From Nemertoderma westbladi (taxonomy: Eukaryota; Animalia; Xenacoelomorpha): 64,000 nt of DNA. The position numbers were made by a program, and so were the translations under genes. The stretch covers positions 2,449-66,448 of the forward strand of contig JAUCBJ010007659.1 of assembly GCA_032718475.1 (NCBI GenBank), in the 5' to 3' direction. Numbering within the stretch: the stretch's first letter is position 1; the number at the start of each line of letters is the position of its first letter. Positions 1 to 64,000 of the stretch are shown here, piece by piece. The notes beneath the pieces are model-generated. The model ran no database searches. It saw nothing but the letters and a program-made list of their open reading frames with translations, and had not been told where the DNA came from.

Positions 1-510
1 ATTAAATAAAAAAACCATATTCTATAACAGTTTGTTTATGTATTTAATAGGTTGTAAATAATCATACAATTTATTAGATACGTAATAGTATAATTAAATA
101 AGTATTGCATTGGTGCCCAGCTACATATGGGATACACAACATGTTCCAGAATATGGTGCATTTATTAAATAGAATAAATGAGCTGAGGGGGAAGCAAATA
201 CGACTTTCGAATCGCATATCTCAGCTATATTTCCCGGACATTGGCTATTGTAGGAGATGGTGTATAATTGTGATAATAGGTAATACTAATGTCAAATGAA
301 TCAGATCTCACAGAAGATAGTGATAGGTCGATCACACAGGAAATATCATCAAACCGAAAAGTGTGAAAACGATGATGTGCACAAACACCAGTAGTCCTAT
401 CTACCACTTTAATGAATAAGTCTCATCGTAATGGGATCTAGGATGTTTCGTCCTGGGGCAGACTCTTAATGGAGTCTACCGATTCAATATGCCAGTATAA
501 TGTAATAAAA

Positions 511-690
511 GCTTGGTCTAGTGGTGATTTTCCTGGTCTTCCAATTAGGAAGCCATGGTTCGATCCCTAGATGTGGCAGGACTGTTTGGGCACAATGCTT
601 TATAATAATGCTGCACGCAGCCTAGCACAACCCTGGCTTTCATCCTTCCTTCAGTGGTCGATTAATGGGGACCAAGGCAACATGAGAAAC
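511..690 (+). mobile_element. tRNA-derived SINE head and body (Nin-domain-like)
   Basis: Pol III A box TGGTCTAGTGG (514-524) and B box GGTTCGATCC (557-566), then GGCTTTCATCCTTCC...GGTCGATTAATGGGGACCA, which resembles the conserved Nin-SINE core. Confidence 0.55.
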
Positions 691-694
691 ATAA

Positions 695-2036
695 TGGAGT
701 GTTTTACTGTGGAAGATCACCCATGATGGTGAACAGGCATTCCTTTAGGAAACAGTGGAAGGGGTGTACTGTGGAGGATCACCCATGGTGGTGAACAGGC
801 ATTCAATTAGGAAACAGAGTGGAAGGGTTTACTGTGGAAGATCACCCATGATGGTGAACAGGCATTCCGTTAGGAAACAGAGTGGAAGGGGTTTACTGTG
901 GAAGATCACCCATGGTGGTGAACAGGCATTCATTTAGGAAACAGAGTGGAAGGGTTTACTGTGGAAGATCATCCATGGTGGTGAACAGGCATTCATTTAG
1001 GAAACAGAGTGGAAGGGTTTACTGTGGAAGATCACCCATGGTGGTGAACAGGCATTCATTTAGGAAACAGAGTGGAAGGGTTTACTGTGGAAGATCACCC
1101 ATGATGGTGAACAGGCATTCCGTTAGGAAACAGAGTGGAAGGGTTTACTGTGGAAGATCACCCATGATGGTGAACAGGCATTCCGTTAGGAAACAGAGTG
1201 GAAGGGGTTTACTGTGGAAGATCACCCATGGTGGGGAACAGGCATTCATTTAGGAAACAGAGTGGAAGGGTTTACTGTGGAAGATCACCAATAATGGTGG
1301 TGAACAGGCATTCTTTTAGGAAACAGAGTGGAAGGATTTACTGTGGAAGATCAACCATGTTGGTGAACAGGCATTTATTTGGGAAACAGAGTGGAAGGGT
1401 TTACTGTGGAAGATCACTCATGGGGGGTGAACAGGTATTCCTTTAGGAAACAGAGTGGAAGGGTTTACTGTGGAAGATCATCCATGGTGGTGAACAGGAA
1501 TTCCTTTAGGAAACAGAGTGGAAGGGTTTACTGTGGAAGATCACCCATGGTGGTGAACAGGCATTCATTTAGGAAACAGAGTGGAAGGGTTTACTGTGGA
1601 AGATCCTCCATGGTGGTGGACAGACATTCCTTTAGAAACATAGAGGAAGGGTTTACTGTGGAAAATCACCCATGGTGGTGAACAGGAATTCCTTTAGGAA
1701 ACAGAGTGGAAGGGTTTACTGTGGAAGATCACCCATGATGGTGAACAGGCATTCCGTTAGGAAACAGAGTGGAAGGGTTTACTGTGGAAGATCACCCATG
1801 ATGGTGAACAGGCATTCCGTTAGGAAACAGAGTGGAAGGGGTTTACTGTGGAAGATCACCCATGGTGGTGAACAGGCATTCATTTAGGAAACAGAGTGGA
1901 AGGGTTTACTGTGGAAGATCACCAATAATGGTGGTGAACAGGCATTATTTTAGGAAACAGAGTGGAAGGATTTACTGTGGAAGATCAACCATGCTGGTGA
2001 ACAGGCATTTATTTGGGAAACAGAGTGGAAGGGTTT
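695..2036. repeat. 63-bp tandem minisatellite, left part (interrupted by the LTR element)
   Basis: Unit GAAACAGAGTGGAAGGGTTTACTGTGGAAGATCACCCATGGTGGTGAACAGGCATTCCTTTAG repeated about 21 times, with a ~634-bp higher-order duplication. Confidence 0.97.
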
Positions 2037-2087
2037 TGTTACGGTATATGGCGCTGTATCCACATTATTAGCCATTATGCAGTATAA

Positions 2088-2176
2088 TATATTAGTCCGT
2101 TATACTGTACGCAATATTAGTCCGTTATACTGTACGCAATATTAGTCCGTTATACTGTACGCAATATTAGTCCGTT
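2088..2176. repeat. 25-bp tandem repeat in LTR U3 (about 3.5 copies; also at 19080-19168)
   Basis: ATTAGTCCGTTATACTGTACGCAAT at 2091, 2116 and 2141, partial at 2166. Confidence 0.9.
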
Positions 2177-2545
2177 GTGCAGCATAATATTTTAGATAAG
2201 GCATAATAGCGCAGTGATATTTAGATAGGGAAATCGAAACGCCCATATATTTTGAATCCATCCATTTTGTATAGTATGTAGCCCTACCTACGTAATTTTG
2301 TAATAGGATATAGGTAGATAGTTCCAGGGTAGCAAGTTTAGTCGGACCCTGGATTTTGTGCTTGCTGTTATTAGCTTTGATAGGGCTAGATATAGGGACG
2401 CTGTCCTGGCCATTCAGCAGCCAGGGACATGATCCATTACCATATATGGTAATAATTTGAGGTTTGGGGAGCAATAGGGCTACAATCCGGCCTCCTTATT
2501 GGACTAACTGCTTCCAGGTTGGTCTAATGCTAGCGCGGACTGGAG

Positions 2546-2606
2546 AGCCAATAGGAGAGCGATTGAGTCACCCTATTGCATCACCCCATTCGGATCACCT
2601 ATAAAT
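2546..2606 (+). promoter_or_regulatory. Putative LTR promoter (CCAAT and TATA boxes)
   Basis: AGCCAATAG at ~2546-2554 and TATAAA at 2600-2605; AATAAA motifs further into the LTR at 3469, 3590 and 3646. Confidence 0.5.
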
Positions 2607-4288
2607 TGGCGGTTTGCCGGTAGAGCTGCACACCCTTACAACCAACCTTAACCTCAGTACCAATCTCAATCCTCTGTAGGTGTACAGTTAGAAGTATAAT
2701 TTTGCGTATTTCTGCAATTTGCTAAATTTTGATTAATTTCTTGAGATGATTTGCTAGTGCTATTATTCTCGATTGCGTTTCTCAATTAATCCTATCGATT
2801 ACTGCTAATTACAATCGGAACTATGATTTCTACCCCTTTTGTTAATGGTTCTATGTGATTCCTTTCTACGCAATAATCCTAAGGGATTTCTGAGACTGTC
2901 AGAATTTGTGATTTTGCATGCGCCGCTACGGTAGCTATTCAATTAAATGAAGGGCTAAGGTGCCAGTAGGCGGTGGGCGCATCGGGGGGTTGGGCGACTA
3001 AGGGAGAGCGGAGGATTCAAAGGCGGGCAACGCTGGCGGGGGTCAACGTTGTGGTAGGGCAGTTTGGACTGTGAGTTGGAGACCGCTCGCCGGTACAGTA
3101 ATTAGGGGGCTGATGATCCAAGGTTTTGTCTCTATTTAGTATTAGGGGGGCAGGAATTGGGTTAGTTAGGAAGCCTAGATGTACCCGGGAGGGGCCTGCA
3201 TACCTCACAGTAAGTAAGTAAGTGGGTAAGTACGTAAGTAAGTTGCGAATTATATAATTGCAGATTGTATAATTGCAAATCGTGCTATTTGTGATCTGTG
3301 ATTGCTGACGCTGATTGGTGTGTTACTGAAGTGTGCCTATGATTACGAATGCTTAGGTAGGCGCCCCTTTTCTTTGATTGATTTCTATTTCTTAGTTACT
3401 ACAAATAATTACTGATTAGGTCAAAGTAATACGGCAATTTAGGCTATTACTAGCGAAACCTGTTGTGTAATAAATTAGAATTACGCATTCTGGAACTCTT
3501 AGTAATTAGTGCGCTGTTACATATTTGTGACTGTAATTGATTAGTAAAATTAAGAATTAGTACGCAGCATAGCGGAGAGTAGCTAAGGTAATAAATTAGA
3601 GTACCGTAAACTATTCACGCTAGGCGGTTATTTGCATTAGCGGGCAATAAACTAGATCGCAATAGTCAGTACGCAAGACACTAGTGAATTGCTGGCCTAA
3701 AGCCAGCTGCAGGCAAGTTTAGACCCGGAGTGGTATCACCCACGAAAGACATTGTACTGTACCAATTTTGATTATTTTAAATATTCTCGCATTCACACAT
3801 TCCGTTAGGGAACGCCCAGTATTCGCGGTTAGAAAAGACGTAAGCATTAGTGTACTTCAATAAGTGGTAAAATTAGGCGTAAGAATACTCTGAGTGCAAA
3901 GCCCCTCGCACTCGTCTTAAGTAAGCTTAGGGAGCCGACTCGGGTTTATTGTTTTGGTTATTCCCGTGTGGCTCATAGATTCGAACAGTTAGCTCTCTAT
4001 CGAGTGATCGGTAGAGAAAGGAACAAGCGATTTTGCAGGAGTTGTGTAAAATTAGTAAAATATATTAGCGGACGGCAGATTAGCGCCATCCAACGGTAAG
4101 TAGCGGTTTTGTATTTAGCAGCCTTTACAATTTAGTAATGGCACGCTCCTGATCCCCTTTACTTAACAGTAGAGCAGTCTTTGTGTCTTATTGGTTAGGC
4201 GAGAGCTCATTAGGTTGGCAGAGAGGTATACGGGTATTTGTCTGTTCAACAGTTCTGCTGTTAGTATAGGTGTCGCGGTTGTTTATCA

Positions 4289-4300
4289 GTGAGGTATGCA
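4289..4300 (+). promoter_or_regulatory. Non-canonical primer-binding site, complementary to LTR 3197-3208
   Basis: GTGAGGTATGCA directly follows the LTR end with no TGG; its reverse complement TGCATACCTCAC lies at 3197-3208 and 20189-20200. Confidence 0.65.
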
Positions 4301-5575
4301 TTGGTTACTGTACTAAGTACTGTACTGCGTACGGTGACGAGTGTATTCTGCATTAGATTACTGTATTATTTACTGATACTTCGTATCAGTGAGGTATGTT
4401 GCTTGTTTTTTTTATTGGCTGTTGCTTGCAGCAGTCAATAGTGTATTCTTAGGCTGATTAGTAGTATCACAGTATTAAGTAATAAATTGGAGCACGTGAT
4501 CGTCTGCTATAGGCTAGCGTACGGTAGAACATTGAGTGTATTCATTTAGGCTGTTAGTTTAGATTACTGTATTCACTGGTCGCGTACAATAGTACAGTAG
4601 TACATTAGGCTGATTGCTGTTACTGCGTACGGTAGAAGGACATTTGTTTGCCGTACCACATACAGTATTTTTTAGGCTGTTAGGTTGGTGTACTGTTTTA
4701 CTTACTGTACTGCGTACAGTGGATGTACGGTAGTGCGTTTTTGCTAATTGCGAATACAGCAGTTCCTTAGGCTTTAGGGCAAATTGTAATTAGTAAGTTT
4801 TTTGAAAATTTTAGCTAGGTTTGCGAGAATTCAGTTTCGGTCAAAATTATTTGTAAAATTCTAGAGTTTTGTACCGGTATGTTAGGTAACCGCTTAGTTA
4901 TTTTATACCATCTGGAGATACATGGCAAGACGGAACTTCTGAGTTTGGGGTTCATGTGGGTCTGCGGGTTCGGTTTGCAATCAGCGAAGGGCCTGAATCT
5001 TTGGATGCGGACGTGGAATCTCACAGCAAACAAGGTTAGTTGTTCTGTTGGCACCATTGTGTTTGTGGAAGCAGTAAAAAATTATCGGTTGTTTAACTGC
5101 GAAGCTGAACTCAATTTATTAGTTAGGATATTTAGGTTTAGCCGGCCATGGTTTTTTGAATCGCTCAAGTTAGAGAGAGAGTTAGAGAGAGTCGCAACCC
5201 AAAGATGTAGCCACGCGCTAGTGGATACATATAATATTTGAAATTAAAATTACATTGATTAGAGCTATATATAAAATTAGAAATATTCGGGTGGCAAGTT
5301 TATTTTGAATATTTTGTATTAGATTCAAAGTTATTTTGTGCTATACCGGTATTTAATTGCTATAATAGCTATATAATAATATTTTGTTTAAATATTGTGC
5401 TAGTATTTGCTATAACTATACCCCATTAAATTCCCAATATTGCATTGCGAATTTATTTGACATTTGGACCAACTGATTATTTGACAAATAATTTGACCGT
5501 ATTTCGGTTAAATTATAATTATATCTCGAACTTTTGCGAGATATTTTTGCCGGAAGGCAAAACATTATTTAGACT

Positions 5576-8500
5576 ATGAGTGTCTCAGACAAAGAAGCAC
5601 TAGAGGACAGCTATGAGACGGCGGCTGGACCGCCGACTGACGATAGCGTAAATATTACTGTTGACGACAATGCCGACTATGACGACGCAGCGAGCGACGC
5701 TGACGTAAGTGAACAGGAGGACGAGACAGTGACTAGTGAGGAAGAACAACAACCTCAAGTAATAGTATTAGGATCCCCTACCGCTACTGTAGGGAAGGAT
5801 TGTACAGCAACCCAACCAGAGGTGAGTGATAGGGAGGGTAGTGTAGCAGAAGCGAGAGCCCGGAGCCCGGTTTCCAGACCTGTGGGTATGGTAAGTGCCG
5901 TGGTCCCGACGGCTGTAAGGAGTACCCGTAGTTCCCGAAATAATCCTTCAAGTCCACCGAGTGTGAGTCAGGTAAGCGAGAGAGAACTAGACATCGCGAT
6001 AAAGAAGAAACTTCGCGCGCATGCCGGACATATAACTCGGACGGCGGACAAGGTAAGGAAGATGTTAGCTGACTCAGCGAACATCGGGAGGGTAGAGTTA
6101 GTAGAGATTAGAAGAGGATATAACTCAGCGTTATTCAAGCAGACGGAGGAGCTTGCAGTCCTAGCGAAGAAGGCAGTAGAGTCTCAGTCGAGCGACGTGG
6201 CGACGAGGATTTACGACAGGGTTTTAGCAGCCTTGTTGGAGCACCACGAGTTATCGGAGCGATTCCGACGAGGTAGGACGGAGAACTGGCTGCTATGGGC
6301 ATCACAAGCGCAGGCGACTCAAGTGAGTGACGCAGCGTTGAGAGACTTAGTGGAGCGAGAAGAGATCCAAGACAAAGAAGAGCGCCGTTATCAGAGGGAA
6401 GTTACTAGCTGGCTGATGCAGAATGGAGTGGTGGTACCGGGTCAGGTGCTACCGACGACGGAGAACATTCAACAGAGGACGTTAACTCCACCCGACGATG
6501 CATCCAGAGACAGCGGCGATTCCCAGGTTAGTCACGCGCGAGGTAAGGTTATATGTGCTAGATCCCTTGTTTCGCACAACTCGGCGGAGGAGAGAAGACG
6601 CCGACTGGACGAACAACAGGCGGAAGTTTTGCGTGCATCGGAAGCACGGAAGGAAGCCGAGCGGGAACGGGAGCGCACACGTAAGTTGGACGCGGAATTG
6701 CGAGAGTTGGAAGAGATAAGTAAGCGCGAGCGAGCGGAACGCGAGCAAAGGGAACGCGAACTCCAAGCCGAGCGCGTGCGCGAGGAACTCGAACGCGAAC
6801 AGAGAGAACGCGAACTCCAACTTGAATGCGAACGGGAAGCGAAGAAATGCGAACTCCAACTCGAACGCGAACAGGAAGCGAAGAAACGCGAACTCCAAGC
6901 CGAACGCGAACGCAAGAAACTCGATCGTGAACAGAAGGAGCGCAAGCTTCAACTCGAACGCGGACGCAAGGAACGCGAACTCGAGATCGAAAAAAGAAGA
7001 CGCGCATTGTATGAAGAAAAGGAGCGTGTGGAAGAAGAGAGCGCAGCGAGACGAGCGAGGGAAGAAGAAGAACGTAAACTGGCGCAGTTGGAAAGTGCGA
7101 GATTAAGTTTAGAGAGCGAAGAACGGACTAGGAAGGCGAACGAAATCGCCGAGAAGGGGATGCGAATGATCGAAGAATGTGGGGCGAGTATAGGGACAGA
7201 GTTGCGAGAACTGTTCGCACTGCAGAAGGCCGAACAGGAAGCGAGAACTCCGACTATACGCGAGTCGACAACAACCAGAATTCCTATACCCGGTCCAGCT
7301 ATTACGAGTACACGGATCGCTAAACCGTTCTCTACATATCGCACGCCAGTTGGTATTAGTGCTTCACCCATCGCCCAGGATCCACGTCATCGGAACACCG
7401 CTCCTAAACTCGATCGTGAACAGAAGGAGCGCGAGCTTCAACTCGAACGCGCACCACTATACACCGCACCACTATACACCGAACGAGAGAACGAAGAATT
7501 TAGAGGAGAAATTCCAACGGGACGAGTATTGGGCGAACCGAACCCGCGGGTTTGGAATACGCGGACGGAGCGCCAACCCAGTTCGACGGAGAACTTCCGG
7601 GTTAAACCGGAAGAGGGATCATATGAGAGACATCGGATTACTCAGATAGAGCCGACTATACAACAGAACCCTAGCCAGGAATTTATTACGAGGGATGAGT
7701 TAAGTGCTAGTTTAGCGCAAGCTATATCGCCACACATCCAACCTATAACGGACATGCTTAGCAACCTACGGTTAAAGGAAGCAGCCCAGGTAAGAAGTAA
7801 TTCAAATCCTAGCAGGCCTGAGTCAGATAAAGTCCAGCCTAGTCAACGAGTACGCATATCGGAGGAGACTATACCACGTAGACCTCAGGTAAGGACGCCT
7901 GTCCCGAATATTCATAATCCCAATTTCGAAAACTCAGCCGAGAAATTTATTGAGGAAGCTTGGGTCAGGGCCTCGGCACGCAAACCATTGCGAGCACTAA
8001 GGACTGACACCGAGTCAAGCGATGAAGAGGAAGACATGAGACGTCAGAAGTCCCGAAACTATAAGGAAAGAAGGACGGACGCGGAGCAGGTAAGTTTGAA
8101 CCACCGGGAAAGGAACAGACTTAACAACCCTGCGGAACTAAACCATTTGTTAACCCGGAACAACGCAACCCTTAGGGACATAGGTAAGTTTGCTGCTAGG
8201 CAAGGACTGCCGACGCAACAACCCCAGAAGTTTATGGGCAACCATAAACACTGGAGGACCTTCAAAACCTATGTCGACGAGCAGCTAACCAACAGCACCT
8301 TTACTCCCAACGAGAAGTTCAACTATTTGCTTCAGATGCTCCATCGAGAACCTAGAGCCATTGCTGATAACTTCGTCGGCAACGAAAGAGCATTCGAGTT
8401 AGCGATGAAGACGCTTAGCAACATCTACGGGAATAAAACGAAGATGGCGCAGTCGATAGTAGAAGACTTGGGTAAGGGCGGAAGGATTACAACTCCGTTA

Positions 8501-11500
8501 GAGCTGTTGAACTTAGCGAACGCTATTTCGAACGCATTGGACATCTTGAGGACGGTGAATCTACCTCATCATGGTGATCACGCCGAAGTTTTAAAGAGTG
8601 TAATAAGACGTTTAAACATGCGTTATCGACAGAAATGGCGCAAATTAGAGAATAAGTTGGAGGGTCAAGGTAAAGTATTGACACTTCAACACATTCATGA
8701 CATGATAGCCACAGACGCAGTAGCAGAGATGAAATCAAACTTCTCAGAAGAGAATATGAGAGAGTCTAAACCTGTTACCGGTAAGTCTATGGTAAGTTTT
8801 GACGATGACAGGACCACTGTGACATTTAACTCAGTAGACAGATATAATTCGAATACCCCAGCCTTTAGATCAGACTCGCGAGTATGGTCAGGTGAGCGGT
8901 TAGATAGACCTAGGTTAAAGCAACAGGAGTTGCCGGATGGATTTGTAGGTTGCCAATACTGTTTACTAAAGGAGGTAAGATCTGATGACCATAAGTTAGA
9001 TAGTTGCAGACGGTTCAAAGAATTAAATTCGGAACAGAGAAGAGTTCAAGTGCGGACGTTGGACACCTGTTGGGCATGTCTTGCGCCAGGCCATGTACGG
9101 CGGCAGTGCCCGAACAGCAAGGACGGATGCATGGAATGCGGCAGACTACATCACAAGTTGCTACATGCGGATTTCCATACCCCAACGGACCGTTACTTAC
9201 AGCGAAATCCTCAAAGGAAGGGGAGCAAAGAACCCATATCGATAAGGAGGAATACGTATACCGGCATTCAGGACGATGGTTACCAACCAGGTTCGTCGGA
9301 CGAGGATGGCGAGTCGAGCGCGAGAGAAGTGACCTGCCAAGGTTTCACTGCGGATAGTTTATCGACCAGCGCGCGGACGTATTTATCATCGGCCACGTCG
9401 GAAATATTTAGCGTGATTCCGGTGAAACTCACTGGCGATAAGGGATCGAAGCGAATATATGTGATGTTGGACACTGCGTCCACATTATCTTATATCGACG
9501 AGGAAGTGGCGAGAGCTGTTTCTAGCTTCCAGGACGCCGAGGAGATCCAAATAGAGTTGAAGTCTATGCATGGGGTAGGAGACCTCAAGGGACACAGAAT
9601 TTCGGTAGAACGAGACTCCCTACTTCCGAGAGACCAACATACTCGACAAGAACGAAAAGCTTTGCCATTGGACGGATTTAAGTGTCTAGCTATGAAGGGA
9701 TTCGGCAGGCAGTTAGGTAAGGTGCCACCGATGAGTCCCATAGCACAGGAGTATTTTGACAAGCTCAGGATACCCAGACACCAGGTAGGTTATAGGAATG
9801 TTTCTATGTTGATTGGTGCAGAACAGCTGATCGCACACCAGATATGGGAAACGAGACCAGCTGAGCCGCATGTCAATGGACCACATGCCCATAGGACCAT
9901 ACTAGGTTGGTATACACGAGTACCCATGTCTTATGAGTTTACAGGTGGCGACAAGCCGATGGACAGATACGACGAATTACAGCCTATAACTCAACCACCG
10001 TTAGTAAAACCACCAGACATAGACGAGTTTAGGAGAACCTGTATTGACCACTATAGTGACTTTAGCGAGTCAGACGAGGAGTTGATTCCCGATAATGTTA
10101 GGTTGTCGGAACCACTTCATAACGACCGGACAGATAGTGAACCCGAGGACTACTGTCATCAGACCCGTGGGTCTGGTTCAGCGGCCCACGCTACCTATTT
10201 GACTAACGTTTCGACTTATACAGACATAGTGGAGGGTCAAGTGGCTAAATATCGAGACCTAGACATTTTCCAATACAGTGAGGAGGAATTACAGAAGGAA
10301 TTGATACGCCAGGACCTCGAGACAGGAGCCAGAACCGTCGAATGGCTGGATAGGGACGCAATGGAACCCGGTGGATATGACCTAGCCATGTCCACTGACG
10401 AGAAACGGTCGCTGGAGATGATGGAAGATACCATACGTCTGCTACCGACAGGACATTTTGAAGTTGGAATGTTGTGGCGTCGACAACCACCTAAGTTGGA
10501 GAACAACTACAACTTAGCCTTGAAAAGATTAAACGGAGTAAGGGCTCGGTTGTTGAATAATCCGGACATTAGGGAGAAGTATTGCGCCCAGATCAACAAC
10601 TATTTTGCCAAGGGATTTGCTGGGAAGGTAGAGGACCCTGACTTAGTGACAGACCAGACTTATTACCTTCCACACCACTATGTGACTCACCCTGACAAGC
10701 CAGACAAAGTCCGAGTAGTCAACGACTGCGCAGCAGTCTATAGAGGTATGTCCCTGAATTCAGAGTTGATGGATGGTCCCAACCTGAACAACTATTTGAT
10801 TGGAATATTGTTGCGTTTTAGACAGCAGCGATTCGCATTTACTTGTGACATCGAGGCGATGTTCCACCAGGTAAGAGCCTGTAAGGCAGACCATGATAGC
10901 CTTCGCTTTCTCTGGTATGAGAATGAAGACTTATCCGGCCCAGTGGTTACATACCAGATGTACGTTAGGATATTTGGCGCCCGCGATAGTCCAAATGGCA
11001 CGCTGTTTGTTCTAAAGAAAACGGCAACAGCCCAGATTGGTAAGTACCCAGTAGAGGTTATCGAGTCCATCTTGAGAAACTTCTACATGGACGACGGATT
11101 GGTGTCCAAGGACACGGCGGAACAAGCCATAGAAGGGGCTCACGGCCTGCAAGAGTGCTTGGCTACAGGGGGTTTTCCTCTGACCAAGTTCACTACAAAC
11201 TCGGAGGCCCTATTAGAGTCGTTCCCAGTGAAAGATCGCGGGAGCGGAGACATAGAATTGGGGGTAGAACCAATCCCCATGGCGCGAGTACTGGGACTCG
11301 CTTGGAACCCGAACTCAGACAAGTTCCAGGTAAGAGTTAGATTTGAGCCCAGTAGCCCAGACAAAGTTTTGACAAAGAGGATTTGCTTATCGACATTAAG
11401 TAGACTATTTGACCCGATGAACTTTATCAGTCCGGTTATATTACAGGCACGAGCGTGCATGAGGAAAATTTGGTTGTCCGACATAGAGTGGGACGAACCA

Positions 11501-12418
11501 ATATCTCCTATACATGCAAAGCAGTGGAGGGAGTGGGAAGCCGAGTTACATCTATTGAAAAACATAGATGTACCCCGTTCCTACTTTCCGAATCAGCTGG
11601 TATTTCCAGCTGATCTCGAACTCCACCTATTTAGTGACGCAAGTGACACCGGCTTTGGTATGGTAGCCTACCTTCGCCGAGAGGTAAGTCAGGACAAATT
11701 TGAGACGGCCTTTGTGACTTCTAGATCAAAGACAATGCCAGTCAAATACATGACTGTCCCTCGTGCAGAGTTACAGGCGGCTGTAGTTTCAGTCGAGGTA
11801 AGTAAGCAAATAACTGAGGAGTTAGACACGACATTGACCTTATTCTATTGGACGGACGCATCCTTGGTGTTAGTATACATTGCGGCCGACAATATTGCAC
11901 TAAAGACATTTGTGGCCAACAGACGCGCTCAGATCGTTGATTTTTCGACGAAGGAACAATGGAGACATTGTCCGGGAGTGTTAAACCCGGCCAACATAAC
12001 TTCGAGAGGTGCAATGCCGGCGGAATTCTGTCAGGAAGAGTCGCAGGAGTTTTGGTTGCATGGACCTGATTTTCTAACGAGGACACAGGAACATTGGCCA
12101 GAGCGACTAAAGATTGTGACCAATCCGATGCCTGAAGATGCAGAAGTCAAAGTGGAGAAAGTCTCTAAGTCAAAGTCTAAAGCCAAACTTAAGTCATTGG
12201 AGCGGCCTGAAGAGTCATTGGAGCGGCCTGAAGAGTCATTGGAGCGGCCCGGAGACCTGTCAGACCAACAGACTTACGTGACTACTAGGTCCGGAAGGGT
12301 AAGTTATGATGTAAAACCACCCTTACAGACTAAACCGGAGTCACAATTGGTAAGTGACGGACAGAAAATGACTGACACAATGGATCCTTTGGTTTCCAAA
12401 CCTGCGGGTTTGGATTAG
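5576..12418 (+). CDS. Bel/Pao Gag-Pol polyprotein (Gag, aspartic protease, RT, RNase H)
   Basis: 2280-aa ORF: coiled-coil N-terminus, Gag knuckles CWACLAPGHVRRQC and CMECGRLHHKLLH, protease LDTAS, RT YYLPHH/KVRVVNDC/DIEAMFHQ/YMDD, RNase H FSDAS/ELQAA/WTDAS. Confidence 0.93.
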   Translation: MSVSDKEALEDSYETAAGPPTDDSVNITVDDNADYDDAASDADVSEQEDETVTSEEEQQPQVIVLGSPTATVGKDCTATQPEVSDREGSVAEARARSPVSRPVGMVSAVVPTAVRSTRSSRNNPSSPPSVSQVSERELDIAIKKKLRAHAGHITRTADKVRKMLADSANIGRVELVEIRRGYNSALFKQTEELAVLAKKAVESQSSDVATRIYDRVLAALLEHHELSERFRRGRTENWLLWASQAQATQVSDAALRDLVEREEIQDKEERRYQREVTSWLMQNGVVVPGQVLPTTENIQQRTLTPPDDASRDSGDSQVSHARGKVICARSLVSHNSAEERRRRLDEQQAEVLRASEARKEAERERERTRKLDAELRELEEISKRERAEREQRERELQAERVREELEREQRERELQLECEREAKKCELQLEREQEAKKRELQAERERKKLDREQKERKLQLERGRKERELEIEKRRRALYEEKERVEEESAARRAREEEERKLAQLESARLSLESEERTRKANEIAEKGMRMIEECGASIGTELRELFALQKAEQEARTPTIRESTTTRIPIPGPAITSTRIAKPFSTYRTPVGISASPIAQDPRHRNTAPKLDREQKERELQLERAPLYTAPLYTERENEEFRGEIPTGRVLGEPNPRVWNTRTERQPSSTENFRVKPEEGSYERHRITQIEPTIQQNPSQEFITRDELSASLAQAISPHIQPITDMLSNLRLKEAAQVRSNSNPSRPESDKVQPSQRVRISEETIPRRPQVRTPVPNIHNPNFENSAEKFIEEAWVRASARKPLRALRTDTESSDEEEDMRRQKSRNYKERRTDAEQVSLNHRERNRLNNPAELNHLLTRNNATLRDIGKFAARQGLPTQQPQKFMGNHKHWRTFKTYVDEQLTNSTFTPNEKFNYLLQMLHREPRAIADNFVGNERAFELAMKTLSNIYGNKTKMAQSIVEDLGKGGRITTPLELLNLANAISNALDILRTVNLPHHGDHAEVLKSVIRRLNMRYRQKWRKLENKLEGQGKVLTLQHIHDMIATDAVAEMKSNFSEENMRESKPVTGKSMVSFDDDRTTVTFNSVDRYNSNTPAFRSDSRVWSGERLDRPRLKQQELPDGFVGCQYCLLKEVRSDDHKLDSCRRFKELNSEQRRVQVRTLDTCWACLAPGHVRRQCPNSKDGCMECGRLHHKLLHADFHTPTDRYLQRNPQRKGSKEPISIRRNTYTGIQDDGYQPGSSDEDGESSAREVTCQGFTADSLSTSARTYLSSATSEIFSVIPVKLTGDKGSKRIYVMLDTASTLSYIDEEVARAVSSFQDAEEIQIELKSMHGVGDLKGHRISVERDSLLPRDQHTRQERKALPLDGFKCLAMKGFGRQLGKVPPMSPIAQEYFDKLRIPRHQVGYRNVSMLIGAEQLIAHQIWETRPAEPHVNGPHAHRTILGWYTRVPMSYEFTGGDKPMDRYDELQPITQPPLVKPPDIDEFRRTCIDHYSDFSESDEELIPDNVRLSEPLHNDRTDSEPEDYCHQTRGSGSAAHATYLTNVSTYTDIVEGQVAKYRDLDIFQYSEEELQKELIRQDLETGARTVEWLDRDAMEPGGYDLAMSTDEKRSLEMMEDTIRLLPTGHFEVGMLWRRQPPKLENNYNLALKRLNGVRARLLNNPDIREKYCAQINNYFAKGFAGKVEDPDLVTDQTYYLPHHYVTHPDKPDKVRVVNDCAAVYRGMSLNSELMDGPNLNNYLIGILLRFRQQRFAFTCDIEAMFHQVRACKADHDSLRFLWYENEDLSGPVVTYQMYVRIFGARDSPNGTLFVLKKTATAQIGKYPVEVIESILRNFYMDDGLVSKDTAEQAIEGAHGLQECLATGGFPLTKFTTNSEALLESFPVKDRGSGDIELGVEPIPMARVLGLAWNPNSDKFQVRVRFEPSSPDKVLTKRICLSTLSRLFDPMNFISPVILQARACMRKIWLSDIEWDEPISPIHAKQWREWEAELHLLKNIDVPRSYFPNQLVFPADLELHLFSDASDTGFGMVAYLRREVSQDKFETAFVTSRSKTMPVKYMTVPRAELQAAVVSVEVSKQITEELDTTLTLFYWTDASLVLVYIAADNIALKTFVANRRAQIVDFSTKEQWRHCPGVLNPANITSRGAMPAEFCQEESQEFWLHGPDFLTRTQEHWPERLKIVTNPMPEDAEVKVEKVSKSKSKAKLKSLERPEESLERPEESLERPGDLSDQQTYVTTRSGRVSYDVKPPLQTKPESQLVSDGQKMTDTMDPLVSKPAGLD

Positions 12419-14059
12419 AAACTTCCATTAATTAGCGGACAACCGTCGCTGGCATTAGAATCATGCAGTGTTTATGACAAATTACTAAATTCGTCTGCCT
12501 CTTGGCTGACAATTTGTAAAAGAACTGCGTGGTTAAACCGATACATTTCGTACCTTTGTTTAAAACATTCGGAACATTTAGGAGAACCATCGAGCGCTAA
12601 TAGTGAGCGAATTCAGAAATTGAAACAACCTCTGACAGAGGATGAGATTGATCAAGCGGAATTAAAGCATTTGAAGCATTATCAAATGTGTGCCTTCCCT
12701 AAAGAATTCCATCTATTATCAGCTCAACGACCAGTTCTCTATAAACCCCTTAGAAAATGGAGTCCATTAATCCATAAGGGTTTGATTTGTCATAGATCGA
12801 GAATCCAGACTGTCGACATAAACTCACAGTTTCGGTTCCCAGTGATAATCCCTAGTCACCCAATAGAATTGCAAAGAGCGATTCTATGGGATATACACAA
12901 GAGGTTGGATCACGCGGGAAAGTTACACTGTTTGTCGGCAGCGAGACAGCGATTCATTCTATTGCAGCCAAGCAGGGCAGTAGGCACTATGTACGACGCC
13001 TGTCTGGTTTGCAAGAGAGTGAACGCCAGAGTATTGGAACAGGAGATGGCTGAACTCCCGGAAGCGAGAGTGCAGGCATATGACCCACCCTTTACGAACA
13101 CAGGGGTGGACTGTTTTGGTCTGATTGAGGCAAAGAGTGGACGGCTGACCCACAAGCGATGGGGTCTGCTGCTGACATGTATGGCTAGTAGAGCCATACA
13201 TATCGAGCGTGTGGCAGACATGTCGACCAAATCTCTGCTCCTGGCCTTGAAGAGATTTATGGCCAGGAGAGGACTAGTATAGGCGTTCTATTCCGATAAG
13301 GGTACAAACTTTGTCGGAGGGAATAGCGAGTTGAACGCCGCTCATAAAGCGGCACAGAATAAGGAAATTTCTGCAGCACTTTTGCCGCAACGAGTAGAGT
13401 GGAGATTTAATACTCCAGAAAGTCCTTGGAGAGGAGGAAGTTGGGAGCGTTTAGTTCGCTCTGTAAAGCAGGCCATTGCCAAAACATTGCCTGTGAACAA
13501 ACAACTTACCGACGACGAACTGGTCACAGCTTTCATCGAAATCGAGCATACATTAAACTCGAGGCCGATAGCTATGTTGCCAGACGGTGTTGCATTAACG
13601 CCGAATCATTTGCTAATGCAGAGTCCAGCATTTCTTGTGCCGGCATCAGAACCCATTAGTGCCGACCTATATAGTCGTAAAAGCTGGAAGGTGACTCAAT
13701 TAGTGGCGTACACATTCTGGGAATATTGGCGGGAATACTATCTTCCCACCATATCTACCAGAACAAAGTGGTACAAAACGGTTCGGAGTCTCCAAAGGGG
13801 AGATTACGTATTGATAACCGAGCCGATTGTCAAGAGAAAGTATTGGGAGACTGGAGTGATCTTGCACACACACCCAGACGTGCAAAACATAGTGCGCACA
13901 GTCACTGTGAAAATTAGGTGCAAGTGTCCACACCCAAAAAAGTGTAAAACTAATGGTTTGCACACCTTGGACCGACCGGTCCAAGATATTGTGTTATTAG
14001 AGGAGACACGTATCGAGACGGGAGATTATAATTTGTCTCCTGCCTCAAAACAGAATTAG
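12419..14059 (+). pseudogene. Integrase portion of pol, same frame, cut off by in-frame TAG stops at 12416 and 13280
   Basis: Frame continues after the stop (SSASWLTICKRTAWLNRY); HHCC motif (HKRLDH...CLVC); DDE motifs GVDCFG, RRGLV*AFYSDKGTNF and GGSWERLVRS; LTPNHLL. Confidence 0.9.
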
Positions 14060-14749
14060 TGTTGGACGCAACTCACTTCGTATGCATTCCTCGTATGCAG
14101 ATACAAGGAAATGCATAGGAGCGGGTTGTGGTGATTTGCGTTGAGTTTTGTCTGGTGGGCATCAAAACAAAATTTTATTTTCAAAAATTTTTGGAAAATT
14201 AAAAAATTTTAAAATTAGAAGTAAACCCAAGACAATTCCAAACGCTGTGTATAGACGCGTTTTAGAATTCGTCTATAGATAAACAGTAATTTGAAAGTCG
14301 TGAAGCCTGGAAAATAGCATTTAGAAACCATGGTGACGGCTATATTACGTAGGAGTGTAAATTGAGTTTAGCAACTTCCACAGATTGGTGCCAACAGTGC
14401 AACTAAGGTGCTAAAGGTTAGTAGCACCAGAGGCGTACATGGACCCCACTCAGTAGTTTGCAGTGATGTGTGATGTTCGATTATCAAACCTGTGGGTTTG
14501 GTATAGTCGAGTATTGTGGCTATAGTCCTTTCTAACTACTGTAGTTTAGTACGAGTAATGGGAGTAGTTTGGGCATCAAAAAGTGAGTTGGTCACGGCCA
14601 GTTTATCTCCAAAGTTTTTGCGCTATGCATGGGAATAGGTTAGAGGTTAGTTAGTTAGGAAGAGACGGGATCTAGAGAGTCGAACCTGAACTGCTGGAAA
14701 GCGGGGGGGGGGGGGGGGGGGGTTCGGGAGGTCTGTCTTTCGGCAACAT

Positions 14750-14768
14750 CTAACTGATTTACCCACAG
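14750..14768 (+). promoter_or_regulatory. Candidate branch point and splice acceptor for the extra-ORF mRNA
   Basis: CTAAC (14750-14754) then TGATTTACCCACAG, about 60 nt upstream of ATG 14828. Confidence 0.45.
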
Positions 14769-14827
14769 TGTAATTGGTTACGTAACGGCACTTATTGGGA
14801 TATATATATGTATATACGCGAGGCATA

Positions 14828-17800
14828 ATGGAGAAGGATATTAGAGCGCAACCGCGCAGAGGATTTACTGCCAGAGAGGAGGCGGAGCTACCATTCGCGC
14901 GACCAGGATGTAAAGACTCTAACGTTTACTACCATGGGCGGTCCGTGATGGAGCTAAACGGAAAATACAAACCGACTTACGATAAGGAATTACGGAGGGA
15001 AAGAATGAGAGCGTTGGGGGACTGGATGGAAGTTTTGCGGAGAGAGTATCGCACTCGGTATCCCTACGACTTCGCTTTGGACGTATGTGACATTAGTGCA
15101 GACCCGGATGAGGAGATCGCACGACTGTACCATATGAATATGTATTTACGACACGAAGAACCTCTACCTGCAGTCCGAGATCAGTTCGACGGAATGCATC
15201 TGTACCGGAGGACTCGAGGCGAGGATCAGGAGACGCCGAAAGTCTTCAGCGTGTACAAGCTGTTCTACAAGTGTGGTGAATGCATGAATAAGCAAGACGT
15301 GGCGATTCCCGACCGACTAGACGAGCAACATCCAGAACCGATATTAACGCGATGTCCAGCTCACCAGTTCCTTAGATACAACGAGGGAGGTTACCCGATG
15401 AGCAACCCGATGATCAGTATCGACTTCAGCGGAAAGCGACCTCCGAGACCCATTACGCCGACCGTTACGACATTAGATCCGTATACGGAGATTAAACCCT
15501 GTTCGACACCCAGTTTGATAGAGACGGCAGCGGCCATTTCGCTGTACCGAGCCTATAAGGATCTAGAGGCGCGGCGCGAAGCGGCACGGGACTCGGGTAC
15601 CAAACCCGCGGGTTTGGAGCTCTCGAGTCCCTGGACTGCGTTTACTTCACCTCACCGAGCGAGAAGCCTCACGCCTGAGCATCAGGACGACATAGACGCG
15701 TTGCGGCAGGAGGAGCGAGCGGCGAAGGCGAAAGAGTTATTTGAGAATAGGATAGCGGAGTATAATAAGGCCGCGGATAGACATCAAGAGGAGACGAGGA
15801 GAGTGACCGGATTTGTTCCACAGGTCGTATCTCAACCCCGACCGGTGTATTATTCCGACGGCACCGAACCTGCGATATTAGTAGATCATCCGGAGTCGCG
15901 AGAAGCGATACGATTCTTGCCGATGGTAAGAATGGCGGATCATTGGAACGTTGACTGTCTACGGGAAGTTTTATGCGCGAAGTTCTTGCGTGATGTCCCA
16001 ATGCAGATCACAGATTACGACACATTGGATAAGATTGGAGCTCCGGGGAAGGAGAGCAAATTATTTGGATGGTTGGATAAGTACATCAAGGTATGGGTCG
16101 CGGTGGCTACATTCCCAGACGACGAGGAGGTAGACCAGACGTGGCTGAGGAGGAAGGGTTCTTATACCCGATATGATGACCACAAGGCTATCGAGCGCAT
16201 GTGGACCCCATCAGACGAGATTCAGCGTCAGTGGAGGAAAACGGAGGAATCACTGCAGGATTGGAGGGTGATGTTCTACGACAATGAAGGAGGGTCCCAT
16301 CAGGAATGTTTGACCAGCAAGTGTATTCAAATTCGTGCAGCCGATGGTGTGACTCATGTGTTTATGCGTGTGAGGGCGGATCGAGAGAGACCGGAGCCCA
16401 TCATAACGACACAATATCGGAAAGGGAAGGATCCTAGGGAGCAGATTTTGGAGGTATGCAGGCGAGGAGGTATGCACGGAGCGGAGCGTATCGACGCCAG
16501 GATGCTACCCAAGAAAGTTAGAGAGGCTATTCTCAACCAAGATTACGTCAAGGTGGGATCGGGAGTCCAGAGCGATTTGGAGAGCGACTTCAACGCCATG
16601 ACTGATCTGGAAGATAGATTGCCGAGACCGTTTGTCGACACCAAGCTATTGTTGCTATGGGCACAGGATATTGGAATTTATAGGGAGTATCCCAACTCTG
16701 CCAAGACTGGTATGGGCTTTATAGCACACTTGTTGTATAATTGGGACTTTAAGTTAAAGACGCAGAAGAAGTACGAGGAGGCGTATGGCGAATACAACAC
16801 GCCACCGGGAGCGGAGTTCAAATCCCACTTCAAGCGGCAAGCGTTAGTGTATTGGAACATTTGCGCGCCACCCCGTGCGTCGCTACAATATTATTTGGTG
16901 CTTGAGTCGAACACGGTGACTTGTTTATTAGCGGATATCGTTGCGCGAGTTTTGAAGCGTCATCCATTGGTATTCGGAGGAGATCAATACGTTCGCTCGA
17001 AAGGGGGAATCCAATCCGACGTGATGAAGCGTTTCTTAACCCCGTTCTTCAACCAATCGTTAGAGAATACGTCGATGGTTAGGAGAGGATTAGCGATATT
17101 CCAAGGAGTATATCGACAGAACATCGGAGATTTGGGAGACCGACCGTCGATGGAGTATCCGACGCCAGAGGCTTTGGAGAAGTGGTTCGGGAATCAAACC
17201 CGCGGGTTTGGTACTCCCTTCCACTCGGAGGCTGATAGACCTGTTAAGGAGGGCTGGCCGGAGACGTTAGTAGAGGTGTTCGGAGTAGATCTTCCGGTGG
17301 AGAAGACATATCCGAAACGAACGCGGGAGGAAATATTGGAGATAGAGGACAAGGGCGAGGATGTTTACTTTGTTCCGGATCGACAACCGCTGACCGGAGA
17401 GGACGACATCGTATTAGACATTGGGAAAGAAGGAAGTGCGAAACCGATTGGAGACCTCATATACGAGAGGGCCTGGTTTCCACAAGCGCGTAGGTGCAAG
17501 TTGTGCGGCAGCACAAGGCACAATCTAAAGTCGTGCGACGCGGTAGTAGAGGCGGCGCATAAGGTCTGTCGTTGGTGTAATGAGACCGACCATTCGTTTC
17601 ACACGTGCACCGTCTTCATTTCTCAATGTGGATATTGTGGGGTAAAGGGACATCGTAGCGCGAGATGTCAGCTGCGAGATGATTCCTTCCAAAACCATAG
17701 CGCTAACCTACTTCGGGAGATGTTAGATAAGTGGGAGAGTGTGGCTGACTACCATATTCAAGCGCAGATGCGTTGGTTACCATTCAAGGCGGGGTATGGA

Positions 17801-18430
17801 TTTTGGGCGGTAGACCCATCACATGTTGCGTACGAGCCATATCTACAGTCGCTACCACAATATCAGGAACTCATCCTAACTGCTCAAGACCTTCCACAAA
17901 ACACTGGAGTTATCGTAGTCCGAGAATACTTCAGACAGTTGAATATGGATAATAAGTACACCTGGAACTTCGTTGCTATTTGCGATCGAATCACGAAGGG
18001 TGTATTTTCGGAGACTAGAAAAGTGGTACGCGCGCGAGGTGATTGGAGAATGGCGGCTATACAATACCGCAACGAATTCTTGTTGACTCATGTGCCAGTG
18101 GGTTCATTGACCGCTGAGAGGATACAGGAGCAGAGGATCGCAGCGACCACAGCGACGACCGCTGGAGCTCAAGGCTCGCGGAAAGAACCAGGAGGAGGGG
18201 TCCAAGACAAGCGTCAAGTCAAGGACGACCACTATCACTCTATTATAGAAGCACAGCGGTTGCAGCGCAAGGCGCAGGGAGCGTCAGAGAAGGCGCGTGT
18301 GCAACTGCATAAGGAAGAGTTGGCGGAAGCGACCACGGGAGCACGACAATTGGGACGAGGCCCGAGGGAGAAGCACGAGCCGGGAATCTGTCGGGGCTCA
18401 GGGAGCATCGTCTCCGGTTCCGGGGAGTGA
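14828..18430 (+). CDS. Extra retrotransposon ORF (~1200 aa) of unknown function with three CCHC zinc knuckles
   Basis: Uninterrupted ORF between pol and the 3' LTR, first ATG at 14828; CKLCGSTRHNLKSC, CRWCNETDHSFHTC and CGYCGVKGHRSARC; no obvious signal peptide or TM helix. Confidence 0.85.
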   Translation: MEKDIRAQPRRGFTAREEAELPFARPGCKDSNVYYHGRSVMELNGKYKPTYDKELRRERMRALGDWMEVLRREYRTRYPYDFALDVCDISADPDEEIARLYHMNMYLRHEEPLPAVRDQFDGMHLYRRTRGEDQETPKVFSVYKLFYKCGECMNKQDVAIPDRLDEQHPEPILTRCPAHQFLRYNEGGYPMSNPMISIDFSGKRPPRPITPTVTTLDPYTEIKPCSTPSLIETAAAISLYRAYKDLEARREAARDSGTKPAGLELSSPWTAFTSPHRARSLTPEHQDDIDALRQEERAAKAKELFENRIAEYNKAADRHQEETRRVTGFVPQVVSQPRPVYYSDGTEPAILVDHPESREAIRFLPMVRMADHWNVDCLREVLCAKFLRDVPMQITDYDTLDKIGAPGKESKLFGWLDKYIKVWVAVATFPDDEEVDQTWLRRKGSYTRYDDHKAIERMWTPSDEIQRQWRKTEESLQDWRVMFYDNEGGSHQECLTSKCIQIRAADGVTHVFMRVRADRERPEPIITTQYRKGKDPREQILEVCRRGGMHGAERIDARMLPKKVREAILNQDYVKVGSGVQSDLESDFNAMTDLEDRLPRPFVDTKLLLLWAQDIGIYREYPNSAKTGMGFIAHLLYNWDFKLKTQKKYEEAYGEYNTPPGAEFKSHFKRQALVYWNICAPPRASLQYYLVLESNTVTCLLADIVARVLKRHPLVFGGDQYVRSKGGIQSDVMKRFLTPFFNQSLENTSMVRRGLAIFQGVYRQNIGDLGDRPSMEYPTPEALEKWFGNQTRGFGTPFHSEADRPVKEGWPETLVEVFGVDLPVEKTYPKRTREEILEIEDKGEDVYFVPDRQPLTGEDDIVLDIGKEGSAKPIGDLIYERAWFPQARRCKLCGSTRHNLKSCDAVVEAAHKVCRWCNETDHSFHTCTVFISQCGYCGVKGHRSARCQLRDDSFQNHSANLLREMLDKWESVADYHIQAQMRWLPFKAGYGFWAVDPSHVAYEPYLQSLPQYQELILTAQDLPQNTGVIVVREYFRQLNMDNKYTWNFVAICDRITKGVFSETRKVVRARGDWRMAAIQYRNEFLLTHVPVGSLTAERIQEQRIAATTATTAGAQGSRKEPGGGVQDKRQVKDDHYHSIIEAQRLQRKAQGASEKARVQLHKEELAEATTGARQLGRGPREKHEPGICRGSGSIVSGSGE

Positions 18431-19028
18431 CGCCTTACGGACGCCGTCAACAGAGTCTACAGGAGGTAGACTGGTGTATCTGGGCAGGGGGCGAAAGAGA
18501 GGAGCGAGCCCGAAGAACCCAGGAGCGGGTCGATAATGCATCGTAGCACAGGGCGACAGACTCTAGATATATACATCATCGTCGCTCTGATGTATATTGT
18601 AGCATTTAGAAATATTCGACTAGACTCATATACACTAGTTGCGCTGTTTTGAATTTATATTATGAGAAAGGCGAAGGAAGTGATTGGGGAGACAAACCTG
18701 CGGGTTTGGCTTACTCCTTTCACTTGCCCTAGCAAAATTTTTTATATTTGATCTTGTATGTAGTAATCATTATGTAGTACGAACGAGAAACAATATTTTG
18801 TAAATTTAATTTGTATGTAATTATCGTTAAACAGTAAGAGAGATAATATTTGTAAATTTAATTTGTATGCAATTCATTATGCAATATCTATAGCAATATT
18901 TTGTAAATAGTAGGATTTATAGTATCAAGTATTTAGATTATTTGGAAGAAATTTATTTTGTTTTGTATACATCACCTTATACTCTTCTACAGTTGGAGGG
19001 AAACATTATATGATTTCCCTTGGAGCGG

Positions 19029-21280
19029 TGTTACGGTATATGGCGCTGTATCCACATTATTAGCCATTATGCAGTATAATATATTAGTCCGTTATACTGT
19101 ACGCAATATTAGTCCGTTATACTGTACGCAATATTAGTCCGTTATACTGTACGCAATATTAGTCCGTTGTGCAGCATAATATTTTAGATAAGGCATAATA
19201 GCGCAGTGATATTTAGATAGGGAAATCGAAACGCCCATATATTTTGAATCCATCCATTTTGTATAGTATGTAGCCCTACCTACGTAATTTTGTATTAGGA
19301 TATAGGTAGATAGTTCCAGGGTAGCAAGTTTAGTCGGACCCTGGATTTTGTGCTTGCTGTTATTAGCTTTGATAGGGCTAGATATAGGGACGCTGTCCTG
19401 GCCATTCAGCAGCCAGGGACATGATCCATTACCATATATGGTAATAATTTGAGGTTTGGGGAGCAATAGGGCTACAATCCGGCCTCCTTATTGGACTAAC
19501 TGCTTCCAGGTTGGTCTAATGCTAGCGCGGACTGGAGAGCCAATAGGAGAGCGATTGAGTCACCCTATTGCATCACCCCATTCGGATCACCTATAAATTG
19601 GCGGTTTGCCGGTAGAGCTGCACACCCTTACAACCAACCTTAACCTCAGTACCAATCTCAATCCTCTGTAGGTGTACAGTTAGAAGTATAATTTTGCGTA
19701 TTTCTGCAATTTACTAAATTTTGATTAATTTCTTGAGATGATTTGCTAGTGCTATTATTCTCGATTGTGTTTCTCAATTAATCCTATCGATTACTGCTAA
19801 TTACAATCGGAACTATGATTTCTACCCCTTTTGTTAATGGTTCTATGTGATTCCTTTCTACGCAATAATCCTAAGGGATTTCTGAGACTGTCAGACTTTG
19901 TGATTTTGCATGCGCCGCTACGGTAGCTATTCAATTAAATGAAGGGCTAAGGTGCCAGTAGGCGGTGGGCGCATCGGGGGGTTGGGCGACTAAGGGAGAG
20001 CGGAGGATTCAAAGGCGGGCAACGCTGGCGGGGGTCAACGTTGTGGTCGGGCAGTTTGGACTGTGAGTTGGAGACCGCTCGCCGGTACAGTAATTAGGGG
20101 GCTGATGATCCAAGGTTTTGTCTCTATTTAGTATTAGGGGGGCAGGAATTGGGTTAGTTAGGAAGCCTAGATGTACCCGGGAGGGGCCTGCATACCTCAC
20201 AGTAAGTAAGTAAGTGGGTAAGTACGTAAGTAAGTTGCGAATTATATAATTGCAGATTGTATAATTGCAAATCGTGCTATTTGTGATCTGTGATTGCTGA
20301 CGCTGATTGGTGTGTTACTGAAGTGTGCCTATGATTACGAATGCTTAGGTAGGCGCCCCTTTTCTTTGATTGATTTCTATTTCTTAGTTACTACAAATAA
20401 TTACTGATTAGGTCAAAGTAATACGGCAATTTAGGCTATTACTAGCGAAACCTGTTGTGTAATAAATTAGAATTACGCATTCTGGAACTCTTAGTAATTA
20501 GTGCGCTGTTACATATTTGTGACTGTAATTGATTAGTAAAATTAAGAATTAGTACGCAGCATAGCGGAGAGTAGCTAAGGTAATAAATTAGAGTACCGTA
20601 AACTATTCACGCTAGGCGGTTATTTGCATTAGCGGGCAATAAACTAGATCGCAATAGTCAGTACGCAAGACATTAGTGAATTGCTGGCCTAAAGCCAGCT
20701 GCAGGCAAGTTTAGACCCGGAGTGGTATCACCCACGAAAGACATTGTACTGTACCAATTTTGATTATTTTAAATATTCTCGCATTCACACATTCCGTTAG
20801 GGAACGCCCAGTATTCGCGGTTAGAAAAGACGTAAGCATTAGTGTACTTCAATAAGTGGTAAAATTAGGCGTAAGAATACTCTGAGTGCAAAGCCCCTCG
20901 CACTCGTCTTAAGTAAGCTTAGGGAGCCGACTCGGGTTTATTGTTTTGGTTATTCCCGCGTGGCTCATAGATTCGAACAGTTAGCTCTCTATCGAGCGAT
21001 CGGTAGAGAAAGGAACAAGCGATTTTGCAGGAGTTGTGTAAAATTAGTAAAATATATTAGCGGACGGCAGATTAGCGCCATCCAACGGTAAGTAGCGGTT
21101 TTGTATTTAGCAGCCTTTACAATTTAGTAATGGCACGCTCCTGATCCCCTTTACTTAACAGTAGAGCAGTCTTTGTGTCTTATTGGTTAGGCGAGAGCTC
21201 ATTAGGTTGGCAGAGAGGTATACGGGTATTTGTCTGTTCAACAGTTCTGCTGTTAGTATAGGTGTCGCGGTTGTTTATCA
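19029..21280 (+). repeat. 3' LTR (2252 bp)
   Basis: Direct repeat of 2037-4288; preceded only by a short purine-rich GGAGCGG (weak PPT). Confidence 0.97.
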
Positions 21281-23291
21281 GGTTTACTGTGGAAGATCAC
21301 TCATGGGGGGTGAACAGGTATTCCTTTAGGAAACAGAGTGGAAGGGTTTACTGTGGAAGATCATCCATGGTGGTGAACAGGAATTCCTTTAGGAAACAGA
21401 GTGGAAGGGTTTACTGTGGAAGATCACCCATGGTGGTGAACAGGCATTCATTTAGGAAACAGAGTGGAAGGGTTTACTGTGGAAGATCATCCATGGTGGT
21501 GGACAGACATTCCTTTAGAAACATAGAGGAAGGGTTTACTGTGGAAAATCACCCATGGTGGTGAACAGGAATTCCTTTAGGAAACCGAGTGGAAGGGTTT
21601 ACTGAGGAAGATCACCAATGGTGGTGAACAGGCATTACTTTGGGAAATAGAGTGGAAGGGTTTACTGTGGAAGATCACCCATGGTGGTGAACAGGCATTA
21701 CTTTGGGAAACAGAGTGGAAGGGTTTACTGTGGAAGATCACCAATAATGGTGGTGAACAGGCATTCCTTTAGGAAACAGAGTGGAAGGGTTTACTGTGGA
21801 AGATCACCAATGGTGGTGAACAGGCATTACTTTGGGAAACAGAGTGGAAGGGTTTACTGTGGAAGATCACCAATGGTGGTGAACAGGCATTACTTTGGGA
21901 AACAGAGTGGAAGGGTTTACTGTGGAAGATCACCCCTGGTGGTGGACAGGCATTACTTTTGGAAACAGAGTTGAAGGGTTTACTGTGGAAGATCACCCCT
22001 GGTGGTGGACAGGCATTACTTTTGGAAACAGAGTTGAAGGGTTTACTGTGGAAGATCATCCATGGTGGTGGACAGACATTCCTTTAGAAACATAGAGGAA
22101 GGGTTTACTGTGGAAAATCACCCATGGTGGTGAACAGGAATTCCTTTAGGAAACCGAGTGGAATGGTTTACTGAGGAAGATCACCAATGGTGGTGAACAG
22201 GCATTACTTTGGGAAATAGAGTGGAAGGGTTTACTGTGGAAGATCACCCATGGTGGTGAACAGGTATTCCTTTAGGAAACAGAGTGGAAGGGTTTACTGT
22301 GGAAGATCATCCATGGTGGTGAACAGGAATTCCTTTAGGAAACAGAGTGGAAGGGTTTACTGTGGAAGATCACCCATGGTGGTGAACAGGCATTCATTTA
22401 GGAAACAGAGTGGAAGGGTTTACTGTGGAAGATCATCCATGGTGGTGGACAGACATTCCTTTAGAAACATAGAGGAAGGGTTTACTGTGGAAAATCACCC
22501 ATGGTGGTGAACAGGAATTCCTTTAGGAAACCGAGTGGAAGGGTTTACTGAGGAAGATCACCAATGGTGGTGAACAGGCATTACTTTGGGAAATAGAGTG
22601 GAAGGGTTTACTGTGGAAGATCACCCATGGTGGTGAACAGGCATTACTTTGGGAAACAGAGTGGAAGGGTTTACTGTGGAAGATCACCAATAATGGTGGT
22701 GAACAGGCATTACTTTGGGAAATAGAGTGGAAGGGTTTACTGTGGAAGATCACCCATGGTGGTGAACAGGCATTACTTTGGGAAACAGAGTGGAAGGGTT
22801 TACTGTGGAAGATCACCAATAATGGTGGTGAACAGGCATTCCTTTAGGAAACAGAGTGGAAGGGTTTACTGTGGAAGATCACCCCTGGTGGTGGACAGGC
22901 ATTACTTTTGGAAACAGAGTTGAAGGGTTTACTGTGGAAGATCACCAATAATGGTGGTGAACAGGCATTCCTTTAGGAAACAGAGTGGAAGGGTTTACTG
23001 TGGAAGATCACCAATGGTGGTGAACAGGCATTACTTTGGGAAACAGAGTGGAAGGGTTTACTGTGGAAGATCACCAATGGTGGTGAACAGGCATTACTTT
23101 GGGAAACAGAGTGGAAGGGTTTACTGTGGAAGACCACCCCTGGTGGTGGACAGGCATTACTTTTGGAAACAGAGTTGAAGGGTTTACTGTGGAAGATCAC
23201 CAATGGTGGTGAACAGGCATTACTTTGGGAAACAGAGTTGAAGGGTTTACTGTGGAAGATCACCAATGGTGGTGAACAGGCATTCCTTTGG
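21281..23291. repeat. 63-bp tandem minisatellite, right part
   Basis: Same unit as 695-2036; resumes in register after the TSD. Confidence 0.97.
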
Positions 23292-24276
23292 CTTAACAAG
23301 CCTAAAAGTTTCTCCCATTCAATATACTAAAATCCCACAAGGAACCAACCGAGAGGCATATTCCCCAGAAACCCAAACAAATACAATATGTGCCATGGTA
23401 AGACTCTGGGGTTACTTGTAAGAGAGGAGATCTTTGCATCTTCCAATTCAATTTTATAATATTATTTAAATTAATTATTTTATGTGCTATAAAGTTTATA
23501 TAAGCGTTTACTAGGAGGTAATACAGTATCTAACTAGTCAGTGATGTGGACGATGACTGCTACAGTATGTTGAATTTGGTATTGTACTTTTGCCCCATAC
23601 AATGATTCCATAGAAGGATTAATTAGAGAGTTAATTAAGGGATATGAAAGCGGAATATAAGGTTAGTAAGATAATTCAGTGGTGAAATAATACCGAAGGT
23701 TGAAATACCGGATAATTTCGATATTTACAGATAATTTATGCGCAATGTGTTTTCCAGCTGATTTTATTATTATATTGCCAATAATTTTGAAGCAGTTGTT
23801 TCAGTTAACGTAGCAGAATGGATTTTGATTGGATGGGTGAACTGATGCCTAGTAATATTTAAAATTATGATATATTTGGTTTCTTCAAATATAAGTTTAT
23901 TTCAGCAATAATAAATATAATGTAAAGTGTGAAAACTCCATCTTCCCTTTTCTTCACAATGCAATGCGATATTCTCATTGGTTAGACATTACGGTTGGTC
24001 GAATTATACATCATTCCCTTTGTTCTTGTAGAAGTATATTAAAATGCTACATACTGTAAATGAAGGCAAAATATAGATTTACAATATTTACTACTGCCAA
24101 TAATATAATTTACTAACAATGTTTATGTTTTAAAAGTAAATGTTCACTTCGTGAACGTTATATAATATTTAACAAAAATAATTATAGTTTTGATGTTGTT
24201 TTGCCTAAAGTGTCCCTTTACCCATATTTGGTAAAATATTATTCAATTCGGATATACTTAATATTTTTAAACAGTC

Positions 24277-25766
24277 TAGCATGAAGTAAACACCTCGTGG
24301 TAGGTGCATGCAAGAAGTAAACACCTTGTGGTAGGTGCATGCAAGAAGTAAACACCTCGTGGTAGGTGCTAGCAAGACGTAAACACATCGTGGTAGGTGC
24401 TAGCAATAAGTAAACACCTCGTGGTAAGTGCATGCAAGGAGTAAACACCTCGTGGTAGGTGCTAGCAAGAAGTAAACACCTCGTGGTAGGTGCTAGCAAG
24501 AAGTAAACACCTCGTGGTAGGTCCCTGCAAGAAGTAAACACCTCGTGGTAGATGCTAGCAAGAAGTAAACACCTCGTGGTATGTGCATATAAGAAGTAAA
24601 CACCTCGTGGTAGATGCTAGCAAGAAGTAAACACCTCGTGGTATGTGCATATAAGAAGTAAACACCTCGTGGTAGGTGCTAGCAAGAAGTAAACACCTCG
24701 TGGTAGGTGCTAGCAATAAGTAAACACCTCGTGGTAGGTGCTAGCAAGAAGTAAACACCTCGTGGTAGGTCCCTGCCAGAAGTAAACACCTTGTGGTAGG
24801 TGCTAGCAAGAAGTAAACACCTCGTGGTAGGTGCTAGCAAGAAGTAAACACCTCGTGGTAGGTGCTAGCATGAAGTAAACACATCGTGGTAGGTGTTAGC
24901 AAGAAGTAAACACCTCGTGATAGGTGCTAGCAAGAAGTAAACACCTCGTGGTAGGTCCCTGCAAGAAGTAAACACCTCGTGGTAGGTGCTAGCAAGAAGT
25001 AAACACCTCGTGGTAGGTGCTAGCAAGAAGTAAACAGCTCGTAGTAGGTGTTAGCAAGAGGTAAACACCCCGAGGTAGGTGCTAGCAAGAAGTAAACACC
25101 TCGTGGTAGATGCTAGCATGAAGTAAACACCTCGTGGTAGGTGCTAGCATAAAGTAAACACTTCGTGGTAGGTGCTAGCATGAAGTAAACACCTCGTGGT
25201 AGGTGCTAGCATGAAGTAAACACATCGTGGTAGGTGCATGCAAGAAGTAAACATCCCGTGGTAGGTGCTAGCATAAAGTAAACACCTCGTGGTAGGTGCT
25301 AGCATGAAGTAAACACATCGTGGTAGGTGCATGCAAGAAGTAAATACATCGTGGTAGGTGCTAGCAAGAAGTAAACACCCCCCAGGTAGGTGCTAGCATG
25401 AAGTAAATACATCGTGGTAGGTGCATGCAAGAAGTAAACACCCCGTGGTAGGTGCTAGCAAGAAGTAAACACCCCGTGGTAGGTGCTAGCAAGAAGTAAA
25501 AACCTCTTGGTAGGTGCTAGCAAGAGTTAAACACCTCGTGGTAGGTGCTAGCAAGAAGTAAACACCCCGTGGTAGGTGCTAGCAAGAAGTAAACACCCCG
25601 TGGTAGGTGCTAGCAAGAAGTAAAAACTTTTTGGTAGGTGCTAGCATGAAGTAAACATCCCGTGGTAGGTGCTAGCAAGAGGTAAACACCTCGTGGTAGG
25701 TGCTAGCAAGAAGTAAACACCTCTTGGTAGGTGCTAGCAAGAAGTAAACATCCCGTGGTAGGTGCA
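24277..25766. repeat. 31-bp tandem minisatellite
   Basis: Unit GAAGTAAACACCTCGTGGTAGGTGCTAGCAA, about 48 copies. Confidence 0.95.
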
Positions 25767-25993
25767 GATTAAAAAACCGACAAATAAATAACAACTGGAG
25801 ACGAGTGCATGCAGTGGTTTGCTAAAGGTTATCTGTTTCCAATGGATCTTTTTCAAGAAAACTTGCAACTTTCTCATGGGCGATTGAGCTTTATGTACGA
25901 CCAATATTCTTCAGGAGTTCATGAGCAGAGGATTCCATCTGTTATTTTTAATTATTCATTTTTATTATCATTTTGTATTGATCTGTATCGATT

Positions 25994-26675
25994 TTGATCT
26001 GACCTGGATCATTGATCTGACCTGGGTCATAGATCTGACCTGGGTCATTGATCTGTCCTGGGTTATTGATCTGACCTGGGTTATTGATCTGACCTGGGTC
26101 ATTGATCTGACCTGGGTCATTGATCTGACCTGGGTCATTGATCTGACCTGGGTCATTGATCTGATCTGGGTCATTGATCTGACCTGGGTCATTGATCTGA
26201 CCTGGGTCATTGATCTGACCTGGATCATTGATCTGAACTGGATCATTGATCTGACTTGGGTCATTGATCTGACCTGGGTCATTAATCTGACATGGGTTAT
26301 TGATCTGACCGGGATCATTGATCTGACCGGGATCATTGATCTGACCTGGATCATTGATCTGACGGTGATCTGACCTGGATCATTGATCTGACCTAGATCA
26401 TTGATCTGAGCGGGATCATTGATCTGACCTGGGTCATTGATCTGACCTGGGTCATTGATCTGACCTGCTTCATTGATCTGACCTGGATCATTGATCTGAC
26501 CTGGATCATTGATCTGACCTGGGTCATTGATCTGACCTGGGTAATTGATCTGACCTGGGTCATTGATCTGACATGGGTCATTGATCTGACCTGGGTCATT
26601 GATCTTACCTGGGTCATTGATCTGACCTGGGTCATTGATCTGACCTGGGTCATTGATTTGACCTGGGTCATTGAT
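25994..26675. repeat. 18-bp tandem minisatellite
   Basis: Unit TTGATCTGACCTGGGTCA, about 38 copies. Confidence 0.95.
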
Positions 26676-27809
26676 TCAGTACTGCCACCTTCATGCATCA
26701 TAAAAGAGGTGCCTTATGTGGCTGCATAGAGCCTCTTACTAAGGGCATAGAGTCTGGTAATTAGGACCCCCTTGGTCTTGTCTTATTGACCAATATACTC
26801 TGCAGCAGGCGTGTATGGCCTGACCCTGCAGATGGTAAGTAGTAGAGTGCAATTTTTTCCCATTTCAGTGCACTCTACTGTGACCTACACCTGGTCAGTA
26901 GAGCAGGGCATTGCCCTGAAGTTCAACAAGCGACCTGGAATGCTATCGACTCACAATCAGCGAGGCTATTTTATTCTTATTAAATAAAAACACCATATTC
27001 TAGAACATTTTATTTATCCTTCGTAGCTGGGCAACAATGAATTGCCTCATTAATCGTACTATTACAGTAAACTTCTATAAACTATTTAATAGTCATAATA
27101 ATTTCTACAATTTACCGCGGAGTAGGTTCTTGCCCTCCGGTTTCGCCTCGGGTAAACAAACATCTACTCCGCGGGTAAATAACTCGTAAGATAACCTTGG
27201 TAATATGCGTGTTATTAGCCAATTCACACTTATACTCAGATTCTAAAAAGGGTTTTGTTTGGGGGGAGAGTTCAAAAAATGGGGATTGGTTTTTTGGGGG
27301 TTGTTAAATGTTAGTTCCTAAGGTAAACGTGGAAGATATAAAGATAAGTGAGGAATGATGATCATATATATCTATATATATTCCTATAAACCTGTAATCC
27401 CATACTGATAGTATGACGGCATAAAGTAAAGCAGTACGGATGAATACATGTACCTATCAAACCACTATACTGAATCTATCTATATCTACTAACCTAGGTA
27501 GTAACCGGTATATCCTTGGAATCCTCTCCACCTATGTACAGTATATCAGTCCCGCACAACACTATCAATCATAACCCTAACATTAAACTTGACTATAGAC
27601 TAATAAACAATAATATCACAATATAATATATAAACAGTAAAATCACATATATTATTCCCCAGGGAAAAATATATGTGATATTACCTGTATAATTCTTAAC
27701 TTAACTGAATTGTTAGCGCTGCCTTGTCTATTTCTGCTTCAATACTCCGCTCGGATATTTCGCTCCTCGTGGTTCTGTAGTTATTATTCCCCGGGCAATA
27801 ATAACACAT

Positions 27810-28137
27810 TCGTGGGGTCTTCGCGCAGCACGAAGTGAGCAAAGCCTTTAGCATATGGGTACCATTAACGAGTTGTGCGCCGTTAGTCAGAAGTCTTCAA
27901 CACAATACTCGTCCTCCTCTTGTTCCTCGTTGCGTTCGTTCGTTTTTGACCAAACTTGTGATTCTTTCTAAAATTTTGCCGGACTACATACGTACGAACG
28001 TACGTGTTTAATTTCACCAGGGAATAACCGAGTTATTAGCGATCAAAAATTTACGACGACGACAGACGACGACAGAAAACTCGCCAATGGCACCCATATG
28101 CTAAGGCTTCGCTCACTTCGTGGCTCGCCCCCCACGA
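27810..28137. mobile_element. MITE-like inverted-repeat element
   Basis: CACGAAGTGAGCAAAGCCTTTAGCATATGGGTACCATT pairs with AATGGCACCCATATGCTAAGGCTTCGCTCACTTCGTG; outer ends TCGTGGGG and CCCCACGA. Confidence 0.6.
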
Positions 28138-28439
28138 CTAGCAGTTCTTACAGTACTAACAAACCTGGTGCAATATCGGGGGAGACACCTTTTTAAAACG
28201 CTTGTAGCAAAATAATGAATGCGAAAATAAAAATTCTCACCCAATCACTGAGGAGGAGTTAAGTAGATCTCGATTTAAATTTTCATGCAATTTCATTAAG
28301 ATTTGTAGAAAGATTTGAGGGGGGGGGGGGGGGTCCTGGTGCCTGAATAACGACAATATATTCCGGGACATGGTGTATAATGATGGCACTTATATAAGAA
28401 TGCTATTTCGGCTATATTGTGTTTAGTACATATCTCCAA

Positions 28440-28830
28440 CCAGACCCTATTCAGCATTGTAGGTGTCTCATTGGCCTCTCCCCACGCTTGACCAATGAAC
28501 AAAGCCGCCTCCTATTAGCAGGATATTGATATCGCCGTAAGGATCTTCCAGTGCCGATCTTGTACTTTGGCATCCTCATTGTGAAAAATATCCTAAGCAT
28601 GGTGGACAGCCTATGACTTTCTTGAGACTGTTGATAGAGTAGACTGTAGGGTACTGTGGAGTGTAGTAGTACTGAAGATACAGGGTTCTTCTTCCAACGG
28701 AATCATGGATTACAACTGCATTATATTTTACATAATTCTACGACGGCTTGTCAACAAATTGTCCTGCAAAGTGGAGGCGGCTTGGTTGAAGTGTCAGGCT
28801 TGGGGGGACCAATGGGACACCTCCGAGGAG
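28440..28830. mobile_element. Degraded RTE-like LINE 3' fragments in opposite orientations
   Basis: 28440-28630 (+) and ~28755-28830 (-) both resemble 61500-61680 (GGTGTCTCATTGG...CGCCTCC). Confidence 0.6.
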
Positions 28831-29546
28831 ATGTTTAAATTGCCTTACTTCCATCATATTTGCCGACCTCATAAACCAATGTTCCAAAATATCATCAAAT
28901 AGGCAATATTAATTGTGTGATTTATTTATACCTGAAATATAAAAAGTATTTCTAAATCCAATGCTACAATCCTAATTTTATTACGTTAAAATTCTTTGTG
29001 GGGAATAATTTATTCAATTTTCTAACATAAAATTGCATATTTCATCAGTTAGTTACCTTATTAAAATTGATATATAAATATATAAAACCTGGATGGGACT
29101 TCCCTTCACCAAGATATAGCAATTAATGTCCTTACAGGTCGGTGCAAATTGTATTCATTTCCGATAAAATCACAACTTATGGCGCAATTAATTGCATCAT
29201 TCCTCAGTGGGAAATCACAAATTCGCTTCTTAGTCTTCCCTAATGTAACTTTTTGTCTGGCTTGTAATATTCAAGAATTTCCTAGAAAAAAAAACGAGAA
29301 TTAATGATGCGCAAAAACATTCATATATTTTTTAGGTTTAGTAACACGTTTTTCAGGATAAGGAGATAGTCTGTGAGTCCGCTCCTTTTCTATTGTTTAT
29401 ATTTACGACATTGTTGAATATATATCTAATGTTGTTGTTGTTGAGTTTCTTTAATCCACTAAGTGGCATAAATTTATATATATATATACTGTATGATAAA
29501 GCATAAAATTGCACTGAAGTAAAAACCGCTTACGACAGTAAAATAT

Positions 29547-30519
29547 GGTCTTGGGACGTTGTGCCCGCGAGACATTAGTGCCCGCCTAGTGACTTACAGT
29601 AGTTAGTATAATATGTATTAATACAATAGGCCAGGAAGGAAGATATTTCCCGCTGCTTTAGTTCCTGCTGAGATTCAAACGAGTCGTTACTTTCTTCCAA
29701 TTTCCAGTATTTAGATCCCGCATCTCGTTATTTAACATTTTAATTTCAACATGGACCTTTTATGATTAAAAAATTTACTAACCTCAGCTAGACATGGTAG
29801 CATTTCTATTATTTGGTTTTGCTTTAGTATTTGGTTTTGGTTCTTCAAGGAATTAGGATCAAGCAACAGCGTTTGTTTGTTTATAAATAATTTACTTTTT
29901 ATTGAGTATGTTTAATTTCTTTAACTTTACTGGAGACAGTGTGTAATAAAAAAAACAAAAACAAGGTGCAGTACTACAGTATAATCGTTCGAGGACCCAC
30001 TAACTCTGATTTATTATAATGAATTAATGATTTCAAGAAAAATACTCAGTCGACTGACTGACATTTTTTCGACGAATTAAAACTAAAGTAGTACTTTTAG
30101 TTAATTAAATTAGTGAATTAATTAAATTAGTGTATGTTAATGGAGGAGGCCGTTGCCGATGACTTTGGTTGAATGGGGTATAAGTAAGAAGAAAAACAGA
30201 TTGCCTTATACTAACTTCCAAATTCAGTGCGGGGTGCGGGCACTAATGACTCGCGGGAACTAACGTCTCACTTGCAGACAAGGTCCTCGGGCACTAATGA
30301 CTCGCGGGCACTAACGTCTCACTTGCAGACAAGGTCCTCGGGCACTAATGACTCGCGGGCACTAACGTCTCGCTTGGAGACATGGTTCCCGGGCACTAAT
30401 GACTCGCGGGCACTAAAGTCCTGAGACATTAGTGCCCGTGGGCACTAACGTCTCGCGGGCACTAACGTCACCCAATCGGGCACTAACGTCCCCCAATCGG
30501 GCACTAACGTCCCCCAATC
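29547..30519. mobile_element. Non-autonomous Mutator-like DNA transposon with subterminal repeats
   Basis: 9-bp TSD GTAAAATAT (29538-29546 and 30520-30528); TIRs G...GGGACGTT(A)GTGCCC; GGGCACTAA repeats at 30238-30510. Confidence 0.7.
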
Positions 30520-30683
30520 GTAAAATATTTAATCGCAATGGCCGCCATTATGTTTAAATATTTTACGATTGGGGGACGTTAGTGCCCGCGAGACGTTACA
30601 GTCTACAAATCGTTATTTTTGATGCCATGCTACGTACGATACGGGCTCGAGGTCAATCTAGGCAAAACATCAGTCATAAAGTT

Positions 30684-30872
30684 CCGTAGAGGTGGGCGAG
30701 TGACTGAGTCGAGACTATAAGTTTATCTACAAGGGCCAACCTTCACCCGTAGAGGTGGGCGAGTGACTGAGTCGAGACTATAAGTTTATCTACAAGGGCC
30801 AACCTTCACCCGTAGAGGTGGGCGAGTGACTGAGTCGAGACTATAAGTTTATCTACAAGGGCCAACCTTCAC
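30684..30872. repeat. Three identical 63-bp tandem copies, unrelated to the main 63-bp satellite
   Basis: CCGTAGAGGTGGGCGAGTGACTGAGTCGAGAC... at 30684, 30747 and 30810. Confidence 0.9.
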
Positions 30873-31221
30873 AAAGCACATCACTATAACCGCCTACAAA
30901 TCAATAACAGCTGTTCACCAAATAGGAAACCCACAACTTCTATCTCTTACAACTGGAATTAAATTATTTAGGATAACATTTCTATTAATTATCACATACG
31001 GAATTCGACAGTTAAATGGTCTTTCCTATCAGTATCTAACCTTCAATCTATAGACAAAACTCAATCAACATATTTAAAAAGAGTTTTGGGAGTTCAAAAA
31101 CAACTAAAAACGCTCATCCATGCACTCTGCGATGTAGGCCTACAGTTTGCCCGTAATTTACATAAAGGAAATGATAAACCTTCCTCCCACCGATACTTAC
31201 TATTCTTACAGTAATGATATC

Positions 31222-34200
31222 TACAGGCATTCCTTTAGGAAACATAGTGGAAGGCTTTACTGTGGAGGATTACCAATGGTGGTAAACAGGCATTCCTTTA
31301 GGAAACATAGTGGAAGGGTTTACTGTGGAGGATCACCCATGGTGGTGAACAGGCATTCCTTTAGGAATCAGAGTGGAAGGGTTTACTGTGGAAGATCACC
31401 CATGGTGGTGAACAGGAATTCCTTTAGGAAACAGAGTGGAAGGGTTTACTGTGGAAGATCACCCATGGTGGTGAATAGGCATTCCTTTAGGAATCAGAGT
31501 AGAATGGTTTAATGTGGAAGATCACCCATGGTGGTGAACAGGCATTCCTTTAGGAAACATAGTGGAAGGGTTTACTGTGGAGGATCACACATGGTGGTGA
31601 ACAGGCATTCCTTTGAGAAACAGAGTGTAAGGGTTTAATGTGGAAGATCACCAATGGTGGTGAACAGGCATTCCCATAGGAAACATAGTGGAATGGTTTA
31701 ATGTGGAAGATCACCCATGGTGGTCAACAGGCCTTCCTTTGGGAATCAGAGTGGAAGGGTTTACTGTGAAGGATTACCCATGGTGGTGAACAGGCATTCC
31801 TTTAGGAAACAGAGTGGAAGGGTTTACTGTAGAAGATCACCCATGGTGGTCAACAGGCCTTCCTTTGGGAATTAGAGTGGAAGGGTTTACTGTGAAGGAT
31901 TTCCCATGGTGGTGAGCAGACATTCCTTTTGGAAACAGAGTGGAAGGGTTTACTGTGGAAGATCACCCATGGTGGTGAACAGACATTCCTTTTGGAAACA
32001 GAGTGGAAGGGTTTACTGTGGAAGAACACCCATGTTGGTGAACAGGCATTCCTTTAGGAAACAGAGTGGAAGGGTTTACTGTGGAAGAACACCCATGTTG
32101 GTGAACAGGCATTCCTTTAGGAAACAGAGTGGAAGGGTTTACTGTAGAAGATCACCCATGGTGGTAAACAGGCATTCCTTTAGGAAACAGAGTGGAATGG
32201 TTTAATGTGGAAGATCACCCATGGTGGTGAACAGGCATTCCTTTAGGAAACAGAGTGGAAGGGTTTACTGTGAAGGATTGCCCATGGTGGTGAACAGACA
32301 TTCCTTTTGGAAACATAGTGGAAGGGTTTACTGTGGAGGATCACCCATGGTGGTGAACAGGCATTCCTTTTGGAAACAGAGTGGAAGGGTTTACTGTGGA
32401 GGATCACCCATGGTGGTGAACAGGCATTCCTTTTGGAAACAGAGTGGAAGGGTTTACTGTGGAGGATCACCCATGGTGGTGAACAGGCATTCCTTTTGGA
32501 AACAGAGTGGAATGGCTTAATGTGGAAGATCACCCATGGTGGTGAACAGGCATTCCTTTAGGAAACAGAGTGGAAGGGTTTACTGTGGAGGATCACCCAT
32601 GGTGGTGAACAGGCATTCCTTTAGGAAACAGAGTGGAAGGGTTTACTGTGGAGGATCACCCATGGTGGTGAACAGGCATTCCTTTAGGAAACAGAGTGGA
32701 AGGGTTTACTGTGAAGGATTGCCCATGGTGGTGAACAGACATTCCTTTTGGAAACATAGTGGAAGGGTTTACTGTGGAGGATCACCCATGGTGGTGAACA
32801 GGCATTCCTTTAGGAAACAGAGTGGAAGGGTTTACTGTGGAAGATCACCCATGGAGGTGAACAGGCATTCCTTTAGGAAACAGAGTGGAAGGGTTTACTG
32901 TGAAGGATTGCCCATGGTGGTGAACAGACATTCCTTTTGGAAACATAGTGGAAGGGTTTACTGTGGAGGATCACCCATGGTGGTGAACAGGCATTCCTTT
33001 TGGAAACAGAGTGGAATGGTTTACTGTGGAAGATCACCCATGGAGGTGAACAGGCATTCCTTTAGGAAACAGAGTGGAAGGGTTTACTGTGGAGGATCAC
33101 CCATGGTGGTGAACAGGCATTCCTTTTGGAAACAGAGTGGAATGGCTTAATGTGGAAGATCACCCATGGTGGTGAACAGGCATTCCTTTAGGAAACAGAG
33201 TGGAAGGGTTTACTGTGGAGGATCACCCATGGTGGTGAACAGGCATTCCTTTAGGAAACAGAGTGGAAGGGTTTACTGTGGAGGATCACCCATGGTGGTG
33301 AACAGGCATTCCTTTTGGAAACAGAGTGGAATGGCTTAATGTGGAAGATCACCCATGGTGCTGAACAGGCATTCCTTTAGGAAACAGAGTGGAAGGGTTT
33401 ACTGTGAAGGATTGCCCATGGTGGTGAACAGACATTCCTTTTGGAAACATAGTGGAAGGGTTTACTGTGGAGGATCACCCATGGTGGTGAACAGGCATTC
33501 CTTTTGGAAACAGAGTGGAATGGCTTAATGTGGAAGATCACCCATGGTGGTGAACAGGCATTCCTTTAGGAAACAGAGTGGAAGGGTTTACTGTGAAGGA
33601 TTGCCCATGGTGGTGAACAGACATTCCTTTTGGAAACATAGTGGAAGGGTTTACTGTGGAGGATCACCCATGGTGGTGAACAGGCATTCCTTTAGGAAAC
33701 AGAGTGGAAGGGTTTACTGTGAAGGATTGCCCATGGTGGTGAACAGACATTCCTTTTGGAAACATAGTGGAAGGGTTTACTGTGGAGGATCACCCATGGT
33801 GGTGAACAGGCATTCCTTTTGGAAACAGAGTGGAATGGCTTAATGTGGAAGATCACCCATGGTGGTGAACAGGCATTCCTTTAGGAAACAGAGTGGAAGG
33901 GTTTACTGTGAAGGATTGCCCATGGTGGTGAACAGACATTCCTTTTGGAAACATAGTGGAAGGGTTTACTGTGGAGGATCACCCATGGTGGTGAACAGGC
34001 ATTCCTTTTGGAAACATAGTGGAATGGCTTAATGTAGAAGATCACCCATGGTGGTGAACAGGCATTCCTTTAGGAAACAGAGTGGAAGGGTTTACTGTGA
34101 AGGATTGCCCATGGTGGTGAACAGACATTCCTTTTGGAAACATAGTGGAAGGGTTTACTGTGGAAGATCACCCATGGAGGTGAACAGGCATTCCTTTAGG

Positions 34201-34680
34201 AAACAGAGTGGAAGGGTTTACTGTGGAGGATCACCCATGGAGGTGAACAGGCATTCCTTTAGGAAACAGAGTGGAAGGGTTTACTGTGGAGGATCACCCA
34301 TGGTGGTGAACAGGCATTCCTTTTGGAAACAGAGTGGAATGGCTTAATGTGGAAGATCACCCATGGTGGTGAACAGGCATTCCTTTAGGAAACAGAGTGG
34401 AAGGGTTTACTGTGAAGGATTGCCCATGGTGGTGAACAGACATTCCTTTTGGAAACATAGTGGAAGGGTTTACTGTGGAGGATCACCCATGGTGGTGAAC
34501 AGGCATTCCTTTTGGAAACAGAGTGGAATGGTTTACTGTGGAAGATCACCCATGGAGGTGAACAGGCATTCCTTTAGGAAACAGAGTGGAAGGGTTTACT
34601 GTGGAGGATCACCCATGGTGGTGAACAGGCATTCCTTTTGGAAACAGAGTGGAATGGCTTAATGTGGAAGATCACCCTTG
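31222..34680. repeat. Second array of the 63-bp minisatellite family
   Basis: Same consensus as 695-2036 but with its own variants (GAAGGATTGCCC, AATGGCTTAATG); about 55 copies. Confidence 0.97.
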
Positions 34681-36109
34681 ACGGCGTACTGGCACTCCCT
34701 AGCACACTGAGCCTAAATGTTACTATTTTAATCAACTCGATTTGTTTTAACGTATTTTTGCACTAGACCTTTGTACATATTATTCGAATTTTACCTATGC
34801 CAATATACATGCAGTTTAATTATTAATGATTTTAAAATACTCTATTTATAACATATTGTTTTTATTTATAACATTTGTAGGCCTACTTAGGCAATTCAAT
34901 GTATGTAATGTGTCTCGTAATTTAACTACAGTATATGGATACAGACTCTTATAACACTAATAAACAATACCAATACTAACGCTACTCCCATTCAAAATTC
35001 ATATTTGTCACAGTGGGAGTAAGTTACCAGGGGCGATATGTTCCCAAGGGGCGATAAAGGACCATTTGAGGGGCGATAAGTTCCCAGGGGGCGATAAGGG
35101 CGCAAGGGGCGATAAGGCCCTACAATCCCCGGGTCTACCACCTTCTTAGTTGCCACGGTAACCATCACTCATTGACACACTGGGCCACCAAGAACATTTA
35201 ATTCGTCCAATTCCTGACCTTCAATTTAATTATTTTATATTATTTATAAAGCAAACATTATTAATAGTATACTAGTACCATATTGTAATGTTTTATCACT
35301 AACTATAAACCAAACCTTCCCGCGTATTTTGTCCCATATCTCGAGAACTACAAGAGATCTCGAAAAACCGCTTAATTATTTGAAATCTCCAGTAAATTCG
35401 GTATCGAAAAAGTCAATAAAATTTTATGAAGGCGATAGGTCCCTTTCTATTTGCGACGGAATAAGTCATCATTTCCAATGCATGTTATTGGCTCCTGTTT
35501 GGAGTTATTCTTTCAAGTTATTGTTTAAAGGGCAAAGTTTACATACGGCGGGCGAATCGGCGCCTTAAAACATCATAGAATCAATTTAAATCAGAATATT
35601 ATTATAGTTGTGTATCGCTTTGAGATAACAAATATAAAGGAAGCTTCCTCCAATCTACCAATATCCGGCATTTCATTAAAACTGCTTATATGCAGTTTGT
35701 GCTTCTGGCAAACTGTATGCTTAGATTGTTTTACCCGCCATATAATTATTTTCTTACAAAGAAACATAATAATAACGAATTCTCGGAACTTCGTCATTCA
35801 TCGATTTATTTTGTCATTGACCCCATAGCAGCATACACACACAACCACAACTAAATTATTCTTACTTTTCAAGTTGTTCTATTGTGAACATCAGGGTAGA
35901 CACTCTGGTGGACTGGTAAGTTATTCACATGACTTACCAGTGCATCCAGCGGTGGAATGTTATCGCAATGAATTTTCTGCTGGTCCGAGTGCTTGTTTAC
36001 TGTCTGAAGTTATTTTATACCGGTATTCTATTCACAAAGAGGTACAGTGGATACATCCTTCTCTAAGTGAGCTTTTGTCCTCAAGTTAATCTTGTTCCAG
36101 ATGAGAAAA

Positions 36110-36380
36110 TCTCAACTAGTTTCGAATCAGGAGAGAATCTTTATAAATTTTCAGTTACCTCATTTGGCGTTACAAATGGTGTTCCAAAATTTCAAATAGA
36201 AATGTTAATTAGTTGATTGAAGAAAATAACCTCTAATGCCAACTTAGATTACATCACTGTAGGTGGTCATCACAAGAGGAGCAAGAACATTTTTTAGCGA
36301 GTTACAAGAAGTTCTAACGAGAGTTATTGTTCACGGTTTTCACGCCATTATTTGTTCAACAGAAAAAGTTTTTAGTATTT
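36110..36380 (+). pseudogene. Degenerate Ty3/Gypsy RT fragment
   Basis: Translates TSFESGENLYKFSVTSFGVTNGVPKFQIEM ... ANLDYITVGG, resembling TAF...PFG..N....FQR and YLDD; frameshifted. Confidence 0.6.
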
Positions 36381-36463
36381 TGATCTTTCAAATTTACTTT
36401 GATATGTACATTGATAGATGGAAAGAAATAATTAGGTTTAAATTCCCCACCAGCTACATGAAA

Positions 36464-36640
36464 GCGGGGTAGCCCAGTTGGTTGAGGGCCGGGCCTGCAA
36501 TCTATTGGTTGTAGGTTCGAGCCCCGCCAGGCTCCGCAGTCATCCTTTAATCTAATGGGGTCGACCCGCAGTCAGCCGGGTCGATCTAACGGGGTCGATA
36601 AAATGAAGACCAGTTGAATTACTCGGAGCAAAACTTGGTA
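36464..36640 (+). mobile_element. tRNA-derived SINE (Nin-domain-like) head and body
   Basis: A box TAGCCCAGTTGG (36470-36481), B box GGTTCGAGCC (36514-36523), core GGGGTCGATAAAATGAAGACCAG. Confidence 0.7.
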
Positions 36641-39455
36641 TATGAGTAGCGCCCACCCCTACCTTCGGGTAGCAGATAGGAGTAGCGCCCACCCCTACCT
36701 TCGGGTAGCAGATAGGAGTAGCGCCCACCCACCCCTACCTTCGGGTAGCAGATAGGAGTAGCGCCCACCCCTACCTTCGGGTAGCAGATAGGAGTAGCGC
36801 CCACCCCTACCTTCGGGTAGCAGATAGGAGTAGCGCCCACCCACCCCTACCTTCGGGTAGCAGATAGGAGTAGCGCCCACCCCTACCTTCGGGTAGCAGA
36901 TAGGAGTAGCGCCCAACCCCTACCTTCGGGTAGCTGATAGGAGTAGCGTCAACCCCTACCTTCGGGTAGCAGATAGGAGTAGCGCCAACCCCTACCTTCG
37001 GGTAGCAGATAGGAGTAGCGCCCACCCACCCCTACCTTCGGGTAGCAGATAGGAGTAGCGCCCACCCCTACCTTCGGGTAGCAGATAGGAGTAGCGTCAA
37101 CCCCTACCTTCGGGTAGCAGATATGAGTAGCGCTCACCCCTACCTTCGGGTAGCAGATAGGAGTAGCGCCCACCCACCCCTACCTTCGGGTAGCAGATAG
37201 GAGTAGCGCCCACCCCTACCTTCGGGTAGCAGATAGGAGTAGCGCCCAACCCCTACCTTCGGGTAGCAGGTAGGAGTAGCGCCCACCCACCCCTACCTTC
37301 GGGTAGCAGATAGGAGTAGCGCCCACCCCTACCTTCGGGTAGCAGATAGGAGTAGCGCCCAACCCCTACCTTCGGGTAGCTGATAGGAGTAGCGCCCACC
37401 CCTACCTTCGGGTAGCAGATAGGAGTAGCGCCCACCCCTACCTTCGGGTAGCAGATAGGAGTAGCGCCCCACCCCTACCTTCGGGTAGCAGATAGGAGTA
37501 GCGCCCACCCCTACCTTCGGGTAGCAGATAGGAGTAGCGCCCACCCCTACCTTCGGGTAGCAGATAGGAGTAGCGCCCACCCCTACCTTCGGGTAGCAGA
37601 TAGGAGTAGCGCCCACCCCTACCTTCGGGTAGCAGATAGGAGTAGCGCCCACCCCTACCTTCGGGTAGCAGATAGGAGTAGCGCCCACCCCTACCCTCGG
37701 GTAGCAGATAGGAGTAGCGCCCACCCCTACCTTCGGGTAGCAGATAGGAGTAGCGCCCACCCCTACCTTCGGGTAGCAGATAGGAGTAGCGCCCACCCCT
37801 ACCTTCGGGTAGCAGATAGGAGTAGCGCCCACCCCTACCTTCGGGTAGCAGATAGGAGTAGCGTCCACCCCTACCTTCGGGTAGCAGATAGGAGTAGCGC
37901 CCACCCCTACCTTCGGGTAGCAGATAGGAGTAGCGCCCACCCCTACCTTCGGGTAGCAGATAGGAGTAGCGCCCACCCCTACCTTCGGGTAGCAGATAGG
38001 AGTAGCGCCCACCCCTACCTTCGGGTAGCAGATAGGAGTAGCGCCCACCCCTACCTTCGGGTAGCAGATAGGAGTAGCGCCCACCCCTACCTTCGGGTAG
38101 CAGATAGGAGTAGCGCCCACCCCTACCTTCGGGTAGCAGATAGGAGTAGCGCCCACCCCTACCTTCGGGTAGCAGATAGGAGTAGCGCCCACCCCTACCT
38201 TCGGGTAGCAGATAGGAGTAGCGCCCACCCCTACCTTCGGGTAGCAGATAGGAGTAGCGTCCACCCCTACCTTCGGGTAGCAGATAGGAGTAGCGCCCAC
38301 CCCTACCTTCGGGTAGCAGATAGGAGTAGCGCCCACCCCTACCTTCGGGTAGCAGATAGGAGTAGCGCCCACCCCTACCTTCGGGTAGCAGATAGGAGTA
38401 GCGTCCACCCCTACCTTCGGGTAGCAGATAGGAGTAGCGCCCACCCCTACCTTCGGGTAGCAGATAGGAGTAGCGCCCACCCCTACCTTCGGGTAGCAGA
38501 TAGGAGTAGCGCCCACCCCTACCTTCGGGTAGCAGATAGGAGTAGCGCTCCACCCCTACCTTCGGGTAGCAGATAGGAGTAGCGCTCACCCCTACCTTCG
38601 GGTAGCAGATAGGAGTAGCGCCACCCCTACCTTCGGGTAGCAGATAGGAGTAGCGTCCACCCCTACCTTCGGGTAGCAGATAGGAGTAGCGTCCACCCTA
38701 CCTTCGGGTAGCAGATGGAGTAGCGCCCAACCCTACCTTCGGGTAGCAGATAGTGAGTAGCGTCACACCCCTACCTTCGGGTAGCAGATAGGAGTAGCGC
38801 CCACCCCTACCTTCGGGTAGCAGATAGGAGTAGCGCCCACCCCTACCTTCGGGTAGCAGATAGGAGTAGCGTCCACCCCTACCTTCGGGTAGCAGATAGG
38901 AGTAGCGCCCACCCCTACCTTCGGGTAGCAGATAGGAGTAGCGCCCACCCCTACCTTCGGGTAGCAGATAGGAGTAGCGCCCACCCCTACCTTCGGGTAG
39001 CAGATAGGAGTAGCGTCCACCCCTACCTTCGGGTAGCAGATAGGAGTAGCGCCCACCCCTACCTTCGGGTAGCAGATAGGAGTAGCGCCCACCCCTACCT
39101 TCGGGTAGCAGATAGGAGTAGCGCCCACCCCTACCTTCGGGTAGCAGATAGGAGTAGCGTCCACCCCTACCTTCGGGTAGCAGATAGGAGTAGCGCCCAC
39201 CCCTACCTTCGGGTAGCAGATAGGAGTAGCGCCCACCCCTACCTTCGGGTAGCAGATAGGAGTAGCGCCCACCCCTACCTTCGGGTAGCAGATAGGAGTA
39301 GCGCTCACCCCTACCTTCGGGTAGCAGATAGGAGTAGCGCTCACCCCTACCTTCGGGTAGCAGATATGAGTAGCGCTCACCCCTACCTTCGGGTAGCAGA
39401 TATGAGTAGCGTCAACCCCTACCTTCGGGTAGCAGATAGGAGTAGCGTCAACCCC
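36641..39455. repeat. 36-bp tandem minisatellite with a CUACC-UUCG-GGUAG hairpin in each unit
   Basis: Unit GAGTAGCGCCCACCCCTACCTTCGGGTAGCAGATAG, about 78 copies. Confidence 0.96.
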
Positions 39456-39994
39456 TTGCTTACTTTACTTTTAGTAATTGTTTGTCGGTGACACCTGAGG
39501 CCGAGGTCTCAAAGCTCCTGAGCTCTCGAGCAAACGAAGAGCCGTCGATGTCCAACGGCTCGGGCGCTCGGGTGCCCAGGGCTCGTGTGCCCGATCCCCA
39601 AGTGCCCGATCCCGAGTCTCGAGTGCCGACTTTGGAGACCCTCTCCAAACCATCGGGTACCCGAGATCCCGAGCGAAAATCGAGGTCGCGAGCATGTTCG
39701 AGAGCTTCGAGACCTCCGCTCCAGATGTATAACTTTAAATGTAATTGCATCCAACTTCTTGGGCTCAGTTGTTTTTTAGTTTGTGGTACTTCTATATACA
39801 CATTGTTATTTTTTCATATAATAAAAATAATAATAACAATTATCATATATTTTATACTGTTTCAATTGTAGTTTGACATAGGCCTATGGCCTATATAAAT
39901 AGTGAATTATAGTTTAAATTTTAAAATTTTAATTCTAGTAAAAGCAACAATATTTAAGGATTTAGGTCATTTTTCGAAACTTTTGGAGACAAAA

Positions 39995-40209
39995 ATGGGC
40001 AATGAAAGCAATTTAAATGAACTGCCAATAATTCCTGATTTCAATGGATTACCTGAAAAATACCCAAATGGAACTTCAGACAAAGAAATAATGAATGATT
40101 TCTTCATCAAAATATTCATTTTTCTACTAATATCAGCATCAATTGGAGTTGTTGGAAATGGTGTTGTTGTGACAACATTTCTCAAAAAGAAACTTAAGAA
40201 AACTCCAAG
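39995..40209 (+). CDS. Class A (rhodopsin-like) GPCR, first coding exon (N-terminus and TM1)
   Basis: MGNESN...FFIKIFIFLLISASIGVVGNGVVVTTFLKKKLKKTP with N-glycosylation sequons and the TM1 GN motif; ends at AG|GTAAGT, phase 2. Confidence 0.85.
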
Positions 40210-40699
40210 GTAAGTGTTCAATATAATAATAATGGTACTGTAAATGTACCTGTATGTATCTGGCATTCTTTGATCGTATCTAAAGATTTAATTCACATTA
40301 TGTAATATTTGAGAATATGAAGATGCCCCGCATGCAAAAATACTGATCCAGATCACCCATTTGTTAAGCAAACACCCATAGAGTGCAGCAAGATCAACAC
40401 TTAAATGCAATTGCAAGTTAGATAGCAGATGAGGATGAGGTCTGATATTAAACTCCTTATCCTGTTATCCGAAACCAGGTAGCAGTAATTTTCAACATTG
40501 GCTTCAATATTGACGATCTGTCCGTGCTCGACAATTTGAATGGGCACGATGACGCGATGTTTTCGGAGCTACAGCCTCAGAAATCTTAGGATATCTATCT
40601 GAAAGCGTGGGCACCATTAAACATCGTAAACAATGATAACGCTGGTGATTTTTTTTTAAATAAAACAATATATTTGATATAAAAACGTAACGGAAAACA

Positions 40700-40882
40700 C
40701 TATTTTCCACTCATTTTCTTTAGCAAAATTTAGTTACTCTGCCCTCGTGTGTTGAGTTTTCGACTCGTTGGCATTTTAACACTCTCTTCGCTCGTGCTAA
40801 AAACCTACCAACTCGTGTAAAACTCTACCACTCGGACAGTATATGACTTTCATTTCGCTAAATTGAAAATGAGTGAAAAAAG
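40700..40882. mobile_element. Small foldback MITE
   Basis: CACTCATTTTC/GAAAATGAGTG outer arms and GAGTTTTCGACTCGTTGG/CCAACTCGTGTAAAACTC inner arms. Confidence 0.5.
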
Positions 40883-42216
40883 CTTCCGCTTTCTTTTTTA
40901 TTTATCGAATAATAGTCCTATTTCTAATGTTCAATTGTCAGTCAATTGTAAATTGATCAATTTCCTATCCTTCTTTGCAGATAGCCGATCCATCTTAGTG
41001 TGCTGTCAGAAAGAAAAAACGTAAAAAATAGATAGATAGATAGATACAGCAGCGGACTAAACAACTTAAAACTCATAAACACAATTATTACTTATTTTCA
41101 TCAATGCCTAGAATGTTTATATATTAACAAAGATGAACCATTTTGTTCTTACAGGAATTTTTATATAAACGTAGCAACGTAGGTCTACATCAACTCAGTT
41201 AATAGATGACGGATACATAAAAAAAACATTACTTTAAACTAGCAATGAGTGTCTGTCATTCTGTAATATAATATTTCGTCATAAGCACTTCGTCAATATT
41301 AGGCAGTCATACAATATCAGGCAGTCCATCCTGCCACCATGCAATCTGCTGGTGAATCACCTTTGACCTTAACACCTCTTTCTTTCATGATTATATGCCA
41401 GGCTTGAGCAGATTTTATATTATTAATTTTGCATACTTCCTGGCATCCTCGCTTTTGGCGTGTTTGTACATCGGGGTGGGATTTACTTTATATGGGTATC
41501 AATAAGTTTCTCCATTTGGTACATAATGAATTGATCTGCCGGGATTAAATTTGGACTCAACTGGGATTATATTTATCCTTCGGAGGTTTAAGGTGGACTG
41601 TTAATGTTGAGGTAGGCACGATTGGTAGCCTTTTATCTTTTGGATGTAGAGACACGAGATAGTATGATTGATATATTATGAAATATGGTTCCCATGTGAA
41701 CTCCTGTATCCCGATGTTGTATGTAGACATAGACAGTGACATATATTTGCGATTCCAAATTGTCAAAAAAAAAGCAGTGAGTAAAATTGAGCAGTGTAAA
41801 ATAGATACAACGTGTCAAAAGATGTCAAAAAATAATTCGGTTAAGGATTGGGTTTCAATGTCGGTGTTTTCTAACAAAAACAATAAACAAAACAATACGC
41901 GACAAAAATGAAAATATTATTATAGTTAAAGTAAAGTTACAAAATATTGCATGAATTATACTGTAGTTCCTTTTCTTCTATGATGGGTTTATAACTTTAT
42001 AATTATAGCATATAATTAAAAATTATAAGTGATGCCATCAGCATAATATGACAAAGTTGACATAAACTGTACGTTAAGTTTCGAATTGGTGTAGTACTGT
42101 AGTGGTAAAACCTGTGGCCTTTAATTGACTTCTGAGTTCAGGTAGTGGGTTAGAGGGATAGTTTTCGTTTCGGCACGAATGCGACTAGCCTTTGCACATC
42201 TGCCTTACATTTCACC

Positions 42217-42740
42217 GTATATGTCAGAGAGACCGATTGATTTCCTCGGCACATCAATTCGTCATTTCTTAACTCATCGAAAGTATTTCAGCGATTCCTT
42301 AAAGTACCTTGTTAATTAGTTGTAATTAATTTAGTTATTTCCAGTAACTCCTGAGGAAAACTTTACTTTATTTACTTGACTTCATATTAATTATTTTACT
42401 TACATAAAATGTAAATTATTCCATTTCTATTTCTACTGCACATTCAAACCTGGAAGGATGATTTCCAAGTGGCAAGCCCTTGGGTTTTCAGATAACCCTA
42501 ATTGAATGTGTCAATTTCTCTGATACAATTTGTAATTTGACTCTTCCCGACTTGTAATTGAATCCTAAATGGAATGTCATAAAATTTTCTCGTCAGCATT
42601 CCGAACAATTTCAACATTTCAACCATTAATTACTACTAACTAACAAGGTACTTTAAAGGAATCGCTACTGTAATACTTTCGATGAGTTAAAAAATTACGA
42701 AATGACGCTGAAGAAATCAATCGGTCTCTCTGACTTATAC
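42217..42740. mobile_element. MITE with ~110-bp terminal inverted repeats
   Basis: GTCAGAGAGACCGATTGATTTC...TTTAAAGTACCTTGTTA is mirrored at 42625-42740. Confidence 0.75.
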
Positions 42741-43879
42741 TTCTTCTCATACTTCTGACTTATTCTATCATGTGTCGAATTTAATTGAGATTACCAATCT
42801 GCAAGCAGTTTTCTCACATCTTTTCTCAAACTCTAGTTATTACCCAAAACGTAAGAGCTAGTCTGATCTTTGACAAGCCTTCGAGTAGCACTATTTTTTA
42901 CAATTGTACGTGGCCCTTTTCATAAAAAAAGCTCTCACGGTACAGCTATGAATAAAATTGCTAAAACGTTGTTTTACTAGTTATCTGTTTAGCAAGCATG
43001 AAAAATTTCGTTGAATTTCATTCATTTTTGACAATATTAATTTTGAACATAGAAAAATGGTATTATCTAAAATAGCGGGAAGGTTTGAATTGTCCCACAA
43101 GTTTTAAACACCCATATCTCAGAATGACGTTTTTTCATGAAAAAGGCTATTTCTCCGGCAATTTTAACTGAAATGAATTGGTACACTTGTTAAATTACCT
43201 TTCTCCATACTTCTTCTGAACAAATTTGATTGGAAATGCCGTGGAGCCTTTTTATTTCAAAAACGCCCAAAAAGCCCTTTTGGGGACTTTTTGTTCTAAA
43301 AAGGCTCCAGGGCATTTGAGGCAAAATTTATTCAGAAGAATTAGATGCAGTGTTCTATTGAACTTATATTCCAAATTTCGACAAATTTCAACAAATATTG
43401 GTGGAGAAATAGCCCTTGGCGTAAAAAGGCACTTTTGGCCATTACGGAGCCATTTTGGGACCAATTTTAAAAATATTTGGTTTAGTTATTCTTACGCAGT
43501 TCAGACGATATTTAGTTGCTCAAAAATTAATTTTCACCCAATTTTAGGGCCCAGAGACATAAAAATGTGAAGTTCAATTTGGGGGCGCTACCCCCCCCCC
43601 CCCCCCCCCTAATCAGATGACGGCAGTCAGCTGATCGGTAGGTTTCGCGTCACGAAGGAAGGCATTATCCGGAGGCCAAGCTAAGAGATGACATTTAGAG
43701 TGTCAAGTCCCAAATTGAGAAGGAATGAGAAATGAAACAAAGAGATACCAGTAACTATCCACTGGGAAGCAGCACGACAAACTTGAGCCAATAGACATTT
43801 TATTTAAATCGTTGGCGTCGCCATCGAAAATGGTTAAACTCTAATAAGTTGGCAAATAATGGATGTAAATAATAATTAA

Positions 43880-44220
43880 CTAGTATCGAGCGAACTCGGA
43901 CAGTGGAAATGAGATCCTTCCAGGCTTCACGATTCTCCGCAATTTCCTTTCTCCCAAGTTCAGTATCCCTTTCAAGTTGATCTATATATGTTATGGCCGG
44001 TCGTCCACGACTACGCTTTCCATGAGTTGGTTGCCAGAAAAGTAGATCTGATATGACCTCGTCTTTACTTCGCCAGCAGTGGCCACTGAATCTTAATCTG
44101 CGTTCACGCAGGGTGGTTGATACAGGTGGTATTGTATCATAAAGCTCGGCGTTTGTCATGTGTTGTCTCTCCAGCTGATGTTAGATGCCCTTTTAGTAGT
44201 CTTGTGTTGCAACAATCAAT
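43880..44220 (-). mobile_element. RTE-like LINE 3' fragment
   Basis: LRERRLRFSGHCWR...KRSRGRPAITYIDQL, typical of the RTE ORF C-terminus. Confidence 0.75.
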
Positions 44221-46039
44221 TCGGTGTTCAAAGTGATTTCGTCAGTGCAGTGTAATAATAGTAGTGTAATAGTGTATATTAAATAAATAATGGACTTAAA
44301 GCGAATTAAATGTGTAATTTTATATATTATATAAATTTACAACCTAAAGTACTTCGCACATGAAGTATGTAAATACGAACCCTATAAATTCATTCATATA
44401 GAGTGAAATATTCAACTGATACACGAGTAAGTACAAGTGATGATAGAGTTTGGAGCTGGGCAAAAGCCCCCACACTCCTCATGTAGAAAATAATGCACTT
44501 CGCAACCAAATTATTGGGATACCACGAAGCACCTGTTCTGCAATTGATAACCTCCGATAAATATTGTACTTTTGAATGATAATGTGTGAGATTAGAGTTT
44601 TATAATGGATTGTGAATCGATTAAATTTCAGGTTCAGTATTCGGAATTATAGTATGAGTTCCACTGGTATTTGGCCTAACATATAGAATTACTCCACTCA
44701 CATACAGTATTTGTGGTAGTGTAATTTGGAACTCTAATCCGTCACTCTGATAAAACACTAATCTTGAATCAATGGGTCTTGAAATATATTTTTATAAATA
44801 AACTAATGGGCTAAACCCCGAAAATAAACCTATAACGAATATAAAAAAGAAGTCGCAGCTAAACGTAACTGTATCAGTGATCTAACGGATACTCTGGATA
44901 AAGGAATGTAAACTGTGTGTGTGATCCAGAACTGGCTGCATAATCCTTGAGACAGACTGAACTGGGGAATCAAATACCATCCAATATCATACGAAACAAG
45001 CGACACTGAGAGCTAAATGAAACAAAATTATACATGATCTACAAAAGCTATATATAAAGAAACTCAATGACCAGTTAGAGCAACAGGCCGAAGAAATCGC
45101 ATCAGCACCAACAACTGTGCGAATGTTTCTACAGACCAAATGTAACAAGAAAATATCCAAAAAACACTGCAAAACTGCAGAGTGCTAAGACTAAACCGCA
45201 GAGTTTTAAGTCTCTAAGATATGTTGTTGTTCTGGTGAGTGGAATCTGCCCGAGGCATAGTGAAGAGGATGAGCTCCAATTGATTTTTGATAGGCATATA
45301 ACAGTCGATCGCATTACGACTAGAGTATTTTGGTGACTTGAAAACTATGCGTCTGACAGTCCAGTACAATTTCAAGGATACATTAGTCAGTAGTAATTTT
45401 TGACCTGCTGGAATCATCTGTCGTGAATGGGTTGCGTAAGACACAACATCAGGAACAACTAGAGCAGTATATTGTAAGATGGCTGTCCGAGGGAATGAAC
45501 AACATCACTTACGTCATAGACACAGGAAATATCTTTAACAAAACCAAACCAATGGAACAGATGGAGCTTGGATCTAATGTGGATTTGACAATTGCCAACT
45601 TTAATACAAAAGGATTTTTAGGGAACCAGGACTGGATGGGGACCAGAACCATGATCTGTGAACTGCTACATCATTGCGACTTTGTTGGTATTCAGGAGTA
45701 CTGGCTCGATGATGTTGAGTGTGATACACTACTACATGTTATTGATGACAATTTTCACTGTGAATACAGCATTAGCAATCTTATGGGCAAGACAAATAAA
45801 GTGAGAGTCGCTGGTTGTACTGCCCTGTTCTCTCGGGAGGACAAGATTAACTGCTGTTTACGTGTCAACTCTGGGGATGTCATTGCTGGCGTTGTGGTTC
45901 ACTTAAAGGGACTGCTGGACCACCCTACCGGTGATTGTGTGTTATTCCCCTAATGCTATGCTGGTAAGGAGGTTGCTGCCTATAGTGACTTTATAGGGCG
46001 CCTGGGAACATTGGTTGATACTTACAGCGATCTAATAAT

Positions 46040-47262
46040 TTAATAAAATTTCTTTTTATTCGCAAAAACTCCGCAACAAGTTAAAAAACCGCACAGAGGC
46101 AGCCTAACAGAATAAGATCCCATTATAGCTGATTATTACGCGAATAAAGCGTCACAACCTACGATTTAATTTGTACTATAAAATTAACATACAGTAGTTT
46201 TAGTACTCAACTAATCTATAATAATGTACTGTACAATATGTACACAGTACCTTAAGCACAAACTTCGATCAAACTCGTTAGCCAGCTGTCTCCGGCATAT
46301 ATTTGTTTAAATTTATAGTCATATTAGTGTGTTTAATTTATGTTATGTCGTCACGTGAGTACATTTTGTAAAATTCCTTCTTTAGTTTATTTGTAAATTT
46401 GCTATATGACTTTGTTTCGCGAATATTTAAATTTAGAGAATTCCACAGTCTCGTACAACTAACCATCACGCTGTTGTATCCAAATTTTGTTTTTGTTTTT
46501 GGTACTTTGATACGGAATGTTCTTTTATTTATGTTTTTATTTTGCTTTTTAGAATTTTTAAGGAAAGCAATACTTAGATTTTTAAATGGTGTTGATAAAT
46601 CGAAAAAATATTTAAAGAAGTATTTTAGTACGTAGAAATTTCTAAGTGCTTGTAAGTGGGGTAATTTTGCCTTAGTGCGTAATTCTGTCCCAGTGGCATC
46701 TCTGATTTTTTTGCAGTAGACAGTGCGTAGCCCGTAGTTTTGAATTTTATCTAGCCCGTAAAGTAATTCTTTGTACCCGTGTGTCATATGTAGTGGTGTA
46801 ATAATTTCACAGCAGTAATTATGTAGTGGTAGGACAGTAGCCTTATACACTGTTAGTTTCGTGTTAGTAGGTAATTGACCTTTAATAAGTCTTAAACATG
46901 ATACTGCATGGGTCATTTTCTCAGCAATCAATTTTATTTGTGGCTTCCAAGTAATTTTATTATCAATTATTATTCCTAGGTATTTAAATTGCGAGCTCTG
47001 TTTAACGGTTGCTTTTCCTATGTGCAGGTTAATTTTTTCTATCTCATTTGTTCTAGAATGTGGAGTTATTAAAATAAATTCAGTTTTTTCGGGATTTAGT
47101 TGCATTTTTAAACTTGAAAAGGTACTATCTATTTTTAATATACGATTTGATAAAGTTTGGGTAGCAGCGATCGGATCCGGTCCTGATGCAAAGATTAGAG
47201 TGTCGTCAGCGTATTGAATAATGTTAAGGTCTTCAGATTCAGCAATTTCGTTGACGTATATG
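46040..47262 (-). mobile_element. 5'-truncated CR1/L2-type LINE (RT C-terminus and 3' UTR)
   Basis: IYVNEI...QYADDT...LNPEKTE...KYLGIIID...RLWNSL; AT-rich tail near 46040. Confidence 0.85.
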
Positions 47263-48147
47263 ACGTATCTCACCCCTATTATATTAGCAGACACCAATGC
47301 TGACCTTGTCAAACTCCAAGGATTCACACACAATAGAGACAGTGGCCCGTATGCATAAAACAGTCGTAAATTTACGTCCATCGTAACTCTAAATGATTCG
47401 TAAGTTGGATTACGACTATCGTAGTCACGATTATCGTATATTGGTATATTGGTATATTGGTACTTGAAAAGGTACTATCTATTTTTAATATACGATTTGA
47501 TAAAGTTTGGGTAGCAGCGATCGGATCCGGTCCTGATGCAAAGATTAGAGTGTCGTCAGCGTATTGAATAATGTTAAGGTCTTCAGATTCAGCAATTTCG
47601 TTGACGTATATGACGTATCTCACCCCTATTATATTAGCAGACACCAATGCTGACCTTGTCAAACTCCAAGGATTCACACACAATAGAGACAGTGGCCCGT
47701 ATGCATAAAACAGTCGTAAATTTACGTCCATCGTAACTCTAAATGATTCGTAAGTTGGATTACGACTATCGTAGTCACGATTATCGTATATTGGTATATT
47801 GGTATATTGGTACTTGAAAAGGTACTATCTATTTTTAATATACGATTTGATAAAGTTTGGGTAGCAGCGATCGGATCCGGTCCTGATGCAAAGATTAGAG
47901 TGTCGTCAGCGTATTGAATAATGTTAAGGTCTTCAGATTCAGCAATTTCGTTGACGTATATGACGTATCTCACCCCTATTATATTAGCAGACACCAATGC
48001 TGACCTTGTCAAACTCCAAGGATTCACACACAATAGAGACAGTGGCCCGTATGCATAAAACAGTCGTAAATTTACGTCCATCGTAACTCTAAATGATTCG
48101 TAAGTTGGATTACGACTATCGTAGTCACGATTATCGTATATTGGTAT
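47112..48147. repeat. 350-bp tandem triplication spanning LINE/LINE/MITE junctions
   Basis: Identical blocks start at 47112, 47462 and 47812. Confidence 0.93.
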
Positions 48148-48772
48148 GCATAAAACTGTTTAGGATAAATCGTGCTTCCGATTATCGTAATTTAGTTACG
48201 ATGCCATTTCAGTATGTTGCTGGGCATCTCTGTAAACAATAACTGCGAAAATCTGAGATTCCTATTATCTTCCTTATTATTACAATATAATTCACGACTG
48301 TTGTATTGTTTTATAGGTAGCCTTAGCAACAGTATCCTATACTACCTTTTAGCCAATAAAAATTGAGTTCAATGTAAACTGGGGCAGATCGTAACTTTAA
48401 TACTCGATAGAGAGCACCCTTAAATTTACGATCGAAATGAATCGTAAGTTTACAATCAAAGGGTCTGACAATTTTTATGCATATCGATTTGGTTTATAAA
48501 TGTTATAGTACATTATGATAATGCTCTCCATAGTGAAAAAATATCAACCGCCCCTATTGGGGCTCGAACTCGGTACCTAGTTGTACGAACTCGGTTGATA
48601 TTTTTTCACTATGGAGAGCATTATCATAAATGTACTATAACATTTATTTAATTCGCCGTCACCATCCCCACAACAATTCATTTATAATCGATTTGGTTTA
48701 TGATAGTCCTATCTGCTGACATACGATGATCGGAGGATTACGACGGTCGTAAGTGTTTTATGCATACGGGCC
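48044..48772. mobile_element. Non-autonomous DNA transposon with PIF/Harbinger-like TIRs
   Basis: GGCCCGTATGCATAAAAC at 48044 and GTTTTATGCATACGGGCC ending at 48772; TSD not clear. Confidence 0.7.
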
Positions 48773-49632
48773 ATTGCCTCATCACGTGGACGAATCCTAC
48801 ATGACTTCATGGATATTAATTGTTTGTGGCGGCTGACACCTATATACCATTCACTGGTCACTATCACTGTATAACCTATTGTGGGCACTTTGGATCCTCC
48901 TGCTGTACATTGACCATATTATCACATCACAATCTAGTCTAGGACAGTTTAGGAAAGGATGTGTACTAGAAGTCGACCGAGTTCATAACCATTCAGACCA
49001 TAGGCCTACATCAATTATTGCAGAACTCAAACTGCCCACGAATACTAACTCCAGCCATGGTAAAAATGTGGTTATGACAAGAAAGCAAATAAAATTCAAC
49101 TGTCCTAAACATAATATGGTTTTATAATAGACAATGCGTTAGTCCGTTTAGAAGGACATTTTCTTAGTGACCAAAAATTAATTTAATATGAATAGTCGAG
49201 TATATTTAGGGCAACAGCCCTTTATCAACTCAATTCAGTTACTGCATCTGTAAGTACAGGAGTACAGAACTAAACTACTACAGGACAGTCTATGTTGTAT
49301 GTTTATTTCAGGGTTCAGGTGGTGTAAATACATTCTCGCTGATCTTCCTGTCGGGTCAATCCCTACACCTTGATAGTGAAGGGTGGTTGAGCGCACACTC
49401 ATGTGTGTCCGTGGCTCTAGGTCGGCCTGTAAACGCCCGATACCAAACATCGCCCAAGCCTCCATCCGTCTGGCAAAGTGGCAAATGCGTACACAAGCCT
49501 AGACTAAATTGAAATTCCCGCGCTATTTTGTCTCCAAGCGAGATTTGCATACTCAACCATGTATGATATGATGGATATGTAGATGAACATTTTATGTTGT
49601 TTTTATAAACGGTACGATCCGTACTGAAAAAA

Positions 49633-52600
49633 TACTAGGTAATGCATTACTTAAACTACTAGGTAATGCATTACTCAAACTACTAGGCAATGCATTACTC
49701 AAACTACTAGGTAATGCATTGCTCAAACTACTAGGTAATGCATTGCTCAAACTAATAGGTAATGCAATACTTTAACTACTAGGTAATGCATTACTCAAAC
49801 TACTAGGTAAGGCATTGCTCAAACTACTAGTGCTACTAGGTAATTCATTACTCAATCTACTAGGTAATGCATTACTCAAACTACTAGGTAATGCATTACT
49901 CAAACTACTAGGTAATGCATTACTCAAACTACTAGGTAATGTATTGCTCAAACTAATAGGAAATGCAATACTTAAACTACTAGGTAATGCATTACTCAAA
50001 CTACTGGTAATGCATTGCTCAAACTACTAGAACTACTAGGTAATTCATTACTCAATCTACTAGGTAATGCATTACTCAAACTACTAGGTAATGCATTGCT
50101 CAAACTAATAGGTAATGCAATACTTAAACTACTAGGTAATGCATTACTCAAACTAATAGGTAATGCTAATGCATTGCTCAAACTACTAGTTACTCAATCT
50201 ACCAGGTAATGCATTACTCAAACTACTAGGTAATGCATTACTCAAACTACTAGGTAATACATTGCTCAAACTACTAGTTACTCAATCTACTAGGTAATGC
50301 ATTACTCAAACTACTAGGTAATGCATTACTCAAACTAATAGGTAATGCATTGCTCAAACTACTAGGTAATGCATTACTCAAACTAATAGGTAATGCATTA
50401 CTCAAACTACTAGGTAATGCATTGCTCAAACTACTAGGTAATGCATTACTCAAACTACTAGGTAATGCATTACTCAAACTAATAGGTAATGCATTACTTA
50501 AACTACTACGTAATGCATTACTCAAACTAATAGGTAATGCATTACTCAAACTACTAGGTAATGCATTGCTCAAACTACTAGGTAATGCATTACTCAAACT
50601 AATAGGTAATGCATTACTTAAACTACTACGTAATGCATTACTCAAACTAATAGGTAATGCATTACTTAAACAACTAGGCAATGCATTACTTAAACTACTA
50701 GGTACCGGCAATGCATTACTCAAACTACTATGTAATGCATTACTTAAACTACTAGGAAATGCATTGCTCAAACTACTAGGTAATGCATTACTCAAACTAC
50801 TAGGTAATGCATTACTCAAACTACTAGGAAATGCATTACTTAAACTACTAGGTAATGCATTGCTCAAACTACTATGCAATGCATTGCTCAAACTACTAGG
50901 TAATGCATTACTCAAACTACTAGGTAATGCATTACTCAAACTACTAGAACTACTAGGTAATGCATTACTCAAACTACTAGGTAATGCATTACTCAAACTA
51001 CTAGGTAATGCATTACTCAAACTACTAGAACTACTAGGTAATGCATTACTTGAACTACTAGGTAATGCATTACTCAAACTACTATGCAATGCATTGCTCA
51101 AACTACTAGGTAATGCATTACTCAAACTACTAGGTAATGCATTACTCAAACTACTAGGTAATGCATTACTCAAACTACTAGAACTACTAGGTAATGCATT
51201 ACTCAAACTACTAGGTAATGCATTACTCAAACTACTAGGTAATGCATTTCTCAAACTACTAGAACTACTAGGTAATGCATTACTTGAACTACTAGGTAAT
51301 GCATTACTCAAACTACTAGGTAATGCATTACTCAAACTACTAGAACTACTAGGTAATGCATTACTCAAACTACTAGGTAATGCATTACTCAAACTACTAG
51401 GTAATGCATTACTCAAACTACTAGGCAATGCATTACTTAAACTACTAGGTAATGCATTGCTCAAACTACTAGGTAATGCATTGCTCAAACTACTATGCAA
51501 TGCATTGCTCAAACTACTAGGTAATGCATTACTCAAACTACTAGGTAATGCATTACTCAAACTACTAGGTAATGCATTACTCAAACTACTAGGTAATGCA
51601 TTACTCAAACTACTAGAACTACTAGGAAATGCATTGCTCAAACTACTAGGTAATGCATTACTCAAACTACTAGGTAATGCATTACTCAAACTACTAGGCA
51701 ATGCATTACTTAAACTACTAGGTAATGCATTGCTCAAACTACTAGGTAATGTATTGCTCAAACTACTATGCAATGCATTGCTCAAACTACTAGGTAATGC
51801 ATTACTCAAACTACTAGGTAATGCATTACTCAAACTACTAGGTAATGCATTACTCAAACTACTAGGTAATGCATTACTCAAACTACTAGAACTACTAGGT
51901 AATGCATTACTTAAACTACTAGAACTACTAGGTAATGCATTACTCAAACTACTATGCAATGCATTGCTCAAACTACTAGGTAATGCATTACTCAAACTAC
52001 TAGGTAATGCATTACTCAAACTACTAGGTAATGCATTACTCAAACTACTAGAACTACTAGGTAATGCATTACTCAAACTACTAGGTAATGCATTACTCAA
52101 ACTACTAGGTAATGCATTACTCAAACTACTAGGTAATGCATTACTCAAACTACTAGAACTACTAGGTAATGCATTACTTGAACTACTAGGTAATGCATTA
52201 CTCAAACTACTAGGTAATGCATTACTCAAACTACTAGAACTACTAGGTAATGCATTACTCAAACTACTAGGCAATGCATTGCTCAAACTACTAGGTAATG
52301 CATTACTCAAACTACTAGGTAATGCATTACTAAAACTACTAGGTAATGCATTACTCAAACTAATAGGTAATGTATTACTCGAACTACTAGAACTACTATG
52401 TAATGCATTACTTAAACTACTAGGTAATGCAATACTTAAACTACTAGGTAATGCATTACTTAAACTACTAGGCAATGCAATACTTAAACTACTAGGTAAT
52501 GCATTACTTAAACTACTAGGTAATGCAATACTTAAACTACTAGGTAATGCATTACTTAAACTACTAGGTAATGCAATACTTAAACTACTAGGTAATGCAT

Positions 52601-55600
52601 TACTTAAACTACTAGGTAATGCATTACTTAATCTAGTAGGTAATGCATTACTTAAACTACTAGGTAATGCATTACTTAAACTACTAGGTAATGCATTGCT
52701 CAAACTACTAGGTAATGCATTACTCAAACTACTAGGTAATGCATTACTCAAACTACTAGGTAATGCATTACTCAAACTACTAGAACTACTAGGTAATGCA
52801 TTACTCAAACTACTAGGTAATGCATTACTCAAACTACTAGGTAATGCATTACTCAAACTACTAGGTAATGCATTACTCAAACTACTAGGTAATGCATTAC
52901 TCAAACTAATAGGTAATGTATTACTCGAACTACTAGAACTACTAGGTAATGCATTACTCAAACTACTATGCAATGCATTGCTCAAACTACTAGGTAATGC
53001 ATTACTCAAACTACTAGGTAATGCATTACTCAAACTACTAGGTAATGCATTACTCAAACTACTAGAACTACTAGGTAATGCATTACTCAAACTACTAGGT
53101 AATGCATTACTCAAACTACTAGGTAATGCATTACTCAAACTACTAGGTAATGCATTACTCAAACTACTAGAACTACTAGGTAATGCATTACTTGAACTAC
53201 TAGGTAATGCATTACTCAAACTACTAGGTAATGCATTACTCAAACTACTAGAACTACTAGGTAATGCATTACTCAAACTACTAGGCAATGCATTGCTCAA
53301 ACTACTAGGTAATGCATTACTCAAACTACTAGGTAATGCATTACTAAAACTACTAGGTAATGCATTACTCAAACTAATAGGTAATGTATTACTCGAACTA
53401 CTAGAACTACTATGTAATGCATTACTTAAACTACTAGGTAATGCAATACTTAAACTACTAGGTAATGCATTACTTAAACTACTAGGCAATGCAATACTTA
53501 AACTACTAGGTAATGCATTACTTAAACTACTAGGTAATGCAATACTTAAACTACTAGGTAATGCATTACTTAAACTACTAGGTAATGCAATACTTAAACT
53601 ACTAGGTAATGCATTACTTAAACTACTAGGTAATGCATTACTTAATCTAGTAGGTAATGCATTACTTAAACTACTAGGTAATGCATTACTTAAACTACTA
53701 GGTAATGCATTACTTAAACTACTAGGTAATGCATTACTTAAACTACTAGGTAATGCATTACTCAAACTACTAGGTAATGCATTGCTCAAACTAATAGGTA
53801 ATGCAATACGTAAACTACTAGGTAATGCATTACTTAAACTACTAGGTAATGCATTACTTAAACTACTAGGTAATGCATTACTTAAACTACTAGGTAATGC
53901 ATTACTTAAACTACTAGGTAATGCATTACTCAAACTACTAGGTAATGCATTGCTCAAACTAATAGGTAATGCAATACTTAAACTACTAGGTAATGCATTA
54001 CTCAAACTACTAGGTAATGCATTGCTCAAACTACTAGTTACTCAATCTACTAGGTAATGCATTGCTCAAACTACTAGGTTATGCATTACTTAAACTACTA
54101 GGTAATGCATTGCTCAAACTACTAGGTAATACATTGCTCAAACTACTAGGTAATGCATTGCTCAAACTACCAGGTAATGCATTACTCAAACTACTAGGTA
54201 ATGCATTACTCAAACTACTAGGTAATGCATTGCTCAAACTACTAGGGAATACATTGCTCAAACTACTAGGTAATAATGCATTGCTCAAACTACTAGGTAA
54301 TGCATTACTCAAAATAATAGGTAATGCATTACTCAAACTACTAGGTAATGCATTGCTCAAACTACTAGGTAATGCATTGCTCAAACTACTAGGTAATGCA
54401 TTACTCAAACTACTAGGTAATGCATTACTCAAACTACTAGGCAATGCATTACTTAAACTACTAGGTAATGCATTACTCAAACTACTATGCAATGCATTGC
54501 TCAAACTACTAGGTAATGCATTACTCAAACTACTAGGTAATGCATTACTTAAACTACTAGGTAATGCATTACTCAAACTACTAGAACTACTAGGTAATGC
54601 ATTACTTGAACTACTAGGTAATGCATTACTCAAACTACTAGGTAATGCATTACTCAAACTACTAGAACTACTAGGCAATGCATTACTTAAACTACTAGGT
54701 AATGCATTACTCAAACTACTAGAACTACTAGGTAATTCATTACTCAAACTACTAGGCAATGCATTGCTCAAACTACTAGGTAATGCATTACTCAAACTAC
54801 TAGGTAATGCATTACTAAAACTACTAGGTAATGCATTACTCAAACTAATAGGTAATCTATTACTCGAACTACTAGAACTACTATGTAATGCATTACTTAA
54901 ACTACTAGGTAATGCAATACTTAAACTACTAGGTAATGCATTACTTAAACTACTAGGCAATGCAATACTTAAACTACTAGGTAATGCATTACTTAAACTA
55001 CTAGGTAATGCAATACTTAAACTACTAGGTAATGCATTACTTAAACTACTAGGTAATGCAATACTTAAACTACTAGGTAATGCATTACTTAAACTACTAG
55101 GTAATGCATTACTTAATCTAGTAGGTAATGCATTACTTAAACTACTAGGTAATGCATTACTTAAACTACTAGGTAATGCATTACTTAAACTACTAGGTAA
55201 TGCATTACTTAAACTACTAGGTAATGCATTACTCAAACTACTAGGTAATGCATTGCTCAAACTAATAGGTAATGCAATACGTAAACTACTAGGTAATGCA
55301 TTACTTAAACTACTAGGTAATGCATTACTTAAACTACTAGGTAATGCATTGCTCAAACTACTAGGTAATGCATTACTTAAACTACTAGGTAATGCATTGC
55401 TCAAACTACTAGGTAATGCATTGCTCAAACTAATAGGTAATGCAATACTTAAACTACTAGGTAATGCATTACTCAAACTACTAGGTAATGCATTGCTCAA
55501 ACTACTAGGTAATGCATTACTCAAACTACTAGGTAATGCATTGCTCAAACTACTAGGTAATGCATTACTCAAACTACTAGGTAATGCATTGCTCAAACTA

Positions 55601-58600
55601 CTAGGTAATACATTGCTCAAACTACTAGGTAATGCATTGCTCAAACTACTAGGTAATGCATTGCTCAAACTACTAGGTAATGCATTACTCAAACTACTAG
55701 GTAATGCATTGCTCAAACTACTAGGTTATTGCATTACTCAAACTACTAGGTAATGAATTGCTTAAACTACTAGGTAATACATTGCTCAAACTACTAGGTA
55801 ATGCATTGCTCAAACTACTAGGTAATGCATTGCTCAAACTACTAGGTAATGCATTACTCAAACTACTAGGTTATTGCATTACACAAACTACTAGGTAATG
55901 AATTGCTTAAACTACTAGGTAATACATTGCTCAAACTACTAGGTAATGCATTGCTCAAACTACTAGGTAATGCATTACTCAATCTAATAGGTAATGCATT
56001 ACTCAAACTACTAGGTAATGCATTACTTAAACTACTAGGTAATGCATTGCTCAAACTACTAGGTAATACATTGCTAAACTACTAGGTAATGCATTGCTCA
56101 AACTACTAGGTAATGCATTACTCAAACTAATAGGTAATGCATTACTCAAACTACTGGGTAATGCATTGCTCAAACTACTAGGTAATGCATTACTCAAACT
56201 ACTAGGTAATACATTGCTCAAACTACTAGGTAATGCATTACTCAAACTACTAGGTAATGCTCTGCTCAAACTACTAGGTGATACATTACTAAAACTACTA
56301 GGTAATGCATTACTCAAACTAATAGGTAATGTATTACTCGAACTACTAGAACTACTATGTAATGCATTACTTAAACTACTAGGTAATGCAATACTTAAAC
56401 TACTAGGTAATGCATTACTTAAACTACTAGGCAATGCAATACTTAAACTACTAGGTAATGCATTACTTAAACTACTAGGTAATGCAATACTTAAACTACT
56501 AGGTAATGCATTACTTAAACTACTAGGTAATGCAATACTTAAACTACTAGGTAATGCATTACTTAAACTACTAGGTAATGCATTACTTAATCTAGTAGGT
56601 AATGCATTACTTAAACTACTAGGTAATGCATTACTTAAACTACTAGGTAATGCATTACTTAAACTACTAGGTAATGCATTACTTAAACTACTAGGTAATG
56701 CATTACTCAAACTACTAGGTAATGCATTGCTGAAACTAATAGGTAATGCAATACGTAAACTACTAGGTAATGCATTACTTAAACTACTAGGTAATGCATT
56801 ACTTAAACTACTAGGTAATGCATTACTTAAACTACTAGGTAATGCATTACTTAAACTACTAGGTAATGCATTACTCAAACTACTAGGTAATGCATTGCTC
56901 AAACTAATAGGTAATGCAATACTTAAACTACTAGGTAATGCATTACTCAAACTACTAGGTAATGCATTGCTCAAACTACTAGTTACTCAATCTACTAGGT
57001 AATGCATTGCTCAAACTACTAGGTTATGCATTACTTAAACTACTAGGTAATGCATTGCTCAAACTACTAGGTAATACATTGCTCAAACTACTAGGTAATG
57101 CATTGCTCAAACTACCAGGTAATGCATTACTCAAACTACTAGGTAATGCATTACTCAAACTACTAGGTAATGCATTGCTCAAACTGCTAGGGAATACATT
57201 GCTCAAACTACTAGGTAATAATGCATTGCTCAAACTACTAGGTAATGCATTACTCAAAATAATAGGTAATGCATTACTCAAACTACTAGGTAATGCATTG
57301 CTCAAACTACTAGGTAATGCATTGCTCAAACTACTAGGTAATGCATTACTCAAACTACTAGGTAATGCATTACTCAAACTACTAGGCAATGCATTACTTA
57401 AACTACTAGGTAATGCATTACTCAAACTACTATGCAATGCATTGCTCAAACTACTAGGTAATGCATTACTCAAACTACTAGGTAATGCATTACTTAAACT
57501 ACTAGGTAATGCATTACTCAAACTACTAGAACTACTAGGTAATGCATTACTTGAACTACTAGGTAATGCATTACTCAAACTACTAGGTAATGCATTACTC
57601 AAACTACTAGAACTACTAGGCAATGCATTACTTAAACTACTAGGTAATGCATTACTCAAACTACTAGAACTACTAGGTGATTCATTACTCAAACTACTAG
57701 GCAATGCATTGCTCAAACTACTAGGTAATGCATTACTCAAACTACTAGGTAATGCATTACTAAAACTACTAGGTAATGCATTACTCAAACTAATAGGTAA
57801 TGTATTACTCGAACTACTAGAACTACTATGTAATGCATTACTTAAACTACTAGGTAATGCAATACTTAAACTACTAGGTAATGCATTACTTAAACTACTA
57901 GGCAATGCAATACTTAAACTACTAGGTAATGCATTACTTAAACTACTAGGTAATGCAATACTTAAACTACTAGGTAATGCATTACTTAAACTACTAGGTA
58001 ATGCAATACTTAAACTACTAGGTAATGCATTACTTAAACTACTAGGTAATGCATTACTTAATCTAGTAGGTAATGCATTACTTAAACTACTAGGTAATGC
58101 ATTACTTAAACTACTAGGTAATGCATTACTTAAACTACTAGGTAATGCATTACTTAAACTACTAGGTAATGCATTACTCAAACTACTAGGTAATGCATTG
58201 CTCAAACTAATAGGTAATGCAATACGTAAACTACTAGGTAATGCATTACTTAAACTACTAGGTAATGCATTACTTAAACTACTAGGTAATGCATTACGTA
58301 AACTACTAGGTAATGCATTACTTAAACTACTAGGTAATGCATTACTCAAACTACTAGGTAATGCATTGCTCAAACTAATAGGTAATGCAATACTTAAACT
58401 ACTAGGTAATGCATTACTCAAACTACTAGGTAATGCATTGCTCAAACTACTAGGTAATGCATTACTCAAACTACTAGGTAATGCATTGCTCAAACTACTA
58501 GGTAATGCATTACTCAAACTACTAGGTAATGCATTGCTCAAACTACTAGGTAATACATTGCTCAAACTACTAGGTAATGCATTGCTCAAACTACTAGGTA

Positions 58601-59561
58601 ATGCATTGCTCAAACTACTAGGTAATGCATTACTCAAACTACTAGGTAATGCATTGCTCAAACTACTAGGTTATTGCATTACTCAAACTACTAGGTAATG
58701 AATTGCTTAAACTACTAGGTAATACATTGCTCAGACTACTAGGTAATGCATTGCTCAAACTACTAGGTAATGCATTGCTCAAACTACTAGGTAATGCATT
58801 ACTCAAACTACTAGGTTATTGCATTACTCAAACTACTAGGTAATGAATTGCTTAAACTACTAGGTAATACATTGCTCAAACTACTAGGTAATGCATTGCT
58901 CAAACTACTAGGTAATGCATTACTCAATCTAATAGGTAATGCATTACTCAAACTACTAGGTAATGCATTACTTAAACTACTAGGTAATGCATTGCTCAAA
59001 CTACTAGGTAATACATTGCTAAACTACTAGGTAATGCATTGCTCAAACTACTAGGTAATGCATTACTCAAACTAATAGGTAATGCATTACTCAAACTACT
59101 GGGTAATGCATTGCTCAAACTACTAGGTAATGCATTACTCAAACTACTAGGTAATACATTGCTCAAACTACTAGGTAATGCATTACTCAAACTACTAGGT
59201 AATGCTCTGCTCAAACTACTAGGTGATACATTGCGCAAACTACTAGGTAATGCATTGCTCAAACTACTAGGTAATACATTGCTCAAACTACTAGGTAATG
59301 CATTGCTCAAACTACTAGGTAATGCATTGCTCAAACTGCTAGATAATACATTGCTCAAACTACTAGGTAATGCATTGCTCAAACTACTAGGTTATTGCAT
59401 TACTCAAAATACTAGGTAATGCATTGCTCAAACTACTAGGTAATACATTGCTCAAACTACTAGGTAATGCATTGCTCAAACTACTAGGTAATGCATTACT
59501 CAAACTACTAGGTAATACATTGCTCAAACTACTAGGTAATGCATTACTCAAACTAATAGGT
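49633..59561. repeat. 9.9-kb array of a 24-bp minisatellite with higher-order repeats, in the GPCR intron
   Basis: Unit CTACTAGGTAATGCATTACTCAAA containing the palindrome GTAATGCATTAC; a 2945-bp higher-order duplication (54062 vs 57007). Confidence 0.97.
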
Positions 59562-59927
59562 TGTGGTAGCCTACCAATGAAATAGTGGAATATCCCCCAG
59601 TGATGGTTATTTCAATAAAAGGCAATGGCATTAATTTTATTTGCATGATTTCAATGGGCAGTGAACAAGCCGAACCTGGGCCGCCATGTGTCTCTGAACT
59701 ATCTGTTACGTAGTTCACAATAATCAATAGTAATCAATATCAGTTACCGCTCGCATAGTCGCATACCAGTGTGTCGGTGTCCCAATGGTACATATAGTAC
59801 GGCGTACAGGACTTTATCTGGTAGGCCAATAGTGATATAATCGTGGTATATCATTGTAAAGCTGATAATAGATTGTACTGTACAATAGTAAGTGTAACCA
59901 CTACTGTATTAATGTATTTTCTTGCAG

Positions 59928-60149
59928 TGAACAGCTAATTCTATATTTGTCAGCTATCGACTTCTTGGGATGTTTGTTAGTTATTCCGATCGGAGCAATA
60001 CAATTCCTTATGGACTTCAACCCATCGTTGCCATCGTTTTGCTTCATAGACAATCTGATTGTTCTTCTTATCAGTCACCAGTCCCATTTTCTTATTCTTA
60101 TCATCACGGTGGAGAGATTCATTGCTGTGTGCCGTCCCCATAGCTACCG
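59928..60149 (+). CDS. Class A GPCR, second coding exon (TM2-TM3)
   Basis: TTTTCTTGCAG| acceptor in phase with exon 1; (S)EQLILYLSAIDFLGCLLVIP...FCF...ITVERFIAVCRPHSY (LAxxD-like and DRY-like ERF motifs); ends CG|GTAAGT. Confidence 0.87.
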
Positions 60150-60239
60150 GTAAGTTGGTATCATTTTCTATATATTTTTTAGTTAAATAATGAAAAATTA
60201 AAATTAAAATAAATGTTGATTTACTTTTTATGGATATAA

Positions 60240-62000
60240 TTGATTGATACCTCGCTCAACCATTCTCAGATCCTTGGCCTGCAAAGCGGAGGCGGTGGTG
60301 TTTAAGAGACAATCTAAAGCTAGGCGGAACTAATGAGAGACCCGCAATGCTGTATATGATCAGGTTGGAGATGCGTGATTGTACTTGACACAATGAACCC
60401 GTCTCGGCACTCTTGCGAAAGTGCCACCCAGAGGATCGGTGTCCTCAGCAGGTAGAGCCCGGCATGGATTCCCTCTCATAAAGGAGATACTAGTTTAACA
60501 AAAAAATGTGCCACCACCATGTAATACACAATTGGCTTGCTGTGATGCAGCGTGCATTAAGAATGCTATGCAGGCTTATCGATAAAGTTGCGCCGCCACA
60601 ACTCCCTATCTCCCATGACTTTCCCGAGATATTCTCCATCTTCAAGGCCAGTGTCCTTTAAGACGCGTCTCACGAAAGTCATGGGATGTCCATCATGCTT
60701 ATTTTCAACATGGGGCTGCCAAAGCACAACATTGTGCACAGGCTGGCCCTCACGGCGAAAACAATGTCCTGCAAAGCGGAGGCAGCTTTGTTCTAGTGTC
60801 AAGCTTGGGGGAACCAATTAGACAGAACCATTTGAAGTGTTATGGGGCGTCCTCCAAGGAGACACACTTGCACCATTCTTGTTCATTATTGTGGTTGACT
60901 ATGTTCTACGCATGTCCTTAGATCATCATAATGATGATGGGGTGATGATAACTCCACCTACTGGCTCCAGAAGTCGAGGAAATCCTGCCAAGTACCTAAC
61001 TGATCTAGACTTTGCTGATGACTTAGGAGTACTCTCAGAATCATTAGAGGGAGCCCAACGGCTCCTCAGCTCATTAGAACATGCTGCTTCTAGTGTTGGT
61101 CTTTTTATTAACTCCAGAAAGACCAAAATTATGACAGTTAACTTTGAAAGTCCTCAGCAAGTCTCTGATCGGATGAGCATAAGCTCAAAGGATGGTATGC
61201 TTGAGCATGTGGACGACTTCTGTTACCTGGGATCATGGATCCGGAAGTCAGGTGAGGACCTTCGAATACGTTAGGGAAAGGCATGGGCAGCCTTGAATAG
61301 GCTTTGCAGGATTTGGAAGTCACCGAGAATTAATCGGAAACTTAAGGTCCGATTATTTAGAGCAGCAGTAGTTCCAGTACTCCTCTACGGGAGTCCATGC
61401 TGGGCTCTAACTGCTGAGGACACCAAATCTCTGGATGGCACATTCCCAAGAATGCTACGCCGGGTTCATTGTGTCAAGTACAATGCACACATCTCCAACC
61501 AGACACTATATAACATTGGAGGTGTCTCATTGGTTCCCCCAAGCTTGACACTAGAACAAAATCGCCTCCGCTTTACAGGACATTGCTTTCGCCGTGAGGA
61601 CCAGCCAGTGCATAATCTTGTACTTTGACAGCCTCATGGAGTGAATAAACATGGTGGACAGCCCATGACTTTCTTGAGACGCATCTTAAAGGACACAGGC
61701 CTTAAAGATGCGGATGATCTAGCAAATGTCATGGGTGATAGGGAGTTGTGGCGGTGCAATTTTGTTGACAAGCCGGCACAGCCTTCCTAAAAATGCAGCT
61801 GCAATGCAGCATGCCGATCCTAGTAGTAGTAACCAATTAGACACCTCCAATGTTATATAGTGTCTGGTTGGAGATGTGTGCATTGTATTTGAAACAGTGA
61901 ACCCGGGGTAGCATTCTTGTGAATGAGCCAGCCAGAGATTTGGTGTCCTCGGCAGTTAAAGCCCAGCATGGACTCCCATAGAGGAGTACTGGAACTACCA
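60240..62000. mobile_element. RTE-like LINE RT/3' region with inverted partial copies
   Basis: GVLQGDTLAPFLF...FADD...YLGS on + (60837-61790, with stops); minus-strand copies of its 3' end at ~60240-60470, 60566-60830 and 61830-62000. Confidence 0.85.
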
Positions 62001-62299
62001 ATATATACTGTATTTGATGATCAGTAATCCCGGATATAATATTGTATCTAGAAAGGAGTGGAATGGCGTGACGTGATTAGATAATTAGTGAGAGAGGTCA
62101 GAGGTATGAGAGGTTTCTATGCAAATAGGAAGTGAGCAAACAATGCTTTGTGTATTAGATGGGATATAAGACTGTGTATTAGTAGTATAATCAATAAAGC
62201 CCAATGGGATGGTGCATATTGGTAAACTACAGTAGAGGGAGACAATGATGTGTTGGTAAAAAGGCCCCTTACAGTGTTCTGAAATTTGGACAACATATA

Positions 62300-63250
62300 T
62301 CGCTTAAGGTCTACCACTCACTAGAGTTGTTAAGCAAGGGTCATTACTTTATATTTGAGCGACACTACGAACTCCCTGATTAACGCTGGCTACGGCTGCG
62401 ATCGATGACTTAGACTTTTGGATCAGAACCATTGGTTATGCCGACGACATTCTAATTTCCGGGCATTCTCCAGCTAGATCGAAAAACAAGTTCAATTAAT
62501 GACAGAGGTAAAGTGAACCTGAATATAGAGGACACTAAAACAAACTGGACATACATAACCGGTAGCGGCAAGGGCTCGAACACTATTCCTAGTTTTCTTA
62601 ATATCAATGGAAGTCTGGTCACCTCTCGGGACACCCTTACATTCCTATGTTTCAAATTTGGAGCAAATTCTATGGCATTATCAGAAAGCATACAGCTGAT
62701 AGCATCAATCTCAGAAGCGTTCCACAAGAACAGCTGGACTGTACGATGGCTGATCATTGACACCCTCCCTCAGTCACCTATGGGCTCTAGCTCTACCACC
62801 GCAGTACCTAGACTAACCTACAGCCTTCGATTCCTCGTCGGGCTCCCTTACCGAAACTGAACTGCTACATCTAGAAGTTTACTATAGGAAAGCTTTACGC
62901 GGACTATTGTATGTGGGAACCAAAACTACGTCAGCAACCAAAACATATACAAATTAATGAACTCAAACCCAATTTCAACGGATGCCTGCTCTCCACATTC
63001 AACAGAGGGAGGAACATTTTCGCTATGCCACGCCTAACATTACTGCAGACCTACAAATATGTCAAATCTGAGCTACAAGCTGGATTGAAAGCCGGAACAC
63101 TCACGACAGCTGAGCGAATAAGTAATAATTTCATCGTCCAATGTTACAACTGTCAACTAACTACATTTGAGGCTAAATACAAATGTATACTAGAATTCTT
63201 TAACGAATCCTAACTCTGGGGGCTGTTGGAAACTGTTATTGTAACCTGTT
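62300..63250 (+). mobile_element. Degenerate LINE RT fragment
   Basis: VKQGSLL, GYADDILI and LNIEDTK motifs broken by frameshifts. Confidence 0.6.
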
Positions 63251-64000
63251 ACTATGGCCATTGCTTCTATCTTTGTTATACTATTAGTTGCTTCCACTTT
63301 GTTCTAAAACGTATTAATCTCTAGAATTATTTATAATATTTACGTATGTACATATGTACCGGGTACATATGTTTGTTTTAATTTGATTTTATTAAGTCAG
63401 GCCGGTTCGACCGGACTGCGCTCTTGTGCTCTGTTCAGGAGATAGGTGAGAGATCTCCTGAGAGAGGTGTGAACAAGTAGATAGTCAGATGTTATCAGTA
63501 TTACCCGTGATTTATTGGTCTAGTTTCATTCTGTGTGTCTATATTAACTACATCAGATATCCCCTCTCTCGGTTCCATATAGGAACTTGATTTGTATTTC
63601 ACTTATTGGTTATATCGGTGGAAGTATTTACACTATTTTGTTGAGATAGATTTATCTTATTGAATCAAATATACAACGCAACAACAAATCGATTCTTTCC
63701 AACGAACTCCTCTGTGATTTCCATACCAAATCCTAGACTGGGATTGATCCGATGCGATGGTAGGATACCTGGTCGAGATCAGATTGAGCCTCAATAAGAC
63801 GAGGAGGTAGATATTTCAGTTAAGGCCGAACACAAGAATCGTTGAGGGATTCCGAACTACGTAGACGCAAAGGGATTTACTTGCTAATATTTGTCATTTT
63901 ATGATATGCTGCTGCACACATTTAATAATACTTTGGAGTACTTTATTTAAATGTATCAAAATTATTTAGGTGCAAACGTTTTCTCCAAATTAATTAAGTT

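Follow-up and report, generated by a model that had tools for sequence, protein, structure and literature searches.

The window, by which we mean the whole 64,000-nt stretch of DNA analysed, contains a young Bel/Pao retrotransposon that spans positions 2037-21280 (19,244 bp, 19.2 kb) and whose two long terminal repeats (LTRs) differ by 8 substitutions over 2252 bp. The features of the element are the following:

2032-2036 and 21281-21285: target duplication GGTTT, 5 bp
2037-4288, plus strand: 5' LTR, 2252 bp, with TG...CA ends
5573-14059, plus strand: Bel/Pao gag-pol, with DUF1759, protease, reverse transcriptase (RT; FYMDD), RNase H, integrase and DUF5641
14786-18430, plus strand: extra open reading frame of 1214 codons with three CCHC knuckles, between pol and the 3' LTR
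19022-19028, plus strand: short purine tract preceding the 3' LTR
19029-21280, plus strand: 3' LTR, 2252 bp, with the same terminal CA as the 5' LTR and with the 12-mer discussed below repeated at 20189-20200

The assignment to Bel/Pao, already made in a preliminary description of this DNA, was borne out by a Pfam search, which recovered the domain set of the group (PF05380, PF03564, PF17921 and PF18701) in the window element. More specifically, Gag is followed by a Pol in the PR-RT-RH-IN motif order with the family-specific domains, and the TG...CA LTRs, the target duplication and the purine tract are likewise those of a Bel/Pao element. The best 120 protein matches carry the same domain set, with 37-43% identity across the RT-RNase H part, and the named ones among them come from marine invertebrates. 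The gag-pol frame is broken by in-frame stops at 12416 and 13280, although the 1214-codon frame behind it is intact. For this extra frame a Pfam search returned no match, no relative was found among 7990 candidates of 660-2100 residues, and no membrane segment was found when one was looked for; it is not env-like.

According to the ICTV profile of the Belpaoviridae, which describes Bel/Pao replication as poorly understood, members have genomes of 4.2-10 kb, LTRs of 0.2-1.2 kb and an 18-nt primer-binding site (PBS) for tRNA-Arg or tRNA-Gly, from which a host tRNA primes (PMC8742986); a tRNA-Tyr site is given for Achilles of Bactrocera oleae in excerpts of PMC4580426. The window element shares with these the gag-PR-RT-RH-IN order, the LTRs, the purine tract, the Pao peptidase and DUF1759/DUF5641, whereas its 2252-bp LTRs and its 19,244 bp exceed the ICTV ranges and it has no tRNA site. 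The element sits inside a 63-bp satellite array (733-2036 and 21281 to about 24000), and further tandem arrays (31, 18, 63, 36 and 24 bp) at 24276-26675, 31220-34677, 36640-39456 and 49500 to about 58700 occupy much of the window; the long open reading frames within them are artefacts of the repeats. The minus strand carries an RT fragment (PF00078) at 46338-47474. No tRNA genes were found within the window, and an Rfam search of 1900-21500 gave no match at E<=1.

The region directly behind the 5' LTR and its counterpart within the LTR carry the following features:

3197-3208, plus strand: candidate self-primer TGCATACCTCAC, complementary to the PBS and co-varying with it
4289-4300, plus strand: putative PBS GTGAGGTATGCA, abutting the LTR end and without TGG
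4289-4353, plus strand: local hairpin able to sequester the PBS, -27.0 kcal/mol
4384-4398, plus strand: second copy of the LTR end with 10 nt of the PBS, 100 nt downstream and within a small hairpin

The preliminary description had pointed out that the 12 nt after the 5' LTR lack a TGG and are the exact reverse complement of an LTR segment, and both statements hold for the sequence: 4289-4300 pairs with 3197-3208 (and with 20189-20200) at 12 of 12 positions, the match beginning at the first base past the LTR (offset 0) and ending at 12 nt. Its chance expectation, put earlier at about 1e-4, was recomputed by iid and Markov models as 5e-5 to 1.3e-4 (0.5-2e-4 overall), and in the empirical background 3 of 14,710 internal positions give a match of at least 12 nt, the PBS match being among the three. 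A complement of 12 nt at offset 0 lies within the range used elsewhere to predict self-priming, at least 10 nt starting 0-5 nt behind the 5' LTR. The 18-nt tRNA-complementary site of the ICTV description was not found, there being no TGG at the LTR end. The TGG nearest to it, at 4302, was considered as a displaced tRNA site and rejected, as it lies 13 nt too far from the LTR end and has no T-arm complement.

In retroelements the U5 end of the 3' LTR is defined by the point at which minus-strand synthesis starts, and priming must therefore have taken place within a few bases of 4288, where no TGG occurs. By the same reasoning, the second copy of the PBS did not set the terminus of this element copy, given where the 3' LTR ends. 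This second copy belongs to a duplication of about 100 nt (4284-4408) that repeats the LTR end along with 10 nt of the PBS and is missing from one diverged member of the family.

We then considered how the PBS may pair in RNA. The 12-mer is its best partner in the LTR (-21.5 kcal/mol, against -13.4 kcal/mol for the next). In unconstrained folds of 3197-4420 and of 3080-4420, the helix between 12-mer and PBS has a probability of 0.0 in both, because the PBS takes up its local hairpin and one of the folds has the 12-mer paired to the second PBS copy (4389). Forcing the helix costs 8.0 and 11.4 kcal/mol, and 0.5 when the region ends at 4320. In the forced fold the primer helix is followed by a small bulge and by an 8-bp R:U5 helix, in which 3210-3217 pairs with the U5 end at 4279-4286 and which is lost in the diverged branches described below, while the upper stem of the local hairpin (4301-4341, -15.9 kcal/mol) stands alongside and does not conflict with primer binding. 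Folds this long are unreliable, and the computed structures do not support the self-priming model. An additional helix between 4301-4314 and 3092-3105 had been proposed; nine base pairs between 4305-4313 and 3093-3101 are present, but this helix would compete with the hairpin 4301-4341, and the 3' side is missing in one diverged member, so that we do not retain it. The sequence involved is common in the element, as had been remarked, TACTGTAC being found 13 times in the window. A second PBS partner in the LTR, at 3850-3859/3860 (10 pairs, 3 of them G-U, -12.0 kcal/mol), is a possible alternative U5:PBS helix.

A primer taken from the element's own LTR predicts that changes in the PBS are matched by changes in the LTR, a check that the preliminary description had suggested. 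Six public runs contain the stretch in whole or in part, none of them recorded as RNA. Family variants were collected as contigs of four runs aligned to 2000-6500, and later as contigs aligned to 3080-3222, and the contigs on 2000-6500 reveal an abundant and varied family. Run X5, which may be RNA by guess only, reaches neither the upstream side of the primer nor the PBS, a result without bearing on expression. One contig of run X3 (depth 219; its shorter side has 29 letters), which lacks the window region 4291-4408, carries four changes in the PBS (4291 G>A, 4293 G>A, 4295 T>C and 4297 T>C). The partner letters expected in the LTR were written down before the LTR-side contigs were examined. 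Loose ends behind 3199 in three contigs of run X1 (study P1) and four of run X3 (study P2) showed 3200 A>G, 3202 A>G, 3204 C>T and 3206 C>T, and no change at the remaining five positions up to 3208. All four PBS changes (4/4) are thus matched in the LTR, giving four two-sided compensatory changes, the LTR side of which is seen in two studies, with a chance of 1e-5 to 5e-4 depending on whether the 9% upstream divergence or a generous 25-44% is assumed. On the LTR side 13 of 44 loose ends were listed, each cell being a majority over 3-4 short contigs; the variant PBS is one contig in one run, and the variant PBS and variant LTR sites stand on separate contigs that are not physically linked. Such matching could also arise if the primer were copied into the PBS in the course of reverse transcription, which itself presupposes priming. 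A third branch, known from the LTR side (four contigs of X3), has 7 of 12 primer positions changed and keeps the terminal AC, which faces the GT directly after the LTR. In the interval 3080-3222 there are 2 and 3 variable sites in X1 and X3 against about 10 expected, a weak hint only, as the two alignments used different thresholds. One X3 loose end, noticed post hoc in a single contig, has three changes at 3850-3860, each of which improves the pairing with the variant PBS.

We next looked at related Bel/Pao elements. A profile scan of metagenome contigs, from which the best 80 of 529 relatives were kept, yielded 13 loci with a repeat pair ending in a CA/TA terminus, picked by eye, and as two of these belong to one family they represent 12 elements, 35-42% identical to the window element in RT. 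Eleven of the 12 have no TGG and match their own LTR over 10-15 nt, the match beginning 0-4 nt past the LTR end. The self-match is contiguous in three of them (L046, L067 and L077), while in the other eight (L004, L005, L011, L017, L025, L027, L038 and L051) it appears only after removal of a predicted intron of 76-186 nt whose donor is GTAAGT, GTAAGC or GTACGT and whose acceptor is rich in pyrimidines; the acceptor pattern was already visible before the splice-junction test was made. In L013 and L033, too, the PBS complement exists only across a GT-AG intron, which brings the range over ten LTRs to 66-186 nt. These predicted introns are retained in the DNA of the LTRs. Among the controls, 10 nt was reached by 4 of 442 decoy windows and by 5 of 156 cross pairs, two of which join sister families. 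In a blind scan of seven further loci, two new families had self-matches of 11 and 15 nt (shuffles 0/40 at >=11 nt), two families already counted had 11 nt, L068 had 10 nt, which is within chance, and L028 (7 nt) and L039 (8 nt) had no self-match. No relative was found among viral contigs (0 of 74 pattern matches). The sole TGG relative of the 12, L058, has its TGG at +6 and a self-match of at most 4 nt, and its site resembles the complement of tRNA-Tyr ends from a supplement table. In a tree of 78 RT sequences, built without named reference elements, the priming types are interspersed, and the window element sits on a long branch with a support of 0.11 and no supported position. The TGG family of L058/L079 (first 80 bases) is nested among self-matching families in this tree, hinting at switches between priming modes.

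A chance match, or a functionless by-product of a local inversion or template switch, is hardly credible in view of these results: it can appeal to multiple testing in a genome-wide scan and to nothing else, against an advance prediction that held in two studies and against 11 of 12 relatives compared with 4 of 442 decoys. It is also unlikely that the helix between LTR and PBS is a structural switch, acting in packaging, translation or masking of the PBS, with a host tRNA fragment or another small RNA as the true primer. The PBS does have other partners, namely its local hairpin and 3850-3859 (-12.0 kcal/mol), and half-tRNA primers without TGG occur in copia lineages (in excerpts of PMC6317226). 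Half-tRNA priming, however, would leave the PBS constant within a lineage, whereas here the family itself shows differences at 4 of the first 10 PBS positions and each of the 11 relatives has a different site, always matched by its own LTR, which a fixed host primer could not track; moreover, the register of the helix with the LTR end is kept in every case (offset 0-4). Complementarity, its register with the LTR end, the lack of TGG, the matched changes in a diverged branch and the same arrangement in relatives are all seen directly, and the complementarity, the matched changes and the relatives make self-priming likely, as the preliminary description had proposed. We hold it to be probable that the element primes from its own LTR RNA.

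The position of this primer within the RNA depends on the signals of the LTR, which are the following:

2548-2605, plus strand: candidate Pol II promoter with CCAAT (2548) and TATAAA (2600), the start presumably near 2630
3110-3139, plus strand: predicted 3' splice site 57 nt upstream of the primer, with branch-point-like CTGAT, pyrimidine tract and TAG
3210-3243, plus strand: six donor-like GTAAGT repeats following the primer, absent from diverged branches
3378-3395, plus strand: predicted acceptor, top-ranked in 2600-3700, which would close an intron from 3210
3469-3651, plus strand: three AATAAA signals (3469, 3590 and 3646)

The TATA box assumed earlier is present, with CCAAT upstream of it, and in unspliced RNA starting where this box suggests, the 12-mer would lie about 570 nt behind the start. 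As the first AATAAA is downstream, the 3' end of the RNA likely falls behind the primer, which thus lies in R. Candidate donors occur at 2677, 3071 and 3210-3238, and the two best acceptors in 2600-3700, ending at 3395 and, second by pyrimidine count, at 3139, both have a branch-point-like motif. These signals predict a 70-nt exon, 3140-3209, ending one base behind the primer. Removal of both predicted introns would leave the primer some 100 nt away from the cap and some 75 nt away from the poly(A) signal; 12 of 13 relatives show 12-98 nt. On balance we favour a primer that keeps a 5' tail, as an internal primer at the end of this short exon; a primer formed by the first 11-12 nt of the RNA seems somewhat less probable. 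A hammerhead ribozyme at the CTGATGA of 3110 was rejected by eye, as no GAAA core is within reach and a branch point fits better.

Transcription starts follow a pyrimidine-purine rule. A TATA-less start at or within a base or two of 3197, which would make the 12-mer the 5' end of the RNA as in Tf1 and deprive the TATA box at 2600 of its role as the genomic start, agrees with this rule through T3197-G3198, giving an 11-nt primer of Tf1 length (excerpts of PMC7175516). The segment 3080-3197 is about 91% kept in the branches that diverge from the primer onward, as would be expected of a core promoter, although the same conserved block also contains the branch-point-like motif and the acceptor. 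Among the relatives, L004 has a TATA 31 nt before the 5' end of its primer, whereas this distance is 133 nt in L025 and 124 nt in L046, and 10 of the 13 have no canonical TATA; in the window no TATA lies 30 nt upstream of 3197, CCAAT and TATA being found at 2548-2605 instead. We regard such a start as rather doubtful.

The 3' end of the primer might be made by the first splicing step at the GTAAGT donors rather than by RNase H. Of the seven GTAAGT of the LTR, six fall within 3210-3243, starting one base behind the primer, and a GT likewise comes after the primer of one diverged branch and of L046 and L051. A cut at 3209/3210 would nevertheless leave an unpaired A opposite A4288, and no donor stands behind the primer in two of three diverged branches and in most relatives (10 of 13 begin with neither GT nor NGT). 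Spliceosomal cleavage is thus very unlikely, and, as the diverged branches do without the donor cluster, this cluster is not the general source of the primer's 3' end.

Returning to priming by the LTR 12-mer with cleavage by RNase H, the steps may be envisaged as follows. The RNA would begin in the LTR, either at the 12-mer or upstream of it, and end behind one of the AATAAA signals, and would fold back so that 3197-3208 anneals to 4289-4300, aided in the branch of the window element by pairing of 3210-3217 with 4279-4286 across a small bulge and with the hairpin 4301-4341 alongside. By analogy with Tf1, the RNase H of the element's own RT would cut at or beside 3208/3209, and the freed 3'-OH would be extended from 4288 through U5 and R back to the cut. 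The stretch from the cut to the poly(A) site could then serve strand transfer, regenerating the whole LTR, and since this segment permits the transfer, the LTR would be rebuilt with or without a 5' tail on the primer. We consider it probable, if a little less so than self-priming as such, that minus-strand synthesis starts in this way from the 12-mer after one predicted cut at the duplex's 3' edge. An internal primer had been taken in the preliminary description to imply a different mechanism; this was overstated, since one cut on the 3' side, as in Tf1, suffices.

In Tf1, the RNA's first 11 bases anneal to the PBS, and the RNase H cut falls between bases 11 and 12 (excerpts of PMC7175516, PMC4600332 and PMC5341516). 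With Tf1 and Tf2 of Schizosaccharomyces pombe, Tj1 and the Tf1/sushi lineage of Ty3/gypsy, as these sources present them in part, the window element shares the absence of a tRNA site and an LTR segment of 11-12 nt complementary to the bases right behind the 5' LTR. It belongs, however, to another superfamily, with Bel/Pao domains and not the chromovirus-type Pol of Ty3/gypsy; its primer is 1.1 kb away from the PBS, within an LTR of 2.25 kb, and need not be the 5' end of the RNA, and 8 of its 12 Bel/Pao relatives have their primer only across a predicted splice junction. The window element would work like Tf1 but is not a member of Tf1/sushi. That self-priming is established for Tf1/sushi had been stated correctly, but it is also predicted beyond that lineage: in excerpts of PMC6317226 the rule of at least 10 complementary bases 0-5 nt behind the LTR, to which the window element conforms, is applied to Tcn1 chromoviruses and to the TAR (Houba/Osr-1) copia lineage of plants, which belong to other superfamilies and hosts and for which those excerpts mention no splice-junction primer.

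For Bel/Pao, a literature search by title and start of abstract, with most subscription papers, Repbase and the GyDB notes outside its scope, found no case of self-priming, nor did 12 of 18 relevant passages of PMC3601003 or the excerpts of PMC5443660, PMC4580426, PMC13524379 and PMC3286476; in the Bel/Pao surveys PMC3118150 and PMC554778, the primer-site terms looked for are absent. A self-priming Bel/Pao branch would be the third superfamily to reach the same solution, would account for many Bel/Pao elements without a recognisable PBS, and would provide a test for annotation, namely a search of the LTR, spliced or unspliced, for the complement of the PBS. The present family contributes covariation within a family that was predicted ahead of the look-up. 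An internal or splice-made primer would mean that the RNA is prepared differently from that of Tf1, coupling retrotransposition to host RNA processing. We see an even chance that tRNA priming has been lost in a broad Bel/Pao branch, which takes as its primer an internal piece of its own LTR RNA shaped by splicing, here the end of a short exon and, for most relatives, an exon-exon junction. It would then be up to host splicing which transcripts are open to reverse transcription, and the matched pair of primer and PBS would be free to evolve.

Finally, a degenerate primer-like sequence is found at 2627-2639, 27 nt behind the TATA box, which is the expected site of a Tf1-type primer, and the diverged members also change directly after 2624-2632. 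This sequence is possibly a relic of an older promoter-primer module.

Follow-up and report, generated by a model that had tools for sequence, protein, structure and literature searches.

A predicted DEDDy-type 3′-5′ exonuclease with three zinc knuckles in the extra open reading frame of a Bel/Pao element from Nemertoderma westbladi

The analyzed window, a stretch of 64,000 nucleotides from Nemertoderma westbladi (contig JAUCBJ010007659.1), contains a young, recently inserted Bel/Pao element of 19.2 kb with an extra ORF downstream of pol (Table 1). The element was inserted within a 63-bp satellite array and is bounded by a 5-bp target-site duplication. Its LTRs are direct repeats with TG...CA ends, and 8 differences in about 2,250 nt were found between them. 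The assignment to Bel/Pao is based on these termini and on the gag-pol frame, in which Pao-specific domains were identified by Pfam (Peptidase_A17, E 3e-39; DUF1759; Integrase_H2C2; DUF5641). A triple Cys-His box and the motifs LDTAS, YMDD and DAS were read from the frame, and the order PR-RT-RH-IN corresponds to the features described for Bel/Pao gag-pol (PMC554778). Compared to the published pattern, the spacer of the first Cys-His box is longer. The element also exceeds, with 19 kb, the upper bound of 15 kb that was applied to full-length Bel/Pao elements (PMC3118150). Rfam and tRNA scans resulted in no matches.

Table 1. Features of the Bel/Pao element and its extra ORF (positions of the window).
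Feature	Position	Strand	Remarks
Target-site duplication GGTTT	left 2032..2036, right 21281-21285	.	5 bp
5′ LTR	2037..4288	+	2252 bp, TG...CA
Candidate self-primer, LTR segment	3197..3208	+	exact 12-nt complement of the primer-binding position
Four GTAAGT splice-donor-like motifs	3210..3239	+	begin one base past the candidate self-primer; putative donors
Primer-binding position	4289..4300	+	directly 3′ of the LTR; no TGG start
gag-pol, Bel/Pao, single frame	5576..14059	+	interrupted by TAG at 12416 and 13280
Branch-point-like CTAAC and CAG acceptor-like site	14750..14768	+	60 nt upstream of the ATG of the extra ORF; putative splice site
Extra ORF, 1200 aa	14828..18430	+	N-terminal part without assignment, DEDDy-type exonuclease (predicted), acidic linker, three CCHC knuckles with helical extension, low-complexity tail
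N-terminal CxxC...CxxH cluster	15272..15364	+	aa 149-179; possible zinc site
16-nt hairpin CARACC-YGYG-GGTYTG, in ORF	15601..15616	+
DEDDy-type 3′-5′ exonuclease domain (predicted)	16205..16975	+	aa ~460-716; ~40-aa insertion at aa ~516-555
Second in-ORF hairpin copy	17195..17210	+	reading phase differs from the first
Three CX2CX4HX4C zinc knuckles	17495..17668	+	aa 890-903, 914-927, 934-947
Helical extension past the knuckles	17669..17887	+	aa 948-1020; conserved, common to all 8 homologues
Last ~22 codons of the extra ORF	18361..18430	+	probably off-frame in this copy
3′ LTR	19029..21280	+

The extra ORF occupies the env position; it follows the pol stop (14057) and precedes the 3′ LTR. An earlier note on this sequence had described it as uninterrupted over 3.6 kb and gag-pol as carrying two stops, and both descriptions were confirmed; the chance of an open frame of this length is about 1e-27. 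The contrast drawn there between an intact ORF and a broken gag-pol is uninformative, since at the given LTR divergence the probability that an ORF of this kind stays free of nonsense changes by chance alone is 0.76. The term intact applies to the lack of internal stops but not to the 3′ end, as the last ~22 codons of this copy are probably off-frame. None of the 6 variants listed from 18361 to the stop is synonymous in the frame of this copy, whereas 5 of 6 are synonymous in a shifted frame, and a frameshifting length difference near 18361 was found in contigs of 3 out of 4 runs. The shifted frame remains open up to 18536. In the runs X1 and X3 the summed contig depth of the ORF was about half of that of pol; this depth is no measure of copy number and therefore does not indicate copies without the ORF.

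For the analysis of selection, variants were taken from the contigs of 4 runs, which contain family copies of the element; one of the runs, X4, may be of RNA. The ORF is not restricted to the copy in the window but was found across the element family. Between aa 1 and 1150, the variants of the family copies comprised 28 synonymous and 2 non-synonymous changes, so purifying selection acts on the extra ORF among element copies. For the whole ORF, 29 of 38 variants were synonymous compared to a neutral expectation of 31% (P 8e-9), which is not near-neutral. The family is of high diversity, and selection on the accessory gene is measurable in it. An in-frame deletion of 327 nt (aa 49-158), present in 3 of the 4 runs, takes out the CxxC half of the N-terminal cluster.

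No Pfam family was detected in the ORF, whether searched as a whole or as three parts. The AlphaFold model of the single sequence (pLDDT 34.5; aa 1-300 without a usable model) was not used for fold searches, which were carried out with a model based on 9 sequences with a mean pLDDT of 50. All 50 matches listed by the Z-score search were 3′-5′ exonuclease domains or proteins bearing one, and the best among them was the EXO domain of Nibbler (Z 11.1, rmsd 3.6, 185 aligned residues). The top rows of Foldseek were nearly all DEDD exonucleases, with no match reaching E 0.001. In addition, alignment profiles matched EXD2 (6k17, E 0.003 and 0.002) and, through the knuckles, trypanosome RNase D (7c45, E 1e-4). 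In the fold searches, aa 301-1045 were taken up by exonuclease and knuckle matches, and no fusogen was among the matches listed. With Z scores of up to 11.1 to DnaQ/RNase H-like folds (model mean pLDDT 50), the central domain, which was absent from the first reading of the ORF, very probably has a DnaQ/RNase D fold. The Z scores of Nibbler, RICE, diDNase, NrnC, Pol I, WRN and RNase D differ by about 2 units at most, so the substrate is not named by the fold.

The candidate catalytic set comprises D485, E487, D583, Y689 and E693. In alignment A4, the first position is a D in all 7 homologues with a residue there and the second an E in 6 of 7; D583 is conserved in 7 of 8 and Y689 in 6 of 7, and the position of E693 is acidic in all 7 (D or E). 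D485 and E487 of the candidate ExoI motif are located on the predicted strand 481-487, in a register given by 3 of 6 alignments. The two-block profile for ExoI reached a top score of 15.0 versus 3.4, which is modest support as shuffled sequences did as well in 6 of 300 and in 3 of 500 cases, and the block HMM did not find this register. The ExoII motif is represented by an Asp after a VG motif (KVGSGVQSD583). In the candidate ExoIII motif (Y689-x3-E693) a Glu replaces the Asp, as in 2 of the 7 homologues bearing the motif. The domain is likely to be an active two-metal nuclease with E693 substituting for the last Asp.

The three knuckles reported in the earlier note are strict motifs, and the N-terminal Cys/His cluster was also recovered (C149-x2-C152...C176-x2-H179). 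For this cluster (aa 149-179) no homologue was found, and about 450 N-terminal residues are not explained by any match; a long helix is predicted within them (aa 283-334). Using Kyte-Doolittle hydropathy, by which the lack of a visible signal peptide or transmembrane segment was confirmed, the best 19-residue mean was 1.34 and the mean of the hydrophilic first 30 residues −1.19. If the ORF is read on in the shifted frame, its probable longer tail is hydrophilic, too. The proposed non-env accessory protein with RNA-binding knuckles is in agreement with the lack of membrane segments, the exonuclease fold, the family-wide occurrence and the purifying selection. In contrast, a second nucleocapsid or chaperone, also suggested there, does not fit to the predicted DEDDy-type fold and to the comparison of the ORF with Gag of the same element, in which no similarity was found (best BLAST E 1.4). 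Duplication of the Gag Cys-His region was rejected on this value and on the differing motif spacing. An origin of the ORF from a nested DNA transposon was rejected as well, since no terminal inverted repeats flank it.

Among 1.84 billion proteins, 8 remote homologues were identified (E 4e-11 to 6e-4; the nearest with 25-32% identity), of which 7 align with the ORF in two stretches. The two blocks in common are the exonuclease (aa ~460-716) and the knuckles with the helical extension (aa 884-1020). A profile built from the homologues alone matched the ORF at aa 559-718 (63.6 bits) and aa 884-1018 (67.0 bits). Genomic context was looked up for 2 of the 8 homologues. The gene of homologue P0006, located on a 2.5-kb contig, is interrupted by an intron of the spliceosomal type, and that contig is free of retroelement genes, so the exonuclease-knuckle family is also present outside LTR elements. 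Homologue P0007 was not found in metagenome contigs, nor the ORF core in viral contigs. On the 8 homologues Pfam gave only sub-threshold matches, and a word-indexed protein search covering near or shorter lengths, performed also with alignment A2, returned nothing. A rotavirus-type VP4 stretch from the single-sequence search of the PDB (best E 0.06) was rejected as chance. These results point to an unannotated eukaryotic family of exonuclease plus triple knuckle that is undetected by Pfam. Among the matches listed, none was to a known env/fusogen or to a recently captured host gene.

The earlier note took the protein for a type that it did not recognize, which is not supported: the core is a predicted DEDDy-type exonuclease fold, and exonuclease third ORFs were described for the bdelloid rotifer LTR elements Juno and Vesta and for Athena/Terminon (Rodriguez, Kenefick and Arkhipova, 2017; PMC5408684). 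As in the element described here, the bdelloid ORF3 is a non-env ORF after pol with an RNase D-like DEDDy domain and without transmembrane segments. It keeps the catalytic residues, with a function that is undemonstrated (PMC5408684); the candidate residues likewise appear to be kept in the ORF analyzed here. The bdelloid hosts are the LTR lineages of Juno and Vesta and Penelope-like elements, whereas the host is a Bel/Pao element in this study. The bdelloid motif is DEED (PMC5408684), which differs from D485, E487, D583 and E693. The consulted sections of that report describe no triple CCHC block, compared to three knuckles in 1200 aa here. According to the same sections, resequenced env and GDSL ORF3s showed no departure from neutrality (PMC5408684), in contrast to the strong purifying selection on the extra ORF. 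The question of what DEDDy ORFs do in retroelements dates back to 2017 (PMC5408684). DEDDy third ORFs are known from bdelloid gypsy-like and Penelope-like elements, while our searches of the literature found no precedent in Bel/Pao. Giant gypsy elements named 'Daidara' reportedly carry DEDDy accessory genes.

The arrangement of an exonuclease domain followed by tandem CCHC fingers is shared with the RNase D of Trypanosoma brucei (TbRND; PDB 7C42/7C45), whose fingers bind single-stranded RNA and raise the trimming activity (PMC7797062). The ORF matched it both in the profile search, through the knuckles (E 1e-4), and in the structural comparison (Z 8.0). TbRND is a cellular mitochondrial enzyme with four fingers near the nuclease domain and a preference for uridine, whereas the knuckles of the ORF number three and lie ~170 aa past this domain; the ORF also has a conserved helical extension and an N-terminus of 450 aa without assignment. 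The best structural neighbors, the exonuclease domains of Nibbler/Mut-7, EXD2, WRN, Exd1 and Egalitarian (Z 8.9-11.1), are 7-17% identical, and the domain arrangement of the ORF is present in none of them. As the structural matches are tied, no subfamily could be assigned. The position between pol and the 3′ LTR is that of the env-like ORFs of Bel/Pao (roo F-like, Tas, Cer7, mosquito chuvirus-like glycoproteins; PMC13524379, PMC554778), from which the ORF differs by the lack of a signal or transmembrane segment and by a predicted nuclease fold in place of a fusogen. Extra ORFs of Bel/Pao are described as captured envelope genes; the prediction indicates that accessory genes of an enzyme type may occur in Bel/Pao as well.

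Two further elements of the sequence are candidate substrates. The position following the LTR end lacks the TGG of a tRNA-complementary site, and its complement lies within the LTR itself, as described for Tf1/Tj1 (PMC4600332). The complementarity covers 12 of 12 nt; none of 2000 LTR shuffles and 2 of 14700 internal positions reached this length. Tf1/Tj1 belong to Ty3/gypsy, whereas in this Bel/Pao element the complementary segment is located ~1.1 kb upstream of the primer site. To our knowledge, Tf1/Tj1 elements do not carry such an extra ORF. A second copy, 15 nt with the LTR end, was found at 4384-4398. The pairing probability was at least 0.84 for folds starting at 3150 or 3198 and ending at 4330; the pairing was lost with a start at 2630 and shifted to the second copy (~4389-4400) when this was included. 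The other candidate is a hairpin present in 8 copies in the internal region only (5875, 7539, 10160, 12397, 14485, 15601, 17195, 18693), with a spacing of 1.1-2.6 kb and compensatory or wobble changes on the + strand.

Our preferred reading, which we hold tentatively and somewhat below an even chance, is that the ORF, a predicted DEDDy-type 3′-5′ exonuclease with three zinc knuckles under purifying selection, shortens host small RNAs from their 3′ ends and weakens silencing. The protein would be translated from a spliced subgenomic mRNA with the acceptor at 14768. In the manner of trypanosome RNase D, the knuckles would hold single-stranded RNA so that its 3′ end reaches the active site, and the silencing of the element would be weakened by trimming. 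The least secure part is the target, which may be host silencing RNA or a host-added RNA tail and not the element's own replication intermediates, with a similarly tentative standing. A general function fits, since domains of this type are present in several retroelements that are not related to each other (PMC5408684). In trypanosomes an exonuclease with knuckles trims small RNAs (PMC7797062), and the arenavirus ExoN reportedly serves immune suppression. In bdelloids, all types of ORF are covered by small RNAs, and the DEDDy ORFs, whose activity is undemonstrated, are without a clear link to copy number (PMC5408684); this coverage and the lacking link count against counter-silencing. If silencing RNAs are trimmed, the ORF would be a retrotransposon-encoded counter-defense nuclease. 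The silencing suppressor and the primer-processing factor considered in the earlier note both become more concrete given the predicted nuclease domain.

The nuclease could alternatively mature the element's own primer, which we consider unlikely. If an RNA end were made just past 3208, through cleavage or through the action of the spliceosome on the donor at 3210, it would be paired with the primer site except for 1-2 unpaired 3′ bases. Removal of these bases by the exonuclease would allow the reverse transcriptase to extend. The perfect complement (3197-3208 / 4289-4300), its pairing probability and the donor-like motif starting one base after the paired segment are consistent with this, as is the trimming of short 3′ overhangs of structured RNA by RNase D-type enzymes (PMC5408684). 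However, the pairing depends on the fold window, Penelope-like elements carry exonuclease ORFs as well (PMC5408684), and the Tf1 primer is made by the RNase H of the reverse transcriptase according to the title of Levin (1996). Primer trimming by the nuclease would be a new priming route. Its extension to a three-part system that replaces tRNA priming, with a donor-cut LTR self-primer, an exonuclease trimming the unpaired 3′ base(s) and eight hairpins recruiting the protein to the genomic RNA, is rather improbable. The hairpins are also central to a doubtful explanation in which the exonuclease fold mainly binds RNA, like Egalitarian or Exd1, and the protein recognizes the hairpins and thereby guides the genomic RNA of 17 kb into export, transport or packaging. 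Egalitarian-RNA complexes were first in Foldseek (9rvy, E 0.006), Exd1 reached Z 9.6, and the restriction of the eight hairpins to the internal region with compensatory or wobble changes, the long helix at aa 283-334 and the E in place of the last catalytic D would fit to an adaptor. On the other hand, all five catalytic positions stay acidic or Tyr, also in most homologues at ~20% identity, Egalitarian (Z 8.9) ranks below several active nucleases, and the hairpins could equally be bound by the Cys-His boxes of Gag.

A role of the nuclease in reverse transcription, in which it would proofread the DNA or trim cDNA ends and help to maintain the unusually long 19-kb element in analogy to the nidovirus ExoN, is very unlikely. 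The exonuclease domains of Klenow, apPol and WRN match at Z 9.7-10.2 and the element is longer than the 15-kb bound (PMC3118150), but single-stranded RNA is suggested as the ligand by CCHC knuckles like those of Lin28/RNase D, and the family is variant-rich in the contigs, although fidelity is not measured by such richness. The post-pol position, the three knuckles and the intron-bearing homologue outside an evident retroelement could also indicate an env-like protein, a second nucleocapsid or a recently captured host passenger gene. This is most improbable in view of the lack of a hydrophobic segment and of Gag similarity, the exonuclease fold, the strong synonymous excess and nearest homologues of only 25-32% identity. 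The role of a retroelement DEDDy ORF is directly testable in this case, as a soluble domain pair, named candidate catalytic residues and candidate substrates (self-primer, hairpins) are present in one element.

The extra ORF between pol and the 3′ LTR of the Bel/Pao element (14828–18430, 1200 aa) is real, selected and very probably not env, and profile and structure comparisons predict a DEDDy-type exonuclease with triple knuckles. Its translation is free of stops, and the three strict CX2CX4HX4C knuckles (nt 17495–17668) and the N-terminal CxxC...CxxH cluster (aa 149–179) were found as described in the earlier note. The highest 19-residue hydropathy was 1.34, consistent with the lack of a visible membrane segment and, together with the exonuclease matches, with a non-env nature. 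The element is flanked by a GGTTT target-site duplication and was inserted within a 63-bp satellite.

Features of the window and of one homologue locus (L001)
Feature	Position	Strand	Remarks
Bel/Pao element	2037–21280	+	2252-bp LTRs, 8 differences between LTRs, TG...CA ends
gag-pol	5576–14059	+	Pao-specific Pfam domains; TAG stops at 12416 and 13280
GTAAGT splice-donor-like motifs (four)	3210–3239		begin one base past paired segment 3197–3208
CTAAC...CAG acceptor-like site	14750–14768		upstream of extra ORF
16-nt hairpin CARACC-YGYG-GGTYTG (8 copies)	5875–18708		every 1.1–2.6 kb, internal region only, coding and non-coding
Satellite arrays	703–2036, 21281–23289, 31223–34677; 24276–25765; 25994–26675; 36640–39456; 49500–59400		periods 63, 31, 18, 36, 24 bp
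Decayed non-LTR retroelement fragments	45387–48159 and 60822–61274		RVT_1 E 1e-9 and 3e-11
Predicted intron-bearing eukaryotic gene, exonuclease-plus-triple-knuckle protein	L001 257–2405		91-nt GT-AG segment

The ORF had been described as intact while gag-pol carries stops. The open frame and the gag-pol stops were both found, but the intactness probably does not hold for the 3′ end, and the contrast is weak, as the ORF would escape nonsense changes at the observed LTR divergence with P = 0.76. All six listed variants from 18361 to the stop are non-synonymous in the frame of this copy, whereas five of the six count as synonymous once the frame is shifted, and that shifted frame runs on without a stop as far as 18536. 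Since contigs of the sequencing runs X1, X3 and X6 also differ in length near 18361 in a way that changes the frame, the tail is probably off-frame in this copy and the family protein somewhat longer. The stop at 13280 is peculiar to this copy, since all compared contigs (4 of 4 runs) read otherwise; the one at 12416 was absent among the 40 variant rows listed of about 1,300. This first TAG (region 12397–12418) is located between RNase H and integrase, just past one 16-nt hairpin; it may be private to this copy or may be common to the family and serve programmed read-through. The N-terminal part of Gag (5576–8200) comprises about 880 aa ahead of the DUF1759 match, is acidic and coiled-coil-like and contains 39-bp and 15-bp tandem units.

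The stretch was present in 6 of 7 listed runs from 4 studies. The ORF is not confined to this copy, as contigs of X1 and X3 covered 30 of 30 bins of its region, including contig pieces with up to ~20% differing letters. Of the 40 best-supported variant rows out of 302, 38 are located inside the ORF, and 29 of these are synonymous, whereas the spectrum of changes observed would predict 31% (P = 8e-9). The corresponding pN/pS of 0.14 is not near 1; it derives from non-independent variants chosen by support and is not a dN/dS estimate. For aa 1–1150, 28 synonymous versus 2 non-synonymous variants were counted in the same subset. These values are evidence of purifying selection, and the ORF is a selected part of the family. 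Some of its N-terminal residues, the CxxC pair among them, may not be required, since an in-frame 327-nt deletion (aa 49–158) was found in 3 of 4 runs.

Pfam, PDB and word-indexed protein searches with the ORF gave no match. An exhaustive HMMER search yielded eight proteins of 514–727 aa with 25–32% identity, seven without a name and one named 'hypothetical'; for residues 1–450, no homologue was found in the protein searches. Two blocks are shared (aa ~480–720 and 884–1020), the first with putative DEDDy motifs (a hydrophobic strand ending in D-x-E, followed by VGS-x4-D, DT and Y-x3-D/E). The alignment profiles matched EXD2 (E 0.002–0.003). The AlphaFold2 model (aa 301–1045, 9 sequences, mean pLDDT 50) contains a three-strand meander from aa 481 onward, and Foldseek matched it almost exclusively to DEDD exonucleases, none at E 0.001 or better. 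In a wide structural search, 50 of the 50 chains among the matches listed bear an exonuclease, with Nibbler EXO at the top (Z 11.1, rmsd 3.6, 185 aligned), besides RICE-type, diDNase, Pol I, WRN, Exd1, RNase D and Rrp6. The protein type, which had not been recognized from the sequence, is thus predicted by profiles, model and fold searches. Candidate catalytic residues are D485, E487, D583, Y689 and E693. The ExoI register was recovered in 3 of 6 alignments, one of which underlies the model; the block HMM missed the motif, and an ungapped two-block profile placed this register first (15.0 vs 3.4; score reached by 6/300 and 3/500 shuffles). The earlier proposal of a second nucleocapsid was not borne out, as the knuckles do not resemble those of the element's own Gag and are similar to Lin28 and trypanosome RNase D.

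Genomic context was analyzed for one of the eight homologues (L001, 2486 bp). There, an upstream frame carries the ExoI motif, which the 91-nt segment, with its ends in phase, separates from the rest. Judged from the sequence, L001 is a eukaryotic gene with an intron, and with no retroelement gene in view within these 2486 bp, the exonuclease-plus-knuckle family appears not to be limited to LTR elements. In homologue P0002 the knuckle block is duplicated and catalytic residues are lost.

The best-supported prediction for the product is a knuckle-tethered 3′-5′ exoribonuclease. In Trypanosoma brucei RNase D, CCHC fingers provide RNA binding and increase trimming activity (PMC7797062). The predicted enzyme would trim small RNAs or host-added tails and thereby counteract silencing, a tentative proposal in which the substrate step is conjectural. 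This general role is favored over other readings because the domain type recurs in unrelated retroelements: DEDDy ORF3s with a DEED motif, activity not demonstrated, were described in the bdelloid Juno, Vesta and Athena elements (PMC5408684; restated in PMC6431247 and PMC5718144). Proofreading of DNA by the nuclease is very unlikely by comparison.

Trimming of the element's own primer is a rather unlikely alternative. The primer-binding position directly after the 5′ LTR (4289–4300) has no TGG of the kind that marks tRNA primer sites and instead complements LTR 3197–3208 perfectly over 12 nt (reached by 0 of 2,000 shuffles); self-priming has been described (PMC4600332). The pairing was predicted for an RNA start near 3150–3198, was lost with a start at 2630 and moved to a second primer-site copy near 4389 once that copy was in the fold. 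Similarly doubtful is a non-catalytic, Egalitarian-like adaptor for the 16-nt hairpins, which might themselves act as a signal for packaging, dimerisation or transport. The window scan gave 16 strand matches at 9 places, 8 of them inside the element (1.4 matches expected); two copies lie inside the extra ORF in different phases, and the core stem contains a single compensatory change and a single wobble change. If wobble pairs are counted, the YGYG loop is complementary to itself. A UGCG loop is the target of the Rous sarcoma virus nucleocapsid. The counter-silencing exoribonuclease is preferred to both alternatives.

In the available text of the sources, the Bel/Pao extras mentioned are env-like only (PMC13524379, PMC554778, PMC11599104), and that of PMC3118150 gives 15 kb as upper bound for full-length elements and contains the word 'exonuclease' 0 times. 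No Bel/Pao element with an exonuclease ORF was found in the literature searched; an earlier annotation is conceivable, since that literature was thin in subscription journals and Repbase reports.

The GTAAGT motifs and the acceptor-like site suggest that the ORF may be expressed from a spliced, subgenomic mRNA. An acceptor-like pyrimidine tract inside the LTR ends near 3395. A second copy of the LTR end and primer site (4372–4398), 100 nt downstream, overlaps a 7-bp hairpin and, in one fold, is paired in preference to the first copy. About 110 nt upstream of the ORF, a long G run (14704–14722) could be a purine tract internal to the element or a repeat prone to assembly error. A six-codon upstream frame (14808–14830) overlaps the ORF start with its stop (TAATG); it may not be conserved, because the AT repeat there differs in length among contigs. 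Ahead of the 3′ LTR (19005–19028), no clear purine tract was found; a GGGAAA...TTTCCC inverted pair is present.

In the remaining window, several long ORFs were rejected as artefacts of satellite arrays. One decayed non-LTR fragment contains a perfect 350-bp triplication (47112–48147), and large inverted repeats are located at 60275–61998.
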